From the sequence record NC_048194.1: 64,000 nucleotides of DNA. One strand, written 5' to 3'. Position 1 is the first letter of the stretch; the number at the start of each line of letters is the position of its first letter. Source of the DNA: Escherichia phage vB_EcoM_WFH. Below are positions 1 through 64,000 of this stretch, in pieces. The position numbers were made by a program, and so were the translations under genes. The notes under the pieces were generated by a model. It was not told the DNA's origin, did no database searches, and saw only the letters and a list, made by a program, of their open reading frames with translations.

Positions 1-135
1 ATTTTGAATTAATTTAAATTAATTTTTTTCTACATCCTCATACTTATACTAAACTTATATTTATACGTATTATCCGTAAGATATAAGTAAAAACAAAGAC
101 TTGCGGCAATACGGATGATACGTCATGATACGCTT
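1..135. repeat. AT-rich tract plus iteron-like ATCCGTA / TACGGATGATACG motifs; partial second copy of the element at 16040-16320
   Basis: Read directly: 1-60 is almost pure A/T; ATCCGTA at 72-78, TACGGATGATACG at 110-122, ATGATACG at 125-132; same 9-mer family as the 16-kb element. Confidence 0.5.
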
Positions 136-279
136 CAACCAGCCAGCAGCGGCTAAGTCATTGATTTGCATAACAAGCGGCGAAAGGGATGGATTTCTTT
201 TATGCGTATCAAACAGTACACCACGCACCACGGTCCGATATTCATTCAGCACTATGATTTATGTACTTTTACAGCCAAT

Positions 280-308
280 TTGAACATCAATCTGCACTTG
301 AATATAAT
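280..308 (+). promoter_or_regulatory. sigma70-like promoter upstream of CDS 361-834
   Basis: TTGAAC (280-285), 17-nt spacer, TATAAT (303-308). Confidence 0.4.
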
Positions 309-360
309 GTTCAATCATTGTATAATTCACACTATTAATTTGCACTATGGGATTTGCACT

Positions 361-834
361 ATGAGTCAAGATTATGTAGCAATGCCTGAAGACTTTGAAG
401 ACCCGCGATTTGCAGAGCATAATCAGGCATTATTCGATGAGTTCATTGACCTTGTTATTCAGGGCCATGACATGCGCGCAGCTTTTGCACTAGTATTTGG
501 CATGGAGGTTGCGACCGATAACTACACTGGCCAGCGAATCCTGTGCACTCAGCGCAACCCGTACTACAAGATGCGCTACAAAAAGCGCATGGAAGAAATG
601 CCATTGAAGGAATTGTGGAGCGTAAAAAGTTCCATCCACAATTTAGTGAAGCTTGTGCGTGATCCAGAAGTCGCGGCGTCAGCCAAGCTTAATGCCATTC
701 GTGAACTGAATATCATCTACGGCATCACGATGATTGATGAAAATGGCAATAGTAAAATGGGCCGTTCCATGGACGATTTCTACAAGGATTTTGGAGAGGC
801 AGCCAAAGAGGGTGAGCAATTCTCCCGCCACTAG
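361..834 (+). CDS. Hypothetical HTH-like DNA-binding protein, possibly small terminase-like
   Basis: ORF 166-834 trimmed to the ATG at 361, which sits inside an ATTTGCACTAT copy; segment FDEFIDLVIQGHDMRAAFALVFG resembles small-terminase N-terminal HTHs; function not established. Confidence 0.45.
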   Translation: MSQDYVAMPEDFEDPRFAEHNQALFDEFIDLVIQGHDMRAAFALVFGMEVATDNYTGQRILCTQRNPYYKMRYKKRMEEMPLKELWSVKSSIHNLVKLVRDPEVAASAKLNAIRELNIIYGITMIDENGNSKMGRSMDDFYKDFGEAAKEGEQFSRH

Positions 835-853
835 CCAATTTGCACTATAAAAC

Positions 854-887
854 GGCCCTAGAACACATTTTCTCCACTTCTAGGGCC
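854..887. terminator. Stem-loop GGCCCTAGAA / TTCTAGGGCC with 14-nt loop, candidate intrinsic terminator
   Basis: Perfect 10-bp inverted repeat; T-rich flank only when read on the minus strand. Confidence 0.35.
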
Positions 888-1262
888 GTTGGTAATACGA
901 CGGGGAAGGCTGCAACCATGAACGCGTTAGAAAGTGTATTATTATAAGTCATCTTTTAGTCACTTTACGTAACAATTTACGACCTTCCGCCGTCCAGTCG
1001 AACGACTCCACCAGCAGATTTGCACTATAACCTAAGACGATGCGCCCCTTCTCGTTATCGACCCGCCAACAAGTCTCGAATAGCATTCGATTTGCACTAT
1101 TAACTATCGCCGCAACGCGCGTTGGGTAAGCGCAATTTGCACTATGGTCGTAAAGGGATAAGGTGCGACCACTGCCGATGGACAACGTAGCGATGAGAAT
1201 AAGCGTATTCATAAGCCACCAATTTGCACTATGAAAAGCGACCCCGAAGGGCCGCCATTCGA

Positions 1263-1889
1263 TTAGATAATCTGGAAGGTGTAGGACTTGTTGCCGAACT
1301 CGAAGTTCAAGCGCCCAGCTTCCTTAAGCTTCATGCGGAAGCGAATATGTTTGCTATCCGGTAAGCCCAGCGCGGCGAACGCTACGCGGACCGATTTGAA
1401 CTCGCCTACACCCTCGACCATAACGGCGTTACGGGTGAGACGCTTTTGCGCCACTTCCTTGTTATCCCAACTTTTTGCAATACCTTCGCTATTAGAACGG
1501 CGATGGGAAGGAGTTCCATTTTGCACTACGCAATTTGCACTATCGTTTAGGCCGCTCTTAACGAAGGCTTCATACTCTTCGTCGGTCATCGCGTCGAGTT
1601 CTTCCTGAGTCGGCTCGGCCTTTTTAACGACCGCACGCGCCTTATGCGTTTTTACATCGCTGGACACTTCCTCGCGCGGCTTCGCGTCGGGGATGGGCAA
1701 TTCGTTGGACGGCTCATCGAGCGCGTTTAAGGACTCGATTAACGCGATGACGCGAGTCTCAGCGGTGCGACGGTCCACAAACTTCTTAATCGGTTTTGAG
1801 CCGGAGTTGGCATTATAGAATGCAACGAGGTCGGCGGTCTTAGTTGCGATAACGTCGCCGCTAGTAGAAAAGCGATTTAAGCTAACCAT
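1263..1889 (-). CDS. Hypothetical protein, first gene of the CG-rich island
   Basis: 208-aa ORF; consensus RBS AGGAG before the ATG at 1889; two ATTTGCACTAT copies lie inside it. Confidence 0.6.
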   Translation of the reverse strand: MVSLNRFSTSGDVIATKTADLVAFYNANSGSKPIKKFVDRRTAETRVIALIESLNALDEPSNELPIPDAKPREEVSSDVKTHKARAVVKKAEPTQEELDAMTDEEYEAFVKSGLNDSANCVVQNGTPSHRRSNSEGIAKSWDNKEVAQKRLTRNAVMVEGVGEFKSVRVAFAALGLPDSKHIRFRMKLKEAGRLNFEFGNKSYTFQII

Positions 1890-1969
1890 AATAAACTCCT
1901 ATTTGTTAGGGCGCTAGGCGCGAAAGAATTTTATTAAAGCGCCGCGCACGACGCTCTAAAAATCCTCTC

Positions 1970-2284
1970 TTACTCTTCGTCGTCTTCGATTAATTCGAAG
2001 GCGAAGGCATAAGCTTTGCTATCGTAATTAACTAAAACGGCGAGTTCGAACTCGTTAATAAACGCCGTTTTACCGCATAAATTTAATTCCGCATCGACTT
2101 CGAAGAATCCGTTTTCGTCGCGCTCTAAGCGAGAAGCAGCGAGTTGCTCGATTACCGTCGCGTCGTTAATTTCTTCGCCTAAGCGAACGCCGGAGAATTT
2201 CGCGAGAATTTCGCCGTAAGTAAGCGTAACACCCTGGACTTCGGCGGTTGCGTTTTCGAGGGTGAAGCGGGTAACGATAGCCAT
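1970..2284 (-). CDS. Small strongly acidic protein (paralog family member A)
   Basis: 104 aa, net charge about -15, ends ELIEDDEE; RBS AGGAG; driven by the minus-strand promoter cassette at 2353-2380. Confidence 0.65.
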   Translation of the reverse strand: MAIVTRFTLENATAEVQGVTLTYGEILAKFSGVRLGEEINDATVIEQLAASRLERDENGFFEVDAELNLCGKTAFINEFELAVLVNYDSKAYAFAFELIEDDEE

Positions 2285-2352
2285 TTTAAACTCCTAGTTG
2301 GGAGAGGCGTTAACGACCTATTCGTTAACTCATCCCGTCCCGATATGAGTAC

Positions 2353-2380
2353 ATTATAATATAGTGTAGAAAAAAGTAAA
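2353..2380 (-). promoter_or_regulatory. sigma70-type promoter cassette, copy 1 (leftward)
   Basis: On the minus strand TTTACT, 16-nt spacer containing CTACACT, TATAAT; leader hairpin GAGTTAACGAATAGGTCGTTAAC matches the leader of copy 3. Confidence 0.6.
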
Positions 2381-2424
2381 GCACTTTTTCGATAAAAATG
2401 CGATAAATTATTTTATCTTTTTTC

Positions 2425-2452
2425 TTTACTTCTTCGTACACTCGCGTATACT
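2425..2452 (+). promoter_or_regulatory. sigma70-type promoter cassette, copy 2
   Basis: TTTACT (2425-2430), 16-nt spacer TCTTCGTACACTCGCG, TATACT (2447-2452). Confidence 0.6.
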
Positions 2453-2508
2453 TGTTTATATCGAGACGGGCGATGGCCCTTTCTTCTACTAGCATCGGGA
2501 GCTTTATT

Positions 2509-2811
2509 ATGACTACTTTAATCTCTTCCATCCTTACTTACGACGAAGACCGCTTAACCGTTCGCTCTCTTATCGCCGCCGTTAACGCGGAACTAGAATC
2601 TAGCGCCATCAAGGTCCGTGCCGTTGCCTTCGTCGGCCTTTCCTTCGACGATATTAAGTATGCAGAGTATAGCGCCATTCGCGTTGTTACTACCGACGAT
2701 AACGCCGTTACCCTTATCGAGACGGTTACGCCGCGCGGCGAAGCGTTAATTATCGTCGAGTATATCGACGTAGAAGGCGATAAAGCTTATAAATATTTTA
2801 TCGCAGAATAA
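2509..2811 (+). CDS. Small acidic protein (paralog family member B)
   Basis: ORF 2452-2811 trimmed to the ATG at 2509 after GGGAG; about 100 aa, net charge about -8; C-terminal DKAYKYF resembles SKAYAFAF of member A. Confidence 0.6.
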   Translation: MTTLISSILTYDEDRLTVRSLIAAVNAELESSAIKVRAVAFVGLSFDDIKYAEYSAIRVVTTDDNAVTLIETVTPRGEALIIVEYIDVEGDKAYKYFIAE

Positions 2812-2821
2812 CGAAAAGTGC

Positions 2822-2850
2822 TTTACTTCTTCGTACACTAAGACTATAAT
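2822..2850 (+). promoter_or_regulatory. sigma70-type promoter cassette, copy 3
   Basis: TTTACT (2822-2827), 17-nt spacer TCTTCGTACACTAAGAC, TATAAT (2845-2850); followed by leader hairpin GGTAGCG-AATAGGT-CGCTACC and RBS AGGAGA. Confidence 0.65.
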
Positions 2851-2917
2851 GTTTTATATCGAGAGGGGATGAGGTAGCGAATAGGTCGCTACCCTCCCGA
2901 CTAACTAGGAGAATATT

Positions 2918-3208
2918 ATGATTACTTTAGCCGCTATCCGTTCCGCTCGCGTCGAAACTTCCGAAAACTCTAACGTATTTGGCGAAAAACTTAAAAACGT
3001 TTATCTCTTTAACGTAGATGCGACTATCGAAGAGCTTCATAGTCCTATCGATTTTAGCGAATTTACGGAACTCGAAGAGGAAGATATTACTACCTTCCGC
3101 GTTACTATCGAAGGTAAGGTTTATTTTGCTACGGAGTTCGGCGGCGAATATCTCGCGGTATCCGAAGGCGAAGGCCGTTACTCTTTCTTTAAAATCGTCT
3201 CCTTATAA
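2918..3208 (+). CDS. Small acidic protein (paralog family member C)
   Basis: 96 aa, net charge about -10 (ELEEEDITT); RBS AGGAGA. Confidence 0.65.
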   Translation: MITLAAIRSARVETSENSNVFGEKLKNVYLFNVDATIEELHSPIDFSEFTELEEEDITTFRVTIEGKVYFATEFGGEYLAVSEGEGRYSFFKIVSL

Positions 3209-3228
3209 TACCCTTCCGTTACTAATAG

Positions 3229-3254
3229 GCCGCGCTTAGTCGCGGCTTTTCTTC
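3229..3254 (+). terminator. Rho-independent terminator
   Basis: GCCGCG-CTTAGT-CGCGGC followed by TTTTCTTCG, immediately after the CDS ending at 3208. Confidence 0.6.
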
Positions 3255-3372
3255 GTCCCTATCTCGATGCGCTTCTCCGCGAAAACTCCTTTATCCTTCC
3301 CTTCGTCGTCGCATAATCTTCGTCGAGATGCGCCTTAGTTCGCATAACAGGTATTACGTTAAATGGAGAACA

Positions 3373-3448
3373 TCGCGTAAGTCCTTGTTTTATATAGACA
3401 CCTATATCGGACCGTTAGGGAGGGTCGCGCAAGTCGTTGTTTTATAAA
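3373..3448 (+). repeat. Imperfect 24-bp direct repeat pair in a non-coding region
   Basis: TCGCGTAAGTCCTTGTTTTATATA (3373-3396) and TCGCGCAAGTCGTTGTTTTATAAA (3425-3448). Confidence 0.55.
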
Positions 3449-3571
3449 GGCGCAAAACTTTCCCTTCGTTCCGAACTAAAACGAGAAATATGCCGACCCT
3501 TCGCCCGAAAATAGTACGCATGCGAAATTACATGTATCTAGAATAATCCCCACCGATATTATCCTACACGC

Positions 3572-3629
3572 AATCATTAGCTTTCGAATCATTATGCTTC
3601 ATACTATTATGCGTCGAATCATTCGCTTT
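3572..3629 (+). repeat. Three direct copies of a 14-mer, GAATCATT(A/C)NGCTT
   Basis: Copies at about 3572, 3586 and 3616. Confidence 0.55.
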
Positions 3630-3723
3630 CTAATTGTAACGCTGGAAACTGTAACGGCGATTGATTATTGCGTTCGTGTGGTTTTTAGGGCATGGGTCTT
3701 TTGGTGCGTTTTGGTACTTGATG

Positions 3724-3836
3724 AAATTTGCAGTACACTAATCAAAATACGACACATTTGGTCCACTAACTTTTCAAAGAAAAAGTCCTAGACAGTACCG
3801 TACTATTTTGTACCCACAGTAAATTTGCAGTACACT
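3724..3836 (+). repeat. Two identical 16-mers AAATTTGCAGTACACT, 97 bp apart
   Basis: 3724-3739 and 3821-3836; the GTACACT core also sits in the spacers of promoter cassettes 2 and 3. Confidence 0.6.
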
Positions 3837-3905
3837 CCTGCGCGGCAGGCAAAAGAAAGGGCCGCCACAGCGACCCACGATTCACGGTTAAATCAGCAAC
3901 ACCCA

Positions 3906-4286
3906 CTATTCACTCTTATGGGCATCACCAAAGCCATCCGCAATCTGGCTGATCAATGATTCAATGGACACAGTTTTACCAATTGATCGAGCGGTAATAG
4001 CAAGCATATTATCAATCAAACCATGATTGGATGCATATGGTCCAGGTTTTGAATCATCTTCATGACAACCAAAAAGCTGATCGCGAAGACTTTCAAGAGA
4101 ACGCTCAATATTTTCCAGCTTCTCTTCTAAATCGGATTGGCGACGTAAAACCCATGTTAAGTCGCGGTTGCCGACTTCCAATCCATCATAATCGCAAGAT
4201 GGAACGTTAATTTTGATACTTCCACCAAAGGCCATTCCGCTGCCTTTAGCACATGTGCCGTGAATGGAATCATTCTTATTTGACAT
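3906..4286 (-). CDS. Hypothetical protein with a coiled-coil segment
   Basis: ORF 3906-4316 trimmed to the ATG preceded by AAAGGT; segment DLEEKLENIERSLESLRDQL. Confidence 0.5.
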   Translation of the reverse strand: MSNKNDSIHGTCAKGSGMAFGGSIKINVPSCDYDGLEVGNRDLTWVLRRQSDLEEKLENIERSLESLRDQLFGCHEDDSKPGPYASNHGLIDNMLAITARSIGKTVSIESLISQIADGFGDAHKSE

Positions 4287-4320
4287 ATCATTACCTTTCA
4301 TGAGGGTGATTAACAATAAC

Positions 4321-4344
4321 TATAATAAAGCCGCGTAGCGCGGC
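4321..4344 (-). terminator. Candidate intrinsic terminator
   Basis: GCCGCG-TAG-CGCGGC; on the minus strand it is followed by TTTATTATA. Confidence 0.45.
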
Positions 4345-4395
4345 ATTCAAATCGGTTTATTAATTGTAACGATTGGATTCATCAATCGATACCAA

Positions 4396-4615
4396 CTATG
4401 CTGGGTCGCCGGATACGGTCGAGCCAATGATGCCCATCTGCTGAAAGAACTCTGAATAAACTTCCTTCCAGTATTTACGGGCTGCTTTCTGTGCTTGGCC
4501 TTTGCGCTTGAAGCTTTTACCTTTTACCTTGAAATATGAAACGGTCTTTTGGCGCGGAATACTCCACCACACCTTCCAGCCATTGTAAGAATGCTACTGA
4601 TTCATTTTGATTCAT
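4396..4615 (-). CDS. Small ORF split across two frames; possible frameshifted or recoded gene
   Basis: ATG at 4615 with RBS GAGGT gives a 32-codon frame ending at 4517; an overlapping frame continues protein-like (KGQAQKAARKYWKEVYSEFFQQMG) to 4396; A-runs at the junction. Confidence 0.25.
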
Positions 4616-4622
4616 GTTAACC

Positions 4623-5018
4623 TCAACATTTTAATAAGAAAGCACCCAACCAACTTTCCTCAACCTCGCGGCCAGTAGCCACACGGTCTGTCTTTGCTAT
4701 GGGTCTGGATTCGCCGCAAGGCAATCCGTCTTGTAGTTGTGTACTATTGCCAATTCTCACCAGAACCTTTCCATCAGGGTCGATATAAGCGCGGCAACCC
4801 ATGATTTCGAGTCGTTGTAGACACTGGCGAATCGTTTTCAGCCTTTCACCGGACCGGATAGAGCGCGGTCGCGACCGTTGACCATTCTTATTCACTGTCC
4901 GCTTCACAACCGGAATCTCATTGGTGCGCTGCGCTTTCGGTCGGTAGTAGGCTTCTTCGCCAGGAGTCGCACCTGGCGTCAATTCGCGCTTGAGAGCCTT
5001 TTCAATATCGATGATCAT
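4623..5018 (-). CDS. Hypothetical basic protein
   Basis: ORF 4623-5090 trimmed to MIIDIEK; the Cys-rich N-terminal extension of the long ORF looks non-coding. Confidence 0.45.
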   Translation of the reverse strand: MIIDIEKALKRELTPGATPGEEAYYRPKAQRTNEIPVVKRTVNKNGQRSRPRSIRSGERLKTIRQCLQRLEIMGCRAYIDPDGKVLVRIGNSTQLQDGLPCGESRPIAKTDRVATGREVEESWLGAFLLKC

Positions 5019-5111
5019 AATTATGCCGCTGCAGCGTAAACAATTGCATAAGCAATTCCAAACAGCGCAGCAATACATACCGTGCCCCAAAATGCAAAGC
5101 GTCGTGACTCT

Positions 5112-5321
5112 TTATCCATTGTCCACCGCTCCAATATCCTTCAAGAACTTGTGCAAGTCGCCTTTCTTATTAAGCTTTTGCATAGTTTTGATATCATCAA
5201 GTGATATGCCTTGATCGCTTTGTTGTTTGTCAATGCAGACAATGCCGCCTTTCTTAGCCTTGATTGTCATGCCTTTGGCTTCAATACTTTTTACGAAATC
5301 GGACAATAATTTAATTTCCAT
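5112..5321 (-). CDS. Hypothetical small protein
   Basis: ATG overlaps the upstream stop (TAATG coupling) at 5321. Confidence 0.5.
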   Translation of the reverse strand: MEIKLLSDFVKSIEAKGMTIKAKKGGIVCIDKQQSDQGISLDDIKTMQKLNKKGDLHKFLKDIGAVDNG

Positions 5322-5611
5322 TAGAATCTTCTCCCACATCCATAAAAATTAAACACTAATTTTGCCATGTCATCTTGTGAAACGACACCGTAGTGTTTAG
5401 GCAAATTGCTTTCTGACAATGCCTTCTGGGCTTCTTCTTCTGTCTCAAACAAAGGGATGCACCAATTAGCTGCGTCGCCAGAATCATTGCTATCAACTTG
5501 TTTCAAGAAAACCAAGCGGTTGTCTTCAGGATCAATTCCGCAAATCACATATTTAGGCAACGCTTTTGCTTTTTGGGCCTTATCGATGTCTTCAAATTTC
5601 ATTTCATCCAC
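5321..5611 (-). CDS. Hypothetical protein
   Basis: 96-aa ORF with an acidic centre; no recognisable motif. Confidence 0.5.
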   Translation of the reverse strand: MDEMKFEDIDKAQKAKALPKYVICGIDPEDNRLVFLKQVDSNDSGDAANWCIPLFETEEEAQKALSESNLPKHYGVVSQDDMAKLVFNFYGCGRRF

Positions 5612-5684
5612 CTCACTTGTTAACGTATAATGAGTATAACTTAATAGTGCATAAAGTAAAGGCGCTGAAAGCGCCTTGAGTGAA

Positions 5685-8009
5685 TTATTTCGCTTCCTTT
5701 AGCGCGGCTATCTCTGCCTCTAGTGACTCGACCTTCTTCATCAACTCCTGCACCACGTGCATCGTATCCAAAAGCATAGGTGTTGTGTCAAGTTCTTTTT
5801 GTTCAACAATTTCTCCTGGATTGCTCCCAACATATTTGCGCGTCTTAACATATAAAGGCTCAACACCCTCTGCTTGCTGTGCAATCACGCCGTGCCGAAC
5901 TCGATTTTGTTCGTCATTGTCATAAATGAACTCTACAAATTCCAGTCCTTTAATATTAGAGTATGATTTGTCAACTCCAACAGGGGCGATGCCATGTTTT
6001 ACACGTGAGTCAGAAGTGCCATTTTTTGTATAACTGAAGTTACCGTAATCGGTTGAACCATATATTTGACCATCAATGTCAAAAAAGTAACGGCAAAATT
6101 TTCCGTTATCTCCACCGATTACCACACAAGCTATGCCGAATGCAGCATTACCTGGTAAATACATATGGTATCCAACCTTGGTTGGGTATCCATTAGGTTT
6201 GGTGGCACCGATAGAATAGCCGCGCACCAGAGTATCTGATCCACTCGCGATGGCCACTCTGTCCATTCCGTTAGTGGTCAAGTTAGATACAGCGGCATCC
6301 GTTATTCCATTCCATGTGCCTAAAGGCGTATACATGCGGAATGGGTTGGTCTTCCCTGACTGTCGAAAGTCAACGGTGCCATCTTCATAGAATTTATAAG
6401 CGTGCTTGGAAGAACCCTCCGCCTCTACGACTGCATAACTAGAAGAACCCCATGAAGAACTTGAGTACAGGCGTGCAAACTGTGATGAACTAGGATTGCT
6501 ATATTTTGACTCTACTTTGCCGCCGACAACCAGTGCGCCTGCCACTGGTGCGCTTGAGTCTGCATTGATTACGCTCCAAGACGTATTCGCAGCAACAAAT
6601 CCACCCGATGCACGAATCACCCAAACGCCAACGAAGTTACGGCCCATGATTTCACTGTTTGAACGGCCATAAACTGGGCTTGATCGACTGGCGTCAAAGC
6701 TTACACGTTGAATACCAGACCCCATGTCGTAGTTCTGTACAGGAGCCTCTGACTGGAAATACAGGAAAGGACCAGTAGCACCGTACTGAATGACGCCACC
6801 GATATTACCGATGATGTTAGGCGCAGCAGAATCAAACACAACACCATCAGCATTGGCGTTTGCCGTTCCATTCCCTGCACCATCACCTCGCCCATAGAGA
6901 GCGGCTAATGAACCAACTTGAACGCCGTTTCGGTCAGGCACGCGGAAAGTCGTTGTACCATTACCAAGTGAATACTTTCCGCGTTTTGTAGGGTCTGCAA
7001 GCCAGTCAGCATCAGCAATAGGAGTCAACATCTGCGCATAAGCCCAAAGCTCAGGCCAGTCTGCACGGTTAAGCAATTGCCCGTCTGCCACAACTTCATA
7101 CGGCTGGATGTATGCGCGACTATCACGTAAGTGAAAATCACCAACACCATAGTTCATTACACCGTTCATGTTCGGTCCAACGGTGCCAGTGTTTATAAGG
7201 TTTTGAACCCAACGTTTAGTCGCAGCATCATAATCATTCACAGGGTCACCAGCAAGCGGAGTTGGGCCTGTCGGTCGAATATTCAACCAAGCCTGCGCAT
7301 TATCCCCTGATCCTGTGCCACCCATGGAAGTGGGAACGATATTTTGATCAGCGACTTGTCCGAATCCAAAAGCAGATTTCATGCCCTGAATGGTAGTCTG
7401 GCCTGTACCACCATTTGTGACTGGGATTACATCTTTGTCGGTGTATATTCGCACCCAATTAGACCAAGCCGATGATGCAGCGGTGTATCTTCTTTGGTGC
7501 AGCGTGTTATTGGAATAAGTTGTATATCTTTGGATGCAACTTTCTGTGGCAACGCCTGTTTGTAGCACCTCAAGAACTCCCGCTTGTTCCACAGGGTAGT
7601 TAAGGGGTGCCGATGCGCCAGCATTTGCTGATTGGTGATATTGACCAAACCATGAACCAGTCAACGCATTAAGGTTGATGCCTGAGGGAATCTCTCCAAA
7701 GTTTCGGACAGTACCCGTCAAAGTCGCAGCAGTTGTTCGAATGGAAAGTAAATCACCAGCCGCCCATGCACGCGCTGCAGTACCTTCCTGTGCACGCTGC
7801 ACGGTCAGGACGTTTCCAACCACGGCTGTTACTGTGACTATTTCAAATTGTAGGCCTGTTGCAGCGTCGACGATTGTCGCCACTACACGCTCGTTTGCGC
7901 CCAAGGTCGGAAAGTCTGACCCTGAGCGAATTGTGATTGTGGTGTCTGAAGTTGTCGTTGGTTGAGCCAGCGCGACCTCAAAGTTGTTTTTGAATATTAG
8001 CCTTGGCAT
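5685..8009 (-). CDS. Tail fibre / tailspike with C-terminal intramolecular chaperone (peptidase S74-like) domain
   Basis: 774 aa; fibre-type N-terminal domain; Gly/Ser/Thr-rich shaft; C-terminal GTSDSRVKHG cleavage-type motif followed by a coiled coil (ESLEAEIAALKEAK); RBS GAGGA. Confidence 0.7.
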   Translation of the reverse strand: MPRLIFKNNFEVALAQPTTTSDTTITIRSGSDFPTLGANERVVATIVDAATGLQFEIVTVTAVVGNVLTVQRAQEGTAARAWAAGDLLSIRTTAATLTGTVRNFGEIPSGINLNALTGSWFGQYHQSANAGASAPLNYPVEQAGVLEVLQTGVATESCIQRYTTYSNNTLHQRRYTAASSAWSNWVRIYTDKDVIPVTNGGTGQTTIQGMKSAFGFGQVADQNIVPTSMGGTGSGDNAQAWLNIRPTGPTPLAGDPVNDYDAATKRWVQNLINTGTVGPNMNGVMNYGVGDFHLRDSRAYIQPYEVVADGQLLNRADWPELWAYAQMLTPIADADWLADPTKRGKYSLGNGTTTFRVPDRNGVQVGSLAALYGRGDGAGNGTANANADGVVFDSAAPNIIGNIGGVIQYGATGPFLYFQSEAPVQNYDMGSGIQRVSFDASRSSPVYGRSNSEIMGRNFVGVWVIRASGGFVAANTSWSVINADSSAPVAGALVVGGKVESKYSNPSSSQFARLYSSSSWGSSSYAVVEAEGSSKHAYKFYEDGTVDFRQSGKTNPFRMYTPLGTWNGITDAAVSNLTTNGMDRVAIASGSDTLVRGYSIGATKPNGYPTKVGYHMYLPGNAAFGIACVVIGGDNGKFCRYFFDIDGQIYGSTDYGNFSYTKNGTSDSRVKHGIAPVGVDKSYSNIKGLEFVEFIYDNDEQNRVRHGVIAQQAEGVEPLYVKTRKYVGSNPGEIVEQKELDTTPMLLDTMHVVQELMKKVESLEAEIAALKEAK

Positions 8010-8047
8010 TTTACGGTCCTCGTTTTGTCGACAACCGTATTATAGCC

Positions 8048-8389
8048 TTAATTTCTTTTGAGAGGAATATGACGGTTGCTGTCATTATTTGGTTTAATAA
8101 TGAGCATAAAAACGATTAGAAAGATGATGGCTGATATACTTAATTCAATCAGCGCGGCCTGAGATATGGATTGATCTTCATGATACTGCTTTTGCATTTC
8201 TGCTTTCTTCTGAGCGCAAACTTCAGGCGATATATAATCACCTTTTGAGTTGCCATAATAAATCTCGCCATTTTCAGAAATAAGTCTGCCGCAAATATCC
8301 GTATCGGCCTTTGCACTCGACATCATAATAACGGTGCCGATGATAGCAGCAATTGTCCAGATTAGCAGTTGTGATAAAGTATTGTTCAT
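8048..8389 (-). CDS. Small membrane protein with two predicted transmembrane segments
   Basis: ORF trimmed to MNNTL after RBS AAGAGG; hydrophobic N- and C-terminal stretches. Confidence 0.5.
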   Translation of the reverse strand: MNNTLSQLLIWTIAAIIGTVIMMSSAKADTDICGRLISENGEIYYGNSKGDYISPEVCAQKKAEMQKQYHEDQSISQAALIELSISAIIFLIVFMLIIKPNNDSNRHIPLKRN

Positions 8390-8585
8390 GATAACCTCTT
8401 TAAATTCCCTTCCCATATCGGGAAGGGCGAATGTTATTTTAAGCGAAAGAATAGGCGAGTGCCACACAGAGAGTCCCAACGGCCTTCGCCGTCCCATATC
8501 GACCCAACACCAGCGGTGATTGGGCCAGCAGAATTGGCGGCATTGGCCCAGGCGAGACGTTTTAATTTCCAACTGCACCAACGAT

Positions 8586-8819
8586 TCACAGTTCATCTCC
8601 AGACTTCAAAATTAATCCCGCATAGATTATTGCCAAAGCTAAAGGCGCACCGCCGCCAGCCTCTCTATTCTCTTTGATTTGAAGAGTATCTTTTAGGAAT
8701 TGAAGCTGAACGTTGAATTCATTTTCAATTCCAAGCACTCCAGCTAATTCTTTTACAGAATCTGCATATGCCTTGTCTATCACTTCTTTTGGCACCGTTA
8801 AGGTTAATTCATTTGCCAT
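8586..8819 (-). CDS. Hypothetical protein
   Basis: Start chosen at MANELT with upstream GGAGTGGAAAG. Confidence 0.45.
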   Translation of the reverse strand: MANELTLTVPKEVIDKAYADSVKELAGVLGIENEFNVQLQFLKDTLQIKENREAGGGAPLALAIIYAGLILKSGDEL

Positions 8820-9030
8820 TTTCTTTCCACTCCACAAATGTACTGCTACTTGTTTCTCTATTTAGCAGGTATCTGCCGCGCATTCCACGAAGGCTGAACT
8901 CAACCGTCGATGGATTAGATTTTGAAAGCCACATCACTTGACCGTCGAACGGTCCGCCAACGCATGTGTATTTGGCCTTTGGCTCACTCCTTTTGGGCCT
9001 CTTTGCCCGCTCTTTGATTGATAGTCTCAT
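8809..9030 (-). CDS. Hypothetical basic protein
   Basis: 73-aa ORF in operon-like packing with neighbours. Confidence 0.4.
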   Translation of the reverse strand: MRLSIKERAKRPKRSEPKAKYTCVGGPFDGQVMWLSKSNPSTVEFSLRGMRGRYLLNRETSSSTFVEWKENGK

Positions 9031-9245
9031 CAGTCTTCACCTTGAGATTCAAGACAAGTAAGAACAAGCCACGTCATCGGAAGAATCAAAACCAGAGAAA
9101 TAAGTGACCAAATGGACCAACACAAGATGACAGACTTGAATGTATGAACGTCGCCAAACACAGCAGTGAAACAAAATCCCATCACGAAAGCAAGCGCGGT
9201 GGAGTGGTTGTCAATGGCTTTGATGGCACGGTCGATGAGTTTCAT
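9030..9245 (-). CDS. Small membrane protein
   Basis: 71 aa with two hydrophobic helices. Confidence 0.5.
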   Translation of the reverse strand: MKLIDRAIKAIDNHSTALAFVMGFCFTAVFGDVHTFKSVILCWSIWSLISLVLILPMTWLVLTCLESQGED

Positions 9246-9319
9246 ATTACCTCCGGTTTTGAGTTAATATGATTATAACGCAGAGTTTCAGAAAGGCAAA
9301 CTTTTTGTGAATTTAAATT

Positions 9320-9350
9320 AAAAAAATGGCCAGATTATTTCTGGCCAAAA
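9320..9350 (-). terminator. Hairpin with flanking A7/T7 tract; terminator-like on the minus strand
   Basis: AAAAAAA-TGGCCAGA-TTATT-TCTGGCCA-AAAG. Confidence 0.4.
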
Positions 9351-9422
9351 GATCACCCTTTATCCACTACTAAGCTGGAATCACAATTTTACTTGATATA
9401 GCTGTCGCAAGCAAACTATAAT

Positions 9423-10883
9423 ATGAATAAAATATTAACACATAATTGGAAAGTCATGTACCAGTTGAATCCTGCTTTAAGAGAAGTCTGGAAGACGAAA
9501 GCGCGATACAAAGTCATATACGGCGGTCGTGCATCTTCCAAATCGCACGATGCCGCTGGTTTTGCTATTTATTTGGCGGCAAACTTCAAATTAAAATTCC
9601 TTTGCGTTCGACAATTCCAGAACAAGATTTCTGAATCAGTATATACGCTATTAAAAGATAAAATAGAGATTTCTGATTTTAAAGACGAGTTCAACTTATT
9701 AAAAAACTCTATTGAACACAAAAGAACAAAATCTGAATTTTTATTTTACGGTATCGCACGCAACGTTGACGAAATCAAATCAACAGAAGGTGTTGATGTT
9801 CTTTGGCTTGAAGAAGCGCATGCACTGACTGAAGAGCAATGGGACATTATTGAGCCGACAATTCGTAAGGAAGGGTCCGAAATATGGATCATATTTAACC
9901 CTGATGAAGAGGCTGATTTCGTCTACCAGAACTTTGTTATGCGACCGCCGAAAAATGCCATCGTTAAGAAGATTAACTGGCAGGACAATCCATTCTTGTC
10001 GCAAACAATGCTGGATGTTATCGCTGGCATGTATGAGCGCGACCCGAAAAAGGCAGAACACGTTTATGGCGGAGTGCCGAAGACAGGTGGCGATAAGTCG
10101 GTCATCAACCGTGCATTCGTCAAAGCCGCGCTAAACCTCCACAAACACCCTACGCTGGGATGGAGCTTGTCAGGGTCTAACCGTATAGGCTTCGACGTGG
10201 CGGACGACGGCGACGACTTAAACGCCACAGCGTTTGTCACAGGCAACGTATTACGTGGCATCAAGACATGGGAAGGTCTGGAAGATGAATTGCTTAAGTC
10301 CGCAAGCGGAGTCTGGAAAGACGCATTGACATTCGGCGCATCAATCACCTATGACGCCATCGGTGTTGGTGCATTTGCTGGTTCAAAATTTGATGAGCTT
10401 AATGAGTATGCAATCCATGAAAATCCAACATTCCCAAGAATCGAATTTAATGCGTTCAACGCGCAAGGTGCTGTTGATGATCCTGATGACGTCTTCCTTG
10501 AGTTACCACACGTTGAAATACTCAATAAAGACCATTTCGCAAACATAAAAGCGCAAAAATGGACTGAGATTGCCGAACGATTCAGAAAGACATATGAGTA
10601 TGCGACAGGGCAAGCCGTATATCCGACCGATGAGTTGATTTCCATCGACACAGACGGCATCCCAGAACTTGGTATTCCCGCTTGGTCTGCGGAAGAAATT
10701 GAGACGTTTCTTTTTGAGATGTCAGCACCGCGCAAAGACACGTCTGTACTTGGCAAGTTCAAAGTTGAATCGAAAAAGGATATGGCAAAGCGTGGAGTCA
10801 AATCGCCTAACAAAGCGGACGCAGCAATCATGGCATTGATGAAACCAATTGTTGCAGCATCCGGCTTCTTCTCTAACCTTTAA
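9423..10883 (+). CDS. terL: Terminase large subunit
   Basis: Walker A GGRASSKSH near the N-terminus, Walker B-like VLWLEEAH, nuclease-type C-terminal half; 486 aa; portal follows. Confidence 0.9.
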   Translation: MNKILTHNWKVMYQLNPALREVWKTKARYKVIYGGRASSKSHDAAGFAIYLAANFKLKFLCVRQFQNKISESVYTLLKDKIEISDFKDEFNLLKNSIEHKRTKSEFLFYGIARNVDEIKSTEGVDVLWLEEAHALTEEQWDIIEPTIRKEGSEIWIIFNPDEEADFVYQNFVMRPPKNAIVKKINWQDNPFLSQTMLDVIAGMYERDPKKAEHVYGGVPKTGGDKSVINRAFVKAALNLHKHPTLGWSLSGSNRIGFDVADDGDDLNATAFVTGNVLRGIKTWEGLEDELLKSASGVWKDALTFGASITYDAIGVGAFAGSKFDELNEYAIHENPTFPRIEFNAFNAQGAVDDPDDVFLELPHVEILNKDHFANIKAQKWTEIAERFRKTYEYATGQAVYPTDELISIDTDGIPELGIPAWSAEEIETFLFEMSAPRKDTSVLGKFKVESKKDMAKRGVKSPNKADAAIMALMKPIVAASGFFSNL

Positions 10884-10886
10884 CAA

Positions 10887-11126
10887 TTAAAGCATTCCGT
10901 GCTGAAGGTCGAGCTTTCTTGCGGCAAACGACCTGGCACGGAATCGCTTACCCGCCCTTACTGCCTGTCGAATTTTCTTTTGCAAACACTTACGGTCAAA
11001 ATCGTTGCGGTCGACGGCTTCGAGTAAATCGCGACGCAGTGCACCCAGTGTCGACTTTTCGGAGACTTCAACGCCCAGCGCGGCTGCAACATCTTTCAAA
11101 ACATCGAGTTCGGTTAAAGTTCTCAT
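10887..11126 (-). CDS. Hypothetical protein
   Basis: 79-aa ORF with RBS AAGGGG. Confidence 0.45.
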   Translation of the reverse strand: MRTLTELDVLKDVAAALGVEVSEKSTLGALRRDLLEAVDRNDFDRKCLQKKIRQAVRAGKRFRARSFAARKLDLQHGML

Positions 11127-11539
11127 TTGATAATCCCCTTGATGTCTGATTCTGCCATAAAGATTGGAGTGCCGCCGCCAGGAACAATCGAGCGCGTGAC
11201 CTTGTCAAACATATCGTTTTCTTCAACTTGAATACGATAAAATTTATTTTTGGATGAAGATGGGCACAATCCCATAAATTTGCCGATGCCGCGAACGCAT
11301 TCATCTTCAAAGTATACTGTTTCACCTTGAATGGAGTCGATGTCGTCTACTGGATAGACCTTGCGACCCAATAGCCACTCATCCAAAGTCGCCTGCAAGA
11401 CGTTGCGCGCATCTAAAATCCACGGGTCAATAGTAGCACCTTCATATCGCGCAGCAGTGGCCTTTGCCAGTTCTTCATATTCGCATACGTTAACGACTTC
11501 GCCGTTGTGCAAGACGACAAATACAATTGTTGTGCTCAT
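11123..11539 (-). CDS. Hypothetical protein
   Basis: 138-aa ORF, stop/start overlap with the downstream gene. Confidence 0.5.
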   Translation of the reverse strand: MSTTIVFVVLHNGEVVNVCEYEELAKATAARYEGATIDPWILDARNVLQATLDEWLLGRKVYPVDDIDSIQGETVYFEDECVRGIGKFMGLCPSSSKNKFYRIQVEENDMFDKVTRSIVPGGGTPIFMAESDIKGIIK

Positions 11540-11634
11540 TTCAATCTCCTTTCGTTTGGTTAACTAAAATATAACTCAAAATGATACAAAAGCAAAATAT
11601 TTTATGAACTATTTATGATCACCATACATATCAT

Positions 11635-11663
11635 TTGCTTACAAACACATGAATATTTATAAT
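11635..11663 (+). promoter_or_regulatory. sigma70-like promoter for the portal operon
   Basis: TTGCTT, 17-nt spacer, TATAAT; about 40 nt upstream of the ATG at 11702. Confidence 0.5.
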
Positions 11664-11701
11664 ATAGATTGATTCCCTTTCACTGTCAGGTGGCGTTAAC
11701 A

Positions 11702-14077
11702 ATGAAAATTCTTGGCATAAAACTCTGGGAGAAGACGCAACCAGAAGCCGAACCAGCGGAGATGCCGCCAGGCGACCCATTGGCACCGTTTGAACGCCTT
11801 GAAAGGCGCGGCAGCGGTCAACGCTGGGAAAAGACTGAAAGCAATCGACCGACCTTTAAAACGGTTGATGACTTCCCTTTATATGAGCCTGATATTAATG
11901 GCGATGGTGTTGCAATCATAAAAGGTCGTTCAGTCGATTCCGCAACAGTATCCAAAAAGGTTATGGATAATGCCTTAAAGAACATCAGTTCAGAAGGGCA
12001 AGTCAACCCATACACAGTACCTATTCAACTTCAAAACTGGTATTTGTCACAGTCATTCATCGGCTATCAAGCTTGTGCCATCATCGCACAGCATTGGCTG
12101 GTGAACAAGGCATGTTCCATGGTAGGCCGCGATGCGGTCCGTAAAGGTTGGGAAGTCAAATCCAGTTCTGAGTCAGAATTGTCAGTACAGGCAAGCGAAC
12201 GCCTAAAGCAAATTGATAAAGAATTTAATATCAAAGAGCACTTAGTTGAAGCCGAACGATTCAAAAATATTTTTGGTATCCGCGTCATCATATTTGATGT
12301 GCGTAGCGATGACCCAGAATATTACAGCAAGCCTTTTAACATTGATGGCGTGACAAAGGGGTCTTATAAGGGAATCATTCAGGTTGACCCTTATTGGATG
12401 ATGCCGTTTCTGACGTCTGAAAACACCGCCGACCCTGCATCACAGCACTTCTATGATCCAGAATACTGGGTGATCAGCGGACAACGTTATCATCGCAGCC
12501 ACCTAATCATCTTGCGCAATGATGAGCCAGCTGATATTCTCAAGCCAACTTATATTTACGGCGGCATTCCTCTGACTCAGCAGATTTATGAACGCATCTA
12601 TGCCGCTGAACGTACCGCTAACGAAGCGCCATTGCTGGCAATGTCCAAGCGTACAACCACGCTGCGGACAGACGTTGACAAGGCGATTGCCAATGAGCGG
12701 TCTTTTGCAGAACGTCTGATGATGTGGATCAAGTACCGCGACAACTATGCAGTCAAAGTGCTTGGCCAAAAAGAAGAGATGGACCAGTTTGACATTAACT
12801 TGTCAGACTTCGACAGCATCATCATGAACCAGTACCAGCTTGTGGCCGCAATCGCAAAAGTTCCGTCGACCAAACTGCTTGGGACTTCGCCAAAAGGCTT
12901 TAACGCCACTGGTGAATTCGAGATGGTCAGCTATCACGAAGAGTTGGAAACGTGCCAGCAGCATGACCTGACAAAAATTCTCGACCGCCATTACAAAATC
13001 CTTCTCAAATCAGAAGGGGTGGATGTCGATGTTAAGGTTGCATGGGAACCAGTTGGCTCACTTACTGCTACTCAACTTGCAGAAATCAATGATAAGCGAG
13101 CCAACACTGGCAAAACTCTTATTGATGCTGGCGTCATTTCTCCTGATGAAGAGCGCGACCGCATCAAAGACGACAAAAACAGCGGCTACAACCGTCTGCC
13201 GGAAGACGCAGCAGAAGAAACCCCAGGGATGTCTCCAGAGAATATGGCATTGCTTGGCAAGTCTGCTGGTGAAGTCCTGCAAGGTAAGGCCGATATTGAA
13301 CAGGCGAAAGCTGATGTCGTTAAGATGGGCGGCCAGTTCTATAGCGAAACAGGTATTATGCCAGAGGGTGCCGCGCGTGGTGAGTTGGCGGAAAACCCTG
13401 ACAAAGCGCCTGTCGAAATCAACATGGACGATACCGATGATGAATCAAGCCATCAGGTTGATGTCCTAACGCAGTTGAAAGAAGGGCTGGAGGGTATTGC
13501 GGATTACTACCTGAAAGAAGGTCAGGATGTGGATTTTGACCCTCAAAAAGATTCACGGTCGGTGCAACCGTCTACCCTTCCAAGCGTTAAAGGACACGTC
13601 GTCAACTTACGCCACAACGTGGGTAAAATGGACGCAGCATCATTACCTAAGATGAAGTTGCACGGAATGATTCTTGGCATTGAGAATCCGCGAAACAGCA
13701 TTCGTAGAGGAAACAGCCTTGACGGTGAATGGGCCGTGAAGATGCCGCACCACTACGGATTCATCAAGGGCACCAAGGGCGCAGACGGTGATGAAGTCGA
13801 CTGCTTTGTGGGTCCAAATCTGAAGTCGCCGAAAGTCTTTATCGTGAACCAAAACGATAACTACTCTGGCGAGTTTGATGAACACAAGTGTATGCTTGGA
13901 TTCGATTCAGCAGAAGAAGCGAAAGAAGCTTATCAAGCATCATTTGGTAACGGTTGGAACGGATTCGACTCAATCCACGAATTAGATGTGAACTCATTCA
14001 AGGAGTGGTTGAAGGGTGATTGCTCTCAAGCATACGGAGCACTCAATAATCCTACTAATTCACCGAAGCAAGGTTGA
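11702..14077 (+). CDS. Portal protein with a C-terminal extension carrying an inorganic-pyrophosphatase-type signature
   Basis: Position between terL and MuF; ORF 11669-14077 trimmed to the ATG after AGGTGG; C-terminal about 150 aa contains YGFIKGTKGADGDEVDCFV (D-x-D-x-x-D pattern) and AEEAKEAYQASF. Confidence 0.7.
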   Translation: MKILGIKLWEKTQPEAEPAEMPPGDPLAPFERLERRGSGQRWEKTESNRPTFKTVDDFPLYEPDINGDGVAIIKGRSVDSATVSKKVMDNALKNISSEGQVNPYTVPIQLQNWYLSQSFIGYQACAIIAQHWLVNKACSMVGRDAVRKGWEVKSSSESELSVQASERLKQIDKEFNIKEHLVEAERFKNIFGIRVIIFDVRSDDPEYYSKPFNIDGVTKGSYKGIIQVDPYWMMPFLTSENTADPASQHFYDPEYWVISGQRYHRSHLIILRNDEPADILKPTYIYGGIPLTQQIYERIYAAERTANEAPLLAMSKRTTTLRTDVDKAIANERSFAERLMMWIKYRDNYAVKVLGQKEEMDQFDINLSDFDSIIMNQYQLVAAIAKVPSTKLLGTSPKGFNATGEFEMVSYHEELETCQQHDLTKILDRHYKILLKSEGVDVDVKVAWEPVGSLTATQLAEINDKRANTGKTLIDAGVISPDEERDRIKDDKNSGYNRLPEDAAEETPGMSPENMALLGKSAGEVLQGKADIEQAKADVVKMGGQFYSETGIMPEGAARGELAENPDKAPVEINMDDTDDESSHQVDVLTQLKEGLEGIADYYLKEGQDVDFDPQKDSRSVQPSTLPSVKGHVVNLRHNVGKMDAASLPKMKLHGMILGIENPRNSIRRGNSLDGEWAVKMPHHYGFIKGTKGADGDEVDCFVGPNLKSPKVFIVNQNDNYSGEFDEHKCMLGFDSAEEAKEAYQASFGNGWNGFDSIHELDVNSFKEWLKGDCSQAYGALNNPTNSPKQG

Positions 14078-14078
14078 T

Positions 14079-14930
14079 ATGGCTTTTAAAGCTTCGAAAA
14101 AACGTGAACGCCGCTCACCCGATAGAATCGGGCGCGGCAGTCCGATAATCCCATCAAACGCTATTGCGATGGCCTACCGTCGTGAGATGAAAGGTCTTTG
14201 CTATGCGATGATTGATGACTATCAGGCAGGAATTTCAGAGTGGCTTGAAAAGAAGCAGGTGCAGAAGTTCTTTGCGCAAGACTCTGCTGATTCAACATTC
14301 CAAACTCTTATGAAACGTCTGCAGCTGAAATGGGCAAAGGCGTTTGCTCGTGTTGGGTCGAAGATTGCCGCTGATTTTATCAAGTCGGTTGAAAAGGGTG
14401 CTACTTCTGCTACATTCGCCAGCCTTAAGTCCGCAGGCATAGAAGCGCCAAAGGCCACATATAACAAATTCGTTGAGAACACTCTTAGAACAAGCGAGAC
14501 GTTTAACACGACTCTAGTGACTAAGGTCGGCGAGGATATTCACAACAGAGTGTACGAAGCAGTCATGCTTTCGCTGACTTCGCCCGACCCAGCCCAGCAA
14601 GGCACGTCAGGCATTCAGGCGGCGCTGCGAAACGTAAAACACTTCTCTGCAAAGAGAGTCGACTTAATCGCTAAAGACCAGACAAGCAAATTGTATTGCG
14701 TTCTAAGCGATGAAAGGATGCGCCAGAATGGAGTTGAAGAATTTGAATGGGCGCACTCAGGAGCAGGAAAGGAGCCGCGAATCTCTCATGAACATGTCGA
14801 CGGAATGAGATTCAAACTTGATGACAAGCGTCTATGGGAAGTGGGCGGAGAGTTGAAGTTCAAAAAGGGTGACATCGGTCCTCCTGGATGGGCGATACAC
14901 TGCAAGTGCAGAAAAATACCAATCATTTGA
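14079..14930 (+). CDS. Head morphogenesis protein (Mu F / SPP1 gp7-like)
   Basis: Follows portal; C-terminal HEHVDGMRF ... PPGWAIHCKCR typical of this family. Confidence 0.75.
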   Translation: MAFKASKKRERRSPDRIGRGSPIIPSNAIAMAYRREMKGLCYAMIDDYQAGISEWLEKKQVQKFFAQDSADSTFQTLMKRLQLKWAKAFARVGSKIAADFIKSVEKGATSATFASLKSAGIEAPKATYNKFVENTLRTSETFNTTLVTKVGEDIHNRVYEAVMLSLTSPDPAQQGTSGIQAALRNVKHFSAKRVDLIAKDQTSKLYCVLSDERMRQNGVEEFEWAHSGAGKEPRISHEHVDGMRFKLDDKRLWEVGGELKFKKGDIGPPGWAIHCKCRKIPII

Positions 14931-14937
14931 GGTCATT

Positions 14938-15858
14938 ATGACGATACCAATCAGCACGTTTCCTCTATCTGGACAAACGCCAGTATTGCCTGCTGTATAT
15001 GCTAACGGTTTGGCGATTGTTTCGGAATTCACATCCGATAAAAACCTGATTGTTCCATTGAGTCCGCCATTGGCGTCTGGATACAATTCAGTTGGCCAGT
15101 TCTTTATGATCGGTAATGATGGCGATTCTACCAGCAAGCCGAATCTGACACTTTCAGTTCCCAAAATGAACATAACAGACGTGCAGACTGGTTTAACTGC
15201 ATCTACGATCACCATCGCTTTTGGAGAAGCAGTGATTATAGGCATGGAGTCTGGAGGGTCCAATAATGCTGTCGCCGTTAAGGTAGTCAAATCCAGCAGC
15301 AACCAATACACACTACCAGCGGCAACGGCTTCTATTCTCGGCGGCGTCAAAATAGGAAGTGGCATAAGCGTTGCAGGTGACGGTACAATTAGTGTGACTC
15401 AATACTCATTACCGATTGCATCAGCATCAACCTTGGGTGGCATAAAGGTAGGAACGACACTATCAATTGATGGTTCTGGCGTCCTTAATGCTGCTGCAAG
15501 TACTGTGCAGAACGCAAGCAACAGCGTAAGCAATCCTCCGACAACTCTGGTGAATCTGGCAACCTTAAACCTGCCTGCAGGGAAATGGCTTGTGACAGCA
15601 AGTCAGTTGACTGTCGCGACAGCAGGAGTTCAAGCGAATACCGGAATTACAGTCAAACTGTCAACAAGTAATTCAGATATTACGGATGATGCATTTACAA
15701 TGTCAGCTGGAATTCGGGCTGCAGGTCGTTTCGGCGGCAATATTCCAACAAAGATAATTACCCTTGCCGCGCCTGGCAACGTGTATCTAAACTATCAATG
15801 CACAGACGCATTGACATCTACCGTTTACGGACAGATCACCGCAATTAAGTTGAACTAA
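14938..15858 (+). CDS. Fibre-repeat protein inside the head module (candidate head fibre or decoration)
   Basis: Two copies of a fibre-like repeat (YTLPAATASILGGVKIGSGISVAGDGTISV and YSLPIASASTLGGIKVGTTLSIDGSGVLN); ORF trimmed to the ATG after GAGGT. Confidence 0.5.
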   Translation: MTIPISTFPLSGQTPVLPAVYANGLAIVSEFTSDKNLIVPLSPPLASGYNSVGQFFMIGNDGDSTSKPNLTLSVPKMNITDVQTGLTASTITIAFGEAVIIGMESGGSNNAVAVKVVKSSSNQYTLPAATASILGGVKIGSGISVAGDGTISVTQYSLPIASASTLGGIKVGTTLSIDGSGVLNAAASTVQNASNSVSNPPTTLVNLATLNLPAGKWLVTASQLTVATAGVQANTGITVKLSTSNSDITDDAFTMSAGIRAAGRFGGNIPTKIITLAAPGNVYLNYQCTDALTSTVYGQITAIKLN

Positions 15859-15868
15859 AGAGGAAGTT

Positions 15869-16006
15869 ATGCAAAAGATTATTCAGTCACGTTACGTTAA
15901 AGTGCGAAATATTAATTGCAACTCTTTGCTTTCTTGGAAATGGGCTGTTTACGACTCGATGCTGATTGGCGTTTTAGTTGCTGGAGTGCTTTTTAATATT
16001 CACTGA
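15869..16006 (+). CDS. Small membrane protein (45 aa), not in the supplied ORF track
   Basis: Strong RBS AAGAGGAAG 6 nt before the ATG; hydrophobic AVYDSMLIGVLVAGVLF. Confidence 0.4.
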   Translation: MQKIIQSRYVKVRNINCNSLLSWKWAVYDSMLIGVLVAGVLFNIH

Positions 16007-16039
16007 ATCGCCTGGCAATGGATTGCCGCAGGATTTTAC

Positions 16040-16320
16040 GCGTATAATGACGTATCATCCGTATCAAGTAAGTAGTTGTTTTCAAAAGAATCTTACGGAT
16101 GATACGGATGATACGCGTTGCCGCGATACTTTATAGGAATTCAAATAAATTAATTTAAAATTATATATCTAATTTAATTTTATTTTTTTATAAACTCTTA
16201 TATATGAAAAGTATCCGTATCATCCGTATCATCCGTAGCACACCAGTGATAGCGCGGCTTATACACCGATACGGATAAAAATACGCCTCATTTTATCCGT
16301 ATCATCCGTATCACACTAAT
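16040..16320. repeat. Origin-like element: inverted arrays of the 9-mer ATCCGTATC flanking a 70-bp AT-rich core
   Basis: CGTATCATCCGTATCA (16051-16066), inverted TACGGATGATACGGATGATACG (16094-16115), AT tract 16141-16210, GTATCCGTATCATCCGTATCATCCGTAGC (16211-16239), CGATACGGATA (16268-16278), TTATCCGTATCATCCGTATCAC (16293-16314). Confidence 0.65.
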
Positions 16321-16370
16321 TAAGGCGCGACTATATCGGTTGTTATACATATTCAAACCATAATTATTGT

Positions 16371-16399
16371 TTGCCTAAGTTTTTTTCATTAGATATAAT
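16371..16399 (+). promoter_or_regulatory. sigma70-like promoter for the head-gene operon
   Basis: TTGCCT, 17-nt spacer, TATAAT, about 30 nt upstream of the ATG at 16429. Confidence 0.5.
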
Positions 16400-16428
16400 A
16401 CACAATACTTATTTGAGGGTGGATGCGA

Positions 16429-17841
16429 ATGCAAACGGCACGCGAAATTGACAAAAATGGATTCTTGACGATTGTGGGTTGTCCCATTTCGTCATTTGGC
16501 ATTTTTGATTATTCTGCAGGTCAGGTTGGACTTGATGGTGATCCGAATCGCATCGTAAAAGTTTATCGCCCAGAGTCAGCGGTGAAAGACCCCGAAGCGA
16601 TAGATTCATTCAAAAATATCCCTTTCATCGACAATCACGAAATGCTTTCTGGATTCGAAGGTGATGAGGATAACACAGCACCCGAAGAGTATGGCGTTGA
16701 TGGCGTTCTAACTGGCAATGTTTATTATGACAAGCCATGGATGCGCGGCGACCTTAAAGTTTTTAGCCGTCGTCTGAAGAAGGCCATCGATTCTGGAAAG
16801 GTTGACTTGTCTTTGGGCTATGACTGTGAATTCATCATACAGTCTGGAGAGTTTGACGGGCAGCCGTATGAAGTGGTACAGACAACTCTTCGCGGCAACC
16901 ACATTGCTCTCGTGGACGTTGGTCGAGTACCAGGTGCACGGGTGCTGGATGGTCGTTGCTTTGACCATCTTTGTTTGACGACTGTAACACCATCCAACGA
17001 GGATTTAGACATGCCAAAACCGTTAAAAGGTAAAGCGCGTGATAATGCTGTTGAACAGCTGAAATCACTGATCCCTGCGCTCGAACAATTTCTGAATGAA
17101 GAGAGCACCGAAGCTGCTCATCAGGACGAAGTTGAAGTGAAAGCAGAAGAGAAGGATTCAACCGAAGAACGTGAAGAAGTGATGGTTGATCCAGAAGTCA
17201 AAGCAGAAGCTGAAGAGACTCCAGAAGGTGAAGAGAAGTTTGAAGTTGAAACTGAATCTCACGCTGGCGGCGAGCTTCCGCAACTGATCAGCCAAATCGA
17301 AGCACTTATTGCAAAACTGAAAGGTGGCGCGGTAGGTGATGAAGAAGAAGTTGAAGCCGAAGTCAAAGACGAAGAAGTTGAAGTCAAGGCTGAAGATGTA
17401 TCACCTTGCGACAAAGCTGAAGATGTGGTTAGCGGCCTGCAAAACAGCAACGTAAAGGGGGCTTCGGTCGAAAAAGATGACAAACCGACAAAAGCGGCGA
17501 AAGCGTCGCCAGGTCCAGCAAAAGGGGAACACTCAATGGCATCTGATTCAGCAGTTGCTGCTTTCTACGCTGATTCTGCTCGTAAGAATAGCCTCTACCA
17601 GCGCCTGTCTAAAGTTGTTGGTGCCTTTGATCATGCAACTATGGACTCCAAGTCCGTAGCGAAATATGGCGCTAAAAAGTTAGGCTTGAAGTGCGTTGAT
17701 GGTGCTGAGTTTGACGTGGTGGATAATTATCTGCGCGGCGTTGAACACGGTCAAAAACAGCGTGTAGTCGCAAAACAAAAGGCCGCTGCGGATTCTGCAG
17801 CAACTGACGAAGCATTTGAAGCTTGGTTGAAAGGGGAATAA
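16429..17841 (+). CDS. Prohead protease / scaffolding-like protein
   Basis: Conserved-looking N-terminal domain (RGNHIALVDVGR), then a long acidic Glu/Lys/Ala-rich coiled coil typical of scaffolds; directly upstream of the capsid genes. Confidence 0.55.
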   Translation: MQTAREIDKNGFLTIVGCPISSFGIFDYSAGQVGLDGDPNRIVKVYRPESAVKDPEAIDSFKNIPFIDNHEMLSGFEGDEDNTAPEEYGVDGVLTGNVYYDKPWMRGDLKVFSRRLKKAIDSGKVDLSLGYDCEFIIQSGEFDGQPYEVVQTTLRGNHIALVDVGRVPGARVLDGRCFDHLCLTTVTPSNEDLDMPKPLKGKARDNAVEQLKSLIPALEQFLNEESTEAAHQDEVEVKAEEKDSTEEREEVMVDPEVKAEAEETPEGEEKFEVETESHAGGELPQLISQIEALIAKLKGGAVGDEEEVEAEVKDEEVEVKAEDVSPCDKAEDVVSGLQNSNVKGASVEKDDKPTKAAKASPGPAKGEHSMASDSAVAAFYADSARKNSLYQRLSKVVGAFDHATMDSKSVAKYGAKKLGLKCVDGAEFDVVDNYLRGVEHGQKQRVVAKQKAAADSAATDEAFEAWLKGE

Positions 17842-17843
17842 AT

Positions 17844-18461
17844 ATGACTTTCCAAACTAGTGTAGGCCGTCAATATACAACTGGCTTTCCTGGCGACATC
17901 GTTCGCGACGGCCCACAGCGTGGGAAGCCAGGCCGAATTGCCAACGCTAACGAAGGCGCAAACGTAAACGCCATCAGCCGTGTGTTCGGTTTTAAGACTG
18001 ACGTATCCTTAATGGGTACTGGTCAAACCAAAACTTTGGGCGCGCAGGACTTTGAAGTTGAGCTGGGCGGCACCAACTACTACGGCATCCTCGGCAATAG
18101 CAAGCGTTACGCGCTGTATGGCAACTCTACTGGTCCTTTGGGTGCCAGCATGGTTCTGCCTCAATATAGCGAAGGCGAGTTCTATGATATGTGCACGGGC
18201 CTCGTAGTTGAAGTATTCAACCCAAGCACCAGTCCGCAGACGCTTAACTATGGCGACCTGCTTGCTTATGTACCTAAAGGCATTTCCAGCGGTAACAACC
18301 CGAACAACTTGCCTATTGGTGCAATTATCGCCTATACTGGCTCATTGCCAACTGGCATGGTTGCCATCCCAGGCGGTATTGTGATTGACCCGACGACTAT
18401 TGCCCTTTCCGGCCCAAGCGTCCAGTCTTCCACTTATACCATTGTACAATTGACTCGTTAA
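17844..18461 (+). CDS. Capsid-associated structural protein (decoration or minor capsid, uncertain)
   Basis: Lies between scaffold and major capsid genes; Gly/Ser/Thr-rich; RBS AAGGGG. Confidence 0.45.
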   Translation: MTFQTSVGRQYTTGFPGDIVRDGPQRGKPGRIANANEGANVNAISRVFGFKTDVSLMGTGQTKTLGAQDFEVELGGTNYYGILGNSKRYALYGNSTGPLGASMVLPQYSEGEFYDMCTGLVVEVFNPSTSPQTLNYGDLLAYVPKGISSGNNPNNLPIGAIIAYTGSLPTGMVAIPGGIVIDPTTIALSGPSVQSSTYTIVQLTR

Positions 18462-18475
18462 TAGGCAGGTGAATA

Positions 18476-19615
18476 ATGACTCGCATTAGCCAAACACACT
18501 CTCGCCTCCCAGCGAGCAAGGTGCGCCCTTTTGATATGCAATCCGTGACCGACGCGGCTGTTTCCCAGCTTGCGCGTATCGGTATTGTGTTTGATTCCGC
18601 GATTGTGCGTGATCAGATTGAGCACTTAAACCGTGCAGGTGCTTTCCGCGTAGGTGACGCCGCATTTACTGCGCCGCAAACCACGCCATCAATCCCGACC
18701 CCGCTGCAGTTCCTGCAACAGTGGCTGCCTGGCTTCGTCAAAATCATGACCGCTGCCCGTAAAATTGACGAGCTGGTTGGTATTGACACCGTTGGTCAGT
18801 GGGAAGATGCAGAAATCGTTCAGGGCATCGTTGAACCAGCTGGCACCGCAGTTGAATATGGTGATTTCACCTCTATTCCTCTGGCAAGCTGGAACGTGAA
18901 CTTTGAACGCCGTTCCATCGTTCGCGGTGAAATGGGCATGGCAGTCGGCATGCTGGAAGAAGGCCGCGCGTCTGCGATGCGTCTGAACTCTGCAGAGACC
19001 AAGCGCCAGCAGGCTGCTGTATCTCTGGAAATCATGCGTAACGCAATCGGCTTCTATGGTTGGTATAACGGGAACAACCGCACGTTCGGCTTCCTGAATG
19101 ATCCAAACCTGCCAGCGGCAATGACTTCAAACACCACTTCCGGCTGGGCTACTGCGACCTTCCAACAGGTGACTGCAGACATCCGTTTGATGGTTCGTCA
19201 AATCCGTGTCAACTCTCAGGACCAGATTGATCCAGAGAAGGTTGATATGACTCTGGCGCTGCCGACCAACTCTATTGATTGGCTGTCAAACACCACCGAC
19301 TTCGGTATTTCTGTACGTGACTGGATCACCCAGACTTATCCGAAGATGAAGATCAAATCTGCACCGGAACTCAACGGCGCACTTGGCAGTGACCCGACTT
19401 TCCTGAACGTGGCATATCTGTACGCTGATCACATCGATTCCTCAATTGATGGCTCAAGCGATGATGGTTCCGTATTCAGTCAGCTGGTCCAGACTAAGTT
19501 TATGACTCTGGGCGTTGAGAAACGCGCTAAGAGCTACGTTGAAGACTACGCAAACGCAACAGCAGGCGTTCTGCTCAAGCGTCCTTTCGCAGTCGTCCGT
19601 ATGACTGGTATCTAA
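18476..19615 (+). CDS. Major capsid protein
   Basis: 379 aa directly after the scaffold genes, RBS AGGTGA, followed by a hairpin; assigned by position and size. Confidence 0.65.
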
Positions 19616-19640
19616 TTGCTGTGATTACACAGTAAAACAC

Positions 19641-19670
19641 ATGGGGCGTGGTCGAAAGGCTTCGCCCCAT
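19641..19670 (+). terminator. Post-capsid hairpin, candidate terminator or RNA-stability element
   Basis: ATGGGGCG-loop-CGCCCCAT; no clear T-tract. Confidence 0.35.
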
Positions 19671-19730
19671 ATCAATAGACCTCAAGGGCTGTAGGGGCTT
19701 ATCTGAGGCTTATATAAATAGGACTACAAA

Positions 19731-20195
19731 ATGCCAAAATACATCGTTTCAACTATGTCTATGTCAGTCAACTACACTTTCTATACGGAAGTGAAAGAAA
19801 ACCCGAATGCAAAAGCTGGTTCAGGCGCTCTTCCAAATATTCGCAAACAGATTCTGATCAAGGGCGGTGCTGGTCTTACTTCGGCAACTTCCGGCTTTGG
19901 TGAAATGGCAAAAGGCGCTGATGGTGCACCTTTGTGGACTCCTGAAGGAATCGTCACCGTTGTAAGCGATGCTGATTTTGAACATTTAAAAGATCATCAC
20001 GTATTCAAGCAGCACCTTGAAAAAGGTCTGGTTAAAGTGGTTAACCACGACATCGTTGGCAATCATAAAGCTGTCGCCAAAGAAGTGCGCGGCATGTCAG
20101 ATGACCCGTTCGCACCTATGACGCGTGAGACGGCTGACAAGCGCATCAAGGTTAAATTGAGCGGCGAACAAGAAGATGATTTGTTCCGCGTTTAA
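19731..20195 (+). CDS. Hypothetical structural protein
   Basis: 154-aa ORF in the head-tail joining region. Confidence 0.5.
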   Translation: MPKYIVSTMSMSVNYTFYTEVKENPNAKAGSGALPNIRKQILIKGGAGLTSATSGFGEMAKGADGAPLWTPEGIVTVVSDADFEHLKDHHVFKQHLEKGLVKVVNHDIVGNHKAVAKEVRGMSDDPFAPMTRETADKRIKVKLSGEQEDDLFRV

Positions 20196-20209
20196 ATAAG
20201 GTGAATGCC

Positions 20210-20665
20210 ATGTCATTAGATTACGAAAAGTTCAGAATAAAATTTCCACAGTTTGCTGATCAGGTAAAATTCCCTGACACAACGCTTCAAGTATTCTATG
20301 ACATGGCATGTGAATTTATTGAATCACAAGACAGTCCTTGTCGTGTTTTAAATGGCAGTAAATTGGAGCTGGCATTGGAATATATGACGGCTCATCTTTT
20401 ATGCATAGCCACAGACCAACAGGTGTCTGTGTCTTCTGGTGACGGAGTTGAACAAGGCGGCTTCGTGACTGGTGCAACAATCGGTGACATCACCGTGAAT
20501 AAGGTAGCGCCGCCTGCAAGTGATGGTTGGGAATACTGGCTTTCAAGCACTCCTTATGGCATGGCGCTTTGGGCGCTTCTGCAAGCACTGGCTGTCGGCG
20601 GCTTGTCGTTTGGCGGTCTTCCAGAGCGCGAAGGATTTCGTAAAATTGGTGGGGTATTCTGGTGA
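20210..20665 (+). CDS. Head-tail connector / adaptor-like protein
   Basis: Position and size; RBS AAGGTGA before the ATG at 20210. Confidence 0.4.
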   Translation: MSLDYEKFRIKFPQFADQVKFPDTTLQVFYDMACEFIESQDSPCRVLNGSKLELALEYMTAHLLCIATDQQVSVSSGDGVEQGGFVTGATIGDITVNKVAPPASDGWEYWLSSTPYGMALWALLQALAVGGLSFGGLPEREGFRKIGGVFW

Positions 20666-21021
20666 GGATTCCTGGCGTAAACTTATATCGAGTTGCGACA
20701 AAGGTCATCGGTCGCCAACCGATTCAATATTACATGTACAAGGGGCGCACTCTTGATAAAATGCGCAACTACGTTACCACTTATGAAGAACCAATCACGC
20801 TACTTGCTTCGGTGCAGGCTGTTCTTCGAAATCAATACGTCGAGCTTGGATTGGAGCTTCAAAAGAACTATGTCAAAATCTGGGTAGACAAAGACATTGT
20901 TGACCTTGACCGCGACGCTTCCGGCGACTATTTGTGTTTGGTGGGAAAACGTATAAAATGGAAGATGAAACGACATGGTTTGACCAAGATGGTTGGACGA
21001 CTTGCCTTGCCGTGGAAATAA
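20662..21021 (+). CDS. Hypothetical structural protein
   Basis: GTG start overlapping the upstream stop. Confidence 0.4.
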   Translation: MRIPGVNLYRVATKVIGRQPIQYYMYKGRTLDKMRNYVTTYEEPITLLASVQAVLRNQYVELGLELQKNYVKIWVDKDIVDLDRDASGDYLCLVGKRIKWKMKRHGLTKMVGRLALPWK

Positions 21022-21239
21022 AACAAAGCTTTCCAGTGTCTACTTGAGGTGTATATGACAGATGTCGACCTGATTGAACATGCTGGCAACGCGAATTGAA
21101 GAAGGTCTGGCGGCGTATAGTCGTGCAGACCTTTCTGCTGTTCCGGTCCAGAAAAAGTATCAACCGACTCAACAGGGTATTCCGACTGGTGACCAAATTT
21201 GGTTTAACCTTTTATTCTCAGTTCCGTTTTGGATGGTCC

Positions 21240-21632
21240 ATGAGGAAAAGTGAATTTGTCAATGATGAGTCTCAATTTGTAAACGGAAAATTCAGAGATA
21301 TTGAAGATCAAATATACGCTACACGTTTTCAAATCAGCGGCTTATTTCCAGAAGTTCCTGGCAATCCAGAAAAGCCTACTGCTAATGACGTATTGACTTA
21401 TTTGGCAAGATTCATAACTCATAAAGCGAATTTGAGGGATTGGTTCAAAAAGCATCAGGCATCAGTATATCGAATCGACATGAATAATAATGAAAAGTTT
21501 TATGATGACATGTCGCAATTTGAATCATTCCCTTCTTTTGATTTGGTAATACTTCACAGAAACGCAATTTCAATTGATACTCCTGCTGTTGCAAGAGCTG
21601 TTAATAATGATTTGGGTGATATTCCGGTGTAA
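21240..21632 (+). CDS. Hypothetical structural protein (start uncertain; possible frameshift with a 58-codon upstream frame at 21080-21255)
   Basis: ORF 21096-21632 has a TTG start; a protein-like frame 21080-21255 overlaps it. Confidence 0.35.
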   Translation: MRKSEFVNDESQFVNGKFRDIEDQIYATRFQISGLFPEVPGNPEKPTANDVLTYLARFITHKANLRDWFKKHQASVYRIDMNNNEKFYDDMSQFESFPSFDLVILHRNAISIDTPAVARAVNNDLGDIPV

Positions 21633-21633
21633 T

Positions 21634-21783
21634 ATGACAAAATCAAAAATGATAGAAAAACAGATTAAGGCGCTTCAGTCTATGAAGGGGCTTACTGTTG
21701 AGGCAGGATGGTTTGATTCTACCAGATACCCTTCAGAAACTGGTGGAGAAGGAAATACTGGTGTCAGAAGTCGCGCGGCTTAA
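21634..21783 (+). CDS. Small hypothetical protein
   Basis: ATG overlaps the upstream stop. Confidence 0.35.
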   Translation: MTKSKMIEKQIKALQSMKGLTVEAGWFDSTRYPSETGGEGNTGVRSRAA

Positions 21784-21857
21784 CGAGTTTGGTCACATAG
21801 CCGTTTTGAAACTTTGGACAAGGACCAGTCAGGGTAGAAGTGCCACCCAGACCATTC

Positions 21858-22082
21858 ATGAGATATGCCTATGAATTATTCGTTAGTGAGCGCAGTGAAA
21901 TAGAGAATAAAATTGCTAAAAAGATTTTTTCCGGTAAAATAGACGCTAGACAGGCATTGGGTCAAATTGGGCTTGCGATGGAAGCAAAGATTGTCGAATC
22001 AATTAAAAACGGACCGTGGCAACCAAATGCCAGATATACTGTACGTGTGAAGGGGATTCGACAAGCCTTTGATTCACACTAG
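21858..22082 (+). CDS. Hypothetical neck / tail-completion protein
   Basis: ORF 21840-22082; immediately upstream of the sheath gene. Confidence 0.4.
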   Translation: MRYAYELFVSERSEIENKIAKKIFSGKIDARQALGQIGLAMEAKIVESIKNGPWQPNARYTVRVKGIRQAFDSH

Positions 22083-22134
22083 CCTCATGTGGCAATCTGT
22101 CAGCAGCCAAGTCATTAAATAAGAGGACACCGAC

Positions 22135-23673
22135 GTGATCAGTCAATCTCGTTATATTAAAATTGTATCAGGGGTCGGAGCAGGCGCGGCTGTTGCAGTT
22201 CGCAAACTGTCGCTTCGCGTCATGACTTCTAATACAGTTCTGCCGCCGGGCATTGTAGCAGAATTTTCAACGGCTGATGCTGTTGGATCATATTTCGGTT
22301 ATTCTTCCGAAGAATATAAGCGCGCAGCATTATATTTTGGATTCATCAGCAAGCAAATTAACTCGCCTGATTCAATCAGCTTCTCGCGTATTGTTTCAAC
22401 TGCGATTCCAGCAATGGTCATCGGTGATACTGAGCCTAAAGTGCTTGCTACGTTTCAAGCATTCACTGGCGCTATTTTAAGCATCACTTATGATGGCACA
22501 GACTACCTGACTGACGCAATTAACCTTTCAGCGGCAACAAGTCTGGCGAATGTGGCTGAACTTCTGGAAACGGCAATCAATACTAAATTTGCAGCAGAAG
22601 GGGGCACGTCGGTGCCTGCACTTGCTGATGCAGAAGTGTATTGGAACGCTAATACTCAGCAGTTCACGCTGGAAGCAGCGCCGTCGACCGCTGGCGCAGG
22701 CAATCTGTCTATCAACGTCACAGGCCAACCGACCGACCCGTCTCAAGCATTAGGTTGGACCACCACTGGCACCGTAACCGTTGCAGGCCAGGGCGTTTCA
22801 AGTCCGGTAGAAGCCATCGCGGCATCTGTGGAAATCTCCAACAACTTTGGCTCATTCCTTTTTGCTGGGGCTGACCGAACTCTGGAAGAAATTACCGCTG
22901 TGGCAGCGTGGACTCATTCGCAGAATAATATGTACATGTATTTATTCTCGACTTCGTTCGCTAATATCGGGTCATACTACACCGCTCTGAAAGGGTACTC
23001 AGGCGTTGGCATGATGATTCGCGCAACTAACCTTGCAAACGATTACATCGACCAAGCACCTGCTGAAATCCTTGCGGCGACAAACTATAATACTGTGAAT
23101 GCGACTCAAAACTACATGTATTATCAGTTTGATACTCGCAACGTGACTGTTTCAACTGACTCTCGTGCAGACACTGCTGATCAAAACCGTGCTAACTACA
23201 TCGGTGCAACTCAGCAGGCCGGACAAACCTTGGCATTCTTCCAGCGCGGCGTATTGATGGGCGGGTCTACCGCAGCAGTTGACATGAATACTTATGCCAA
23301 CGAGATGTGGCTTAAATCTGCTATCACTTCTCAGCTGTTCAGCATGTTCTTGAATCTTGGTCGCGTGCCTGCAAACGAAGAAGGTAAAGCGACTGTACAA
23401 GCCATGATTCAAGTTGCTGTTGACAATGCGAAGGTTAACGGCACCATCTCTGTTGGTAAGGCGCTGACTGAGATTCAGAAACAATACATCACGCAAACTT
23501 CCGGTGACAACACTGCTTGGCGGCAGGTTGAAACTATCGGTTACTGGCTGACTGTAGATTTTGATACTGAAACCACTTCAGATGGGCGCACCGAATACTA
23601 TGCAACATACACGCTAATCTACTCTAAAGATGATGCTGTGCGTCGCGTTGAAGGTCGTGACGTCCTTATCTAA
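22135..23673 (+). CDS. Tail sheath protein
   Basis: 512 aa, GTG start after AAGAGGA; followed by tube paralogs and tape measure. Confidence 0.6.
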   Translation: MISQSRYIKIVSGVGAGAAVAVRKLSLRVMTSNTVLPPGIVAEFSTADAVGSYFGYSSEEYKRAALYFGFISKQINSPDSISFSRIVSTAIPAMVIGDTEPKVLATFQAFTGAILSITYDGTDYLTDAINLSAATSLANVAELLETAINTKFAAEGGTSVPALADAEVYWNANTQQFTLEAAPSTAGAGNLSINVTGQPTDPSQALGWTTTGTVTVAGQGVSSPVEAIAASVEISNNFGSFLFAGADRTLEEITAVAAWTHSQNNMYMYLFSTSFANIGSYYTALKGYSGVGMMIRATNLANDYIDQAPAEILAATNYNTVNATQNYMYYQFDTRNVTVSTDSRADTADQNRANYIGATQQAGQTLAFFQRGVLMGGSTAAVDMNTYANEMWLKSAITSQLFSMFLNLGRVPANEEGKATVQAMIQVAVDNAKVNGTISVGKALTEIQKQYITQTSGDNTAWRQVETIGYWLTVDFDTETTSDGRTEYYATYTLIYSKDDAVRRVEGRDVLI

Positions 23674-23720
23674 ATAATTGCCGCCGTAACTGGCGGCCAT
23701 CTCTCTGAGAGGAATCTGTA

Positions 23721-24188
23721 ATGATTAACGTTTCCGGTTTTGGCGCTTCGATTCGTTTAGTGGCATCAAACACTTTTCCAAATGGTGTAACTCTTTCTGA
23801 TTTCGCAGATGATGCTGATCCGATTGACGCGCCTGATCTTCAAATCTCTGAAGCGGCAATGGGATTGAACGGTGACTTGGTAGTCTGGAACCGTGCCAAC
23901 CCTCTTGAAGTAGGCGTCAACATCATCCCTACTTCTGAAAGCGATGTAAACTTAGATGTTCTGGCAGCGGCTAACCGTGTAGGCAAGCGCAAGAACTCTG
24001 CGAAAGACGTGATCACCCTTATTCTGACCTACCCTTCTGGCATGGTCATCACACTGAACAAGGGAACTTTGACGACTGGTTCAGTGATTCCTGGCATCCA
24101 GTCTCAGGGTCGTGTAAAAACACGTCAATATCGCTTTAAGTTTGAGAACGTAGTCAAAACTGGCGTGAGCAACCAAGAGATTTTATAA
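23721..24188 (+). CDS. Tail tube protein (paralog 1)
   Basis: 155 aa after the sheath; N-terminus MINVSGFGASIRLVA matches the paralog at 25139. Confidence 0.55.
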   Translation: MINVSGFGASIRLVASNTFPNGVTLSDFADDADPIDAPDLQISEAAMGLNGDLVVWNRANPLEVGVNIIPTSESDVNLDVLAAANRVGKRKNSAKDVITLILTYPSGMVITLNKGTLTTGSVIPGIQSQGRVKTRQYRFKFENVVKTGVSNQEIL

Positions 24189-24517
24189 TGTATCAAATAC
24201 CACTTGACAGCGTACCTAACCAGAATATCAGCTTTAACGTTGACGGTGCTTATTGGCAGCTGCACATATTCGCCGCAATTGAGCACATGTGCGCAGATGT
24301 TTACCGCAATGGCGAATTGTTGATTCAGGGGGTACGTTGTTTTGGTGGTATACCAATGGTGCCTTATAAATATCTCATGATTGGGTACGGCAACTTTATT
24401 TTTGACAGCGTACCAGATTATGAGCATTTTAACTCTGGCGGCTGTAATTTATATTACATGTCAGAATCTGAGTTGGCTGAATTCCAGAAAACTGCTGAAG
24501 CGGAGTTTGCAATTTGA
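24188..24517 (+). CDS. Hypothetical tail protein
   Basis: 109-aa ORF, overlapping stop/start. Confidence 0.45.
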   Translation: MYQIPLDSVPNQNISFNVDGAYWQLHIFAAIEHMCADVYRNGELLIQGVRCFGGIPMVPYKYLMIGYGNFIFDSVPDYEHFNSGGCNLYYMSESELAEFQKTAEAEFAI

Positions 24518-24870
24518 CAACTCTAACGATTGAAGTTAATGATAACAATGACCTGTTTCTGCCTGATGGAAGAAATTTGAATATCCTGTCAGGAGAAAAG
24601 GCCATGGTACAAGTTATCAAGGCGGCGCATCAAATGCGACTTGGTGAAGACTTGTACGATGTTGAAAACGGAGTCGATTATTTAGGCACTGTTTTCAAAT
24701 CGCCCGTTGATGAAGACGGTGCGAGAAAGTCGATTGCAGATGCTATTCTGAAGAAAGCAGACGTTGCCGGAATCGACTCATTGACTGTCACCATCCAAAA
24801 CGGTATTCTTGGATTCACCGCTGAAGTGGTGACTATTTATGGCGAACGTATAAAGGTGAGTAATCAATAA
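24514..24870 (+). CDS. Hypothetical tail protein
   Basis: TTG start, coupled to neighbours. Confidence 0.4.
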   Translation: MTTLTIEVNDNNDLFLPDGRNLNILSGEKAMVQVIKAAHQMRLGEDLYDVENGVDYLGTVFKSPVDEDGARKSIADAILKKADVAGIDSLTVTIQNGILGFTAEVVTIYGERIKVSNQ

Positions 24871-25136
24871 TGGCACAAGTAATTCATTTTGCTAATGGCG
24901 TCATGAAATTTGGCGAAAAATTTGAAGACGCATCGGAATTATTCAAAAAGACTTCAAACCCTGTTGCGGAGAAGAAAGAACAGGTTGAAGAGAAGGCAGT
25001 AGAATCGAAAGTTGATTTCGATTCAATGAGCGTCTCTGAATTGAAGGCTTATGCAAAGGAACATGAGATTGACATTAAAGGTCTTTCTTATAAGGATGAA
25101 ATTCTTGCAGCAGTTAAATCTGCATCTGCGGAGTAA
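24870..25136 (+). CDS. Small protein with a Rho-N / HeH-like motif
   Basis: SMSVSELKAYAKEHEIDIKGLSYKDEILAAVKSA. Confidence 0.45.
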   Translation: MAQVIHFANGVMKFGEKFEDASELFKKTSNPVAEKKEQVEEKAVESKVDFDSMSVSELKAYAKEHEIDIKGLSYKDEILAAVKSASAE

Positions 25137-25138
25137 AC

Positions 25139-25636
25139 ATGGTCAATATTAGTGGATTTGGCACAAGCATTAGAATTGTCGCTCTCCAATCTTTTCCTGT
25201 TGGGCTGAATATCAGTTCTTTGTCTGATGACCAGGATTCGCTAATTATTGAGGAAGTTGAATCAGTAGGCTATCAACTTACTTATGACGGCGGCATTTGT
25301 ATTTATGACAAGGCCGCCGTCGTTCGCGTATCCATTGCAGTGATCCCAAACACTGAAGACGACATAAACCTAAAGCTTTTGCTTTCCGCTCGTAAAGGCG
25401 GATTCAAGTGGCTTCCTATACAGGATGTCACATCAATGCTTATTACATATCCTGATGGCGGCAGAGTAGCATTTTCGAACGGGACCATCATCAGCGGTCC
25501 GCTTGGCGACTCCATTGAGCAATCAGGTCGTCGCAAGACAAACAGATACACATTCGTGTTTGCCAGCTACGGCGGCGCACAGAGTACATCGCAAATTGCA
25601 AAAGGCGTGGTGCAGAGCATATTGGGGTCAATTTAA
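25139..25636 (+). CDS. Tail tube-like protein (paralog 2)
   Basis: N-terminus MVNISGFGTSIRIVA and shared C-terminal pattern with 23721-24188. Confidence 0.5.
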   Translation: MVNISGFGTSIRIVALQSFPVGLNISSLSDDQDSLIIEEVESVGYQLTYDGGICIYDKAAVVRVSIAVIPNTEDDINLKLLLSARKGGFKWLPIQDVTSMLITYPDGGRVAFSNGTIISGPLGDSIEQSGRRKTNRYTFVFASYGGAQSTSQIAKGVVQSILGSI

Positions 25637-26169
25637 TGGCTATCGATTTATTGTCATATAGTCTTTCAAACAGAAGCTTCAAAATAAGAAGCTTCAACCT
25701 TGGGGAAGTGTCAACGCTTGGTTGGGCTATTGTTAACGTAAAAATAAGACTCCAAGCAAAGATATTCAAAAACCAAAGGGAAGACGGAAGCTATATCGTC
25801 GATGGCAGAGTCAAAATGCCTAGAATATTGACTGTGACTGTAATAGCACAGACAAAAAGCGCGTCCGACGCAATCACAAAGATGTTGCAGAACAGGTCCA
25901 CGATATACACAATAAATTCTCGTGGGCTAATCTTTGAACGTATGGTGCTGCAAAATAACAATTTCAGCCAAGATGCTGACAATATAACCTCACAACCCAT
26001 ACAACTGGTCTTCCATGAGATATTAACACAGCAGGATGTGTCTATTCAAACAGCGCAAGCAGCCGACTCCACTGTCATTGAGCGCGGCATCGCTTATATA
26101 AAAGAGACTACTGCCAGCGTCACTGGCGTTGCAACAAAGGTGATGAATGGCATCAAGGGGATGTTCTGA
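25636..26169 (+). CDS. Hypothetical tail protein
   Basis: 177-aa ORF, ATGA overlap. Confidence 0.45.
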   Translation: MAIDLLSYSLSNRSFKIRSFNLGEVSTLGWAIVNVKIRLQAKIFKNQREDGSYIVDGRVKMPRILTVTVIAQTKSASDAITKMLQNRSTIYTINSRGLIFERMVLQNNNFSQDADNITSQPIQLVFHEILTQQDVSIQTAQAADSTVIERGIAYIKETTASVTGVATKVMNGIKGMF

Positions 26170-26729
26170 TGGACTTTGTTTCGATTCTGCTCTCTGGTCA
26201 ATCTCTGACCATAACGAATGAGTCAACAGGGATTCCTGTATGGGCAAAGCTTTCTCCAGTGTCTGCAGAAATAACATCACCAGCAGAAACTACTCAATTT
26301 CCACTTGCTGGAACGGCGATGCAGGTTGTGGAAGTATCAAGCACATCCTCAGTAAGCAATTTACAGGCGGCAAAAGTAATAATGCCAGCGCACATGGCGC
26401 TAAACGTAATTTGCAATGACCAATCGACTATTGAAAACATAATTAATACATTCGACAATGATGAAGTTACATTTTCAATAACTTCTCGAAGCATAATTGC
26501 AAGCAAAATGTCGATGTCTGATGTCGAAATAACTCAGTCAGAAGAAAACCTGAATGGAGTCTCAATTGTAATAACATTTGAACAGACGTCATTTAGTATT
26601 CAGGGAAGCTTTGACCCTAAACAGTCCGCAGATGAATCGTCAAATGGCGTGGCTATTAAAGAGCCAGTCAGTTTGACTACAACTGTGAGTTCGTTATATA
26701 ATAAAATAAAATCAACAGTAGGAATATAA
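26169..26729 (+). CDS. Hypothetical tail protein
   Basis: 186-aa ORF, RBS AAGGGGA. Confidence 0.45.
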   Translation: MDFVSILLSGQSLTITNESTGIPVWAKLSPVSAEITSPAETTQFPLAGTAMQVVEVSSTSSVSNLQAAKVIMPAHMALNVICNDQSTIENIINTFDNDEVTFSITSRSIIASKMSMSDVEITQSEENLNGVSIVITFEQTSFSIQGSFDPKQSADESSNGVAIKEPVSLTTTVSSLYNKIKSTVGI

Positions 26730-26730
26730 A

Positions 26731-27147
26731 ATGAAGATCACCAATAAACAAACTGGTCGCAAAGTAGAAATTAAAATCAGCAAAATGACTGCGATGGAAG
26801 GTTGGAACATACAGCGCCGATTCATCGAATTTGCAATGTCAAAAGACCCTGCATTTCGTTCAGAATATACAATGGAAGTATTAAGCTTTGCAAAGGTTGA
26901 ACTTGATGTAGGGCAAGAAATTCCTCTGAGCACTGGCGCACTTATTGACAACCATCTTGGCGACTGGGAAAACTTGAAATTGGTTTTCGAAGCGGTGTTG
27001 ATGGAAAACGGAATAAACCCAGAGACTCACGCTGAACGTGAAGGATACTGGGAACAGGCTGGCGGCGAAATGGCTGCAGCATTTATTGGCGAATCGATGC
27101 GATTAATCGCGCCATTCCTCAGCGGCGAGACTCCAAACAAGGGGTAA
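26731..27147 (+). CDS. Tail assembly chaperone-like protein
   Basis: 138 aa immediately upstream of the tape measure. Confidence 0.4.
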   Translation: MKITNKQTGRKVEIKISKMTAMEGWNIQRRFIEFAMSKDPAFRSEYTMEVLSFAKVELDVGQEIPLSTGALIDNHLGDWENLKLVFEAVLMENGINPETHAEREGYWEQAGGEMAAAFIGESMRLIAPFLSGETPNKG

Positions 27148-27150
27148 ACT

Positions 27151-29331
27151 GTGTCTGACTCATTAGAAAAATTTGTTCTTCAATATACGGTGGACTTGAA
27201 AGAGTCCATCAATCGTCTTGAGCAATTGCAAGATAAGGTTGATCAGACAAACAAAAAGGCAAAGTCAGCTGGCAAAGACTTCACTGGAGCATTCAAGGAT
27301 GTGTTTGGGGAGTTGAAGCCTCTCACAGCTGAACTGGGGTCTATTGACGGAATCCTTGCGCGGCTTACTTATCGCTTTGCCGCGCTCGTCCCTGTTGTCG
27401 CAGGATTGGCTGTCGTAGTCAAATCTATCGTTGATGTTCGAAAAGAATACGAAGCGCAAAGGAAGCTTGGATTTGAAGCAGGTCTTTCACCAATTGGCGT
27501 AGAGCAATTACAGCGACAATTGAATGAAAGTTCAGGCGGAGTTCTTGGTGCGCAAGGGTCAAGGGATTTAATCAGCAAGGCTTCTAATCTCGCATTCAAC
27601 GCATACACCAACCCCGATGTGATGAACAAGGATAACTTGCTGCTGAACAAGATGGGGACCAGTCCTTTCAACAGTAACGGCGGCATCAAAGACACAAACC
27701 AGCTGCTTGATGAAATTGGCACAAAGCTGAGAAGTGTGAATGAGCAAACCGCTCGTGCTATTGGTGCTCTGGCAGGTTTTACCGCCGATGAAGTCCGTGC
27801 GCTTCGTGAGCGAAATCAATCAGTCAAAGAAAGCACCCGTATAAGCGACGAAGAAACGGCGAAGCTGCAAAGACAGCAGGCTGCGCTTGAAACGATACGA
27901 AACAGCATGGGCCAAATTCAAGAAGACTGGCGACGCATTGAACTGGTAATCGGTGAGAACGTGATGCCTGCATTCTCGACGCTTGTCAGCAAGACTGCCG
28001 ATACAGTCGAAGGATTCCAGATGATGTTCCAAAGGATGTCTGATGGATGGTCTGAATTTGTCGACAATTTCATCGCTGATTTGAAACACCCGTTCGATAA
28101 ACAGGCAGCTGTTAACGAGCGTCACGAGCGTGCCGTTGATAGATGGATCACTCAGATGGCTGACGGCGATGTGAAACGCCAGAGGAACCAGGAGCAAAAC
28201 GCGGCTGAGCAACGTTCTGCTCAAGCACTTTTCACTCGCGATATAAACCTGTTTTCAAGCGCCGTTTCAACCTTTGCTGGTGTTATTGATGAGCGACAAG
28301 CGTGGGCTGCATGGGCTGGTGAGATAGGACGAAGCGCAGGCCAATCCGCAATGCCTGGCACGCCAGCACTAAGCACTGGCGCGACCGTAGGCAACAACTT
28401 GGGGTCAGGAAATCCGACTGCATATGACTCAATCTATGAGGAAGCCTCCAAGCGTTATGGAATCCCTGTTGCGATGATGAAGGCCGTCACAGAAGTCGAA
28501 TCTGGATTCAACCCTAATGCCGTAAGCGGAGCAGGCGCGACCGGATTGATGCAAATAATGCCTTCCAACTTCAAGGGACTTGGCATCACAGACGGTAACG
28601 ACCCAAGACAAAACATTATGGGCGGCGCTCAACTTCTCAAGGAATATTTAACTGCTGCCAATGGCGATTGGAATCTTGCGCTGACTATGTATCACGGCGG
28701 ATATGACCGCAGCGGATGGGGAAAGAACACCCGCGCATACCCTGGCAAGGTGATGGCCGCTCTCGAACGACAGGCGAATGGAGAATACGCCACGGGAGCG
28801 CCGCAAGGTGCACCAGTTACTCCAGTGCTTAGCGGTAGCGGAGCAGAAGCGCCGAAAGGAAGCTATGCACCAGTACAAGGCCAATCCCGCCAAACGGTGC
28901 AATACAGACAGTTGCAAGAAGCCATTGCAGGATACCTAAACGTGCCAGTTGAGCAGCTGATGCAAGGGCAAGTTAACAAAGGTGATATTGACTTTGCTCA
29001 AACTTACCTTAAACTTGGAACGCAAAGGGATTATATTAAAAACATGCAGCTGGCTTCAACTCCAGGCGTAAGACCGAACATTCAGGCCGAAGCGATGAAG
29101 AATGCTCGTCTTGCGGCATTCCAGCTTGAGGCGTTCCAGAAATACGGCGGCGACCTCTCCGCGAATAGTCGACCTGGTGGGCGTGATATTACTGTGGGTC
29201 AGAAAAACGTTGTCATCAACGTCAACGGCGCTCAAGACCCACGAAGCACGGCTATTGAGACTAAGCGCGTGCTTGAACAAGATGATATCAACGACATAAA
29301 CAACCTTACTGCTACACCTTTGAAGTGGTGA
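27151..29331 (+). CDS. Tape measure protein with lytic transglycosylase (SLT) domain
   Basis: 726 aa, coiled-coil N-terminal half; SLT motif EVESGFNPNAVSGAGATGLMQIM; GTG start after AAGGGG. Confidence 0.8.
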   Translation: MSDSLEKFVLQYTVDLKESINRLEQLQDKVDQTNKKAKSAGKDFTGAFKDVFGELKPLTAELGSIDGILARLTYRFAALVPVVAGLAVVVKSIVDVRKEYEAQRKLGFEAGLSPIGVEQLQRQLNESSGGVLGAQGSRDLISKASNLAFNAYTNPDVMNKDNLLLNKMGTSPFNSNGGIKDTNQLLDEIGTKLRSVNEQTARAIGALAGFTADEVRALRERNQSVKESTRISDEETAKLQRQQAALETIRNSMGQIQEDWRRIELVIGENVMPAFSTLVSKTADTVEGFQMMFQRMSDGWSEFVDNFIADLKHPFDKQAAVNERHERAVDRWITQMADGDVKRQRNQEQNAAEQRSAQALFTRDINLFSSAVSTFAGVIDERQAWAAWAGEIGRSAGQSAMPGTPALSTGATVGNNLGSGNPTAYDSIYEEASKRYGIPVAMMKAVTEVESGFNPNAVSGAGATGLMQIMPSNFKGLGITDGNDPRQNIMGGAQLLKEYLTAANGDWNLALTMYHGGYDRSGWGKNTRAYPGKVMAALERQANGEYATGAPQGAPVTPVLSGSGAEAPKGSYAPVQGQSRQTVQYRQLQEAIAGYLNVPVEQLMQGQVNKGDIDFAQTYLKLGTQRDYIKNMQLASTPGVRPNIQAEAMKNARLAAFQLEAFQKYGGDLSANSRPGGRDITVGQKNVVINVNGAQDPRSTAIETKRVLEQDDINDINNLTATPLKW

Positions 29332-29335
29332 TCAT

Positions 29336-30208
29336 TTGAAAAAGAGAATCCTTAAAGTCACCTTATCCATGCCGGATGGCACAAGCCAAGTGCTTGACGA
29401 AGGATTGATGCTTAGATGCCGAATCAAAAAGGCAGCACTTTCCGTTCAGAATAAGGCCACGATTGAAGTCGCAGGATTAACAGGGTACTTGAGAGAGTAC
29501 CTGCTTTCCAACTTCACGGCATTCAACAAACGTCTGCGTGATCAAGGCCAGCTGGCGGCGAACTACGTCAACGTGACTATTGAAGCTGGATACAGAGAAG
29601 GGAATGTAATCAGCAGCAACTTGGTATACAAGGGACAGGTGACGACAGTTGAGATAACAGCGCCGCCGCCGAATATTGTCATCAGAATCACTTGCTACAC
29701 CAACCAAATAAACAGAACTAAGTTCATCACTCAAGCTGCGCCATCCAACCCGACTTTCAAAGAGTTTGTGGAATGGTCTGCAAAACAAATGGACATCGAT
29801 ACTGTTATTTGTGATACGTCGATTAACAATCAGCGACTTGTGAATCCAGGAAGGACGACATATGTTGCTGCTGCGCTGCTGCTTGAGATCCAGAACTATC
29901 AACGCAACTCCATCGCGGCATACATTGATGACGATACGTTAATTGTCAAGGATAAAGACAAAATTCTAAATCCAGACCAGATTACGGTCATTGAGGAATT
30001 TGTCGGAATACCGATGTGGAATGAGTGGGGTGCAGACTTCACTTGTATGTATAACGCAGATTTGAAGCTTGCACAAGGTGTTAAATTCAAATCAGTCTTA
30101 AACCCAAGCTTGAACGACACTACATTTGTCATCATGCAACTTGAATATGATTTAGCAAGTCGTGATGATATATTTACGGTGACGGGCGGCGTTGCACCAT
30201 CGGCATAA
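29336..30208 (+). CDS. Baseplate / tail hub protein
   Basis: 290 aa directly after the tape measure; start (TTG 29336 or ATG 29369) uncertain. Confidence 0.4.
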   Translation: MKKRILKVTLSMPDGTSQVLDEGLMLRCRIKKAALSVQNKATIEVAGLTGYLREYLLSNFTAFNKRLRDQGQLAANYVNVTIEAGYREGNVISSNLVYKGQVTTVEITAPPPNIVIRITCYTNQINRTKFITQAAPSNPTFKEFVEWSAKQMDIDTVICDTSINNQRLVNPGRTTYVAAALLLEIQNYQRNSIAAYIDDDTLIVKDKDKILNPDQITVIEEFVGIPMWNEWGADFTCMYNADLKLAQGVKFKSVLNPSLNDTTFVIMQLEYDLASRDDIFTVTGGVAPSA

Positions 30209-30210
30209 AT

Positions 30211-30732
30211 ATGAGAAAGAATAAAGTAATTGACTTGTTTGGCGTTACTTATGAAATTCATCAATTCAGCGCAATAGATGCATTCGAAATGGTGGACGAC
30301 ATAAGCATATTAACTCCACTTGAATTATTGAGTGAATGTTATGTCATCAAATATGACGGGTCCAAAGTAAGGCTTAATTCTGAAAAAGTAATTAGTGAGG
30401 AAGTGAAAAGCATACCTAATCACTTGCCGCCTAATCTTGTGTTGAAAGTATTAATGGAAGCCGTTAAAAAGCACAACTTTGGATTCCTTAGCGATTGGAA
30501 AGGCACCAAGATTCCAAATAGATTCTTGGCGGATGCACCGACAGTAGAGCCTAATTATCTTGAGCCAATGGTTGCAAGTCTAATAAATAACGGCCTTGCC
30601 TCTTTAAAGGAGTTGGAAGAATACTATTCATTGCGTGATGCATTTGCCATGTTTGATGGTTTAATAGCAAAATCACTTAATGAAGCCTACTCAAACGAAG
30701 CTGCCATTAAAGAATCAAAGTCAAATCGCTAA
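30211..30732 (+). CDS. Hypothetical baseplate protein
   Basis: 173-aa ORF in baseplate block. Confidence 0.4.
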   Translation: MRKNKVIDLFGVTYEIHQFSAIDAFEMVDDISILTPLELLSECYVIKYDGSKVRLNSEKVISEEVKSIPNHLPPNLVLKVLMEAVKKHNFGFLSDWKGTKIPNRFLADAPTVEPNYLEPMVASLINNGLASLKELEEYYSLRDAFAMFDGLIAKSLNEAYSNEAAIKESKSNR

Positions 30733-30789
30733 AATATTGCTTATAGACTCCTTATAGATTATAATTTGTTGATCAGATATAAGGAGTCT

Positions 30790-31518
30790 ATGATGGCAGA
30801 AAAGTTAACCCAACTTACAAGCCCCAACCAAACTGACAAATCAAGTATGTTTGCCGCGCTTCAGGGAATGCTGGACCGTGGCAAGTATACCACTGATGGC
30901 ATGATTCCTGCGCAAGTAATATCTTATGACCGCAAGAAAAATTTAGCAGTCATAAAACCTGTTATTCATTTCGTAAGTCTTGATGATAAGCCAGTGGAGC
31001 GTCAACCTTTGGTGTCAATTCCGGTACTGGCAATCGGCGGCGGCGGATTCGTGATCAACTTCCCTTTGAAGGAAGGCGACTTGGGCTGGATATTCGCTGG
31101 CGACCGCGAGTTGTCGACATTCCTTGAAGAATTGAAGCCGACCGCGCCTACCAATGGCCGTGTAAAAACTTTCGCTGATGGACTGTTCATACCGGATGTA
31201 TTCCGAAAATACACCATAAGCGGAGAGGATGCAGGGTCAATGGTAATTCAATCCCTCAGCGGCGCTGTGAGAATTGCACTAAGCGATGACTCAATAAACA
31301 TAACTGCGTCTGCTGGAGTAAACGTCAAGACCCCGATAACCACTATCGATCAACAATTGATAGTAAATGGAAAGGCAACATTCAATGGTGGGATAGAAGG
31401 CAAAGAAGGAACGACGGCAACGCTTCCGACTGGCACAACGGTCGGCGGCATTGATGTATCCACTCACGGGCATATCGGTAACGGGCCTGGAAACAGAACT
31501 GGGAATATGATAGAATGA
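30790..31518 (+). CDS. Baseplate spike / gpV-like protein
   Basis: RBS AAGGAG; Gly-rich C-terminus (GGIDVSTHGHIGNGPGN); assigned by position. Confidence 0.4.
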   Translation: MMAEKLTQLTSPNQTDKSSMFAALQGMLDRGKYTTDGMIPAQVISYDRKKNLAVIKPVIHFVSLDDKPVERQPLVSIPVLAIGGGGFVINFPLKEGDLGWIFAGDRELSTFLEELKPTAPTNGRVKTFADGLFIPDVFRKYTISGEDAGSMVIQSLSGAVRIALSDDSINITASAGVNVKTPITTIDQQLIVNGKATFNGGIEGKEGTTATLPTGTTVGGIDVSTHGHIGNGPGNRTGNMIE

Positions 31519-32786
31519 GTGCACAATATTCTTACATAGTAAGCACTGGTGTGATCACCATTGACACGGCAGATTTATTGGCTGATGTTCAAGATGAATG
31601 GATTGAGTCTTTAGGGGTCGGGCTTGATGTTGATGCTTCGACGCCGCAAGGCACGCTAATCGCAACAGAAACGTTGGCAAGAACTTCAGTGATGAAGAAC
31701 AATGCCGAATTGGGAAGTCTCATCAACCCTAACTACTCATATGGAGTATATCTTGATGCAATCGCGGCGCTTCTTGGTATCGAGCGCACAAAGAACGTAA
31801 GCACGATGTTGAAAGGTGTGACTGCAGAGGGAGTGCCGCTGCTGGAAATTCCTGCTGGAAGTCTTCTTACTGATTCAAATGGTACATACTGGTATGTTCT
31901 GGAAGACGTTCAAATCACTTCGACTGGCAAGACAAGCAATATGACTCTTGCGTCAAAAGATTATGGATCATTCACTGTTGCGCCTGATGAAGAGTTTACA
32001 GTGGTGCAAGGTTATGATGTCATCGGATGGTCAAGAACTTATTCAACGTCGGCAACAACGACCGTGCCAGGAACACAATACATGAGCGACGGAGCATTAA
32101 AGGCCGCTCGTGTTAAGCGTCTTTACCAGCAGGGCATTGCATCGCTTGGTGCCATTCGCGCTCGCGCCATGTCGGTCGACGGTGTAGAATCTGTGATGGT
32201 CGTTGAGAACGACACAGGAGCGCCTGGAACGGTGCGCGGCATCACCTTCTCAACGCCTAACGGTGTTTGGGTGTGCGCAAGCGGAACATTTGACAAGCAA
32301 GTGTTTGCGGAGACGATATTCAAGGCGAAGATGGGCGGTCAACCTTGGGACTTTGGCGCTGCTAATCAAGGTGATCCGGTAAACTCGCCTGATGGAATCG
32401 AAGTGGTCGATGCAGAATCACAACTGTCTTATTTCGTCAAATTCAACACTGCAGTGATATATGATTTGTATGTTGATATAACCGTTTCAAGAGGAACGGC
32501 TACCGCTGATGCTGAGTCTATTATTGCCGCTGTACTGAATTACGGCAATGGCAATTTTAACGGTGAGCAGGGGTATACAGTAGGGCAATCTCAATCTTCT
32601 TTTGAAATTGCTTCAGCAGTATCCTGCGAATATCCAGGACTTTACATCAAAGATTGCAAAATTGCAGCAGTCAAAAGCGGACAGGCAGCGCCAACTTATC
32701 CTTCCGATTATGGCAGCGAGTGGATTGCCAATCCATGGGATAAGGCCAATACCATGCGCGGCTTCATCAACGTTAAATTTGTGTGA
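31515..32786 (+). CDS. Baseplate J-like protein
   Basis: 423 aa between spike and fibre genes; assigned by position and size only. Confidence 0.4.
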   Translation: MSAQYSYIVSTGVITIDTADLLADVQDEWIESLGVGLDVDASTPQGTLIATETLARTSVMKNNAELGSLINPNYSYGVYLDAIAALLGIERTKNVSTMLKGVTAEGVPLLEIPAGSLLTDSNGTYWYVLEDVQITSTGKTSNMTLASKDYGSFTVAPDEEFTVVQGYDVIGWSRTYSTSATTTVPGTQYMSDGALKAARVKRLYQQGIASLGAIRARAMSVDGVESVMVVENDTGAPGTVRGITFSTPNGVWVCASGTFDKQVFAETIFKAKMGGQPWDFGAANQGDPVNSPDGIEVVDAESQLSYFVKFNTAVIYDLYVDITVSRGTATADAESIIAAVLNYGNGNFNGEQGYTVGQSQSSFEIASAVSCEYPGLYIKDCKIAAVKSGQAAPTYPSDYGSEWIANPWDKANTMRGFINVKFV

Positions 32787-32792
32787 GGAACT

Positions 32793-35531
32793 ATGCAAAA
32801 GTTTGACACAAACCTGTTGCAAAACCTTAAGTGGATGCAGAACAACGCGCCAAACATCACATCTTTGGTTCAGAAGAAGAGCGACTGGTATGAGCGATAT
32901 CAAGATCAGTTTTGGATTGACTGGTACAAGAACATATTCAACATTGATACTTGTGATGCAATGGGCATCTATATTTGGTGTGACATCCTATGCATACCAA
33001 GGGATTTTGTTGACTTAAGCAACTATGAGCACAACTGGGCGTTTGGACCCACACGCGACAACTTCGAAGGGCCGGACAATATCGGCGGCAACTTCTTTGG
33101 TGCTGGCGGAAAGGTTGTGAAAAACATCGAAGAAGCCCGCATCCTTCTGAAGCTTCGTTATCTGACGCTTACAAGTGATGGCCGCATAGAAAGCATCAAC
33201 CGTATGCTTAAGTGGATTTTCAACCGTGGAGAAGATTGGGATTACTCTTCATCGCGCTACGCATATGTGACAGATAATACTCAAGGCGCGGTGTCTTCTT
33301 CTGAAGCCACAAACGGCTCATTCCTTCTGTACGACTGGCAGGGGTCAACTGAGATTCAGCACGATTATAAACAAGTTCTTTTGAGCCACGGCAACAACGC
33401 AGGACTTACCATAAGTGGGGTGGCAGGGACCGTTTCGCGAATGGCACACCCAGACTGGTATTCATGGGGCAATGGTTCCGGCGCTGGTATTGTCGGCGGC
33501 GATACACGACAATATGGCGGCCCTGACTATTACGGCCAACTGTGCGGTGACTACCCAGGAGAGGCCATAGAGAATTTCGCCAACGCAGTACGGGTCATCA
33601 AGACCGCTTCCAGCGGCGAGCCTGTGTATTCTTTGGCCAATAATCCAAGCGCCCAATCTATTGCGCTTCCTTCTCAGGCTGGTGTCAACGTTTGCTATAG
33701 CTTCTACATAAAAGTGCTTTCTGAAAACGTGGCTTCTGTTTCCGTAACAGAGAACAGTGATGCATCGAGTAATGGAAAACTTTTCGACCCAGTGACTGGG
33801 CAGTTCAATCTTGACTCTTCTTTGAGTTATTTCATCACAGGCAAGTTCGACGGTGTGAGAAGGGAATCAAACCGTGGTGGCATCAAGGCAATCGGCGGCG
33901 ATTGGTACAGAATCTGGATTGTAGAGCAAACTGCAAACGCGACGGCTGGGGTGAAAACAAGCTTTTCAATTGAGTTGAAAGCAACTGCCGCTGGATCAAC
34001 CCAGACTCGCGAATTGCCTGAAGGGTCTGATGCGCTTCTTTTTGGATACTCCATTTGTGTTTGCGACCCTGTTCAAAATCCTAATGGGCCTGAGCCTTAT
34101 TTCTATGGGACTCAAAATCCTCCTGCAGATGGAACGGCAATCCTGTCTGTTACGGCAGGAACGCTCAACAACATATCTTGCGCAAACGGTCCGTTGACCA
34201 CAAGGGATGGCGTGGTAGGTGAATCATTCATGCAGCCTGGTTCATCGCTTGCATACTCTGGTTCAATCGGCGGCTACCCGTACCCAGGAAACGCAACATT
34301 GATTGCAGAGACAGATGGAATCAGACGCTCATGGAACGTTAGCCGACTGGACGGCGTACCGCCGCCGCCGACCGCTGACTATTACATGGAATATGTCATC
34401 GGGCCTTATTTCGCCAACAACTTATCCGACAACTTTAAGACGCTAGTTGGCGACAGGAATGAAGGATTCTTGCCAGCAAATGCCGGAATACGTTGGCAGC
34501 TTTACCAAGAAGTCGCAGACTTATCTGATATTGATTTGACCGTCAGCAACATAACAGACACGCGAGTAGGATTCGAAACGGAAGGTGTCGCATGGATTAA
34601 CACTGACGGCATCATCAGAGTTGGCGGCATAAACGAGTGGCCGTTAAACAACTTCAAAGGTGTTATACGACAGCTTGAATCTTTGAAAGGTGTGAACCAA
34701 GTTATCGACGGCGCACTTGTCAACGACTATTCAATCTCAAAAGCATCAAGAGATGACTTTGGTCGTGAAATCCCACGTGCTGCGATCACAAACTACTGGC
34801 GATACACACAGCCCAATGACGGCACATCTTTTGGAAATATCGTCAAGGACGGAGATAACACGGTAACGGCGACGCCAATCAGCGGTGTGCCCAACCAGTT
34901 CCCATCATTCAAGCTTTCCGCTACAATAGGGACTGTGCCAGCGTCCGGCTATGCACGTGCTGTACTTGCTACTAAATACACTGGCAACCTGACTGGTCCT
35001 TTGTCATTTATCGCAATAGTTAAAAACAACACGGTAAACGGTCAAAAACTTTTCGTAACCGTACCGGATGGTATGGGCGGCTATATCCCTAAATTCTACA
35101 GCATAGGCGCAGGTGATTTGCAACGCATCGAAATTGACCTTGCCGCTGAGATTGTTGCAGGAACGACTTGGGATGGTTCGACAGGTGGAATCAGCATTGG
35201 TTTGATATCAGGGAAAGACTTGCCGACCGAAGTCGGTACGACTCTTGAACTTGATATTTTAAGCTTGATGCTTGTTTCTGGTAATACGATGAATGCGCTT
35301 GCGATTTCAACAAGCGAAGACTTTGCAAAGAAAACTGCAACTTCTATATACATCAAAAACCCAGGGTCACTGGCGACTGGAGTTCAATTGATAGCTTCGA
35401 ATGGGGATGTTGTAGCGACAGTAAACTTTCCAAGAAGTGCTGCTGGCGGTTATGTCTCAAGCATGAATATAACTGACTTAACTGGTGATTGGGCATCAAC
35501 CCTTTTATCAAAAATTAAATACATCGTGTAG
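32793..35531 (+). CDS. Large tail fibre / baseplate wedge protein
   Basis: 912 aa, Gly/Ser/Thr/Asn-rich repetitive shaft; RBS GAGGAA. Confidence 0.55.
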   Translation: MQKFDTNLLQNLKWMQNNAPNITSLVQKKSDWYERYQDQFWIDWYKNIFNIDTCDAMGIYIWCDILCIPRDFVDLSNYEHNWAFGPTRDNFEGPDNIGGNFFGAGGKVVKNIEEARILLKLRYLTLTSDGRIESINRMLKWIFNRGEDWDYSSSRYAYVTDNTQGAVSSSEATNGSFLLYDWQGSTEIQHDYKQVLLSHGNNAGLTISGVAGTVSRMAHPDWYSWGNGSGAGIVGGDTRQYGGPDYYGQLCGDYPGEAIENFANAVRVIKTASSGEPVYSLANNPSAQSIALPSQAGVNVCYSFYIKVLSENVASVSVTENSDASSNGKLFDPVTGQFNLDSSLSYFITGKFDGVRRESNRGGIKAIGGDWYRIWIVEQTANATAGVKTSFSIELKATAAGSTQTRELPEGSDALLFGYSICVCDPVQNPNGPEPYFYGTQNPPADGTAILSVTAGTLNNISCANGPLTTRDGVVGESFMQPGSSLAYSGSIGGYPYPGNATLIAETDGIRRSWNVSRLDGVPPPPTADYYMEYVIGPYFANNLSDNFKTLVGDRNEGFLPANAGIRWQLYQEVADLSDIDLTVSNITDTRVGFETEGVAWINTDGIIRVGGINEWPLNNFKGVIRQLESLKGVNQVIDGALVNDYSISKASRDDFGREIPRAAITNYWRYTQPNDGTSFGNIVKDGDNTVTATPISGVPNQFPSFKLSATIGTVPASGYARAVLATKYTGNLTGPLSFIAIVKNNTVNGQKLFVTVPDGMGGYIPKFYSIGAGDLQRIEIDLAAEIVAGTTWDGSTGGISIGLISGKDLPTEVGTTLELDILSLMLVSGNTMNALAISTSEDFAKKTATSIYIKNPGSLATGVQLIASNGDVVATVNFPRSAAGGYVSSMNITDLTGDWASTLLSKIKYIV

Positions 35532-35541
35532 AGGAACGGCA

Positions 35542-37326
35542 ATGCCAACACTTATTAACAGACCTTTCGCGCAAAGCGGTGATGTATCCGTGGTGCCGGA
35601 TGCAAGCCCAAGCGGTTATGTGAACTTCCAGCGCGGCTACACACCTGACTATGCGCTTGCCCTGGAGGCTGGAAACGTCGCCGCGAAAGCTGTTGAGCGC
35701 GAATCCATGAACTGGTTGCTGAATTTGATTACAGACAACCTTATGTTTATTCAAGATCATGGCGCTCAACAATATTTCTCTTCTGACTTGAAGCCGGATG
35801 GATACCCGAAAAACGCCATCGTAGTAAGCAACTCTGGAACGCCTTCAGCGCCTGAGTGGCGCATCTTTCAAAGCGTGGTCGACGGCAACACAAGCGCCGT
35901 ACCAGCCAACGGAGAAACGGAATCTTGGCAGGAATTAACGCTGCCCAGCGAAGCGCGAAAATACATTCCGATGCCTGCTGGCGGCGATGCGCAAAACCCG
36001 TACTTTGTTCGTGGATTGATTTCAAGTTTTGTGGACTTCGATAATATCACGACTTCCACAACTATCGTGATTCAATCCGATTCCGTCGCCGCTCTGTGCT
36101 CTAACATCCCGAATGCGGTTGGCGCAACGAAGGTTGCAGGTCGGCTGCAGGTCTGCGCTTGGCAGGTCGATGCGCAGACCTTTGCCTTGCAGCAATATAC
36201 ATCAATGAATGGCTATTTGTTTACTCGCTCTTATGCTTCTGGTGCTTGGAGTGCTTGGATTCAAAATGCCACTGTTCAAGACGTGCAAATTGGAACGCCG
36301 AATCTTGCATCAGGTAAAGGAGCGCAAGACATAATCCTTACCGTCCCAGCAGGTTATTCATGGCCTCCGTCAGCAGGTAGTCGCCTGACAATCGTCAATG
36401 ATGTAACGACTACCGGACCTGTCACAGTGACCATTGGTGTAAACAAAGTTGCCGTTCTTGGATTCGACGGCAGCGAGTTGCCAGCTGGCGCTATCGTAGG
36501 CCTGTTGCCATTCACCATCATCTATGACGGCACTGTTTGGCGTCTTCTTCAGGCATTCGGCGCGGCGCAAATCGGCGTTGATGCTACGGAGCCGCAGCAG
36601 TTTGTTACCAAAAGGCAACTTGACGCGCTTGCCGCGAAGTTGATTACCATGGGCGACGTATTCGAAGTTGGTGAGACTCGATTCCTTACCAACGGTACTA
36701 ACCCAAACACTAAACTGGGCGCTTACGGTCAGGTATGGACAAGGTTGCCTGATAACATGGTGATTCGCACGTCTGGCACGGCGCGAAACGGTCTTGATAC
36801 AGGCGGTGCAGACTCTGTTACTCTTACCGCTGCAATGCTTCCACTCCACAATCACAGTGTGAACATTACCACGCGACAAAGTGGTCCATGGTCAAATACC
36901 ACTGGAGACGCAGGCAACCATAACCATATAGGTGATACAAGCCAAAACGGTGCTCACTCTCACGGTATGGATGCGGCTGGCAACCACCATCACGACAGTG
37001 GATGGGGCGAGGCGTTTGCCGACCAAGCTCGATACGGAGTTTATGATGGAACAAACAACAACATTGGAAGCAGAAAGACGGATTATGATAACTACAAGTT
37101 CAACACTTCAACTAACGGCAACCATGTCCACAATATTCAATCTTCTGGTTCACACACCCATGGCTTGAATATTCAATTTTCCGGCAATCACAGCCACAGC
37201 TATACACTTCCCGCTCACACTCACGATGTGGTCGGTAACACTGGCGATGCAGGACAGTCCGTGCCGACGGCTGTTGCTACTTTGCCGCGATACGTTGTTT
37301 TGAATGGCTGGTACAGAAGCGCATAA
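35542..37326 (+). CDS. Tail fibre with His-rich receptor-binding tip
   Basis: Fibre-type N-terminus; C-terminal HxH boxes (NHNHIGD, GAHSHG, GNHHHD, HVHNIQ, SHTHG, NHSHS, HTHD) as in metal-binding fibre tips. Confidence 0.65.
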   Translation: MPTLINRPFAQSGDVSVVPDASPSGYVNFQRGYTPDYALALEAGNVAAKAVERESMNWLLNLITDNLMFIQDHGAQQYFSSDLKPDGYPKNAIVVSNSGTPSAPEWRIFQSVVDGNTSAVPANGETESWQELTLPSEARKYIPMPAGGDAQNPYFVRGLISSFVDFDNITTSTTIVIQSDSVAALCSNIPNAVGATKVAGRLQVCAWQVDAQTFALQQYTSMNGYLFTRSYASGAWSAWIQNATVQDVQIGTPNLASGKGAQDIILTVPAGYSWPPSAGSRLTIVNDVTTTGPVTVTIGVNKVAVLGFDGSELPAGAIVGLLPFTIIYDGTVWRLLQAFGAAQIGVDATEPQQFVTKRQLDALAAKLITMGDVFEVGETRFLTNGTNPNTKLGAYGQVWTRLPDNMVIRTSGTARNGLDTGGADSVTLTAAMLPLHNHSVNITTRQSGPWSNTTGDAGNHNHIGDTSQNGAHSHGMDAAGNHHHDSGWGEAFADQARYGVYDGTNNNIGSRKTDYDNYKFNTSTNGNHVHNIQSSGSHTHGLNIQFSGNHSHSYTLPAHTHDVVGNTGDAGQSVPTAVATLPRYVVLNGWYRSA

Positions 37327-37334
37327 GGTGATTT

Positions 37335-37979
37335 ATGATTAATGCAAACGTAATATCTAAAGGGACCGGATGCAGCATGGATGTTGCAGAGAAATGGGTG
37401 GACCATTTCAAGCAGGCTTGTGAGCACTACGGAATCAAAAGCAAGAATGCCATCGCGGCATTCCTTGCAAACGTAGGAGTAGAGACGGGCAGCTTGAAGA
37501 CCTTTGTGGAAAATCTCAACTACTCTGCTCAAGGTCTTGCCAATACATGGCCTAGTCGTTACAGCGTCAACGGTCGCTCTGGAAGTGCCCCGAACTCATT
37601 GGCCCTGTCGATTGCCCGTAAACATGTGGAAATCGCCAATAATACATATGCAAACCGCATGGGCAACGGTTCAGTAGCATCTGGCGACGGTTGGAAGTAC
37701 CGTGGCCGTGGTGCCATTCAGCTGACTGGAAAGGCCAACTATGCGGAATATACGCGTCAATCAGGCTATGATGCATTGAACAATCCTGATATTCTGACTG
37801 AACCAAAATACATTGCTGACAGCGCGGCATGGTTCTTTAAGAATAGCGGCTGTATTCCTCTTGCGGATGCAGGAAATTTTGATTCAACCGTTAAGCGGAT
37901 TAACGGGGCCGCGCCGAACGCAGCAAACCACGGCGAGTTGCGAAGAAAGCGTTACAAGGATGCATTAGCAGTTATGTAA
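37335..37979 (+). CDS. Endolysin, glycoside hydrolase family 19-like
   Basis: GH19-type motifs FLANVGVETG and KYRGRGAIQLTGKANY; RBS AAGGTGA. Confidence 0.8.
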   Translation: MINANVISKGTGCSMDVAEKWVDHFKQACEHYGIKSKNAIAAFLANVGVETGSLKTFVENLNYSAQGLANTWPSRYSVNGRSGSAPNSLALSIARKHVEIANNTYANRMGNGSVASGDGWKYRGRGAIQLTGKANYAEYTRQSGYDALNNPDILTEPKYIADSAAWFFKNSGCIPLADAGNFDSTVKRINGAAPNAANHGELRRKRYKDALAVM

Positions 37980-37984
37980 GAAAA

Positions 37985-38010
37985 AGGCCCATATGGGCCT
38001 TTGTTTATTT
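37985..38010. terminator. Bidirectional intrinsic terminator
   Basis: AAAAA-GGCCCATATGGGCC-TTTGTTTATTTT between convergent genes. Confidence 0.6.
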
Positions 38011-38235
38011 TACGGCTTCAACTTGGACGGGCGGAGCGGAACTTGTATCAATGTCTGGCAAGTCGAAGTAATACCCCGCCATACCAATTGCACCCACAAT
38101 CGCGGCCCGTGCCACCTTGTTGCTAATTGACTCCCCAATAAGCTTTACCAACAGGGATAAGATTTGAGACGTCAAAGCCTTTTTCAGCCTTTTGTTTTCT
38201 TCCAAATCTTTCTGCATAACTACCACCCATGTCAA
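38005..38235 (-). CDS. Small membrane-associated protein (holin or antiholin candidate, unverified)
   Basis: 76 aa, charged amphipathic N-terminus and one hydrophobic segment; adjacent to endolysin on the opposite strand. Confidence 0.4.
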   Translation of the reverse strand: MTWVVVMQKDLEENKRLKKALTSQILSLLVKLIGESISNKVARAAIVGAIGMAGYYFDLPDIDTSSAPPVQVEAVK

Positions 38236-38774
38236 CGCACTTCCTGTGTCTTAACATTACCTGAAGCATCTCTCAAGGGCAGTGGATAGTAGGCCATTTG
38301 GTAGTCTGATACGCCTTCAATGTGATAAAACACGATTACGTCTTTGCTGTTGATGAGCATGTTAACGACATCTGATTTATCTTCTGGAGTGAGTATTAGT
38401 GCGCCGCCTGTCCTGCTGTCTACTGCAACAGGGTATGTCTTGTCGACAAGGCCGCTGTCCAATGTATTATACCTGACAACGATTTCAGGGGCATCAACTT
38501 TTGCCATTGACATTCCGAACACAAACGACACGACCTGCCGACCGCGATCATTCATTACGCACATCTTTTCTTTGTCAAATCTTTCTTTTATTACGTCGTA
38601 TTTATTCCAGCAAAACTCAAATGACTGCCCATTGTTAAAATATCTTGTCAAAACTTTTGCACTTCCATTCGGCGGCGTAAACATATTTTCAGCCGATGCA
38701 GTCTTGGTGAAGAATATAACTGTCAGCATAGCCATGATGATGATCAAAACAATCTTTAATTTGTTCGCTTTCAT
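38232..38774 (-). CDS. Secreted / periplasmic protein of unknown function
   Basis: Signal peptide with ASA-EN cleavage-like site; no lipobox. Confidence 0.5.
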   Translation of the reverse strand: MKANKLKIVLIIIMAMLTVIFFTKTASAENMFTPPNGSAKVLTRYFNNGQSFEFCWNKYDVIKERFDKEKMCVMNDRGRQVVSFVFGMSMAKVDAPEIVVRYNTLDSGLVDKTYPVAVDSRTGGALILTPEDKSDVVNMLINSKDVIVFYHIEGVSDYQMAYYPLPLRDASGNVKTQEVR

Positions 38775-38858
38775 TATAATTCACCTTTTGATTATGAATA
38801 TTAATAGTATAGGCTTAAGGTTTTGAAAGTAAATACGCCGAAAGTAAATAAAAGAAAA

Positions 38859-38874
38859 GCCGGAAATTTCCGGC
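38859..38874 (-). terminator. Intrinsic terminator after the ligase operon
   Basis: Palindrome GCCGGAAATTTCCGGC; on the minus strand followed by TTTTCTTTTATTT. Confidence 0.55.
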
Positions 38875-38949
38875 TTTATGTATACACTGTATATTAAATT
38901 CTAGAAAACGGCGCGATAGATTATACGCAACAATTATTTATCCAGTGTG

Positions 38950-39927
38950 TTAAAAATACTCCATATCGGTAATATCACGGAAGCACTTATACAAGGCAGA
39001 GCGCGGCACGTCAACTATGCCAAAGTTAAAGAATTTATATGTCAAATACTTGTTTCGATAATTCTCGCGATTCTCCCAAAGCATTTTTCTCTCTGCCATA
39101 GGCATTGAACCAGCGGAGACGCGGAAGGGAATCATTTCACCTTTCTCATCAACATATTTTGGATTGACAACCACAAATGATCCAAGGTATCCTTTTGCAA
39201 CTAAGCCTTCAGCCTCTTTCGAACGCTTAGTGCGACCCAACTCATCAATGAATGCTTCGTTGTTATTCTCCATCATCTCAACGAAGTCTATGATCAGTCC
39301 TTCTTCATCGGTCCACGGCTTGTCCTTCCACACATCACGTGACTTTGGCGTCGCGCGGCCATGCTTGTATTTGCCCGTCCAAGACTTGCCATACAAGCCT
39401 TCATAGCCAAGCTGGTCTGCTTCGATTTGCATCGCCGCGTACTGTTCCATATTTTCGATGTTTCGATATTCGAGAGCGCGAAGGAATGGGCGTCGACCAT
39501 GGTTGATGAGGTGCTGATTGACTTCAGCAACTCTAGCGCGATAGTTTGCATAACGCTTTTCAAAAGGCAAATCAGGGTCGCTGAAGTCATCAAACACCCA
39601 CCATGTAAAGTTAGTGATTGCATCAGTGTTCATGCATGCAGTATAGGCCTGTTGCATGACGTTCTTGTCATTCGGATTACCGTCAATTAGCTCTCCATCA
39701 AGTCCGTGAATCAATTCACCCAAGAATAGGAACTCTTTTTTGATTTGAATGTTGCGCAGTGCCATGCCGGATGTGCCCATTGGCAAGTTGTCATACGCCA
39801 TCGCGCGTATTCCATCGACCTTGAAGGATAATCCGCAAGGCAGCGGCACATCTTCGCCGCGCTCGATGATTTGTTTACGCTGGCAACCTTTCATTGGTTT
39901 TAATGCTTTGATTTCTCCTGCCATCAC
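38950..39927 (-). CDS. ATP-dependent DNA ligase
   Basis: Motif I KVDGIR, motif III DGEL, motif IV VFDDF, motif V EGLI. Confidence 0.8.
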   Translation of the reverse strand: MMAGEIKALKPMKGCQRKQIIERGEDVPLPCGLSFKVDGIRAMAYDNLPMGTSGMALRNIQIKKEFLFLGELIHGLDGELIDGNPNDKNVMQQAYTACMNTDAITNFTWWVFDDFSDPDLPFEKRYANYRARVAEVNQHLINHGRRPFLRALEYRNIENMEQYAAMQIEADQLGYEGLYGKSWTGKYKHGRATPKSRDVWKDKPWTDEEGLIIDFVEMMENNNEAFIDELGRTKRSKEAEGLVAKGYLGSFVVVNPKYVDEKGEMIPFRVSAGSMPMAERKMLWENRENYRNKYLTYKFFNFGIVDVPRSALYKCFRDITDMEYF

Positions 39928-40517
39928 TCAAACTCCTTATTCATCACTTGTTCCAGCGCATAGGCATAAGCCTGATCAGTCGATTTAATAAACGTTCCGT
40001 TGTACATCACACCTTTACGGTCCTTGATGTCTTCATAGGCGGCTTGAGCGCAATCAGACAGTCGAAGTCCATAATCATGCGCTACGCCGGAAAGATAATC
40101 GACTGCGGCCATGATAGTGACATCAATATCCATGCTTTGATTTTTAGCAATGGCGTCACCAAGCCGTCCGAGAGTCTTCGCCAAGCGAAGGATAAAGGAA
40201 TGAGGGTGAGCGCCTTTGTCAGCGCAACCGCCTCCGTTGATGTCTTCGATTTTTGCACCATTTTGCGCGGCAAGAATAGTTAACACAACAAGGCAATCAC
40301 CGATGTCGTCCTTGATTGCGGCTTGCAAATCACAAATGGCCTGCTCTGTATATCCGATTTCAGGGTCAAAGAACACAAGGTCATGGAGTTGATCCACGTG
40401 GTCGGTCAACTCCCCAAACTCGCTAATAAGCTTCGGGTATTGGTCTTTAAGGCCGCAACCTTTGATGATGTTACGGTCAGAAGCCCATTGGCGAATGTTT
40501 GCATAAATCTGGTTCAT
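39924..40517 (-). CDS. mazG: MazG-like nucleoside triphosphate pyrophosphohydrolase
   Basis: All-alpha NTP-PPase pattern: EFGELTDHV and DDIGDCLVVLTILAAQNGAKIED. Confidence 0.65.
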   Translation of the reverse strand: MNQIYANIRQWASDRNIIKGCGLKDQYPKLISEFGELTDHVDQLHDLVFFDPEIGYTEQAICDLQAAIKDDIGDCLVVLTILAAQNGAKIEDINGGGCADKGAHPHSFILRLAKTLGRLGDAIAKNQSMDIDVTIMAAVDYLSGVAHDYGLRLSDCAQAAYEDIKDRKGVMYNGTFIKSTDQAYAYALEQVMNKEFE

Positions 40518-41032
40518 TTATTTTCCTTTGATGCGTTGAATTGGTCGATTTTAATTTTAGCCTGATTATAAGTATCAATCAAGCTATTAACTTTCTCTTT
40601 TAATCGGTTCGTTTCTGCGGCGAACTGAACAAGAAATCGGACATCCTCTTCTGATAGTCCACAGTTTCCTTCTGGGATAGAGAGGCGTCCAGTGGTCGCA
40701 GAGTAGGGCACACTCCTGAGTAATTCACGGGAACAGCTGAGTTGCTCGCGCAGCTTGATATTCCCAGACTTGTAACGAGCAATAGTGTCATCAGCAACCA
40801 GTTGCGCTTCCTGGCGACCCTTCTCATATGCCGATGCCGATTCAACCTGTAAAGATGCAATTTGCTCTTCGAGTGCATTTATCTTGTCCTTACGCTCATT
40901 AAGCGATGTCAGATATTGATTGTCCTTGGCCAGTGATGCGTTGGTTTGCTGAAGGTCTTCAACGTATGATCCAGCGGCGAACGCGCCAACAAGGGCCAGA
41001 ATCTTCAGTAGCGGTACAATTCTTTCTATCAT
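40514..41032 (-). CDS. Rz: i-spanin (Rz-like)
   Basis: N-terminal transmembrane segment then long periplasmic coiled coil; contains the embedded lipoprotein ORF. Confidence 0.6.
   Translation of the reverse strand: MIERIVPLLKILALVGAFAAGSYVEDLQQTNASLAKDNQYLTSLNERKDKINALEEQIASLQVESASAYEKGRQEAQLVADDTIARYKSGNIKLREQLSCSRELLRSVPYSATTGRLSIPEGNCGLSEEDVRFLVQFAAETNRLKEKVNSLIDTYNQAKIKIDQFNASKENK
40600..40827 (-). CDS. Rz1: o-spanin (Rz1-like) embedded in an alternative frame of the i-spanin gene
   Basis: MRRVARKRNWLLMTLLLVTSLGISSC: basic n-region, hydrophobic core, lipobox Cys, then Pro-rich segment; start could also be the downstream Met. Confidence 0.55.
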   Translation of the reverse strand: MRRVARKRNWLLMTLLLVTSLGISSCASNSAVPVNYSGVCPTLRPLDASLSQKETVDYQKRMSDFLFSSPQKRTD

Positions 41033-41089
41033 GATGCACCAGATAAATAAAAGGCCGCCAATCGGCAGCCTTGTTGATTTGATTGTCGA

Positions 41090-41950
41090 TTAAAACTCTT
41101 CTGCGTCGGTCGGAGTTTCATTGACAGGACCAGCGGCACCACTTGCTTCTTCCTGCTTGCTGCGGTCAATGTTAACGTTGCCGCCAACCACGTCGTTGTG
41201 GAATGCTTTGGCGACTTCGTACAGGCCTTTGTCCTGCACCAGACCTTCCAGCTCAAACTTCAGGACGGACCAGGTGTTGCCGTCTTTGGACTGAGACGCA
41301 GTACCCATGCGAACGATGTTCATGAAGGTCGGCGGCGTTTTCAGGCCCTGCGGAGTCTGAACTTTCTTCTGCTGCAGAGCGGTCATCAGCATGCGAGACG
41401 GCTTGATCATGGAAGAAGTCAGAGACAGCATTGCACTACCAAATTCACCAGTTTCTTCGTTCAACAGAATCACGAAGTGGTTACGTGTATCTGCGTAGTA
41501 AGGTGATTTCTTCTCGTGCACCTTGCCGTTTTCGTCTGGCACAAACACCTTACCGTTGATCTCAACAGCGCGGCCTGCCGCGACTTCTGCATCAACGTGC
41601 TCTTTGGTGAATTCACCTTTAAAGCCTTTATCGTCGGACTCGCGACCGCCCCAAAGGATGAAGGTGCGTTTGAATGCGCAAGGGATGATCTGCACGCCCT
41701 TCTTGCCGTCATACAATTCACCAGTAACGGTGTTGTACAGCATACCAGCTTTTGCGCCAGGAACGTGTTTTGGATCATCTTCGTCGACCATCGGAGACAT
41801 CTTTTGCAGTACGACGATAAAAGGAATGGCATAAGCGTCGGCATCGGCACCTTCAAAACCAGCGCCAAAATCGGTCATATCGACAAAATCAGCCATAGCG
41901 GACATCTGGGTGTTTTTTGCTGCAACTTCGGTAGTTTCTTTCTTAGACAT
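41090..41950 (-). CDS. Putative single-stranded DNA-binding / recombination protein
   Basis: 286 aa ending in an acidic tail that terminates in Phe (TDAEEF), a hallmark of phage SSBs; fold not verified. Confidence 0.4.
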   Translation of the reverse strand: MSKKETTEVAAKNTQMSAMADFVDMTDFGAGFEGADADAYAIPFIVVLQKMSPMVDEDDPKHVPGAKAGMLYNTVTGELYDGKKGVQIIPCAFKRTFILWGGRESDDKGFKGEFTKEHVDAEVAAGRAVEINGKVFVPDENGKVHEKKSPYYADTRNHFVILLNEETGEFGSAMLSLTSSMIKPSRMLMTALQQKKVQTPQGLKTPPTFMNIVRMGTASQSKDGNTWSVLKFELEGLVQDKGLYEVAKAFHNDVVGGNVNIDRSKQEEASGAAGPVNETPTDAEEF

Positions 41951-42009
41951 TTGGTGTTTTCCTATAGTATCAAGTTTCGTGGCAACCTGATTTCAAGATA
42001 AAGGTTAAA

Positions 42010-42567
42010 TTACTTTTTGCTTTTAGGCAAGGTTATTTTAGCTTCTTTATACTCAAAAACGCTAATATCTTCACTAACTGGATTACCCGCTTCCAGCTGT
42101 TCTTTAACAAATGACTTCAGTGTAGCAGAATGAACGCCTTGTTTCAACGTGGCTTCAACACCGTCTTCACGCAGCGCGGCAACAATCTCTTGCGCTTGCT
42201 CGATTTCTTCGCGACCGAACTCAGCCGTGACGCTGGACTTGATCAAGCCGCCGTAACCGTTGTTGACGAGCCAATCGAATACCTTCAATTCATTTTCTTT
42301 CTTGATTGAAGCATTTACTTTTGACTCGACCTTGATTTTGGTCTTGTCTTCAAGCTTGATTTCGGACACGCCAAGCTCATCCATGACGCCAGGAAGCAGA
42401 ACAGTTTTGATTTCACTGATGCGCTGCTTTTGCATATCAGCTTCATCTTCAAGCTCTGTCAAAGCTTCTTGGCGTTCTGCCAATTCCGATACTAAGCGCG
42501 CAAGGCGCTCTTGAATGCTCTCAGGAGCGACCTGCGGCAAATCATCTTCCCAATTAATATTGCTCAT
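42010..42567 (-). CDS. Hypothetical protein with N-terminal coiled coil
   Basis: 185-aa ORF in the replication module. Confidence 0.45.
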   Translation of the reverse strand: MSNINWEDDLPQVAPESIQERLARLVSELAERQEALTELEDEADMQKQRISEIKTVLLPGVMDELGVSEIKLEDKTKIKVESKVNASIKKENELKVFDWLVNNGYGGLIKSSVTAEFGREEIEQAQEIVAALREDGVEATLKQGVHSATLKSFVKEQLEAGNPVSEDISVFEYKEAKITLPKSKK

Positions 42568-42827
42568 ATTTTACCTTCTTGCATTAGCCCTTCAACACGG
42601 GTCATTTGATAACGTTCAGGTTTCCAAGCCGCCAAAGCCTTCTCAGCGCCTTTTAAAGTCTTATATGCCTTGATGCCAGGCATAATTACGGTATTCACCC
42701 CAGCACCGTTGCCATAATCAAACTCTTTTACAACGCGGAACATGCCGTCAATTTCTTTGACCAAAAGACGTTTGAACGCGATTGCGCCAGTAGCTTCATT
42801 TTTGTAACGTTCAAGGATGCGTACCAT
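42564..42827 (-). CDS. Hypothetical protein
   Basis: 87-aa ORF coupled to neighbours. Confidence 0.45.
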   Translation of the reverse strand: MVRILERYKNEATGAIAFKRLLVKEIDGMFRVVKEFDYGNGAGVNTVIMPGIKAYKTLKGAEKALAAWKPERYQMTRVEGLMQEGKI

Positions 42828-42901
42828 TTTGTATTCCTCTATTTCGTTTCGATGAAGTAATTATGACTCATCTTCCGTGACAAGTCAAATTATTTTTGAT
42901 A

Positions 42902-44425
42902 TTAATTCATCTTTTTGCCGTCGAGGATGTGATCAGCAAGCATTGACTTCATACTGAGTGAACGCTGAATTTCTTCGTCGATGGTATCAACACCAATAAA
43001 ATCAACATACAACACGCTTGATTTGGTGCCGATGCGGTGATTTCGGTCTTCGGATTGTTTGCGCAGCTCGTTGTCGTAGTTGCAAGAATAATAAATTGCC
43101 AAGTCAGCGGCGGTAAGCGTGATGCCGATGCCTGCCGCTGCAGCGTGGCAAACCAATACCTGTGTTCCACCATTCGCGACTGTGTTCTTCTGGAAGTCAT
43201 CAATTAAGAACTCGCGCTGCTCTTTGGACGTTTCACCGTTGTATACACCAGTGACCACGCCTTCAGACTCAAGCCAGTCCTTAATCTGGTTCATCTCTTC
43301 CTTAAAGATGGCCCAAACGATGAATTTGCGCTCTGGGTCGTCTTCCAGCACCCCTTCCACATAATCCTTAAAGGCCGTGAATCGTGGGTTGTCTTCCATG
43401 TAGACCATCTCATCATACACCTTAACAAAACCGGATGTCACCTGCTTCATCTTAGTGCGCGACGCGATCATCTCAAACTTGACGTTTTCTTCTTCGCCCT
43501 TGTATTCCATCAAATAGTTGTACTCATTCTTGAGTTCATCGTAAACATCGCGTTGTTTAGGCGACAACTCGAAGTCAATAAACTTGTACACCTTCTCTGG
43601 AAGGTCAGGCAAGTATTCTGCTTTTGTTGCACGAAAATAGTGCGGTTCCATCAGCCGGATAAGCTTGTCAAGGTTCTTGTACATCGGTCGGCCAAACTGG
43701 TCTTTGCGCGGCACTTGCGGAATCCCATAGCCATTGCCGCCGATTTTCTTGAGGATGGCTTGCATCTCTGGGTCGTGCGCTTCAAGCAGCACAGTGAATT
43801 CAGAGTTAAAGGCACGGAATGATTTGGTGCCGAGCAATCCTGCTTCAAGGAAGTGGTATTGCATGTAAATATCCGCAGGCGAGCGCGGCAACGGCGTGCC
43901 AGAAAGGATTCGACGGGCCTTTGCCAGCCGTCCCAATTCCACAACCTTGATGGAGCGTTTGGCTGTGTTATTCTTGATGCGCGTTGATTCGTCGATGATC
44001 ATCAGGCAGCGGTACTTCTTCAAGACCGACTCGATGTGTTGATAACCGACTGGTGTGTTGACAGTATCGATGTTGAATGAGAAGATGCGCGCAGGCACTT
44101 CGCCTTCGGGGTAGTGATCAGCAAACATCTTCTCCCAAAGCGCCTTGCCCTTTTTAGTTTTCATCTTGTCGTTGCCGCGCCAGTAGTGCCCAATCCACTT
44201 GATGGAAAGGTGCTCTGGCGCTTCACGACGAATCCAGTTTGAGTGGACACCGTTTGGAGCGATGACTACCATGGCATCGAACGCGCCAGCGTTGAAGTGC
44301 TTTTCAAACTCTGCCAAAGCGGTCCAAGTTTTACCAAGACCCTGTTCCATGAAATAGGCAAAGTATTTTCTGCGGCCTGCTTTATCAAGCGCCAGAAGCT
44401 GGTGGCGCATCCCTTGTGTTTTCAT
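42902..44425 (-). CDS. SNF2-family DNA helicase
   Basis: Walker A GLGKT, DEST box in MIIDESTRIKN, SGTPLPRS, C-terminal helicase motifs (EDRNHRIG). Confidence 0.85.
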   Translation of the reverse strand: MKTQGMRHQLLALDKAGRRKYFAYFMEQGLGKTWTALAEFEKHFNAGAFDAMVVIAPNGVHSNWIRREAPEHLSIKWIGHYWRGNDKMKTKKGKALWEKMFADHYPEGEVPARIFSFNIDTVNTPVGYQHIESVLKKYRCLMIIDESTRIKNNTAKRSIKVVELGRLAKARRILSGTPLPRSPADIYMQYHFLEAGLLGTKSFRAFNSEFTVLLEAHDPEMQAILKKIGGNGYGIPQVPRKDQFGRPMYKNLDKLIRLMEPHYFRATKAEYLPDLPEKVYKFIDFELSPKQRDVYDELKNEYNYLMEYKGEEENVKFEMIASRTKMKQVTSGFVKVYDEMVYMEDNPRFTAFKDYVEGVLEDDPERKFIVWAIFKEEMNQIKDWLESEGVVTGVYNGETSKEQREFLIDDFQKNTVANGGTQVLVCHAAAAGIGITLTAADLAIYYSCNYDNELRKQSEDRNHRIGTKSSVLYVDFIGVDTIDEEIQRSLSMKSMLADHILDGKKMN

Positions 44426-44844
44426 GACAATTCCTCTAAATACTTGATGATGTGATGAATAGTGCCCTTCACGATTATCTCACGTTGAACGTCTGCAATA
44501 TTATAACGCTTTAATTCAATCGAAGGGTGGACTAAATAAAACATCTTCTCAGAATCGACTTTAAGCAAAACAAATGATGGGTATTTCCAATCATTCCACG
44601 AAGAAAGAAAGCTGCACTGACCTTTCTCAAATGCATTTCTGAAAGGTGCAGTGGTGGCCCTTGCAGGCCACGATTCAAAGAACTTCATTTCAAGCCAAAA
44701 GCCGCGCCCTTTCCGGTTGGTGCCGATTACGTCCGGCACACCATCACCCGTCATTGATTCGATTCTTTGAAGCTTCAAGATTGATTCTGAATGCTTCTTC
44801 AAAGGCACGAATATGTATTTCTGTTCACGGTTATTTGTTGCCAT
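44422..44844 (-). CDS. VRR-NUC domain nuclease
   Basis: PD-(D/E)xK signature GVPDVIG ... FWLEMK; usual partner of SNF2 helicases in phages. Confidence 0.7.
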   Translation of the reverse strand: MATNNREQKYIFVPLKKHSESILKLQRIESMTGDGVPDVIGTNRKGRGFWLEMKFFESWPARATTAPFRNAFEKGQCSFLSSWNDWKYPSFVLLKVDSEKMFYLVHPSIELKRYNIADVQREIIVKGTIHHIIKYLEELS

Positions 44845-47728
44845 CTGGATACACCTGTTTGATCACGTCGACGATAAACATGTCAATACCTTCAAGCTTG
44901 CGGCCTTTCATCAGAAAGAATGCGCCGTTCCCGACGTTCTCTGCAATGTACTTACCGTATTTCTGGAACTTCTCTGGGCGAATCCTGAAGCGCATTGGCG
45001 AGTCGGTCGAATCGTCCTTGCACATAAGGTCAATGAACTGAGTCTCAAGCTTGTTTCCATACTGGTCAAACTCTGCGTAGCGGCCATCAGCTTGAAGACC
45101 CTTTTTAAGTTTGCCGTGCTTTGTATAAATGCCGCGCTCAAGACGTTTACGGATGCGTGTCGCTTCGTTCTCGTCAGCCAGCACTTTCTTGGTCAACTTG
45201 CCGATTACTATTGCACGCTCGTCATCGCCGACTTCCTTCATCTGGCGTATTGAAGCACCGGAAGTAACGCCAATCAGATAGGGGTCATTATACGCCCAGC
45301 CAAACTTGGTGTGCATCTCTGTAAGGTCGCCGTATTTGACTTCAGCATTGGCCAATGCATCCTTTTGTTTTTGCGTTAAGGTTCCGGCTTCACGCGCTTC
45401 GATGTACTTCATCGCCTTCACCATTCCGTACCCTTTGGCGTTCATTATGCCGCCGATTAGCTTTCCGTTAGCGATGGTCCAGTTCATTGAAGAGTGATCA
45501 GGGTCGATTGGCACATAATCCACGCCTTCCTTTGCAAGTTCACGTAATATCGCAATCGTCTGGTCTTCGTCCTTAGCAGCGCGTAAGCAAGCAGCGGCAA
45601 ATTCCAACGGGTAGTGTCGTTTAAGCCACAAGGTCCAGTAAGTCACGACCGCGTATGACACGGAGTGTGACTTGTTAAAGCCCCATGACCCGAACGTCGC
45701 CATCGCCTGCCAAAGCTTTCTTGCATCCGCTTCCGGTACGCCGTTATTTATTGCGCCTGCAACGAAGTCTTCGCCAAGCTTGTTAAAGTATTCCTCACCC
45801 TTACGACCTGACATCGCCTTACGCACAGCTGACGTTTTCGCCCAGTCGAATGAACCAATCTCTTTAACCACGGCCATGATTTGCTCTTGGTAAAGAAACA
45901 CGCCATAAGTCTCTTTTAAGTACGGCTCAAGCTGCGGCACGTCGTACTCAATCGGCGCACGTCCTGCCGCGCGTTCAATGTATTTCTGGGCCATACCGGA
46001 CGACAACGGGCCAGGTCGGCCAAGTGCTGTCAGGTTATCGATTTTGTTAAAGTTATCAACGTGCACAAAGTTGGTCACTGAGCGTACAGCGTCGCCTTCA
46101 AACTGGAAGATGCCTGACATCTTGTTTTCGTTAAGGATGTCAAGGACGCTTTGGTCATCAAGCTTGATTCCGTACAGCGTTTCAGCATCTATCACGCCAG
46201 TATCAGAAATGATTCCGAGGGTGCGAAGACCCAATGCATCAAGCTTCAAAAGGTTAAGGTATTCGCTGTCAGGCTTATCAATTTGTGCAATCCCTTCCGC
46301 CGTTACCGTACAGTAATCAGAGATTGGGTCATTACAAACGATGATTCCCGCTGCGTGAACGCCAGTGTGGGAAGGGTGAATCTCAAGGTCACCCATGCAT
46401 CGCGCGGCATCGGGATATTTAGCCACAAACTCTTGGCCCGTGGTCGTTGTTGCAAAGGTGTCCTCCAGGCCGTGGCCATAACGGGCGTCACCGGATGAGT
46501 ATTCAAGCAATGCGTTTTTAATGTTGGCCGTTTCGTGATATCCAATGTTGAATTTCTTACCAACCTGAGCCATTACTGAGTTGGCCTTAAGCGTGTTGAT
46601 GTTGCCAAGTTTTGCAACGTTCATTTCGCCGTATTTTTCTTTAAGGTAATCAAAAACCATATAGCGTTTGGTATCCTCAAAGTCAATATCAATATCAGGA
46701 AGGTCTGCGCGGCTTACGTCAATGAATCGGGCAAACAGTAGCTTATACGGGATTGGGTCAACCTCCGTGATGCCGAGGCAATAACAAACCAGTGAACCAG
46801 CCGATGAGCCGCGAGCGGGTCCGACGAGCATTTTTGTTTTTGCGAATCGTACAAGGTCCGCTACCACCAGAAAGTATGAGTCGAAATCTTTCAGCTGAAT
46901 CTGGTGAATCTCTTCGTTGAATCGGTCCTCATATTCCTGAGTCCATTCTTTGATGTGACCTGCCTTAAGGCGGTACTCCATCCCCTCACGAGCAAGCTTT
47001 ACCATGTCACCAGCAAGGTGGATAATCGGTGCCTTGCGCAGCTTCAGGTCAAGCCCAACGATTCCATTTGCAATATCAACCGCATTGGCCGTTGCTTGAT
47101 TCAACTCGTCTTCGGTCAGGATTCCTTTAAGCTGTTTGCGCAAGTCTTCCGCGTCAACGATGCAGTGCGGCTTAACCGTGTCTCGAACTTCCCATGCATA
47201 AGCAAAGTCAACGTGCTCAGGTGAAGGCATGTGGTTGTATCCGGTTAAAACCAGCGGCCTTCCGTTGCTGCGGTGAGCCAATACCTGGCGCTTGGCCAAA
47301 AGGAACGATGATGGGTTGACGTCTATATAATCATAGTCCTCTGGCCGCAGCAGCTCCACGGCCCCGCCACAGAATTTAACGACGCCATCGAGCGCCCCGA
47401 ACTCTGCACGGGTCAGTCCGCCGCGCTGTGTTGCAAGCGTGGTCGCGTTGTAAAAGGATTTCAGGTCAAGCGCCAATATCCAAGCCTTCGGTTTGAATCC
47501 CTTTTTCGGGTCCGCATCAGGGTCAATGATTGGAATCTCCATACCGAACATAGGCTTGATATCATTCTTCTGACATTCCTTTTCCCATCGAACGTGACCC
47601 CATGTATTGTTATCAACTAATGCCGCGACTTCGCAGCCCAACTCTTTGAGCCGTGCTATAATTTCAGGATGCCGTCCATATACTTCTTTGAACGTGTAAC
47701 CGCTGCGAACTCTCAATTGTGGAAACAT
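44831..47728 (-). CDS. dnaE: DNA polymerase III alpha-type (DnaE-like) replicase
   Basis: N-terminal PHP domain; polymerase signature GPARGSSAGSLVCYCLGITEVDP; 965 aa. Confidence 0.9.
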   Translation of the reverse strand: MFPQLRVRSGYTFKEVYGRHPEIIARLKELGCEVAALVDNNTWGHVRWEKECQKNDIKPMFGMEIPIIDPDADPKKGFKPKAWILALDLKSFYNATTLATQRGGLTRAEFGALDGVVKFCGGAVELLRPEDYDYIDVNPSSFLLAKRQVLAHRSNGRPLVLTGYNHMPSPEHVDFAYAWEVRDTVKPHCIVDAEDLRKQLKGILTEDELNQATANAVDIANGIVGLDLKLRKAPIIHLAGDMVKLAREGMEYRLKAGHIKEWTQEYEDRFNEEIHQIQLKDFDSYFLVVADLVRFAKTKMLVGPARGSSAGSLVCYCLGITEVDPIPYKLLFARFIDVSRADLPDIDIDFEDTKRYMVFDYLKEKYGEMNVAKLGNINTLKANSVMAQVGKKFNIGYHETANIKNALLEYSSGDARYGHGLEDTFATTTTGQEFVAKYPDAARCMGDLEIHPSHTGVHAAGIIVCNDPISDYCTVTAEGIAQIDKPDSEYLNLLKLDALGLRTLGIISDTGVIDAETLYGIKLDDQSVLDILNENKMSGIFQFEGDAVRSVTNFVHVDNFNKIDNLTALGRPGPLSSGMAQKYIERAAGRAPIEYDVPQLEPYLKETYGVFLYQEQIMAVVKEIGSFDWAKTSAVRKAMSGRKGEEYFNKLGEDFVAGAINNGVPEADARKLWQAMATFGSWGFNKSHSVSYAVVTYWTLWLKRHYPLEFAAACLRAAKDEDQTIAILRELAKEGVDYVPIDPDHSSMNWTIANGKLIGGIMNAKGYGMVKAMKYIEAREAGTLTQKQKDALANAEVKYGDLTEMHTKFGWAYNDPYLIGVTSGASIRQMKEVGDDERAIVIGKLTKKVLADENEATRIRKRLERGIYTKHGKLKKGLQADGRYAEFDQYGNKLETQFIDLMCKDDSTDSPMRFRIRPEKFQKYGKYIAENVGNGAFFLMKGRKLEGIDMFIVDVIKQVYPDGNK

Positions 47729-48270
47729 TATTTACTCCAGATGTCATATACGCCAATTTGTTGGCAGACTTTGTGCAGTAATATTACGTCGTCTAATGCA
47801 CGGTGTTTCTGTTCATATTTTCCGAAATATAATTCATACAGCTCTTGAAGCTTAACTCTTCGGCCAAAAATAGGCAAGGTTTGCTCGACTGTACAAATGT
47901 TTATTTCTGGAAAATTAACATCACCAAGTGTAAGACCTTCGCGCTGTAGTGCATAATCAAGAATGTTCTTATCGAACGCATGGTTGTGCGCGATAGTTGC
48001 ATCAGTCTTCTTGAAGATTTCTTTTAGCTGCGGAACGAAATTGATGAATGGTGGATTGCACTCAAGGTCTTCATTTGTTAATCCGGTAATCTTTGTGATG
48101 ATTTCTTCAATCACAATTTCAGGATTAATTATGAACTCGAAAGTTTCAAGAATCTCTTTTCCATCCGTCAACAGGCCTGCAAATTCAATAGGGCGCGGCT
48201 GCATCCCAAGCGGCGCTTTCGGGTGCACGGTTAATCCGGTTGTTTCGAAGTCATAAGGGAGAAATAACAC
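47728..48270 (-). CDS. dnaQ: DnaQ-like 3'-5' proofreading exonuclease (DEDDh)
   Basis: Exo I YDFETTGL, Exo II HNHAFDKNIL, Exo III HRALDDV; stop overlaps the dnaE start (TAATG). Confidence 0.85.
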   Translation of the reverse strand: MLFLPYDFETTGLTVHPKAPLGMQPRPIEFAGLLTDGKEILETFEFIINPEIVIEEIITKITGLTNEDLECNPPFINFVPQLKEIFKKTDATIAHNHAFDKNILDYALQREGLTLGDVNFPEINICTVEQTLPIFGRRVKLQELYELYFGKYEQKHRALDDVILLHKVCQQIGVYDIWSK

Positions 48271-48324
48271 ATTAGCCTCCTACAAAAAGGCCGCCCATTA
48301 GGACGGCCACAGATTCACGATTCG

Positions 48325-48876
48325 TTATACAGTGTACGGAGTACCGTCTTGATTCAACCGCACGATGAACTTAAGGTCGACACCAATGATTTCACGCGTA
48401 TCAAAGATCACATAGTTGTAACGACGCTGACCAGCAATGTTTGGGTTGGTGTGAGAGTCGGTCACAACTTCCTGCGCAACCTGAATGCCTTCTTCTTTAA
48501 AGAACTTGCGCCATTCAGCAAGTTCAGCGGCAGTCACGTGCATACCAAGATGGCTAACCTGATTGTCGTGCGCATCGATGTATTCGATGTTTTCGTGAAT
48601 CCAGTTGCAACCTTTTGTATAGTCAAGAATTTCAAGCTCAAGAGGCTTACCAGCTCCGCCATCGGTGCCGTTGCCAGCCTGATAGTTGAAGCGCAAGTCA
48701 GCTTCGTTGGTGCAATCGCCGCGCTGACCCTTAAAGACATCAGCTTCAAATACGCGACCAGTAGCAACAACGTGATCATGGAACCATTCTGTCAGGCCGA
48801 TTTTAGCCAGGAAATTCTGTGCGCGCTGAGCACCTGGAATTGACAGGGCGATTTGTTCAATTTTAAAATGTGGCAT
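48325..48876 (-). CDS. VOC / glyoxalase-fold protein (tentative)
   Basis: N-terminal FKIEQIALSIPGAQRAQNFLAKIGL and second-half HLGMHV pattern. Confidence 0.35.
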   Translation of the reverse strand: MPHFKIEQIALSIPGAQRAQNFLAKIGLTEWFHDHVVATGRVFEADVFKGQRGDCTNEADLRFNYQAGNGTDGGAGKPLELEILDYTKGCNWIHENIEYIDAHDNQVSHLGMHVTAAELAEWRKFFKEEGIQVAQEVVTDSHTNPNIAGQRRYNYVIFDTREIIGVDLKFIVRLNQDGTPYTV

Positions 48877-48966
48877 TTTGTTTCCTTAATTAAATATTAT
48901 TGATTAATTACTGTGTTGTCTTCGTCCTGTTTTTCAGGAGCAGCGACAACTTCAAATGTTCTTGAT

Positions 48967-49650
48967 TTATTTACCAAATGGAATATCAGTACCAGACATA
49001 AAGCGCCATGCGCCCGTAATTAAGATATGGCGAATGAAGTCAGCAATTACTTGCGGCTCAGTCTCCAATCCATTCATCAGCGCCTTTTTCTGGTATTCAG
49101 CAGCATACTCAGGAGTCCAGCCGCGAGTCGCGCAAACAGCATCTTCAATCTGTTTGGACATGCCAGTACCACGTAGCTTGTTAGGACTAATAGAGAATAC
49201 CGTGATCCCGTATTTAGGCGTAAGCTCGTGAGCCATCTGCTTGCTAATCATGAGCGCAGCAGCCTTGGAAGCATTATAACACAAGCTGGACGTCATAGGA
49301 ATATGCGCAGCGTTGGAAACGATGTTGATCACAAAACCTTTGTTGTCAATAAGACTTTTCAGCGCGGCCTGAGTCGTGTTGACGAAAGAGAAGGCGTTGG
49401 TGTGCATAACGCGATTGAACTCTTCGTAGTTAACATCTTCGAACCAGTTGTTGGAGTTGACGCCAGCGCAGTTGATCAAGCCTTCTACGTCGTATTGAGA
49501 GAGAAGCTCTTTCATCTGTTTCGCGTTACGGATGTCATAGCCGTTCTCCAAATCAATACCGACAACTTCATGACCGTAAGCGCCAAGGGTGTCAAAAATG
49601 GATTTACCAAGACCGGAATTGCAGCCAGTTACAACAATTACTTTTTTCAT
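48967..49650 (-). CDS. Short-chain dehydrogenase/reductase (SDR)
   Basis: Cofactor motif VTGCNSGLGKS, NCAG, catalytic Ser ... YNASK. Confidence 0.8.
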   Translation of the reverse strand: MKKVIVVTGCNSGLGKSIFDTLGAYGHEVVGIDLENGYDIRNAKQMKELLSQYDVEGLINCAGVNSNNWFEDVNYEEFNRVMHTNAFSFVNTTQAALKSLIDNKGFVINIVSNAAHIPMTSSLCYNASKAAALMISKQMAHELTPKYGITVFSISPNKLRGTGMSKQIEDAVCATRGWTPEYAAEYQKKALMNGLETEPQVIADFIRHILITGAWRFMSGTDIPFGK

Positions 49651-49715
49651 TTATTTATCCTTTTTGGACTTCGTTTCGATGAGATAAATATAACTCATCG
49701 AAACGCACAAGTAAA

Positions 49716-50588
49716 CTATTTATTGAAATTAATATTATGGGTGTTGACAAGACGTTCACACATGGCGCTGTAAACACCATCATCGTGTATTGAGTCTTCG
49801 TGCTTCAGGCCGCTGATTGCGAAGCGTGTAAGCTTGACAATCTTAAGCTCGAACAGATGCCACATGTGGTAGTCTTCCGGCGTTTTCAACGTCACGCCAT
49901 TAGGGAAAAGCACCTGCATAACCTGACCTACCATCACAGCGTTATCGCCATAGACAGCGTTGCGCTCACGGAAGGTTGCTGCCATCGCATCAAGAATATC
50001 GGCGGCAGTTGCCGGAGATTGTTCAACTTCCACAGCCTTAGTCTCTTCTTGCCCTGTTGCACTTGGATCAATTGCTAATTGTTGCACCACTTCACCTGCC
50101 TTGCAAAGATTAAATGTAAAAGCGATTTTATTTTGAGCAACGGAATTATAATACAATGCTTCATCTTGCATCCGCGCGAGTACGTCTTGTCGGTCGTCGA
50201 ATACATTGATGATTCGATAATCGCCGTGCCGCAATGCGTGCGACAGCCATGCAGATTTCATAATAGTTGATGGACGTTTGTCGCCATAGTCTCTCATCTT
50301 GATTGTAAATTCATCAAAAGGGAAAACATTGTCCAGACGTTCAAAAGTCACTTGTCTGTATTTTTCTGGCCTTGCAGTCCAATATTCAACCGCCTCACCG
50401 CGAAGAGATGCCGACTCTACTGCTGATGCAATGTGAGGATAGAACTGATCATAACCAATACCGCTGTGATAATCATCATAGTCTGACAACGGACCTGCCA
50501 CCTTGATGCGGTCTAAGCGCCAACGGTCATCAAACAGCGTTCCGTCAAGGTCGAATACGTTTAAGATTTCGCTGTTTTTAATGCTCAT
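49716..50588 (-). CDS. HAD-superfamily phosphatase domain fused to an uncharacterised C-terminal domain
   Basis: Motif I FDLDGTL, motif II WTARP, later Lys and FDDRQD; C-terminal about 140 aa unassigned. Confidence 0.6.
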   Translation of the reverse strand: MSIKNSEILNVFDLDGTLFDDRWRLDRIKVAGPLSDYDDYHSGIGYDQFYPHIASAVESASLRGEAVEYWTARPEKYRQVTFERLDNVFPFDEFTIKMRDYGDKRPSTIMKSAWLSHALRHGDYRIINVFDDRQDVLARMQDEALYYNSVAQNKIAFTFNLCKAGEVVQQLAIDPSATGQEETKAVEVEQSPATAADILDAMAATFRERNAVYGDNAVMVGQVMQVLFPNGVTLKTPEDYHMWHLFELKIVKLTRFAISGLKHEDSIHDDGVYSAMCERLVNTHNINFNK

Positions 50589-51388
50589 CCTTTTGATACT
50601 CCATCTTTAGCAACTGGATTGTTGGTGATTGGCATCGCACTCCAAAACTGGATGCGCAACTCTTCTTGCTGTGCCGTGGTATCCATCCAATCACGATACC
50701 AAGGGCAATGGGCTTTACCGTGACGAGGAAATGCGCACTTACCCATACCAATGCATTGCGGCTGCAGTAATGGATTCGCCCAAGGGTGCACCTTGAGGAC
50801 TTCCGCAACCATTGCGCGGAATACTTCTTGATACTCTCCTTGCGTGCGCGTGCACAAGCGGTTTGACGCCATCTGCTGCAGCGTGCGCAAGTTGAACTTT
50901 GCCATGATATGCGTTTGCATATTAGAAGGCAACACGGCACGTGCATCTTGAATCTCTGCGCCAGCCGCGCGAAGCTCTTGATACAAAGCGTCGATAGTCG
51001 CCATCGCATCATCCCACTTCTCTGCCAGTTCAGCTGCCTTCTCGTCATGGCGAGTCCATCCCTTTGGATCATCCTCTGGGTAAGTGAATTTAGCAGGACG
51101 AATCGCATCAAATGCAGACGACTCCTGAGCGCGGCTGGTGCGTTCTTGATATGCGCCTGTGCGTGTGCGTACCATCTGATGGGTCATGTTCTTTGATACA
51201 GCTGTGATATCAAAGATATAGTCCACAAAGTCAAAAGGCGACTTGATTGTATCAAGCATGTAGCGCCAATGCTCTTGCTTCTCTGATTCCGTCATCTCAG
51301 AGACAGGCTTACCAGTCATGCGCGTGTTCTTTGTTTCCAGCAAAAGGTCAAGTGCATCTTGGGTGTATCGAATTAATTCAACTTTCAT
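50585..51388 (-). CDS. ThyX-family (flavin-dependent thymidylate synthase-like) protein with divergent active-site motif and Cys-rich C-terminal extension
   Basis: ThyX-like N-terminus MKVELIRYT; HQMVRTRTGAYQERTSR where canonical ThyX has RHR-x7-S; C-terminal CIGMGKCAFPRHGKAHC. Confidence 0.6.
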   Translation of the reverse strand: MKVELIRYTQDALDLLLETKNTRMTGKPVSEMTESEKQEHWRYMLDTIKSPFDFVDYIFDITAVSKNMTHQMVRTRTGAYQERTSRAQESSAFDAIRPAKFTYPEDDPKGWTRHDEKAAELAEKWDDAMATIDALYQELRAAGAEIQDARAVLPSNMQTHIMAKFNLRTLQQMASNRLCTRTQGEYQEVFRAMVAEVLKVHPWANPLLQPQCIGMGKCAFPRHGKAHCPWYRDWMDTTAQQEELRIQFWSAMPITNNPVAKDGVSKG

Positions 51389-51401
51389 TTTAATTGTCCT
51401 A

Positions 51402-51848
51402 TTAACGGTAATTCACTAGTTGCTGATCACCAGAGAAGGTGCAATGATAAACGAATTGTGCGTTATAAAGCAACTGAAAACTTTTCTTTGGTTCATTATT
51501 AGAACTCATTGATGTAAAGATTTCTGCACCAGAACGGTTTTCACCAATCAGATTGATAAAGCCGCCAGTTGAACGAGGTTGAACGAAAGTGAAACGTTGC
51601 ATCCACGGAGTCCGGTTGACACCTTTTCCGGTGAATCCTTGAATCTGAATATTCAGACCTTCTTGCTCATTCACACCGATGTAAGTGGTAATCTTCGCAC
51701 CAGTCGTTGCTGCGGTCTTACCGTCCATCGCTTCGCAATCGTAAACAGCGATTGAATCGGAAGTACGGATGGCGGCTTCAGTCGCTTCCATATACATGGT
51801 GCCGAGAATAGCAGTTGCGGCAAGCGCGATTCCAGTGATTCGTTTCAT
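51402..51848 (-). CDS. Secreted protein of unknown function
   Basis: N-terminal signal peptide MKRITGIALAATAILGTMYMEA; 148 aa. Confidence 0.5.
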   Translation of the reverse strand: MKRITGIALAATAILGTMYMEATEAAIRTSDSIAVYDCEAMDGKTAATTGAKITTYIGVNEQEGLNIQIQGFTGKGVNRTPWMQRFTFVQPRSTGGFINLIGENRSGAEIFTSMSSNNEPKKSFQLLYNAQFVYHCTFSGDQQLVNYR

Positions 51849-51913
51849 TTTCGTTTCCTCTATGAGTTCTGCTTCAATGATTAAAGTATACGCCCATTGA
51901 AGCAGAAAGCAAA

Positions 51914-52909
51914 TTATTTATTAGCAATATAAGCAAATTTTTGATAGTTATTTGCTTTGATGAGTTTTTCGACTTCAACAAGGTCATGAGCGACGTCATC
52001 AAGCAAGATATTGCGCCAGGTCGCGAATCGACCGACACTAAACACGTTTAAATCCATAGTCAGCTGCAGGAGTAGGGCGTGTCGCAAGTCTTTCGGAATG
52101 TCGACAATCTTGCCATATTTCTGGTCGACCTTTTCAACTTCTTCAAGAGCAATGTCACTCCATGAAAGGCCAAAGGCCGTCAACACTTCGTCGACTTCTG
52201 CGCGCAGCTTCATGTCACGGTAACGAGTGATGCCGCCTGCGGCTTCAACTGCAGCTTCACTCACGCTGACCAAAGGAATTGTTTCAATGATAAGCGTGTC
52301 ACCAGTAATTGATGCGCGGTAAGTTCTGACGGAGTAGTCAGGGAAGTAAATTGTCTGATACAAATCACACTTACGTTTAATCTTAAAGCGGTAAACGCGA
52401 ATGTTTGCTTTATCAAATGAGAAATCAAGCTTTTGATCAATTCCAGCAAGCTTCATCATGACTGGCAGCGGCGACGTGTTGATGATTGGCGTCTCGCTAT
52501 AGCCGCAAAGAGTATCAACCGGAGTATTAAAGAATATGCGGTCACCCAGTTTGTCGACAAGCTGATCATAAAAGTCATCAGGCGCAATATAACGCGTTGC
52601 AGTCTTAAGCTTCATGATTGAACGGCTGCCAAATTGATTGGTGACCTTCATGGAATACATATTGGCAAGGTTGATTGGGCAATGGTCGTGATAGTAGTTG
52701 CCGCGAAAATACACAGCCTTGTCAACTGTCACGGCCTTAAAAGGGATTCCGGTAATACGGCTTACTTCTTCGCCGCGAAAGCGTAGCAGCGCCTTGTGCT
52801 GTTGCGCTCGTTCCCCTGCTTCGTACACAATAGAGTTCGGGAAGTGACACGCGGTGATAAGTCCTGCCAATCCGCCGCCGATAATCATTACAGGTTGTTT
52901 CATGTTCAT
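51914..52909 (-). CDS. FAD/NAD(P)-binding Rossmann-fold flavoprotein (UDP-galactopyranose-mutase-like or GidA/TrmFO-like, unresolved)
   Basis: N-terminal IIGGGLAGL with acidic residue about 20 aa later; C-terminal GRFATWRN resembles a mutase-type motif. Confidence 0.55.
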   Translation of the reverse strand: MNMKQPVMIIGGGLAGLITACHFPNSIVYEAGERAQQHKALLRFRGEEVSRITGIPFKAVTVDKAVYFRGNYYHDHCPINLANMYSMKVTNQFGSRSIMKLKTATRYIAPDDFYDQLVDKLGDRIFFNTPVDTLCGYSETPIINTSPLPVMMKLAGIDQKLDFSFDKANIRVYRFKIKRKCDLYQTIYFPDYSVRTYRASITGDTLIIETIPLVSVSEAAVEAAGGITRYRDMKLRAEVDEVLTAFGLSWSDIALEEVEKVDQKYGKIVDIPKDLRHALLLQLTMDLNVFSVGRFATWRNILLDDVAHDLVEVEKLIKANNYQKFAYIANK

Positions 52910-53042
52910 TTGTCCTTTGTGGGTGATATGAGAAGTATAATAGCTAAATTATTTTACAGCAACAAGTCATTTTATTTAGTACAGATGAAAAAAAGACCCA
53001 CAACAAGTGTGGGTCAATTACCGCTGCATAACCGTCCTAAGG

Positions 53043-53888
53043 TTATTCCGCTTGATCACCGTCTTCGGCATCTTCGTTGGGTTCAACATCGACAAACTCG
53101 ATGTGGCCCATCTCTTCCAGCTTGCTCAGGTAGGAGCGAACGGAAGCGCCAAACAGTTGATCTTTAACTTTTTCGCCCAGCTCATCGATAGACTGCGCCA
53201 CGCCAACTTCGCCTTCTTTGATCGCCGCCAGAACGCGTCCACGGGTGGAATGCTCTTGCGGCTGGCTCAGGCCATTGCCAGTGTAGATGAAGTGAGTAGC
53301 TTTTGCACGACGTTGACCGTTTGCCTTTTTAGCGGCCTTACGTTCTGCGATGGCTTTGCGACGTTCTTCAGCTTCTTTCTTACGCTGTTCTTTCTGTTGT
53401 TCTGCAGCTTCTTTCGCCGCAATCTTAGCAGCTTCACGCTCTGCCTTGCGTTTCGCTTTAGCTTCTTCTTTGGCCTTCTCTTTTTCGGCCTTCGCTGCAG
53501 CACGGGCTTGATCACGCTCTGCTTTCTTAGCAGCAGCTTGTTCAGCTTTCAGGCGCTTGGCTTCTTCTTTAGCCTTTGCCTTTTCGATTTCTTTTGCTGC
53601 TTTAGCGGCTTCACGCTCTGCTTTCTTAGCAGCAGCCTTTTCTGCACGCTCTTTAGCTTTCTTAGCTGCTTCTTCAGCACGCTTCTGAGCCTTCTCATCA
53701 GCAGCCTGCTTGCGTTTCAGGGCAGCTTCTTCACGCTTGGCTTGTTTTTCCTGCTCACGCTTCTGGCGTTTTTCTTCGGCTTCTTTCTTTTTAGCCAGAC
53801 GTTTTTCTTCAGCCACGCGACGGCGTTCTGCTGCAGCTGCTTGCTTTTCTTCTTTAGATAATACTTTGATTGCTTCGGCCATATTCAC
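53043..53888 (-). CDS. ER/K-rich single-alpha-helix protein with C-terminal winged-helix-like domain
   Basis: About 170 aa of Lys/Glu/Ala/Arg repeats then a globular C-terminus (RVLAAIKEGEVGVAQSIDELGEKV ... YLSKLEEMGHIEF). Confidence 0.6.
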   Translation of the reverse strand: MNMAEAIKVLSKEEKQAAAAERRRVAEEKRLAKKKEAEEKRQKREQEKQAKREEAALKRKQAADEKAQKRAEEAAKKAKERAEKAAAKKAEREAAKAAKEIEKAKAKEEAKRLKAEQAAAKKAERDQARAAAKAEKEKAKEEAKAKRKAEREAAKIAAKEAAEQQKEQRKKEAEERRKAIAERKAAKKANGQRRAKATHFIYTGNGLSQPQEHSTRGRVLAAIKEGEVGVAQSIDELGEKVKDQLFGASVRSYLSKLEEMGHIEFVDVEPNEDAEDGDQAE

Positions 53889-54041
53889 AGTCCTTAAATA
53901 AATTAGTTTATTTTATATTCCCCTTTTGGGATAACTTAATTATGCCTTCAGTCGCCGCCAGTAGCAACTAAAAACTCTGGCGGCAATGCCACTTTAATTA
54001 AACTGATTTTCAGTTTTATTTTTCGTAAATTTACGTCAACA

Positions 54042-55226
54042 TTAACGCGCTTTCAAATCACGGTACACGGTCAGATTCTTCTTAGCGCGGGTGATGGCTG
54101 TGTACATCATCTTGGCATACGGAACGCCGCGCAAGATTTCTTCTAGCACGCACACATTGTCCCACTCGCTGCCTTGCGATTTGTGCACCGTTATGACATA
54201 GCCATAGTCCATGCCTCCAACAGCGCGTTGAGCCTCTTTGCGCACTTCCTGATCAGTAGAGAAGGAAAGAGGATTTATCTTCACCTTTATATCTTTGCCA
54301 TCGGTAAGCGAGCGCAAATTGACATACATGATTTCATTAGACTCGTCTTCATCCCTTTCAAAGTCCGGTACTGGCTCATAACTAATAACAATCCCTTGCT
54401 CGCCATTACAGAATCCTGGACCGTGTTGATTGAATGTGCAAATAACTTTCTCGCCGATTCCTGGCATTGGCGTTATACGTCCGCTCACTTGGCGCAATAA
54501 TGAATTCCATTTATCTTTGGTGCTATTATAAGAGCAAATAATTTGATCATCTTCGCCCATGAATTTCTTCAGTGCGGTAACGCGCGGCGATTCAGCCAAC
54601 ACCTTTACGTCATCGTATTCACGCGGAGGAAGTCGGTTGCCCTGTCGCACGAAGAAGGAAGCGCGGATTATGTTTGACTCTTTCCCCTGCCGCATGATTT
54701 CGGTTAACAGTACGTCAACGGCATCTTCAGTGAAGTAGGCGGCGGCTTTTACCGGAGGGACTTGTCCAATGTCGCCTAATGCCAGGACAGGGATGCGGTG
54801 ATCAAGAAGGCGCTCTGTGTCCCACTCACCGACCATTGAAGCTTCATCAAGGACGACAAGGTGCGGCCTTTCATCAAGCGTTGACTTTCTTGCGAAGATT
54901 GGTTCATTGTCATCGTTAACGCCGCGCACGTTATAGATGAACTGGTGAAGGGTCTTAGCGCCACGACAACCTTTTTGCTTTAATCGGCTGGCGGCCTTTC
55001 CGGTCGGCGCAATATAAATGGCACCGTACTCACCGACACAACGGCGCACAATCTCACGCGCAATAGAGGTTTTACCTGTTCCTGCATAGCCAGCGATGAA
55101 AAACACGCGCTTCGTCGTTTTACCGTCCTGCAATCGCTTGTACCATGCAACGGCCTTTTCGATGGCATCAATCTGTTGCGCGTTGAACTGAATCACTGGC
55201 TCATTATTAAATTCTGGAATGTTCAT
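54042..55226 (-). CDS. dda: Dda / RecD-like SF1B DNA helicase
   Basis: Walker A GYAGTGKTS, Walker B VVLDEASMV, motif V/VI ITVHKSQGSEWDNV. Confidence 0.8.
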   Translation of the reverse strand: MNIPEFNNEPVIQFNAQQIDAIEKAVAWYKRLQDGKTTKRVFFIAGYAGTGKTSIAREIVRRCVGEYGAIYIAPTGKAASRLKQKGCRGAKTLHQFIYNVRGVNDDNEPIFARKSTLDERPHLVVLDEASMVGEWDTERLLDHRIPVLALGDIGQVPPVKAAAYFTEDAVDVLLTEIMRQGKESNIIRASFFVRQGNRLPPREYDDVKVLAESPRVTALKKFMGEDDQIICSYNSTKDKWNSLLRQVSGRITPMPGIGEKVICTFNQHGPGFCNGEQGIVISYEPVPDFERDEDESNEIMYVNLRSLTDGKDIKVKINPLSFSTDQEVRKEAQRAVGGMDYGYVITVHKSQGSEWDNVCVLEEILRGVPYAKMMYTAITRAKKNLTVYRDLKAR

Positions 55227-55552
55227 TATAACTCCACTACGCTTTCAAGGTCCAGATATACTGGAATAAAATGGCAATCTTCTTTTCGTTCAAACATCTC
55301 ACCGTCAACGTGACTGAAGAAAACAGTCGTGTTTGGTATCTTCCACCCTTTCTCGTCGCGCACCAGGTACGCCATGGATTCAACAGGGATGTAAAGCGAT
55401 ACCGGATTTGCGGCAAAGATGAATTTGATTCTGTCTGGTTGACCCAGGAATCGCATAATTGTAAGACTTGAATTCAGTCTTGTATTAAGAAAGGACTCAA
55501 CGATTCCGACGTGTGTCGCACGTTCGCGTTGCTTCGTATCTTTTTCGTTCAT
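55226..55552 (-). CDS. Hypothetical protein
   Basis: 108-aa ORF, stop/start overlap with the helicase. Confidence 0.45.
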   Translation of the reverse strand: MNEKDTKQRERATHVGIVESFLNTRLNSSLTIMRFLGQPDRIKFIFAANPVSLYIPVESMAYLVRDEKGWKIPNTTVFFSHVDGEMFERKEDCHFIPVYLDLESVVEL

Positions 55553-55655
55553 TTCAGGCGACCTTTGTTAGTGCGGAAATATTTTCTGATAGTATAATTG
55601 CAGATATAGTATAAAGCAAAGTAAATCGAAATTGTGAACTAAATGGTAAATATTG

Positions 55656-55683
55656 TTGACTTTGTATCACTCAATATTATACT
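55656..55683 (+). promoter_or_regulatory. sigma70-like promoter for the primase operon
   Basis: TTGACT, 16-nt spacer, TATACT, about 30 nt upstream of RBS AAGGAAAG. Confidence 0.55.
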
Positions 55684-55712
55684 GCAGGTATTGATCACCG
55701 AAGGAAAGAAAG

Positions 55713-56795
55713 ATGGCTAGTTTAAGAGAAGAAGCAAAAATAATCGAAGAGTTTTTGACGGAACTCCAAAGAGGCATTCCAGAAGATGAACGCGTCATGA
55801 CCGTGTTTGCTCCTGAAGCAACAGTGCAGACTGACGAGCGCGGCAAAAAGATTAACAGCAGCTTCTGGCCTAAGCCTTGGAAGCTTGGCAAGCCGCTGAT
55901 GCAACATCAGAACGGTTACGCCTGCATAAGTTCAATGCGTAAGTCTCCCAACCCAAAGACAGGCGAGATGCGATACTGGCGCACGGAATCGGCTTTCGGT
56001 CATGGCATGGCGATGATGGTCGACGACATCGGACACGGTAAAGGGTCCAAAGGCGATTTGGATTTGGAGTTCTTTTTCGAGCGCCTAAAACCAACCGTCA
56101 TTGTCGAGACTTCGCCGAACAACCACCAGCTGTGGTACTTCTTTAAAGACCCGATTGACCATCTTATCCAGTTCAAGGCATTTCTTGGGTCTTTCGTAAA
56201 CATGGTACTCAAGAAGGGCGGCGACAACACGATTAAAGATGTGACGCGCGTTGGCCGTGTTCCTGGGTGTATCAACAACAAACGTGTGACTCACGACGGA
56301 CCTTACAAATATGTCGATGAGAACGGCGACCCGTTCCGCTGCCGACTTGTTCATGCAGACTACTCTTTGCGCTACACAATCGAAGAGATTTGCCAAGCCT
56401 TCGGTTTCCACGTCGTTATGCCGCAAAAGCGTGAAATTCAAATCGACGTTGACGAATACAAATATGACGCTGTTTGGTATAAGATAGCCCAGCAAATCCT
56501 TGCGCGCAATAAGATGGGCGAAGGGTCCGATGGCGATGTGGTTGAAAACATGTCAGGTAAATGCCGCATCATCTGTCCTTGGGGTGAAGAGCACACCAAC
56601 GGCGACCCATACGGCGCTTATTTTCGCGGCCCAATCCCTGGCGCTGAACATGAATTCGTTTTCGGTTGCGCTCACGACTGCCACCGGAAAGGGGAAGGCA
56701 AGAAAGGATGGACCGCTTTTGTTGAAGCAGTAGTTATGCCTTATATTGAGAATCAACTTGATATGATAAATCGTCGCGCAGGTGGCATAAAATAG
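55713..56795 (+). CDS. DNA primase, RepB-prime / primase-polymerase-like, with C-terminal zinc-binding region
   Basis: MMVDDIGHGKG, ETSPNNHQLWYFF, RVGRVPGCINNK; C-terminal CRIICPWGEEH ... FGCAHDCH. Confidence 0.6.
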   Translation: MASLREEAKIIEEFLTELQRGIPEDERVMTVFAPEATVQTDERGKKINSSFWPKPWKLGKPLMQHQNGYACISSMRKSPNPKTGEMRYWRTESAFGHGMAMMVDDIGHGKGSKGDLDLEFFFERLKPTVIVETSPNNHQLWYFFKDPIDHLIQFKAFLGSFVNMVLKKGGDNTIKDVTRVGRVPGCINNKRVTHDGPYKYVDENGDPFRCRLVHADYSLRYTIEEICQAFGFHVVMPQKREIQIDVDEYKYDAVWYKIAQQILARNKMGEGSDGDVVENMSGKCRIICPWGEEHTNGDPYGAYFRGPIPGAEHEFVFGCAHDCHRKGEGKKGWTAFVEAVVMPYIENQLDMINRRAGGIK

Positions 56796-56853
56796 TTTGC
56801 TTTTATTTTTCTAGCAACTATAATCATTTTATGAACTGAAGCAGAGGTGATTT

Positions 56854-57000
56854 ATGCAAAGCGAAGAATTGAACATCGAGCTTGAAGGTCTGTTAAATTC
56901 GTTAGAACCTAAGCACGTAGAGCTTCCCACCCTTGAAGGTGTCATGGCTCACCACCAATCGGCTGCGGCCAAACACTACTCTGAATTTGTTAAGGAATAA
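56854..57000 (+). CDS. Small hypothetical protein (48 aa), not in the ORF track
   Basis: RBS AGAGGTG 6 nt before the ATG. Confidence 0.35.
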   Translation: MQSEELNIELEGLLNSLEPKHVELPTLEGVMAHHQSAAAKHYSEFVKE

Positions 57001-57001
57001 A

Positions 57002-57292
57002 ATGAACGAACCAAAAATGATGACCACTGAAGAAGCACAAAAACTTCGCGTGGAGAACGAGCTGAAGCTTGTCAATGAAATTCTTCCTCTGTTTAAAGGC
57101 TATGCGGTTGAAGAAGTCGTTGGCGCAATCCTTAATGTGTCGACTCACGTGGCGATGAATCTGAATGCAGAGCGTTTCAATACTTTGCTGACGATCAACA
57201 ACTTTACTGTCAGTGCGACATTTACCGTTGAGCCAGTCAATTTTGAAGAGGCTGCAGCCGCGATTCAACAACAGAGAAATCAAGAGGTGTAG
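57002..57292 (+). CDS. Hypothetical protein
   Basis: ORF 56933-57292 trimmed to the ATG after AAGGAA. Confidence 0.5.
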   Translation: MNEPKMMTTEEAQKLRVENELKLVNEILPLFKGYAVEEVVGAILNVSTHVAMNLNAERFNTLLTINNFTVSATFTVEPVNFEEAAAAIQQQRNQEV

Positions 57293-57293
57293 C

Positions 57294-57557
57294 ATTGGCG
57301 CTTTCCGCAACGAGTTCATTTGGAACGTTACAAGCAGTCTTTCGACTTGTCCTAACTGTACGAGCGATGTTATCAAGGTGCGGCAGCATCGCAATGCAGA
57401 GGAAGGTGCCTGGGAGGACGGCGACCTTGTAGAGTGCCAGTGCTGCTCTCACGAAGGCGTGGTGGAGCTTTACGCCGGAGAAGGTTGCCCACCAGCAGAC
57501 CGTTCAGCACGCGTTGAATGGGATGCGACAGACTCCATCGGTGATACTCAACAGTAA
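57294..57557 (+). CDS. Cys-rich small protein, putative zinc finger; start uncertain
   Basis: CPNC ... CQCC; no canonical start adjacent to the RBS. Confidence 0.3.
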   Translation: MGAFRNEFIWNVTSSLSTCPNCTSDVIKVRQHRNAEEGAWEDGDLVECQCCSHEGVVELYAGEGCPPADRSARVEWDATDSIGDTQQ

Positions 57558-57676
57558 ATTTAGGTATAGATACATATGAAAGCCGTAAAGAAATACACAT
57601 TAATCATTTCCCTTGTAATCATCCTGGGGCTATTATATGTATTGGATATGGCATATTATTTGGCAGGGGTGAGTAA

Positions 57677-57967
57677 ATGAATATTGTAATTCTTTATGGT
57701 GAGAATATCAGCGATGACGACATCGAAGTTGCCGTTGATGTTTACGGTATCGATGAGGTGAAACGTGTTGAAGAAATTAATGGCTCAAATCTTAATGAGA
57801 TTGCCAAAGAAGCTGGTTGCCCTTCTGAAGAGATTCTGGTGGTTACTAACGATGACCTGTCTTCTATGGATTGTTTGCGCCGCATCTTCACCGATTGCCA
57901 ATACCTTCATTCTGTTCAGTCAGTAAACAAATTGAGAAAGGCATACGCTGACCAATTTCCTTGCTGA
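57677..57967 (+). CDS. Hypothetical acidic protein
   Basis: 96-aa ORF followed by a terminator. Confidence 0.5.
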   Translation: MNIVILYGENISDDDIEVAVDVYGIDEVKRVEEINGSNLNEIAKEAGCPSEEILVVTNDDLSSMDCLRRIFTDCQYLHSVQSVNKLRKAYADQFPC

Positions 57968-58018
57968 TAGTTCACCAGTTATATTGCTTTAAACTGAGTT
58001 TTACTATATTAATATACA

Positions 58019-58045
58019 ACGCCAGATTTCTGGCGTTTATTTACC
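58019..58045 (+). terminator. Rho-independent terminator
   Basis: ACGCCAGA-TT-TCTGGCGT followed by TTATTT. Confidence 0.65.
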
Positions 58046-58103
58046 GCACCCTGAAAGGATATATCCATGCAACAATATAACAAAGCCGTATCAGGAGGAT
58101 TAA

Positions 58104-59774
58104 ATGTCAATTGAACATGACAATCTTCCAGAGGATACAGGTGATGAATTTGGTGCAATCTTTGACGAAATTCAAGACGCTGGTGTTTCAGAAGAAATGC
58201 AAGCGGCAGAGCAGCAAGGCACCAGAGCTAAAATCAGCCTACAGCACAAGGCTGTTGAGAAAGATGCAGAGCGCATGGAATGCTACGGTGAAGAAGACTT
58301 GGTTGAAAGAGCACGTTTGCTCGCCTCACTTCAGGTAATCAAGTTCCCTCATTATAAACCGACGAAAGATGATTTTGTTCTTCAGGCGGACCGGACGAGT
58401 GACATGAACCGTTATGCGGTTTTCGACGCGTTGTTTGATAAGGGAAGCGGCATCGTCCCATTCCCTCACAAAGATACTTTTCGTGGACGCTTAGTCGACC
58501 ATCGCGGCGAAACATTCACCGACCGGACGTTGGAAGTCACAGAGATAGTTGCCGCTGTCGATGCAGCAGGCCTGTCCAACCCAAACTCACGTCAGGTCGC
58601 TCAATCCTATAAGGAATGGGCCATGCGTTATCAGCGCGACGACCTGATGGACTTCTTCTACAAGAAGCTTCCTGAATGGGACGGTACTGCGCGCATTGAG
58701 AAATACCTTATCGAGCTATTCCGACCGTTCGATACAGAGTTAAACCGACAAATCGGTGTGTATTTTTGGCTATCGCTCTATAACCGCCTGACCAACCCTG
58801 GCTGTCAAGCGCCAATCTCCATCGCGCTCATCGGCGGCCAGAACGCAGGGAAGAGTTATTTTAGTAAGCTGCTTTGCGAAGCTATTATGAACGACCGCCA
58901 CGCAACACCGATTCCGTTGAACTTGGCCGCGCAGAACTTCAACCCGTTCTTGCGAGCTATTACGGGTCGCTCAATTATCGCGAACGTTGGCGAGATGACG
59001 GGCTTTAAAAAGGCCGACATCGAAAACATGAAGGCATTCCTGACTAAGACGGAAGATGACCTGGACTTCAAATTTGAAGACACGCAGGTCAAACCACGCC
59101 AGTGGATTGCTATCATGGACGGCAACGAATACGCAGGCATGCAGCGTGACGATACGGGCAACCGTCGTGTGTATCCTATCTTTGTTGGCCAACTCGCCGA
59201 CAAGGACGGGCAACCGAACTGGTCAAAAGACTTCCAAGCTGACCTTTCCACTTTGAAAGAAGACGTTTGGCAACTGATGGCTGAGTGTGCTGCGTGGATG
59301 GAGAAGCACGGCGAAGCAGGTTACAACGCGTTTGTCGGTGAAACGTCTCGCATGCTTACTGAGTTCAGTAAGAACGAAATGGAACGCGCTCGCGGCGTTA
59401 TCCGTGATGAGATGGTCGACAACGACCTTGTTGAAGTCGTCATTACCGCGCCTTATGACCGACATCACAGCGGACGCTGGCACATCACCAGTGGTGCAAT
59501 CGCTATGGGATTCAGAGCTAAGTGCGGCAAGTCGCCTTTCTCACGTACCCTTGCGCCGCACATGTCGAAGCTTGGATTTGAGCCTGCAACCTATCGCAAC
59601 CAGCGCGGCTACTTTACGCCGCTGATTAAGAATGAAGCAGGGGAATACATTTCTGACTTGATGACTATCTTAGCGTATCTTATTCGCGACGAGTCTGACC
59701 CTGAAGATATTGAATTCTTGAAGAAGGTTATTGAACGCAAACGTTCTTTAGGAAGAGATAAGGATGAATTCTGA
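58104..59774 (+). CDS. VirE / D5-like P-loop NTPase (putative replicative helicase or primase partner)
   Basis: Walker A IGGQNAGKS; strong RBS CAGGAGGA. Confidence 0.5.
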   Translation: MSIEHDNLPEDTGDEFGAIFDEIQDAGVSEEMQAAEQQGTRAKISLQHKAVEKDAERMECYGEEDLVERARLLASLQVIKFPHYKPTKDDFVLQADRTSDMNRYAVFDALFDKGSGIVPFPHKDTFRGRLVDHRGETFTDRTLEVTEIVAAVDAAGLSNPNSRQVAQSYKEWAMRYQRDDLMDFFYKKLPEWDGTARIEKYLIELFRPFDTELNRQIGVYFWLSLYNRLTNPGCQAPISIALIGGQNAGKSYFSKLLCEAIMNDRHATPIPLNLAAQNFNPFLRAITGRSIIANVGEMTGFKKADIENMKAFLTKTEDDLDFKFEDTQVKPRQWIAIMDGNEYAGMQRDDTGNRRVYPIFVGQLADKDGQPNWSKDFQADLSTLKEDVWQLMAECAAWMEKHGEAGYNAFVGETSRMLTEFSKNEMERARGVIRDEMVDNDLVEVVITAPYDRHHSGRWHITSGAIAMGFRAKCGKSPFSRTLAPHMSKLGFEPATYRNQRGYFTPLIKNEAGEYISDLMTILAYLIRDESDPEDIEFLKKVIERKRSLGRDKDEF

Positions 59775-60421
59775 TGAATAAAGCAATCAACATCGCTAAA
59801 TTCTTTCAACATCTCGGTGAACTGAACAAAGAGAGTGACGTTCACGGAGAAGAAATGAACCGGATGATTTCAACCGTGTTGCGTGGTTTTGGTTACGATA
59901 AGGACTCAATCACCTGTAAGCGCACGAAGCTTGTCGATGAGACATACCTTTACTACGTTGAATTGCGCGTAGGCAAAGATTTGATGATCATCGACCCTAA
60001 ATTGGAAGGGGCGCACTGTTTTGGCGCTCACCCTCGTGCGAGTGAATTCAAGGGTCGCGGTCGCAACCGACTCCAGAAGCTTGATGATGCAGGCGACCTG
60101 AACATCTCGATGTTCCTCAAAGAGTTCCTTGCTCTGCCGAAGGTTGCATCTTCAACGGGCCGTGATGACCTGTGCAAGATTGGATTCAGAACTAAAGATT
60201 TGCGCAATGCGCTACGCAAGAAGGGATTTGTGCCTTCTTATGATAACGTCGCCGCGCTGATGGCTTCCATGGAGGAAGCTGAAGCAATGGACAAGGTGCG
60301 CGGCTATTTCCTGAATACAGGCTACACAATGTATGAGTGGCACACCAAAGGATTGACGGTCGCCGACTTCATCTATTCATTAGAGCAGAAGTATGTACGC
60401 AATATGCAGGCCACAGGATAA
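59774..60421 (+). CDS. Hypothetical protein
   Basis: 215-aa ORF, ATGA overlap. Confidence 0.5.
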   Translation: MNKAINIAKFFQHLGELNKESDVHGEEMNRMISTVLRGFGYDKDSITCKRTKLVDETYLYYVELRVGKDLMIIDPKLEGAHCFGAHPRASEFKGRGRNRLQKLDDAGDLNISMFLKEFLALPKVASSTGRDDLCKIGFRTKDLRNALRKKGFVPSYDNVAALMASMEEAEAMDKVRGYFLNTGYTMYEWHTKGLTVADFIYSLEQKYVRNMQATG

Positions 60422-60460
60422 TTATCATCAAAATATTTGCTTTTCTGACGAGGTGATATT

Positions 60461-60685
60461 ATGATTAATTTAGACAGGATTGAGTTAGCACTTAGTACCT
60501 TAATCAAATATTACCAGTTTGCTTTTAAGGCTAGTTTATTTGGCTTGTTCAATCCTCATCAAGCAGCAAAGGCGCGAAGCAATGCCAACCGCCTGCGCTG
60601 CACTGGTATAGTCATCCACGACCGGATATTGACAGAGGGTAGATTCAGCCATGAATACACAAGGGAGAATAACAAAGCAACGTAG
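60461..60685 (+). CDS. Hypothetical small protein
   Basis: RBS GAGGTGA. Confidence 0.45.
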   Translation: MINLDRIELALSTLIKYYQFAFKASLFGLFNPHQAAKARSNANRLRCTGIVIHDRILTEGRFSHEYTRENNKAT

Positions 60686-60860
60686 GGCTTTACAAGTCCT
60701 CACCCACTACCTGACACGCCTTTATCCTACGGCGCACGAGCAGAATCCATCAACTGGTCACCTGTTTAAGCGCCGTAACCTTTCGTTGAAAACATTCGCT
60801 TTAATCCAATACGACCGATACCTGGACGGGCGCTACTGCGGCCCGAAGGACTCACTATGA
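60651..60860 (+). CDS. Hypothetical small basic protein
   Basis: Overlaps the 3' end of the previous gene. Confidence 0.35.
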   Translation: MNTQGRITKQRRALQVLTHYLTRLYPTAHEQNPSTGHLFKRRNLSLKTFALIQYDRYLDGRYCGPKDSL

Positions 60861-61135
60861 TTTCTACATACAAAGTGTTCTTTGTCAAGTGCACGTCATC
60901 GATTGATGACCAGTTTACTGCTGGAAAGAATTATCCCGTGATTTCTGAGTCAAGACTAGATATAATCTTGAACGATCATGAAATCTATGAGCCGATGCCG
61001 GCAACTGCGTTTGATGTTATCGGTCACGTTCGGATTAAGACGAATGTTGGAACGATGCATGACCCGTTGTTCAAGAAGCAAATTAAGAATGCCATGCAAG
61101 ACTTTTGCTCGGCTATGTTTAAATACTATAAGTGA
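60857..61135 (+). CDS. Hypothetical protein
   Basis: ATGA overlap. Confidence 0.45.
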   Translation: MISTYKVFFVKCTSSIDDQFTAGKNYPVISESRLDIILNDHEIYEPMPATAFDVIGHVRIKTNVGTMHDPLFKKQIKNAMQDFCSAMFKYYK

Positions 61136-61142
61136 GTTGAAG

Positions 61143-61364
61143 ATGAGAAAGAAAACTCTTAAGGCTGGGGACCGCATCCGTTGGATGTCAGGACAGAATA
61201 TGCGAGCAGGCACCATCCTTGAGCTGGATCAATACCTTACTGATTCGCGTGGTCGCAATCACTATCGCGTTCGAATCGATACGGTAAAAGAAGATGACAA
61301 GTCACTGGTTGGTGAAGTGGTCATCGTTACTCCACGTCAAATTAAGGCGGCTTGTGAAGCATGA
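61143..61364 (+). CDS. Hypothetical small protein
   Basis: ORF 60978-61364 trimmed to MRKKTLK. Confidence 0.45.
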   Translation: MRKKTLKAGDRIRWMSGQNMRAGTILELDQYLTDSRGRNHYRVRIDTVKEDDKSLVGEVVIVTPRQIKAACEA

Positions 61365-61516
61365 ATAAATTTCAGTTTAACGATAACAAAATCAATAAGG
61401 CAGATGCAATCAAGCAGCTTCGGCGCGTACTTGAAGCCAGCGGCCACACGAAAGAGCGTGCACGCGTCTTAGCCAAAGAACATTATAAACGTTTTGTGTC
61501 ACAAATCAGAGGTTGA
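61361..61516 (+). CDS. Small hypothetical protein (51 aa), not in the ORF track
   Basis: ATGA overlap with the upstream gene; basic, helical-looking. Confidence 0.35.
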   Translation: MNKFQFNDNKINKADAIKQLRRVLEASGHTKERARVLAKEHYKRFVSQIRG

Positions 61517-61518
61517 CC

Positions 61519-61866
61519 ATGGCTCATGTTAAAGACGAAGTGTTGTTTGGCGCAGAGATTAAGAAGCGTGTCAGAGAAATGGCAGGAGAAGAAAGAATGA
61601 AACCGCTGCGAAAAGGTTTTGATCACATCAATGGCGTATCCGGCACGAAGGAGATGGGCGTGTTGGTAAAAGACATTCGCATTGGGGATGTCATGGTCAT
61701 CGACCGACAAGCGCGAGTTGTTATCCAGGTGCAACCGAACGATGATGAAGGATGTGTCCTATTGAAGCTGAAGAAGCTTTCATCCAGCCCAGCAAAGGCC
61801 GTCATTAAGAAGGTCTGGCCCGAAGGATTACGCAAACTCATTCGTCGACCCGTGGAGAATGTATGA
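61519..61866 (+). CDS. Hypothetical protein
   Basis: RBS AGAGGT before the ATG at 61519. Confidence 0.5.
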   Translation: MAHVKDEVLFGAEIKKRVREMAGEERMKPLRKGFDHINGVSGTKEMGVLVKDIRIGDVMVIDRQARVVIQVQPNDDEGCVLLKLKKLSSSPAKAVIKKVWPEGLRKLIRRPVENV

Positions 61867-62102
61867 TGGAAGATTATATCAACGCAATGTACATGGCATT
61901 CTATGTCGTACAACTTCCCAATGGCGCGGTATTTTATGGCGAGTATACCTTTGACGTTCAATATGACGTCTCAGAGCGTACAGTGTTAACAAGGGAGTTG
62001 ATTGCGGACCTTAAGGACGACATCAAGCGCGTCGCGCGGCAGCAGTTCAATTTGGATGACACCGTCATCGTTCGAATTACCGGAATAACAGAGGTGCAGT
62101 GA
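61863..62102 (+). CDS. Hypothetical protein
   Basis: ATGA overlap. Confidence 0.45.
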   Translation: MMEDYINAMYMAFYVVQLPNGAVFYGEYTFDVQYDVSERTVLTRELIADLKDDIKRVARQQFNLDDTVIVRITGITEVQ

Positions 62103-62431
62103 TGACCCGTGATCAGATACTCGCCGCGCATGAGCGTGGGTTGATAAAGGAAGTGTGGAAGAAGGCCAATGCCTTTGCTGATTCTTATTACTTCTTAAAG
62201 AAGTGCATCAAGCAAAACGCAAAGATGGATAACACTGTATTGACATTCAACCTTTTGTCTAACGGAGCGAAGCTTGATGCAATATGCGGTTGCAGAATTG
62301 CCAGTGTGATGTTTGAACGAGGTGCTCACAAAGACTCTTTCTTCTATCAATTCTCTCACCGGACGGGTGATACAAAGATAACAAGGACGCGTGAAGAGCT
62401 GGAGATTGACCTACTCCACTATGTAAAATGA
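62099..62431 (+). CDS. Hypothetical protein
   Basis: RBS GAGGTG; start at 62099 or 62102. Confidence 0.5.
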   Translation: MMTRDQILAAHERGLIKEVWKKANAFADSYYFLKKCIKQNAKMDNTVLTFNLLSNGAKLDAICGCRIASVMFERGAHKDSFFYQFSHRTGDTKITRTREELEIDLLHYVK

Positions 62432-62434
62432 ATA

Positions 62435-62484
62435 TCAAAAAGGTGAGCTAAATGCTTGCCTTTTCTTTTATCAATACTTATACT
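62435..62484 (+). promoter_or_regulatory. sigma70-like promoter with a 26-bp upstream block repeated at the window end (63975-64000)
   Basis: CAAAAAGGTGAGCTAAATGCTTGCCT occurs at 62435-62461 and 63975-64000; here TTGCCT, 17-nt spacer, TATACT (62479-62484). Confidence 0.5.
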
Positions 62485-62516
62485 CTTTTCATCAAGACTA
62501 ACAAGTGAGGTGAATT

Positions 62517-62834
62517 ATGATTTACTTAGGCATCGACAAGGAACAAGACGAGCGGTTAGGAAGCGTGTTAAACGTAGACTTGAACACAGCTGTACATATC
62601 AAGCCTTGGCCAGATGGCCACCCCGACGTAGTTGTACCCGTTGCACCTTGGACGCGTTACGTGGCCATTGACGATGATGGCCTTGTCCATTGTTATTCAG
62701 AAAGGCCAACGTATTTCGAGCTTCACCGCGAATGGCTGATGACTGGATGGGCAAAGGTGCGCTGTTGCGGCGAAGTCGGTCTGGAATGCTGGGGATTCAA
62801 GGCTAGTGAATCGTGTGTCGAGGTGCAATTATGA
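62517..62834 (+). CDS. Hypothetical protein
   Basis: RBS GAGGTG. Confidence 0.5.
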   Translation: MIYLGIDKEQDERLGSVLNVDLNTAVHIKPWPDGHPDVVVPVAPWTRYVAIDDDGLVHCYSERPTYFELHREWLMTGWAKVRCCGEVGLECWGFKASESCVEVQL

Positions 62835-63049
62835 ATGCCGCGCTGGGTAAGCTGTCTTTCAACAAGCGCAATGAGCTGCGCATGGTGTCGCGCTTTCAAC
62901 AAACGTATTCATCACTAATAAAGATTGCAAATAAGGCCGACTCTAGAGCTTGCCATAAAGAAGAATGGGAAGCATTGAACGAGCGTCGTAAACAATTACA
63001 ACATGCTGCATTCAAGCTGCAGCAATATGCTATGGAGTATGCAAAATGA
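62831..63049 (+). CDS. Hypothetical small protein
   Basis: ORF 62813-63049 trimmed to the ATGA-overlap start. Confidence 0.45.
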   Translation: MNAALGKLSFNKRNELRMVSRFQQTYSSLIKIANKADSRACHKEEWEALNERRKQLQHAAFKLQQYAMEYAK

Positions 63050-63330
63050 AGGTGCAACGCTGCCCACATTGCTTGTCAACTATGCGACTTCCTGTTGAAG
63101 AATATTTACATCACGTTAACGTTTGTGAAGCTAATCCTGAAAATTCGACGCGTTACTATTATCACTATCACGCAGAAGCGGAAGATGGATCAGGCGCAAC
63201 AGGAATCGTTACCACGAAAGAAATGGTGATCACCAAAAAGGCGTATGAAAGCCTGCTGGATACAATAAAGGAAGTATCTGGAAAAGAAATAATCTGCATT
63301 AAATCTTTGTCTTTCTTACACGAGGTGTAA
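63046..63330 (+). CDS. Zinc-ribbon-like small protein (tandem paralog 1)
   Basis: RCPHCLSTMRLPVEEYLHHVNVCEANP; ATGA overlap. Confidence 0.5.
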   Translation: MKVQRCPHCLSTMRLPVEEYLHHVNVCEANPENSTRYYYHYHAEAEDGSGATGIVTTKEMVITKKAYESLLDTIKEVSGKEIICIKSLSFLHEV

Positions 63331-63331
63331 A

Positions 63332-63715
63332 ATGAGAATGAAACGTTGTCCGTATTGCCACGATGTGATGCATCTTCCACATGAAGAGTTTGTGCAGCAC
63401 ATGACTAACTGTGATAAGAATCCTAATAGCGAAAGCCAACTTGAAGAAAGAATGTTCTTGGTGTCATTCAAAGCTTCTGCTTATGAAGTGCAACGTTCTT
63501 ACGGCGCACCAAGTACGATTTACTGTCCAACGACATTGAGAAGCGACATCGACTCAATTCAGCTTGCGGCCTGGATTAACGTTAAGGAAGGAATCACGCC
63601 GCACTTTATCGCGCGCATCCAATCCCAGATTCTACAAATCAAGCGCGAATACAACCGTGACATCACTGAAGTGAAGGTGTTGTCTATCACACCGATGAAT
63701 AAGGAGTTGCCGTGA
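63332..63715 (+). CDS. Zinc-ribbon-like small protein (tandem paralog 2)
   Basis: KRCPYCHDVMHLPHEEFVQHMTNCDKNP, same C-x2-C ... H ... C spacing as paralog 1. Confidence 0.5.
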   Translation: MRMKRCPYCHDVMHLPHEEFVQHMTNCDKNPNSESQLEERMFLVSFKASAYEVQRSYGAPSTIYCPTTLRSDIDSIQLAAWINVKEGITPHFIARIQSQILQIKREYNRDITEVKVLSITPMNKELP

Positions 63716-63972
63716 ACAAGGGTCCGATGACTAAGTTAGCCGTTGCCGCGCGGAAGCTTCGACAAGCCGTTAATGGGTCGCGGCCCGTGGTGTTAACACT
63801 CGACGATGCAAAGGCACTGGTAGAGCTACTCGACGAGCACAACCGACGCAAGAATCTGGAGAACACATTACGCTGGCGCGTTACTCCGAAAGGGCGGGAG
63901 AGCGAGAAGAAAGCTTACTTGCGACGCAAACTAAGGTCAGTCGGCCTCCACGAAGAGGCGAAGAATATTTAA
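63712..63972 (+). CDS. Hypothetical basic protein
   Basis: GTG start overlapping the upstream stop; followed by the repeated promoter block. Confidence 0.4.
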   Translation: MNKGPMTKLAVAARKLRQAVNGSRPVVLTLDDAKALVELLDEHNRRKNLENTLRWRVTPKGRESEKKAYLRRKLRSVGLHEEAKNI

Positions 63973-64000
63973 TTCAAAAAGGTGAGCTAAATGCTTGCCT

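Follow-up and report, generated by a model that had tools for sequence, protein, structure and literature searches.

A predicted long helix with segregated charge faces and a winged-helix-like domain, encoded in the replication module of Wifcevirus and other PB1-like phages

Plasmid KfrA, p16.7 of phage phi29 and linker histone H1 each carry a DNA-binding globular domain with a long helical or basic extension, and organise replicating or segregating DNA. In the chromatin assembly factor CAF-1, the KER is a single alpha-helix that binds DNA non-specifically at nM affinity and cooperates with the CAF-1 winged helix (PMC10335832). A deletion of only two residues from the KER abolishes function, and both the length and the phase of the helix matter (PMC10335832). 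Classical single alpha-helices carry charges on all sides and have dense i/i+4 E-K pairs; the one from myosin 7a does not bind DNA (PMC10335832).

Here we describe a protein that bears a partial likeness to each of these systems. Its gene lies in a stretch of 64,000 nucleotides from Escherichia phage vB_EcoM_WFH (NC_048194.1), which we call the window. By analogy, and not by homology, the KER of CAF-1 is the closest working precedent for it, and eukaryotic CAF-1 is the one precedent known in which a basic-striped single helix binds DNA next to a winged helix. Like the large subunit of CAF-1 (yeast Cac1, human CHAF1A), the phage protein combines a predicted K/E/R-rich, net-positive helix bearing a basic stripe with a winged helix and an acidic segment (the ED region in CAF-1). 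Whereas in CAF-1 the dependence on helix phase and length is functional, in the phage protein it is the phase relative to the winged helix that is found conserved, together with an absence of indels within the genus. The differences are also clear. The phage protein is a stand-alone protein of 31 kDa and not part of a histone chaperone, and it differs in context and in the arrangement of its domains. At 177 residues against ~90, its helix has about twice the length of the KER; it is far richer in Ala (31%) and has a distinct acidic stripe added to the basic one. In phmmer searches of all PDB chain sequences (a set assumed to include the KER crystal chain), neither the helix nor the full-length protein gave any match, to Cac1/CHAF1A or otherwise, at E<=10.

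The phage helix resembles the ER/K single alpha-helices of the myosin 6, 7a and 10 lever arms in being charged, poor in hydrophobic residues, free of Pro and Gly, and predicted to be one isolated helix. Unlike those helices, it has its charges in two faces, its i/i+3 and i/i+4 pairs are weakly enriched, and Ala makes up 31% of it. With KfrA, p16.7 and H1, the protein shares the plan of a small putative DNA-binding domain with an extended helical or basic arm. However, it has no membrane anchor such as that of p16.7, and its extension is a charge-striped helix, neither a coiled coil of heptads nor a basic tail rich in Pro. Pfam gave no match to KfrA_N or linker-histone domains in the phage protein, and the Foldseek matches to histone H1 globular domains were non-significant (E 2.9 and 9.9). 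Membership of the TolA, KfrA, linker-histone or CAF-1 families was not supported by any test run. The ORF itself was already known in hundreds of genomes, and a literature search found no account of the architecture of a PHROG 4765-type protein, the family to which it belongs; what is new here includes the charge-stripe geometry and the strong constraint.

The gene and its transcription unit

Wifcevirus is a genus of E. coli and Shigella myoviruses, kin of the Pseudomonas PB1-like phages. Over a 4-kb stretch around the gene, the window DNA is 99.9% identical to Shigella phage CWP003 and 95-98% identical to some 25 other Wifceviruses, FEC19, ECML-117, Mansfield, WFC and BASEL Bas98-100 among them. 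The features of the gene and its surroundings are:

53043..53882, minus strand: CDS of the helix/winged-helix protein, PHROG 4765, 279 aa and stop (from the ORF list, the PHROG match and orthologues)
53891..53895, minus strand: ribosome-binding site AAGGA, 8 nt upstream of the ATG at 53882 (from the sequence; an RBS is annotated at the same site in phage Mansfield)
53939..53967, minus strand: candidate sigma-70-like promoter, TTGCTA-17-CATAAT, within the 150-nt gap that follows the helicase gene (from a consensus scan)
52985..53015, minus strand: strong intrinsic terminator directly after the stop codon, with an 8-bp stem of 5 GC pairs and a T run (from a scan)

The minus-strand frame matches PHROG 4765 with an E value of 2e-83, and its product of 279 aa has a mass of 31,154 Da and a pI of 9.6. 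The original prediction placed the reading frame at 53043-53888. The frame exists and encodes the protein that was described, but its start has to be moved: translation almost certainly begins at the ATG at 53882 and not at the GTG at 53888, because AAGGA is 8 nt from the ATG and merely 2 nt from the GTG. The orthologous CDS is 840 nt in the annotation of all curated relatives. On the opposite strand, an ORF of 284 aa, rich in F, L, S and C, was rejected as a gene; it mirrors the codons of the minus-strand helix gene.

The upstream neighbour encodes a Dda-like SF1B helicase (54042-55226), and the downstream neighbour the 331-aa PHROG 4828 protein (51914-52909), a flavoprotein-like product. Further on, in the same direction, come genes for ThyX, a phosphatase, a short-chain dehydrogenase, a glyoxalase, and the epsilon and alpha subunits of DNA polymerase III. 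The gene is located in the replication module, outside the late structural block. Inspection by eye shows pairs of -35 and -10 elements comparable to the promoter candidate in Pseudomonas phage SN and Serratia phage Hera, where they precede the orthologue in the corresponding position, and a terminator is annotated at the equivalent position in Mansfield, WFC and LBL3. From these signals, the gene looks like a monocistronic unit read by the host RNA polymerase.

Charge geometry and predicted fold

The protein can be divided into four parts:

53325..53855, minus strand: predicted single uninterrupted alpha-helix, residues 10-186, ~26.5 nm, net charge +25, with hendecad basic and acidic stripes (from AlphaFold2 and periodicity)
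53295..53324, minus strand: short basic arm A-N-G-Q-R-R-A-K-A-T, residues 187-196, linking the helix to the first strand (from the alignment)
53091..53294, minus strand: winged-helix-like globular domain, residues 197-264, in the order strand, H1, strand, H2, H3, strand
53046..53090, minus strand: acidic C-terminal tail, residues 265-279, with 8 D/E and no K/R (from composition)

AlphaFold2 (AF2), run on a single chain with a 23-sequence alignment, predicts one unbroken helix from residue 10 to residue 186, with pLDDT rising from 74 to 98. Its 177 residues would extend over 26.5 nm, or about 78 bp of B-DNA. Residues 10-185 are 96% K/R/E/D/A/Q, contain neither Pro nor Gly, and have a net charge of +24 to +25; the seven hydrophobic residues among them are all isolated. 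Ala accounts for 31% of the helix and L/I/V/M/F for ~4-5%, and there is no hydrophobic seam. A canonical coiled coil was rejected on the scarcity of L/I/V/M/F, and because neither these residues nor Ala are periodic at 3.5 or 3.67; no heptad or hendecad hydrophobic signal was found in the helix. A tandem-repeat origin of the low-complexity region in the DNA was also rejected, the sole repeat found being one of 15 nt in 2 copies. That a long Lys/Glu/Ala/Arg run forms a helix, as originally predicted, agrees with the AF2 model of one charged helix without a seam, and the composition is that of charged single alpha-helices (K/R/E-rich, long, with no hydrophobic seam, Pro or Gly). The further description of it as a generic ER/K helix does not hold, since the charges follow a strict hendecad register and are segregated into a basic and an acidic face.

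When the sequence is written in rows of 11, the register is unbroken over residues 6-190. At hendecad positions 0, 3, 4 and 7, K/R is found in 10, 10, 12 and 12 of ~17 rows, respectively; when these positions are pooled, 44 of the 68 cells are K/R and 2 are acidic. Most E/D are at positions 1, 2, 6 and 9. At 3.67 residues per turn the mean direction is 333 degrees for K/R and 154 degrees for E/D, that is, on opposite faces, and Ala has no preferred face. The K/R spectral peak at ~3.7 residues stands 12 standard deviations over shuffles (z=12). Opposite-charge pairs number 35 at i/i+3 and 36 at i/i+4 against 29 expected (z 1.5 and 1.8). They are enriched from i+3 to i+6, most strongly at i+5 (z 3.1), as expected when the charge faces are segregated, and same-charge pairs are in excess at i+7 and i+8 (z 3.4 and 3.0). 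The helix has the two marks of the KER type, a basic stripe along one face and a net positive charge (here +25). The stripe is not a by-product of K/A/E richness, since domain II of TolA, of similar composition, is without the signal (z -0.6) and has a net charge of merely +7.

The stripe is a property of the family. The peak at ~3.7 residues is the strongest K/R peak in 21 of 25 members, and the shuffle p is below 0.01 in 20 of the 25. The striped members include Pseudomonas phage SN, Serratia phage Hera and representatives of 50%-identity clusters whose helices have diverged widely; apart from the stripe pattern, the family helices have little sequence in common. For the phase of the stripe relative to the winged helix, residues were counted back from the RR motif ahead of the first winged-helix strand, starting at its second Arg, which is invariant. 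In the 25 sequences, the K/R phase is clustered at 61 degrees (resultant 0.75, Rayleigh p ~7e-7) and the E/D phase at 250 degrees (resultant 0.88, p ~2e-8), p-values that are optimistic because the sequences share kinship. Within Wifcevirus, dN/dS is 0-0.1 for the whole gene. In the helix, up to 19 synonymous but only 0-2 non-synonymous differences separate the phages (dN/dS 0-0.06), and no change of helix length or indel was seen in the genus. These sequence comparisons argue for constraint on the helix both at the level of residues and at the level of length, which is unusual for a low-complexity "spacer".

The arm that follows the helix has a pI of 12. In the 23-sequence alignment, R192 of its RR motif is invariant, and R191 and T196 are nearly so. 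The C-terminal 94 residues modelled alone by AF2 gave a core pLDDT above 90, with DSSP elements, in the numbering of that model, at E12-15, H28-37, E44-46, H47-58, H63-72 and E76-79. The full-length model has identical elements in a compact domain (pLDDT 91-97). In the model the topology is that of a winged helix (H1-strand-H2-H3-strand, with a three-helix core and a beta wing), which supports the small globular winged-HTH-like C-terminal domain of the original prediction in topology, with modest statistical support. The fold matches are mostly winged-helix domains, the best including several that bind proteins (RPA32C, ScpB, Scc1-C, ORC2 and PBP2). Foldseek against the PDB gave nothing significant (best E 0.46), and against a viral structure library it gave matches solely from the protein's own family. 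Pfam found no family for the C-terminal domain or its distant homologues. In the PDB, sequence searches with the helix, the whole protein and the C-terminal domain profile were uninformative: the one match was to a designed repeat protein, in which no individual stretch passed the threshold.

Residues 191-262 are of ordinary composition, and the winged-helix core is slightly acidic (pI 5.5). S212 and R214 at the N-terminus of H1, and R249 and K254 on H3, are conserved. In both subfamilies of the family (see below), H1 begins with an S-x-R, H3 bears an Arg and a Lys, and the turn of the wing contains a His. The last 15-17 residues are acidic, of low pLDDT and disordered in the model, and the tails of most family members are net negative (-2 to -18).

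Family, descent and database labels

The gene was found by tblastn with the C-terminal domain in 355 phage records, 293 of them from Pseudomonas phages (mostly Pbunavirus) and 25 from Escherichia phages; the remaining hosts are Serratia, Burkholderia, Xanthomonas, Pantoea, Aeromonas and others. A syntenic gene is present in Pbunavirus, Wifcevirus, Myosmarvirus, Carpasinavirus, Tabernariusvirus and an Aeromonas phage. The original prediction took such a protein to be unusual in a phage replication module, which is not so in the PB1-like lineage, given a syntenic gene in that many records. The family is nevertheless rare overall, with 46 clusters among 1.84 billion cluster representatives in an exhaustive profile search. 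A word-indexed protein search returned only fragments of the family, whereas the exhaustive HMM search recovered the full-length low-complexity proteins. The gene always comes after a Dda/RecD-like helicase gene and, in most relatives examined, before the PHROG 4828 gene and thyX; in Tabernariusvirus several small ORFs intervene downstream, ahead of these two. All close relatives have a K/E/A/R helix of 115-190 residues and mostly an acidic tail. A few short relatives (P0030-P0033) have Arg-rich helices of 40-60 residues.

In a distant metagenomic subfamily, an unrelated N-terminal domain of ~60 residues stands in place of the helix. A PDB profile search with this domain gave no match, and a SAP/Rho-N-like helix-extended-helix motif in it, which would have pointed to another DNA-binding module, was rejected (hhalign against the N-terminus of E. 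coli Rho, 0.2% probability). A tblastn search of phage and plasmid collections with a distant homologue found nothing. One 24-kb contig of this subfamily has, in order, genes for DUF932, the family protein, a PHROG 4828-like protein, ThyX, a PNKP-type phosphatase, an SDR, glyoxalase, RNase T, Pol III alpha and an SNF2 helicase, a module collinear with that of the phages. As the distant subfamily, without the striped helix, sits at the equivalent position of the module, the winged-helix domain is the ancestral core, to which the PB1-like branch has added the striped helix. The order with PHROG 4828 and ThyX was rejected as a sign of functional coupling; since the whole replication and nucleotide module is collinear, the conserved neighbourhood reflects common descent.

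Although widespread, the gene is filed as "hypothetical", "TolA" or "putative structural protein", and the category of PHROG 4765 is "unknown function". The label "putative structural protein" is found in LBL3, LMA2, JG024, KPP12 and others. In LBL3, the record's note on the orthologue reads "putative cell wall associated hydrolase", which indicates that its "structural" label rests on low-complexity similarity and not on proteomics. The label "TolA protein" is found in the GenBank records of FEC19, ECML-117, BcepF1, MTx and others. It derives from domain II of TolA, which is, like the phage helix, long, Ala/Lys/Glu-rich and helical; blastp without filters matches that domain of E. coli TolA with an E value of 1e-32 at 48% identity. 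However, with SEG and composition-based statistics, blastp against E. coli TolA gave no match, and no TolA family model in Pfam or NCBIfam matched at E<=1. A membrane anchor is lacking: over 19 residues, the Kyte-Doolittle mean peaks at 0.61, inside the winged-helix domain, compared with 2.45 at residue 14 in E. coli TolA. The C-terminal domain is winged-helix-like, unlike TolA domain III, and a tolQR/pal context is absent. An envelope-spanning protein of the TolA type, as several records have it, is therefore extremely improbable, and membership of that family was rejected after the tests for an anchor, domain III, a family model and corrected similarity were all negative. The refuting case named with the original prediction, a routine TolA-like membrane protein, is not borne out; the annotation is a low-complexity artefact. 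With the label corrected, therapeutic phage genomes would no longer carry a misleading entry for an envelope protein.

Possible roles of the protein

The protein is real, translated, conserved and constrained, and has the charge geometry described above. As to its function, we tentatively favour, at somewhat less than an even chance, a non-specific DNA-binding architectural or spacer protein of the phage replication module, so that the DNA-organising or spacer factor of the original prediction is a reasonable proposal. It would be abundant, non-enzymatic and associated with nucleic acid. The basic stripe would run along double-stranded DNA with no sequence preference, the 26.5-nm helix corresponding to about 78 bp. 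The winged-helix domain, together with the RR arm and the conserved R214, R249 and K254, would provide a second contact of fixed geometry, with either DNA or another protein. The acidic tail might shield the basic face, modulate binding or recruit partners. Replicating phage DNA would in this way be coated, spaced or bridged, and some of the protein would enter the capsid with the DNA. We infer the monomeric state of the helix and the DNA binding, as well as the roles of the winged helix and the tail, from the features set out above. The acidity of the winged-helix core, and the fact that many winged helices bind proteins, speak against the DNA-binding view.

A bolder form of the proposal, which we consider doubtful, is that the protein gives viruses and prokaryotes their first example of a single-alpha-helix DNA-binding domain, with a helix longer than any other known of this kind, and serves as a phage "chromatin" protein coating replicating PB1-like genomes. 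The 27-nm striped helix would then lie on ~80 bp, with the winged helix positioning it, the acidic tail regulating it and part of the protein being co-packaged, and its origin would be independent of the eukaryotic pair of CAF-1 KER and winged helix. If the helix does bind DNA, the "SAH-DBD" of CAF-1 would be no one-off but a recurrent way to read or space DNA by length. The phage protein would also offer a small, stand-alone system for the engagement of DNA by a rigid charged helix, and a genetically tractable one, as an E. coli K-12 derivative free of the cryptic prophages supports the growth of BASEL phages Bas98-101. It may help explain how PB1-like phages organise or protect their DNA. 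With its charge-stripe geometry, strong constraint and appearance in virion-preparation proteomics, it is a good experimental target.

The protein could instead be an adaptor or molecular ruler between proteins, in which the winged helix and tail dock partners (the Dda-like helicase, the flavoprotein-like PHROG 4828 product, ThyX or Pol III being candidates) and the rigid helix fixes their distance with no direct contact to DNA. The acidity of both the winged-helix core and the tail is in keeping with this, as are the protein-binding winged helices among the best fold matches. In SSB-type proteins, the acidic C-terminal tail is an element that binds partners. The order beside the PHROG 4828 and ThyX genes, kept even in distant relatives, would also fit, but this synteny is accounted for by the common descent of the whole module. 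Moreover, a pure spacer explains neither a continuous, phase-conserved basic stripe with a net charge of +25 nor a near-zero dN/dS along the whole helix, and we regard an adaptor as unlikely. A self-assembling electrostatic scaffold, in which helices associate, basic face to acidic face, to give bundles, sheets, filaments or condensates that organise the replication zone, is less probable still. In its favour, the faces are exactly opposite (333 versus 154 degrees) across 185 residues, K/R occupies a/d/e/h-type positions, which make up the core in hendecad coiled coils, and mass spectrometry suggests abundance. The net charge of +25, however, disfavours homotypic packing of the helix without a polyanion, and the hydrophobic seam is missing. 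Two further points against the DNA-binding view are the weak enrichment of i/i+4 salt bridges and the potential of a helix whose faces are complementary to associate with itself.

The virion preparations bear on a further alternative, namely, a packaged internal protein whose basic helix neutralises DNA in the head, or which leaves the head together with the genome and protects or organises it as infection begins, or both. In CsCl-gradient-purified virions of the Wifceviruses vB_Eco4M-7 and ECML-117, LC-MS/MS detected a 31.1-kDa "TolA protein" (PMC7048862), a mass with which the 31.15 kDa computed here agrees. In vB_Eco4M-7 it was seventh of 33 proteins, with 7 peptides, 25.8% coverage and a score of 1197.6, above the portal (1112), the major capsid protein (936) and the sheath (891) (PMC7048862). 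The "putative structural protein" annotation of LBL3, LMA2, JG024, KPP12 and others points the same way, but in LBL3 that label was derived from similarity. In ECML-117, on the other hand, the score was only 3.2, and the helicase, glyoxalase and reductase were detected as well (PMC7048862), which suggests carry-over of abundant lysate proteins. The gene also lies in the replication module behind a sigma-70-like promoter candidate and not in the late structural block, and in the text of the Pa193 paper, the ORFs named as identified by LC-MS are those of the structural block only. Genuine packaging of the helix/winged-helix protein is possible, but we think it improbable that this is the main role. 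It is compatible with the DNA-binding architectural protein that we favour, whose key role would then be played in the particle. The detection in vB_Eco4M-7 was itself near saturation, since no more than seven fully tryptic peptides of 7-35 residues can come from this sequence.

Charged helix and N-termini of the family

The predicted 177-residue charged helix of the winged-helix protein (encoded within 53325-53855) contains only seven hydrophobic residues (V23, L29, L55, I99, L111, I154, and I178), and their placement is not random. In the 11-residue (hendecad) register of the helix, five of the seven fall at positions 5-6, on the acidic side, with a mean direction of 149 degrees and a resultant of 0.46.

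N-termini vary among family members. Many orthologues (P0013, P0015, P0018, P0023, P0024, P0026, and P0028), as well as that of phage tabernarius (L009:3191-4330), start with a His-rich segment preceding the charged helix, such as MSHTHHHD, MSHGHHNHG, or MHKHHNHDHN, which could serve in metal binding or pH sensing. The Wifcevirus protein has no such segment. Distant positional orthologues (L020:514-1872, on a metagenomic contig, and those at L011, L013, and L014) carry a different N-terminal domain, with the consensus IIRDQ..I..AS.ADLVETYNALTGKSIKKFE.RAIAE.RV, which could not be assigned to any known fold or family; it is similar to the initial half of PHROG 4730, and in two of these contigs (L013 and L014) the gene immediately upstream contains the remaining half of that PHROG. 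In L020, a DUF932 gene lies upstream.

Recovery of the family depended on the search method. A word-indexed protein search returned truncated fragments only and no full-length protein; the full-length members were recovered by an exhaustive HMM search. The word index seems to cover low-complexity proteins poorly, and similar families could be concealed in this way.

Promoter-like region and overlapping frames

Two potential hairpins lie around the promoter-like site of the winged-helix gene (TTGCTA-17-CATAAT, 53939-53967, minus strand) in the gap after the Dda-like helicase gene:

53984-53977 (GCCGCCAG) and 53961-53954 (CTGGCGGC), minus strand: perfect 8-bp inverted repeat flanking the -35 hexamer
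53992-53980 plus a T run, minus strand: small terminator-like hairpin 3' of the helicase gene

The inverted repeat (53984-53954) overlaps the terminator-like hairpin, and the two hairpins are mutually exclusive, so that the pair (53954-53992) could act as an operator or a read-through switch. In Serratia phage Hera also, a 9-bp inverted repeat (TTTGGGGAA/TTCCCCAAA) is present directly upstream of the -35.

The winged-helix gene itself is overlapped by other open frames, including several ORFs of 40-80 aa and the following:

53007-53861, plus strand: 284-aa open frame, rich in F, L, S, and C, covering nearly the entire gene on the opposite strand

These frames arise as by-products of the GCN/AAR/GAR codon composition, and the 284-aa frame is not a gene; they could mislead gene callers.

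Neighboring genes and virion preparations

Two minus-strand reading frames separate the winged-helix gene from thyX:

51914-52909, minus strand: 331-aa PHROG 4828 gene, downstream of the winged-helix gene
51402-51848, minus strand: 148-aa ORF between the PHROG 4828 gene and thyX

The 331-aa product matches PHROG 4828 (E 3e-150; unknown function) and nothing in Pfam or NCBIfam; its counterpart in the phage Mansfield record is annotated, by HHpred, as UDP-galactopyranose-mutase-like. This order, with the winged-helix gene on one side of the PHROG 4828 gene and thyX on the other, recurs in most of the phage relatives that were examined, as well as in distant metagenomic relatives. The product may belong, along with ThyX, the PNKP-type phosphatase, the SDR, and the glyoxalase, to an uncharacterized nucleotide or DNA-modification module.

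In the CsCl-purified virion preparations in which the winged-helix protein was detected, other prominent components are a member of the glyoxalase family (score 718) and two proteins of unknown function (31.2 and 20.7 kDa) encoded outside the numbered structural block (PMC7048862, Tables 1-2). Wifcevirus virions either package several "metabolic" proteins, or the preparations contain abundant proteins carried over from the lysate.

The 148-aa ORF has no PHROG or Pfam match. It has a signal-peptide-like N-terminus (MKRITGIALAATAILGTMYMEATEA), and its apparently secreted product is odd inside a nucleotide-metabolism block.

Follow-up and report, generated by a model that had tools for sequence, protein, structure and literature searches.

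A RepB'-like primase and a VapE-type helicase as a candidate split initiation module in Escherichia phage vB_EcoM_WFH

Introduction

Does Escherichia phage vB_EcoM_WFH (NC_048194.1) encode, in a primase gene and a nearby helicase gene, the proteins that initiate replication of its genome, and at which sites would they act? The question was raised by an earlier note on the 64,000-nucleotide stretch analyzed here (the window), which read the two genes as a RepB-prime-type primase with a zinc ribbon and a separate VirE/D5-type Walker-A NTPase, connected them with a repeat element elsewhere in the window and suggested a plasmid-like initiation mechanism.

Results

A RepB'-family primase with a conserved Cys/His module

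The first gene (55713..56795, + strand) encodes a 360-aa protein in which a RepB'-family archaeo-eukaryotic primase domain is followed by a C-terminal Cys/His module. The catalytic domain, delimited by its Pfam match (aa 40-237; 55830..56423, +), was assigned to RepB_primase (PF16793) with an E value of 4.1e-36 and 125 bits, the cut-off being 24.3, and phrog_4861 ('DNA primase') was matched over the protein's full length (E 4e-198). When the AlphaFold2 model (pLDDT 92) was compared with the PDB using Foldseek, the best match was cyanophage S-2L PrimPol (6zp9, E 6e-8), and the RepB' structures 3h20 and 3h25 were also recovered (E 1.6e-6 and 1.7e-5, respectively); direct sequence similarity to RepB' was marginal (E 0.06-0.3). 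Among 81 homologues, D104-D105 (motif I, DD104-105), N137 and Q139 (motif II, ETSPxNxQxW, which reads ETSPNNHQ139 here), D171 (motif III, GGD171) and R179/R182 were all invariant. RepB' of the IncQ plasmid RSF1010 shares with the WFH primase the Pfam family, the fold, an aligning ETSPxNYQxW motif and the motif II Gln that replaces His, a residue typical of RepB'-like enzymes (PMC5862659). Sequence and model together place the product in the RepB' primase family, and its catalytic motifs are intact. Upstream, the 160-bp divergent intergenic region 5' of the gene holds a candidate sigma-70-like promoter (TTGACT-16-TATACT; 55656..55683, +), which was picked up by a consensus scan with 10 of 12 matches and is a pattern match only.

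The Cys/His module (aa 266-330; 56508..56702, +) is the best-conserved region of the primase (74%, versus 59% in the catalytic domain), and was modeled as three strands and a short helix. Zinc binding by the module is predicted, with C288, H294, C319 and H324 as candidate ligands: the first three were kept in 81/81 homologues, and position 324 was Cys in 67 and His, as in WFH, in 14. H321 was likewise kept in all 81 and is thus invariant inside this phage clade, while C284 and C323 were unconserved. The Cys/His cluster described in the earlier note is therefore real, if only partly conserved, yet it is no zinc ribbon, as the metal motif is C-x5-H-x24-C-x4-(C/H) and not the classical CxxC...CxxC. 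The module had zero sequence matches in Pfam or the PDB, and a search of 1.84 billion representatives returned only 31 clusters.

RepB' of RSF1010 carries a helix-bundle (PriCT-1) C-terminal domain where the WFH primase has this module instead. Similar in pattern is the zinc finger of human PrimPol, C419-x6-H426-x19-C446-x4-C451, which is needed for priming and not for extension (PMC4027207). UL52-like CHC2 fingers (PrimPol, herpesvirus UL52) have the same ligand order as C288-x5-H294-x24-C319-x4-C/H324 and a similar spacing; both finger and module lie C-terminal to the primase domain, and the WFH module is predicted to be a small beta-sheet plus helix. No sequence or profile similarity between the two was detected, and no UL52 or PrimPol protein of this group was among the primase model's top fold matches; the resemblance is one of pattern only.

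An enzyme of this kind might serve mainly as a DNA polymerase, or in repriming or damage tolerance in the style of PrimPol and NrS-1, and not as a replicative primase. Its best fold match, S-2L PrimPol, is indeed a replicative primase-polymerase (PMC8065100), and primer extension in vitro is common among enzymes of the superfamily (PMC5862659). Nonetheless, we regard such a role as improbable. The phage has its own DnaE-type Pol III alpha (44831-47728, -; Pfam DNA_pol3_alpha E 3e-63, DNA_pol3_finger E 1e-37) and a proofreading exonuclease of the DnaQ/RNase T type (47728-48270, -; Pfam RNase_T E 1e-21), and given this separate polymerase, the WFH primase, unlike NrS-1 and S-2L, need not replicate the genome. 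Furthermore, neither the profile searches nor the public annotation consulted yielded a DnaG-type primase, leaving the RepB'-like protein as the sole evident primase, and its conserved Cys/His module is of the accessory-domain kind that is needed for priming, not extension (PMC4027207).

A VapE-type superfamily 3 helicase

The second gene (58104..59774, +; 556 aa) encodes a VapE/VirE-type superfamily 3 helicase, a candidate self-loading initiator-helicase. Residues 189-407 matched the VapE-like family PF05272 (E 1.6e-28), phrog_4630 was matched with an E value of 3e-255, and a sequence search of the PDB returned 7pds (E 4e-11). The same structure, SaPI1 Rep, was the best Foldseek match of the AlphaFold2 model (pLDDT 90.6; E 7.7e-17 over ~480 columns), followed by NrS-1, ASFV PrimPol, poxvirus D5/E5 and SaPI5 PriRep5. 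Within the ATPase core (aa 189-407, the extent of the Pfam match; 58668..59324, +), Walker A (GGQNAGKS, 244-251), Walker B E297, sensor N341 and the Arg finger R354/R355 were fully or almost fully conserved across 69 homologues, with S251 kept in 90% or more of them. By sequence and model, this product is a VapE/D5-type superfamily 3 AAA+ helicase with a complete ATPase motif set. Profile searches, which the earlier note had named as the means of refuting it, thus placed both proteins in the families it had proposed, and it had located both ORFs exactly.

Beyond the core, a DNA-binding domain of winged-helix topology is predicted (aa 431-510; 59394..59633, +), modeled as H436-448, E459-462, H463-474, H480-489, E493-497 and E500-504 and followed by a variable C-terminal tail. 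This domain, the tail and the N-terminal 60 residues are among the least conserved parts of the helicase (winged-helix domain 24%, ATPase 57%).

That the VapE-like protein is a DNA-binding NTPase with some role other than that of a replication helicase would fit the historical label 'virulence-associated protein E', the uncharacterized state of most VapE-family members and the fact that no NCBIfam model names it. We consider this very improbable, as the superfamily 3 helicase motif set is fully conserved, the top fold matches SaPI1 Rep, NrS-1 and poxvirus D5/E5 are experimentally shown helicases, and in other phages the protein is fused to primase domains. A further helicase gene, of the Dda/RecD-like superfamily 1B (54042..55226, -; Pfam AAA_30 and UvrD_C_2; phrog_325 Dda-like helicase, E 2.5e-99), is divergent from the primase gene; its product is an accessory helicase outside the primase-helicase pair.

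The pair is a split version of single-chain phage proteins

The earlier note counted three small genes between primase and helicase; six small ORFs are annotated there in Bas100 and Mansfield and seen in the window (56854..58080, +), at 56854-57000, 57002-57292, 57294-57557, 57576-57680, 57677-57967 and 57961-58080, encoding 48, 96, 87, 34, 96 and 39 aa, respectively. The 87-aa ORF matched phrog_4446 and, weakly, a zinc-ribbon model. The count differs by genus, with 7 ORFs in Kyle, 15 in TropicalSun and 1 in JG024, so that Pbunavirus has one where Wifcevirus has six.

In other phages, the same domains occur on one chain: the 946-aa protein P0249 comprises RepB_primase (80-248), the Cys/His module (280-372) and VapE (580-749), P0254, P0257 and P0262 have the same module order, and P0267 consists of the Cys/His module and VapE, without a primase domain. 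In line with this, the entire 360-aa primase model aligned with the N-terminal third of phage primase-VirE fusions over 352 columns (TM 0.61). Given these fusions of RepB' domain, Cys/His module and VapE helicase, we read the WFH pair, from sequence and models, as their split version. The module order is also that of the fused primase-helicases S-2L PrimPol, NrS-1, pRN1 ORF904, poxvirus D5/E5 and phage P4 alpha, in which the primase is followed by a Zn-binding or PriCT domain, a VirE/D5 helicase and a winged helix (PMC5862659); unlike in these, the WFH modules lie in two genes, with 1.3 kb of variable small ORFs between them.

Phage records covering at least 80% of the primase numbered 355, and those covering at least 80% of the helicase 350. 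The primase-then-helicase order is common to Wifcevirus, Kylevirus, Pbunavirus and Myosmarvirus, and the PB1-like phages that carry the pair have, in addition, genes for a ligase, a Dda-like helicase and a DnaE-type polymerase accompanied by a proofreading exonuclease. In Pbunavirus, the orthologues include PBanzai_075 and PBanzai_077 (64% identity for the primase, 44% for the helicase). By sequence comparison, PB1-like phages share the pair as a core module in conserved synteny, across ~350 genomes of Pbunavirus, Kylevirus, Myosmarvirus and other groups, and the natural fusions, together with the conserved order and co-occurrence, support the notion that the two proteins work as a pair. Among plasmids, the primase clade is nearly missing (one weak match in 72,556 records).

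Two repeat/AT-rich elements as candidate origins

The repeat element indicated in the earlier note proved real, and a second, related one exists. Element B (16040..16320, unstranded) contains the 9-bp repeat ATCCGTATC, for which 0.36 exact copies would be expected over the entire window; 8 are present, 7 of them at 16057-16312. The AT-rich core of the element (~16128-16212) has at least two repeats on either side, in opposed directions; the element also carries perfect 22-nt inverted arms, and has a single-strand fold z-score of -8. Element A is cut by the window: its right half (1..133, unstranded) begins within the AT-rich core and has repeat-like copies at 66-82 and 108-133, and its left half lies just before the window start on the circular map, where OZ035737 has exact repeats ~56 and ~112 nt ahead of window position 1.

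Each of the four genera has two such elements, in which a common, genus-specific repeat flanks an AT-rich core (ATCCGTATC; GGTTATT; a 49-nt inverted-repeat arm with hairpin; and AAAAAACGAAAAGTAA). Element B has syntenic counterparts, with other repeats, in Kyle, JG024 and TropicalSun. Neither the primase nor the helicase gene adjoins a repeat element in the WFH window: element A comes, on the circular map, ~8.3 kb after the helicase gene, and element B is ~40 kb away. By contrast, one element lies 0.25-0.5 kb 3' of the helicase stop codon in JG024 (Pbunavirus) and TropicalSun (Myosmarvirus), a position comparable to that of the pRN1 origin, just 3' of its replication gene (PMC4234260).

Could the pair be a fork primase and replicative helicase only, with initiation via, for example, transcription, recombination or host factors, and the elements be genus-specific transcription-regulator sites or packaging/genome-end signals? 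Element B lies just 5' of the head protease and capsid operon and element A 5' of the first rightward gene, and -10-like sequences come after both, so the elements could be regulatory. In addition, the reported left end in WFH and Kyle, the start of a ~3.7-kb terminal repeat, falls on the AT-rich core of element A, which points to a role in genome-end formation or packaging, and the distance from the helicase gene in the window fits this account as well. On the other hand, element B is no genome end, Pbunavirus has both elements despite reported headful packaging without a terminal repeat (PMC12390725), an AT-rich core of ~80-100 bp between opposed repeats is typically seen in unwinding elements and not in operators, and in two genera an element directly follows the helicase gene. 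Promoter and origin roles can, moreover, coexist. We therefore hold a fork-only role to be possible but rather unlikely, and infer that the elements may be origins, a reading strengthened by cross-genus comparison only. Against the elements as origins, cumulative GC-skew minima, the measure applied to Pbunavirus Banzai (PMC12390725), fell in the replication-gene region, the main one inside the polymerase gene, and not at the elements; GC skew here also tracks transcription direction.

Discussion

[quoted passage not shown] There too, the primase gene lies 5' of a separate VapE-type helicase gene, and SaPI Rep1, the best sequence and fold match of the WFH helicase, has a C-terminal winged-helix domain, as predicted for WFH, although identity is only ~17% in the structural alignment. 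SaPI Rep binds its repeats through this winged helix, and the SaPI origin is built of an AT-rich core between short opposed repeats (PMC9371898), a layout like that of element B; the pri-rep-ori arrangement is mirrored in Pbunavirus and Myosmarvirus, where an element comes right after the helicase gene. WFH differs in having two elements per genome, both distant from the helicase gene, and repeats of 9 bp versus 5-6 bp; it is also a virulent myovirus of 68 kb that encodes a DnaE-type polymerase of its own, whereas a SaPI is a satellite.

The likeness to RSF1010 is partial. Its oriV follows a logic of repeats and an AT-rich region that is common to the WFH elements. Its helicase is the RecA-type RepA, however, versus the superfamily 3 VapE-type of WFH, for which no separate RepC-like initiator was identified. 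'Plasmid-like' is a loose term, as the likeness of the helicase-initiator is to SaPI Rep and D5 and not to RSF1010 RepA/RepC; the idea of an initiation pair with an origin is what the comparison supports. As for the number of sites, P4 alpha also has two separate ones, ori and crr, where it binds repeats.

Taken together, we think it probable that the pair represents a phage primase-helicase in two parts, of which the helicase self-loads at a repeat-element origin and the primase then primes. In this scheme, a helicase hexamer would assemble and self-load at an origin, for which elements B and A are the candidates, with the variable winged-helix domain recognizing the genus-specific opposed short repeats that flank the AT-rich core, as in SaPI Rep. 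The low conservation of that domain fits the notion that domain and repeats co-vary, an argument that draws on four genera only. The helicase would then melt the core and translocate 3'-5', and the primase would synthesize primers on the single strands thus exposed, with template and initiating nucleotide bound by its Cys/His module, as they are by the helix bundle in RepB' and pRN1 and by the zinc finger in PrimPol and UL52. The DnaE-like polymerase would extend these primers.

The finding of a primase-helicase pair is in itself correct but ordinary: the annotation stands in public records, and in 2025 an analysis of Pbunavirus Banzai independently named the homologous helicase as candidate self-loading initiator and the homologous gene as primase, proposing origins by GC skew only and leaving the repeat elements undescribed (PMC12390725). 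What is new is that the pair is the split form of a fusion, and that each genome has two repeat/AT-rich elements, not one. Both are found in 4/4 genera checked, each genus with its own repeat, and they may be the origins at which this core module of PB1-like phages acts.

Primase and helicase genes of the locus

The two open reading frames of the earlier note were recovered at 55713-56795 (+ strand, 360 aa) and 58104-59774 (+ strand, 556 aa), and are referred to here as the primase and the helicase. Both genes are members of a rightward operon, which shares a 160-bp region with a sigma-70-like promoter with the leftward operon of a Dda-like helicase. Over the 8 kb around the pair, identity is 99.9% to Wifcevirus WFH (OZ035737) and 93-98% to 25 further Wifcevirus genomes; the gene coordinates of the WFC record are those of the window, which thus represents the initial 64 kb of such a genome. 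Deposited Wifcevirus proteins share 99-100% identity with both products and carry annotations as a RepB-domain DNA primase and as primase or helicase. In the Mansfield record the primase gene is already linked to the RepB primase InterPro domain, and other records label the pair ‘DNA primase’, ‘virulence-associated protein E’ or ‘primase superfamily helicase’. The gene identities are correct and, given these annotations, already known; an initiator-helicase role was likewise already proposed for the Pbunavirus orthologue in a 2025 paper (PMC12390725).

The primase was assigned to its family by Pfam profile and fold. Residues 40-237 match positions 4-181 of the 186 in PF16793 (RepB_primase) well above the curated cut-off (125 bits vs 24.3, E 4.1e-36), and a full-length PHROGs match was obtained to a ‘DNA primase’ family. 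Among 81 homologues, D104/D105, N137/Q139, D171 and R179/R182 are invariant; the protein has acidic catalytic residues in motifs I and III, a conserved Arg in motif IV, and Gln replacing His in motif II, a mark of RepB′-like enzymes (PMC5862659). When a structure model built from the 81 homologues (pLDDT 92) was compared with the PDB using Foldseek, it matched the S-2L PrimPol primase domain (6zp9, E 6e-8) and RSF1010 RepB′ (E 1.6e-6 and 1.7e-5), with a probability of 1.0 for 6zp9 and for the RepB′ structures 3h20 and 3h25. The closest relative of the S-2L enzyme, according to its own authors, is RepB′ (PMC8065100). Direct and profile searches from the primase reached RepB′ sequence only marginally (E 0.06-0.3), and an NCBIfam search gave zero matches for either protein of the pair. 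By profile, catalytic residues and modelled fold, the catalytic domain belongs to the RepB′ primase family (PF16793; PrimPol-PV1 supergroup), as the earlier note had read it.

The same does not hold for the C-terminal part, where the earlier note had suggested a search for PriCT: zero PriCT models were matched by the primase in Pfam. RSF1010 RepB′ has a C-terminal helix bundle (PriCT-1), whereas the model of the phage primase has in its place a three-stranded Cys/His module between helices (aa 266-330). Since PriCT-1 is missing and the module stands there instead, the primase is a member of the family through its catalytic domain, and an orthologue neither of full-length RepB′ nor of the plasmid enzyme.

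A rare and conserved Cys/His module

No part of the primase is better conserved than the module (mean identity 74% vs 59% for the catalytic domain), which is also rare, with only 31 clusters matched among 1.84 billion representative proteins. C288, H294, C319 and H321 are invariant in 81 sequences, position 324 is Cys in 67 of the 81 and His in this phage, and C284 and C323 are lineage-specific. More distant relatives have lost H321 and retained the Cys at position 324, making C-x5-H-x24-C-x4-(C/H) the likely ligand set as predicted from the alignments. The ligand columns are conserved across the wider family, fusion proteins included. Thus, the C-terminal Cys/His cluster noticed earlier is real and in part conserved, but it is not the classical zinc ribbon for which it had been taken.

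The UL52-like CHC2 finger of PrimPol (ligands C419/H426/C446/C451; PMC4027207) has the ligand order C-H-C-C with a C-x4-C second half, with which C288-x5-H294-x24-C319-x4-C/H324 agrees, and the module, like that finger, sits C-terminal to the primase domain. While this pattern fits, homology in sequence, profile or fold was not found, and the module was not placed among the UL52-like CHC2 zinc fingers: alone and as a 17-sequence profile it found nothing relevant in Pfam or PDB sequences, and the top 50 fold matches of the primase model held no UL52/PrimPol proteins. Homology to the DnaG zinc finger was not demonstrable either, with nothing meaningful in the Pfam and PDB sequence searches. Two proteins from the representatives search, P0260 (662 aa) and P0269 (703 aa), carry a related C-H-C-C module (‘CPWGxxHxNGDP...FYCQHATC’) joined not to a VapE helicase but to an AAA_25 ATPase domain. 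AAA_25 comprises RecA-like helicases of the RepA type, so the partners of the module come from ATPase/helicase families that are not related to each other. Better conserved than the catalytic domain, it is a defined target for mutagenesis.

The helicase and its C-terminal region

Residues 189-407 of the helicase match PF05272 (VapE-like; 100 bits vs a cut-off of 25, E 1.6e-28). G244, Q246, G249, K250, E297, N341, R354 and R355 are invariant among 69 homologues and S251 is nearly so (90% or more), the invariant set covering Walker A, Walker B, the sensor-1 Asn and the Arg finger. SaPI1 Rep (7pds) is the sole sequence match in the PDB (E 4e-11) and was also matched by the monomer model (pLDDT 90.6) in Foldseek, over ~480 columns (E 7.7e-17, TM 0.62 relative to the target). 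The next matches were NrS-1 (6k9e, E 4e-8), ASFV PrimPol and poxvirus D5/E5 at 1e-6, and SaPI5 PriRep5. The proposed Walker-A NTPase of the VirE/D5 type is thereby upheld: by its motif set and modelled structure, the protein is a VapE/VirE-D5 superfamily 3 helicase with an AAA+ fold similar to solved hexameric helicases.

Residues 408-556 gave zero Pfam matches. The structural alignment with 7pds extends through this C-terminal region, and the order predicted for residues 436-504, helix-strand-helix-helix-strand-strand, fits a winged helix. This putative winged-helix region is 24% conserved vs 57% for the ATPase, with lower scores found only at the two extreme termini of the protein.

Primase and helicase as a split pair

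A profile of the Cys/His module found single chains of 856-963 aa composed of RepB_primase, the module and a VapE/DUF5906 helicase, as well as one protein in which the module is fused straight to the helicase without a primase domain. Over its whole length, the 360-aa primase model can be aligned (352 columns, TM 0.61) to the N-terminal third of primase-VirE helicases from phages, which are 759-899 aa long. As separate genes, the two co-occur in the same order in ~350 phage genomes; in the window both are on one strand with the primase gene first, an order kept in three further genera. As to whether primase and helicase would work together, the fusion proteins, the model's alignment to fusions and the gene co-occurrence all say yes. 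In the primase architecture of mobile elements, a primase domain is followed by a Zn-binding or PriCT domain, a VirE helicase and a winged helix (PMC5862659); the pair is a split form of that architecture, divided between two genes.

Between the two genes, where three small genes had been counted earlier, the annotation of the relative Bas100 has six small ORFs, all open in the window, and that of Mansfield five. The number is 1 in JG024 (Pbunavirus), 7 in Pantoea phage Kyle and 15 in Erwinia phage TropicalSun, and these small ORFs are accessory, outside the core machinery. One encodes an 87-aa protein (57294-57557; phrog_4446; CxxC...CxCC) that starts with ATT here and with ATG in Mansfield and Bas100, which could be a start-codon change, use of an upstream in-frame GTG at 57213 instead, or a sequencing error. 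Another, a 96-aa ORF (57677-57967; MK903282 CPT_Mansfield_081), is labelled ‘DNA primase’ in Mansfield with HHpred similarity to RepB′ 3H25_A cited. We set this label aside: our PDB sequence search found no RepB′ match with the ORF, and the cited similarity was probably meant for the actual primase gene.

Further products of the phage are an SNF2 protein, the Dda-like helicase, and, at 44831-48270 (- strand), a DnaE-type polymerase (Pol III alpha with PHP, NTPase and finger domains) with a separate proofreading exonuclease of the DnaQ/RNase T type; such a bacterial-type replicase is uncommon in phages. The genes checked included neither a clamp nor a clamp loader, and the profile searches and public annotation consulted revealed no DnaG-type primase. 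A gene annotated as DNA ligase in related records had zero Pfam match here. Adjoining the replication genes at 48967-52909 (- strand) are genes for a FabG-like reductase, a polynucleotide kinase/phosphatase, ThyX and a UDP-galactopyranose mutase-like protein (51914-52909; Mansfield's annotation, zero Pfam match here), a set that may point to chemistry for modifying nucleotides or DNA. A 281-aa protein dominated by a Lys/Ala/Glu-rich repeat region (53043-53888, - strand; phrog_4765, unknown function, no Pfam match) is called ‘TolA protein’ in some records.

Two repeat elements as candidate origins

The stretch 55400-60600 around the pair yielded neither significant repeats nor an origin-like element, and the following gene already overlaps the stop codon of the helicase. 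The iteron element reported earlier at 16040-16320 (element B) is genuine, with seven exact copies of ATCCGTATC at 16057-16312 vs 0.36 expected in the whole window. Two to three copies lie on each side of an AT-rich core in opposite orientations, the layout described for SaPI origins (PMC9371898). A second, related element (element A) has its right half at 1-133 of the window, which begins inside the element's AT-rich core, and its left half at 58,650-58,889 of OZ035737 (4150-4390 of our stretch of that record). These candidate origin elements contain inverted arms and hairpins, features that say nothing on priming. The ‘plasmid-like’ label that the earlier note had attached to initiation was put to a plasmid search, which gave one weak match (25% identity) among 72,556 plasmids.

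Two elements recurred in each of the four genera compared, with four different repeats. In Kyle (Kylevirus) the same two elements are built with the repeat GGTTATT, whose only clusters are at 17.5-18 kb and 69.4-69.8 kb, besides the copy in the terminal repeat (1-500). In JG024 an inverted-repeat/AT-rich element occupies the site syntenic to element B, and a paralogous one follows the helicase stop codon at 0.25-0.5 kb, past a terminator. TropicalSun (Myosmarvirus) uses a repeat of its own, AAAAAACGAAAAGTAA, found both at the syntenic site and 0.33-0.47 kb beyond the end of the helicase gene. Element A lies 8.3 kb from the helicase gene in Wifcevirus and 5.7 kb in Kylevirus, with many small genes between. 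In SaPIs and pRN1 the origin comes just after the replication gene (PMC9371898; PMC4234260), and one element of JG024 and of TropicalSun is placed likewise. The window shares with the SaPI pri-rep-ori arrangement a primase gene upstream of a helicase gene on the same strand, but not an origin-type element, with opposed repeats around an AT-rich core, directly downstream of the helicase gene, a feature that JG024 and TropicalSun do have; in the window, elements built in this way lie at 16040-16320 and at its start. Three ORFs called ‘hypothetical protein’ overlap these non-coding elements and are probably spurious: JG024 PJG24_078 (6706-7287 of stretch L006) and TropicalSun gp87 (25848-26258 of L015) and gp14 (9020-9247 of L014).

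Two other candidate signals were discarded. TGCCGCG as a shared primase recognition site was dropped, its enrichment in the elements not being robust across genomes (JG024, P 1e-4; Wifcevirus, P 0.08; Kyle, P 0.13). Cumulative GC skew follows transcription direction in the window, and so was unusable as independent evidence for an origin.

The genus-specific repeats, the element positions and the fast-evolving putative winged-helix domain lend circumstantial support to repeat-linked initiation, and point to helicase residues 431-556 as a candidate reader of the elements. Elements A and B each precede rightward operons, one of them having the head protease operon downstream, and both could be regulatory regions. 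Moreover, in WFH the ~3.7-kb terminal repeat has its reported left end at the AT-rich core of element A, and Kyle shows the same (position 1 of its record equals position 69,566, which falls within the AT-rich core of the Kyle element). This suggests that element A may function in genome-end formation, instead of or besides serving as an origin. A purely packaging role is countered by Pbunavirus, which retains both elements while its packaging is reported as headful, without terminal repeats (PMC12390725).

We tentatively propose, as a scenario that we consider possible though rather doubtful, that both elements, as paralogues, are origins of PB1-like phages (Pbunavirus, Wifcevirus, Kylevirus and Myosmarvirus). 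One element would ancestrally have lain right after the helicase gene; the other precedes the head protease operon. Both would be recognised by the VapE-type helicase through its fast-evolving putative winged-helix domain, and in the terminal-repeat genera the AT-rich core of one origin would be the place where the left genome end arises.

The literature searched contained no account of the split/fusion relationship, of a C-H-C-(C/H) module as defined here, or of candidate origins in two elements that are conserved across genera. In Pseudomonas phage therapy, Pbunavirus phages belong to the most widely used, and we know of no mapped replication origin for Pbunavirus or Wifcevirus. Wifcevirus phages have been reported as unusually fast replicators (PMC11990801). 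The useful outcome is a concrete, testable map of two non-coding candidate origins per genome, drawn from the comparison of four genera. If the proposal is true, initiation of replication in the terminal-repeat genera would be linked to the formation of their genome ends.

Follow-up and report, generated by a model that had tools for sequence, protein, structure and literature searches.

What is a short, exactly repeated sequence doing at both ends of a run of small phage genes, and what do the enclosed genes encode? We asked this of a 64,000-nucleotide stretch of DNA (the window), in which a preliminary description had recognized a 26-bp promoter block with a TTGCCT −35 element, duplicated on either side of five small genes. 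The observation is confirmed and its first interpretation is partly supported. The duplication stands, at a length of 27 rather than 26 nt: TCAAAAAGGTGAGCTAAATGCTTGCCT lies on the + strand at 62435–62461 (copy 1) and again at 63974–64000 (copy 2, truncated by the window end). These are its only two exact occurrences in the window, with no further copy there at up to 3 mismatches and no match in 100 shuffles. By sequence comparison the window comes from a Wifcevirus, an Escherichia coli myovirus of the WFH/WFC type. Its 60000–64000 segment matches 27 Wifcevirus records, with WFH (OZ035737) the closest relative at 98.5% identity and the 26 others at 89–95%. Members of the genus are E. coli and Shigella myoviruses of 66–72 kb, with a reportedly rapid infection cycle that is unusual in its speed. 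A ~3.7-kb terminal repeat is present in the published genomes (PMC6563267).

The repeat extends beyond the exact block. In WFH, copies 1 and 2 match exactly over 30 nt and at 94% over 36 nt, and alignment of the full intergenic regions from four phages per copy reveals that the two are homologous across the whole ~85 nt. Beyond the window end, WFH copy 2 continues with a U-tract, TTGCCT-N16-TATACT, TTCATCAAG, a Shine–Dalgarno site and an ATG. The two copies form the two largest intergenic gaps of the 58–64-kb gene string, whose remaining junctions either overlap or leave no more than 39 nt between genes. Scanning IMG/VR with the 23-nt core of the hairpin that the block encodes returned Wifcevirus contigs and no match outside the genus, and an Rfam scan of 61500–64000 gave nothing but a chance match to MicX (18 bits, with the gathering score at 75).

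The preliminary description placed a promoter at the centre of the block; its main feature is instead a hairpin with the properties of an intrinsic terminator, leaving the −35 reading plausible and secondary. This element (62438–62472, + strand) is formed by the stem AAAAGGTGAGC/GCTTGCCTTTT around a TAAAT loop, followed by CTTTTATC. In the + strand RNA of copy 1, an 11-bp stem (AAAAGGUGAGC / GCUUGCCUUUU) with a 5-nt loop runs directly into the U-tract, with UUUU inside the stem end and then CUUUUAUC; the tract of copy 2 is UUUUUAUUU. The fold has a predicted energy of −14.2 kcal/mol (z −4.0; 0/200 shuffles equally stable), and a terminator scan picks up the hairpin and its T-run. Two of the stem pairs are G–U and are present in the + strand RNA only, so the fold of the − strand is weaker and has an internal loop; this strand specificity is consistent with a signal that acts in sense transcripts. 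The hairpin starts 6 nt past the stop codon at 62431 in copy 1 and 4 nt past 63972 in copy 2, and the WFC record (MK373777) annotates both copies as ‘putative transcriptional terminator, -10.10’. The repeated block is thus first of all a candidate intrinsic terminator, predicted from sequence and position. With only 3–4 G–C pairs among 11, its stem is AU-rich and may terminate transcription incompletely. The two copies have the same stem and loop, which hardly vary across the genus. We rejected the idea that this invariance is exceptional, as three other, unrelated terminators of the genome that we checked are just as conserved across it. A small open reading frame from an ATG in the hairpin loop was also rejected: in WFH copy 2 it shares the frame of the gene downstream (L001 17992–18357), but it meets a stop in WFC through a 1-nt difference, ends after 18 codons in copy 1 and is not conserved.

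A sigma-70-like promoter candidate overlaps the hairpin on the same strand (62456–62484), comprising a −35 TTGCCT (62456–62461), a 17-nt spacer and a −10 TATACT (62479–62484); copy 2 has the same hexamers 16 nt apart. Both sites match sigma-70 at 9/12 positions. Such a score is not above chance (10 sites in the region against 14.2 expected in shuffles), so the case for a promoter rests on context. Since TTGCCT lies inside the 3′ (descending) arm of the hairpin, its reading as a −35 element is plausible but secondary. In an alignment of the two copies, with four phages for each, neither hexamer changes and the spacer varies; the copies also agree throughout in the block with the hairpin, in TTATACT and TTCATCAAG, and in the Shine–Dalgarno/ribosome-binding region. 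From the usual 7-nt distance to the −10 hexamer, transcription would start near 62491, within the conserved TTCATCAAG (62488–62496, + strand), downstream of which copy 1 has a GAGGTG Shine–Dalgarno site. With a TATACT −10, TTCATCAAG and a Shine–Dalgarno site beyond the hairpin, the duplicated unit is therefore best described as a terminator–promoter–leader junction of ~85 nt. TATACT preceded by TTTACT, TTGCCT, TTGCTG or TTGACT is found at further sites between genes, and TATACT is also present in a divergent promoter region at 55.6 kb. On the − strand of the window, a terminator hairpin is followed by a promoter-like TTTACT/TTGCCT/TTGCTG ... TATACT/TATAAT site at 5677, 9347, 38877 and 53015, the −35 at 5677 likewise overlapping the stem end. 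A terminator-then-promoter junction is thus a recurring design in this genome, and the repeat is a single example of it that appears two times.

Comparison across the genus (8 distinct copy-1 and 6 distinct copy-2 sequences) indicates constraint on the entire unit. Mean pairwise difference per site is 0.025 for copy 1 and 0.014 for copy 2, against a synonymous divergence of 0.29–0.45 in the two adjacent finger genes of the same phages. The junction is therefore under purifying selection along its whole length, varying 12–30 times less than synonymous sites. Our preferred reading, to which we assign a probability of roughly 0.6, is that a terminator–promoter–leader junction is present twice and bounds a five-gene operon with two old tandem C2HC paralogues.

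Could the junction be a terminator and nothing more, with fortuitous hexamers and downstream genes expressed by read-through from a promoter near 55656? We consider this unlikely. Matches of 9/12 are no commoner than in shuffles, the T-rich tract of any terminator easily gives TTG/TTT-type −35 look-alikes and the AU-rich stem suggests leaky termination; yet the copies agree fully in TTATACT and TTCATCAAG despite a diverged spacer, TATACT recurs past other terminators and in the divergent promoter region at 55.6 kb, and the leader as a whole is 12–30 times more conserved than synonymous sites. The converse reading, a duplicated early promoter whose hairpin plays no part in termination, would account for the retention of TTGCCT-N17/N16-TATACT in both copies, and an upstream A-tract could serve as an UP-like element. 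It is nonetheless very unlikely, given that the exact repeat covers the hairpin and not the promoter hexamers plus spacer, that an 11-bp stem with an immediate U-run, placed a few nucleotides past a stop codon, is what a canonical terminator looks like, that WFC carries a terminator annotation and that the G–U pairs restrict the fold to the sense RNA.

Two further explanations address why the repeat is maintained. The hairpin might additionally be a sequence-specific site for a phage antiterminator, a repressor or RNase processing, which would explain the identity of stem and loop in the copies and their near-invariance in the genus; the restriction of the motif to Wifcevirus contigs in IMG/VR is consistent with this. 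Against it, unrelated terminator hairpins of the genome are equally invariant, so invariance is not special, and the motif has two copies only, no Rfam match and no candidate regulator; we give this extra role a very low probability. A specific version, in which a phage factor, perhaps a C2HC protein of the cassette itself, recognizes the hairpin in an autoregulatory terminator/antiterminator or repressor loop, we regard as highly improbable. Alternatively, the junctions could serve mainly as patches of homology at which co-infecting phages exchange cassettes, with recombination maintaining the repeat. Gene content near the junctions does vary: WFC and Bas100 have an extra 64-aa gene there, flanked in WFC by a 21-nt direct repeat with the hairpin 5′ arm inside it. 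The presence of the 94-aa gene in 11/27 records and the mosaic differences between the window and WFH in the 127-aa gene point the same way. A patch of 27–36 nt is however a small target for homologous exchange, the copies have unrelated proteins on their flanks, whole-cassette duplication is not seen and the 94-aa gene comes and goes inside the cassette and not at the junctions. We consider this explanation quite unlikely, and it would in any case be a side effect beside a regulatory function, not an alternative to one.

Returning to the terminator–promoter–leader junction as the boundary of an operon, we examined what it encloses. The upstream + strand string ends in a 110-aa gene (62099–62431; orthologue annotated in WFC, Bas98 and Mansfield), after which five + strand genes lie between 62461 and 63974, in agreement with the count first given. 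Gene 1 (62517–62834, 105 aa) belongs to phrog_1972, of unknown function, and is joined by an ATGA overlap to gene 2 (62831–63049, 72 aa, no family match). Gene 3 (63046–63330, 94 aa) and gene 4 (63332–63715, 127 aa) are the paralogues described below, and gene 5 (63712–63972, 86 aa, no family match) has a GTG start that overlaps the gene 4 stop. Genes 2–5 have no PHROG match and no Pfam match above threshold. With ATGA/GTGA overlaps or a 1-nt gap at every junction, the five genes read as a translationally coupled operon. All except the 94-aa gene (4/5) were seen in every relative inspected. All-versus-all BLASTP of + strand open reading frames around both junctions found no duplication of the whole cassette; its only pairs were the zinc-finger paralogues and one unrelated pair further downstream. 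Proteins flanking copy 1 and copy 2 are unrelated, and the repeat is limited to the junction.

In the preferred reading, transcripts from upstream would probably start at TTGACT-N16-TATACT (55656), ahead of the primase genes. The + strand hairpin and U-run would halt some or all of them, and host sigma-70 RNA polymerase would re-initiate at the embedded promoter, ~25 nt ahead of the next start codon. The re-initiated polymerase would then transcribe the five genes as far as the second identical junction, where the sequence of events would repeat for the next gene set. A junction at each end makes the cassette a self-contained operon with the promoter–genes–terminator layout of a phage ‘moron’. 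Overlap of the terminator and promoter signals would keep each junction compact; we speculate that termination and initiation would then also hinder one another physically. The analysis establishes the repeat, the hairpin, the sequence conservation, the paralogy, the coding constraint and the distribution; termination, initiation and early expression, together with zinc binding by the paralogues, are what we infer.

The two adjacent genes were described as tandem paralogues with a common C-x2-C ... H ... C motif and divergent C-terminal halves, and both statements are borne out. Residues 1–36 of the 94-aa and 127-aa proteins (63046–63153 and 63332–63439) align at 39% identity (BLASTP, E 1e-10), and hhalign of the two families gives 97% probability over residues 1–35 only, with no sequence similarity detectable between the C-terminal parts. 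Four residues (C6, C9, H23 and C27) do not vary in either family (15 and 7 sequences), defining a C-x2-C-x13-H-x3-C pattern. In the AlphaFold2 (AF2) model of the 127-aa protein (mean pLDDT 64.5; finger 73–84) this shared motif takes the form of a classical β-β-α C2HC zinc finger, in which zinc would be bound by these four side chains: two short strands (residues 4–5 and 12–13) precede a helix (17–26), so that a short β-hairpin carries the Cys pair and the helix carries H23/C27. The earlier label of zinc ribbon does not survive this analysis. The paralogues resemble a ribbon in their N-terminal C-x2-C knuckle and differ from it in the second ligand pair, H-x3-C on a predicted helix and not C-x2-C on a β-hairpin; the two C-x2-C/C-x2-H knuckles on two β-hairpins that define a zinc ribbon are not present. 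The only Pfam matches, all sub-threshold, are of C2HC/C2H2 type: DUF7501 (best score 25.1 bits, cut-off 27), zf-Di19 (17.7, cut-off 27.5) and zf-C2HC_2 (12.6, cut-off 27). With these families the paralogues share the C-x2-C and H-x3-C pairs, which the 127-aa model puts on a hairpin and a helix, and a hydrophobic/acidic ‘LPxEEF’ core between them. Unlike classical fingers, they have an x13 spacing where x11–12 is usual, and a lone finger joined to a small α/β domain of unrelated type. The classical type compared here also takes in fingers with UBZ4/TRAF-like spacing.

Structure prediction, proposed earlier as a check on the paralogy, agrees in part. Beyond the finger, the 127-aa model has a strand–strand–helix–strand order that recurs in residues 37–91 of the 94-aa protein (pLDDT 70–82), whose own finger falls below pLDDT 50 (mean for the model, 60.6). 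The C-terminal parts may therefore share a β-β-α-β fold, to which the 127-aa protein would add a long insertion at residues 52–71; with sequence similarity undetectable, a shared fold is only suggested, from modest AF2 models and six weak BFVD matches common to the two paralogues' top-50 lists. The remainder of the BFVD fold search returned their own orthologues and weak matches to small uncharacterised phage proteins. Searches of the PDB found nothing by sequence, and nothing by fold at E < 0.5.

How widely are these proteins distributed? The 127-aa gene is present in 27/27 Wifcevirus records, and the 94-aa gene is accessory (11/27); among the BASEL phages, Bas98 carries the pair, and the 94-aa gene is missing from Bas99–101. 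Word-indexed database searches retrieved only orthologues, from phage contigs of ~68 kb. A HMMER profile search run in full against 1.84 billion representatives recovered the family itself and a distant 161-aa protein (P0034, E 7e-4) with a similar finger, itself matching CEP104_ZnF and ZNF598 below the Pfam thresholds; a repeat protein from the same search is probably spurious. These searches gave neither a homologue outside the genus nor a structural match that would assign a function to either paralogue, and on this sequence evidence the two form an ORFan pair confined to Wifcevirus. A finger HMM and a loose regular expression, applied to all six-frame open reading frames, revealed no third member of the finger family in the genome. 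The metagenomic orthologue P0028 has a third, divergent version of the finger, whereas the rest of its body is conserved.

The proposal of a diversifying family fails on selection as well as on its two-member size. Nei–Gojobori estimates from 9 distinct 127-aa and 7 distinct 94-aa alleles give whole-gene dN/dS of 0.14 and 0.06, respectively, so both are coding genes under purifying selection and therefore not diversifying. By region, the 127-aa gene has dN/dS of 0.04 in the finger, 0.34 in the loop at residues 47–72 and 0.10 in the C-terminal part; positive selection was rejected on these values (0.04–0.34) and on 0.06 for the 94-aa gene. The variable loop is relaxed and carries indels. Differences between the window and WFH in this gene are mosaic. 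As to role, our guess is a predicted single-finger zinc-finger adaptor that would bind a host or phage macromolecule.

Set beside known systems, most elements of the locus are familiar. Like E. coli and phage Rho-independent terminators, the junction has a stem–loop followed by a U-run on the sense strand just past a stop codon. It differs from usual intrinsic terminators in its AU-rich stem with two G–U pairs, and in a 3′ arm and U-tract that also supply a promoter-like site with its −35 hexamer and spacer. Hendrix and Juhala's concept of the phage ‘moron’ describes a unit of promoter, genes and terminator. The cassette resembles one in its few accessory-looking genes, with a predicted promoter upstream and a predicted terminator downstream, and in its varying content among relatives. 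Unlike a moron, it is embedded in a long run of co-oriented genes in a virulent phage, both its boundaries are the same duplicated sequence and 4/5 of its genes, all except the 94-aa gene, occur in every relative inspected. Pbunavirus, a distant relative of Wifcevirus (PMC11990801), provides the nearest transcriptional comparison: phage 14-1 uses the host RNA polymerase, and its sigma-70-like promoters have been mapped by ONT-cappable-seq (PMC10914365). The resemblance is to a related lineage that lacks its own RNA polymerase and has many of its transcription units driven by host-type promoters; in contrast, the sequences are non-homologous, the host is different and the Wifcevirus promoters are predicted from sequence. 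A literature search turned up neither a transcriptome nor a study of gene function for any Wifcevirus.

The junction and the ORFan pair are ordinary phage architecture, and nothing points to a new mechanism. With the hairpins already annotated as terminators in the WFC GenBank record, the embedded candidate promoter is a small addition. For Wifcevirus, the outcome is a concrete, testable map of two transcription-unit boundaries, in a genus that the BASEL phages Bas98–101 make tractable in E. coli K-12 derivatives, and its predicted finger proteins are reasonable candidates for host-takeover or anti-defence screens.

Predicted terminator-then-promoter junctions recur outside the repeated pair (junctions 1 and 2) that brackets the five-gene cassette. 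On the minus strand of the window, sequence patterns place others at 5677–5633, 9347–9272, 38877–38806 and 53015–52934, each formed by a hairpin and T-run with a promoter-like site 0–35 nt further on (TTTACT, TTGCCT or TTGCTG, an N16/17 spacer, then TATACT or TATAAT). At the 5677 junction, the putative −35 element overlaps the end of the stem, and the leader shares AACAAGTGAGGTG with that of junction 1. Comparison of two of these minus-strand terminator hairpins with the closest relative, WFH (record OZ035737), shows identical stems and reverse-complemented loops (5677–5659 versus WFH 27991–27972, and 9347–9327 versus WFH 31670–31650, minus strand in both genomes). The loops read TTTC in this phage versus a GAAA-type sequence in WFH, and AAATAAT versus ATTATTT; judged from these sequences, the differences are small inversions inside inverted repeats.

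The hairpins of junctions 1 and 2 carry an ATG in the loop, preceded by a Shine–Dalgarno-like AAGGTGA in the 5′ arm, which opens a short ORF (window 62452–62508 for copy 1; WFH 17992–18357 for copy 2). The WFH copy 2 ORF shares its reading frame with the downstream gene, which would gain a hydrophobic 20-aa extension from it. We consider this ORF probably untranslated, because its frame is broken in WFC (record MK373777) and the copy 1 ORF stops after 18 codons. WFC and Bas100 hold an additional 64-aa gene between the 110-aa gene (62099–62431, plus strand) and junction 1. In WFC, this insertion is flanked on both sides by a 21-nt direct repeat, AAATGAATATCAAAAAGGTGA (10908–10928 and 11121–11141; equivalent window position ~62425–62445), which comprises the stop-codon region and the hairpin 5′ arm, and whose upstream copy doubles as the Shine–Dalgarno site of the 64-aa gene.

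The long rightward gene string that includes the junctions and cassette likely starts at a divergent intergenic region (55560–55712), with helicase-side genes (minus strand) on one side and primase genes (plus strand) on the other. Of the sigma-70 matches in the area, the best one lies here (TTGACT-N16-TATACT, 10/12, at 55656), and the opposite strand carries two TATACT sites. Downstream of the window end, the same string holds a second paralogous pair of 169 and 191 aa (WFH 19348–19857 and 20741–21316; 52% identity across the C-terminal 63 residues, E = 2e-16). Also past the window end, in window orientation, WFH 22658–23864 has four or five copies of ATTTGCACTAT(A/G) spaced 180–790 nt apart; long ORFs are scarce there and sigma-70-like matches numerous, and the region may serve in regulation or as an origin.

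Intact orthologues of the tandem finger genes (94 and 127 aa) are present in Bas98 at 9528–9812 and 9814–10197; the different annotation of this locus in record PQ850608 (9607–9711 and 9727–10197) is therefore probably a gene-calling error. A metagenomic orthologue of the 127-aa gene (P0028) has a third, divergent version of the finger at residues 1–36 (50% identity to the 127-aa finger, 42% to the 94-aa finger) on a remainder that is ~95% conserved, a pattern suggestive of modular exchange of the finger.
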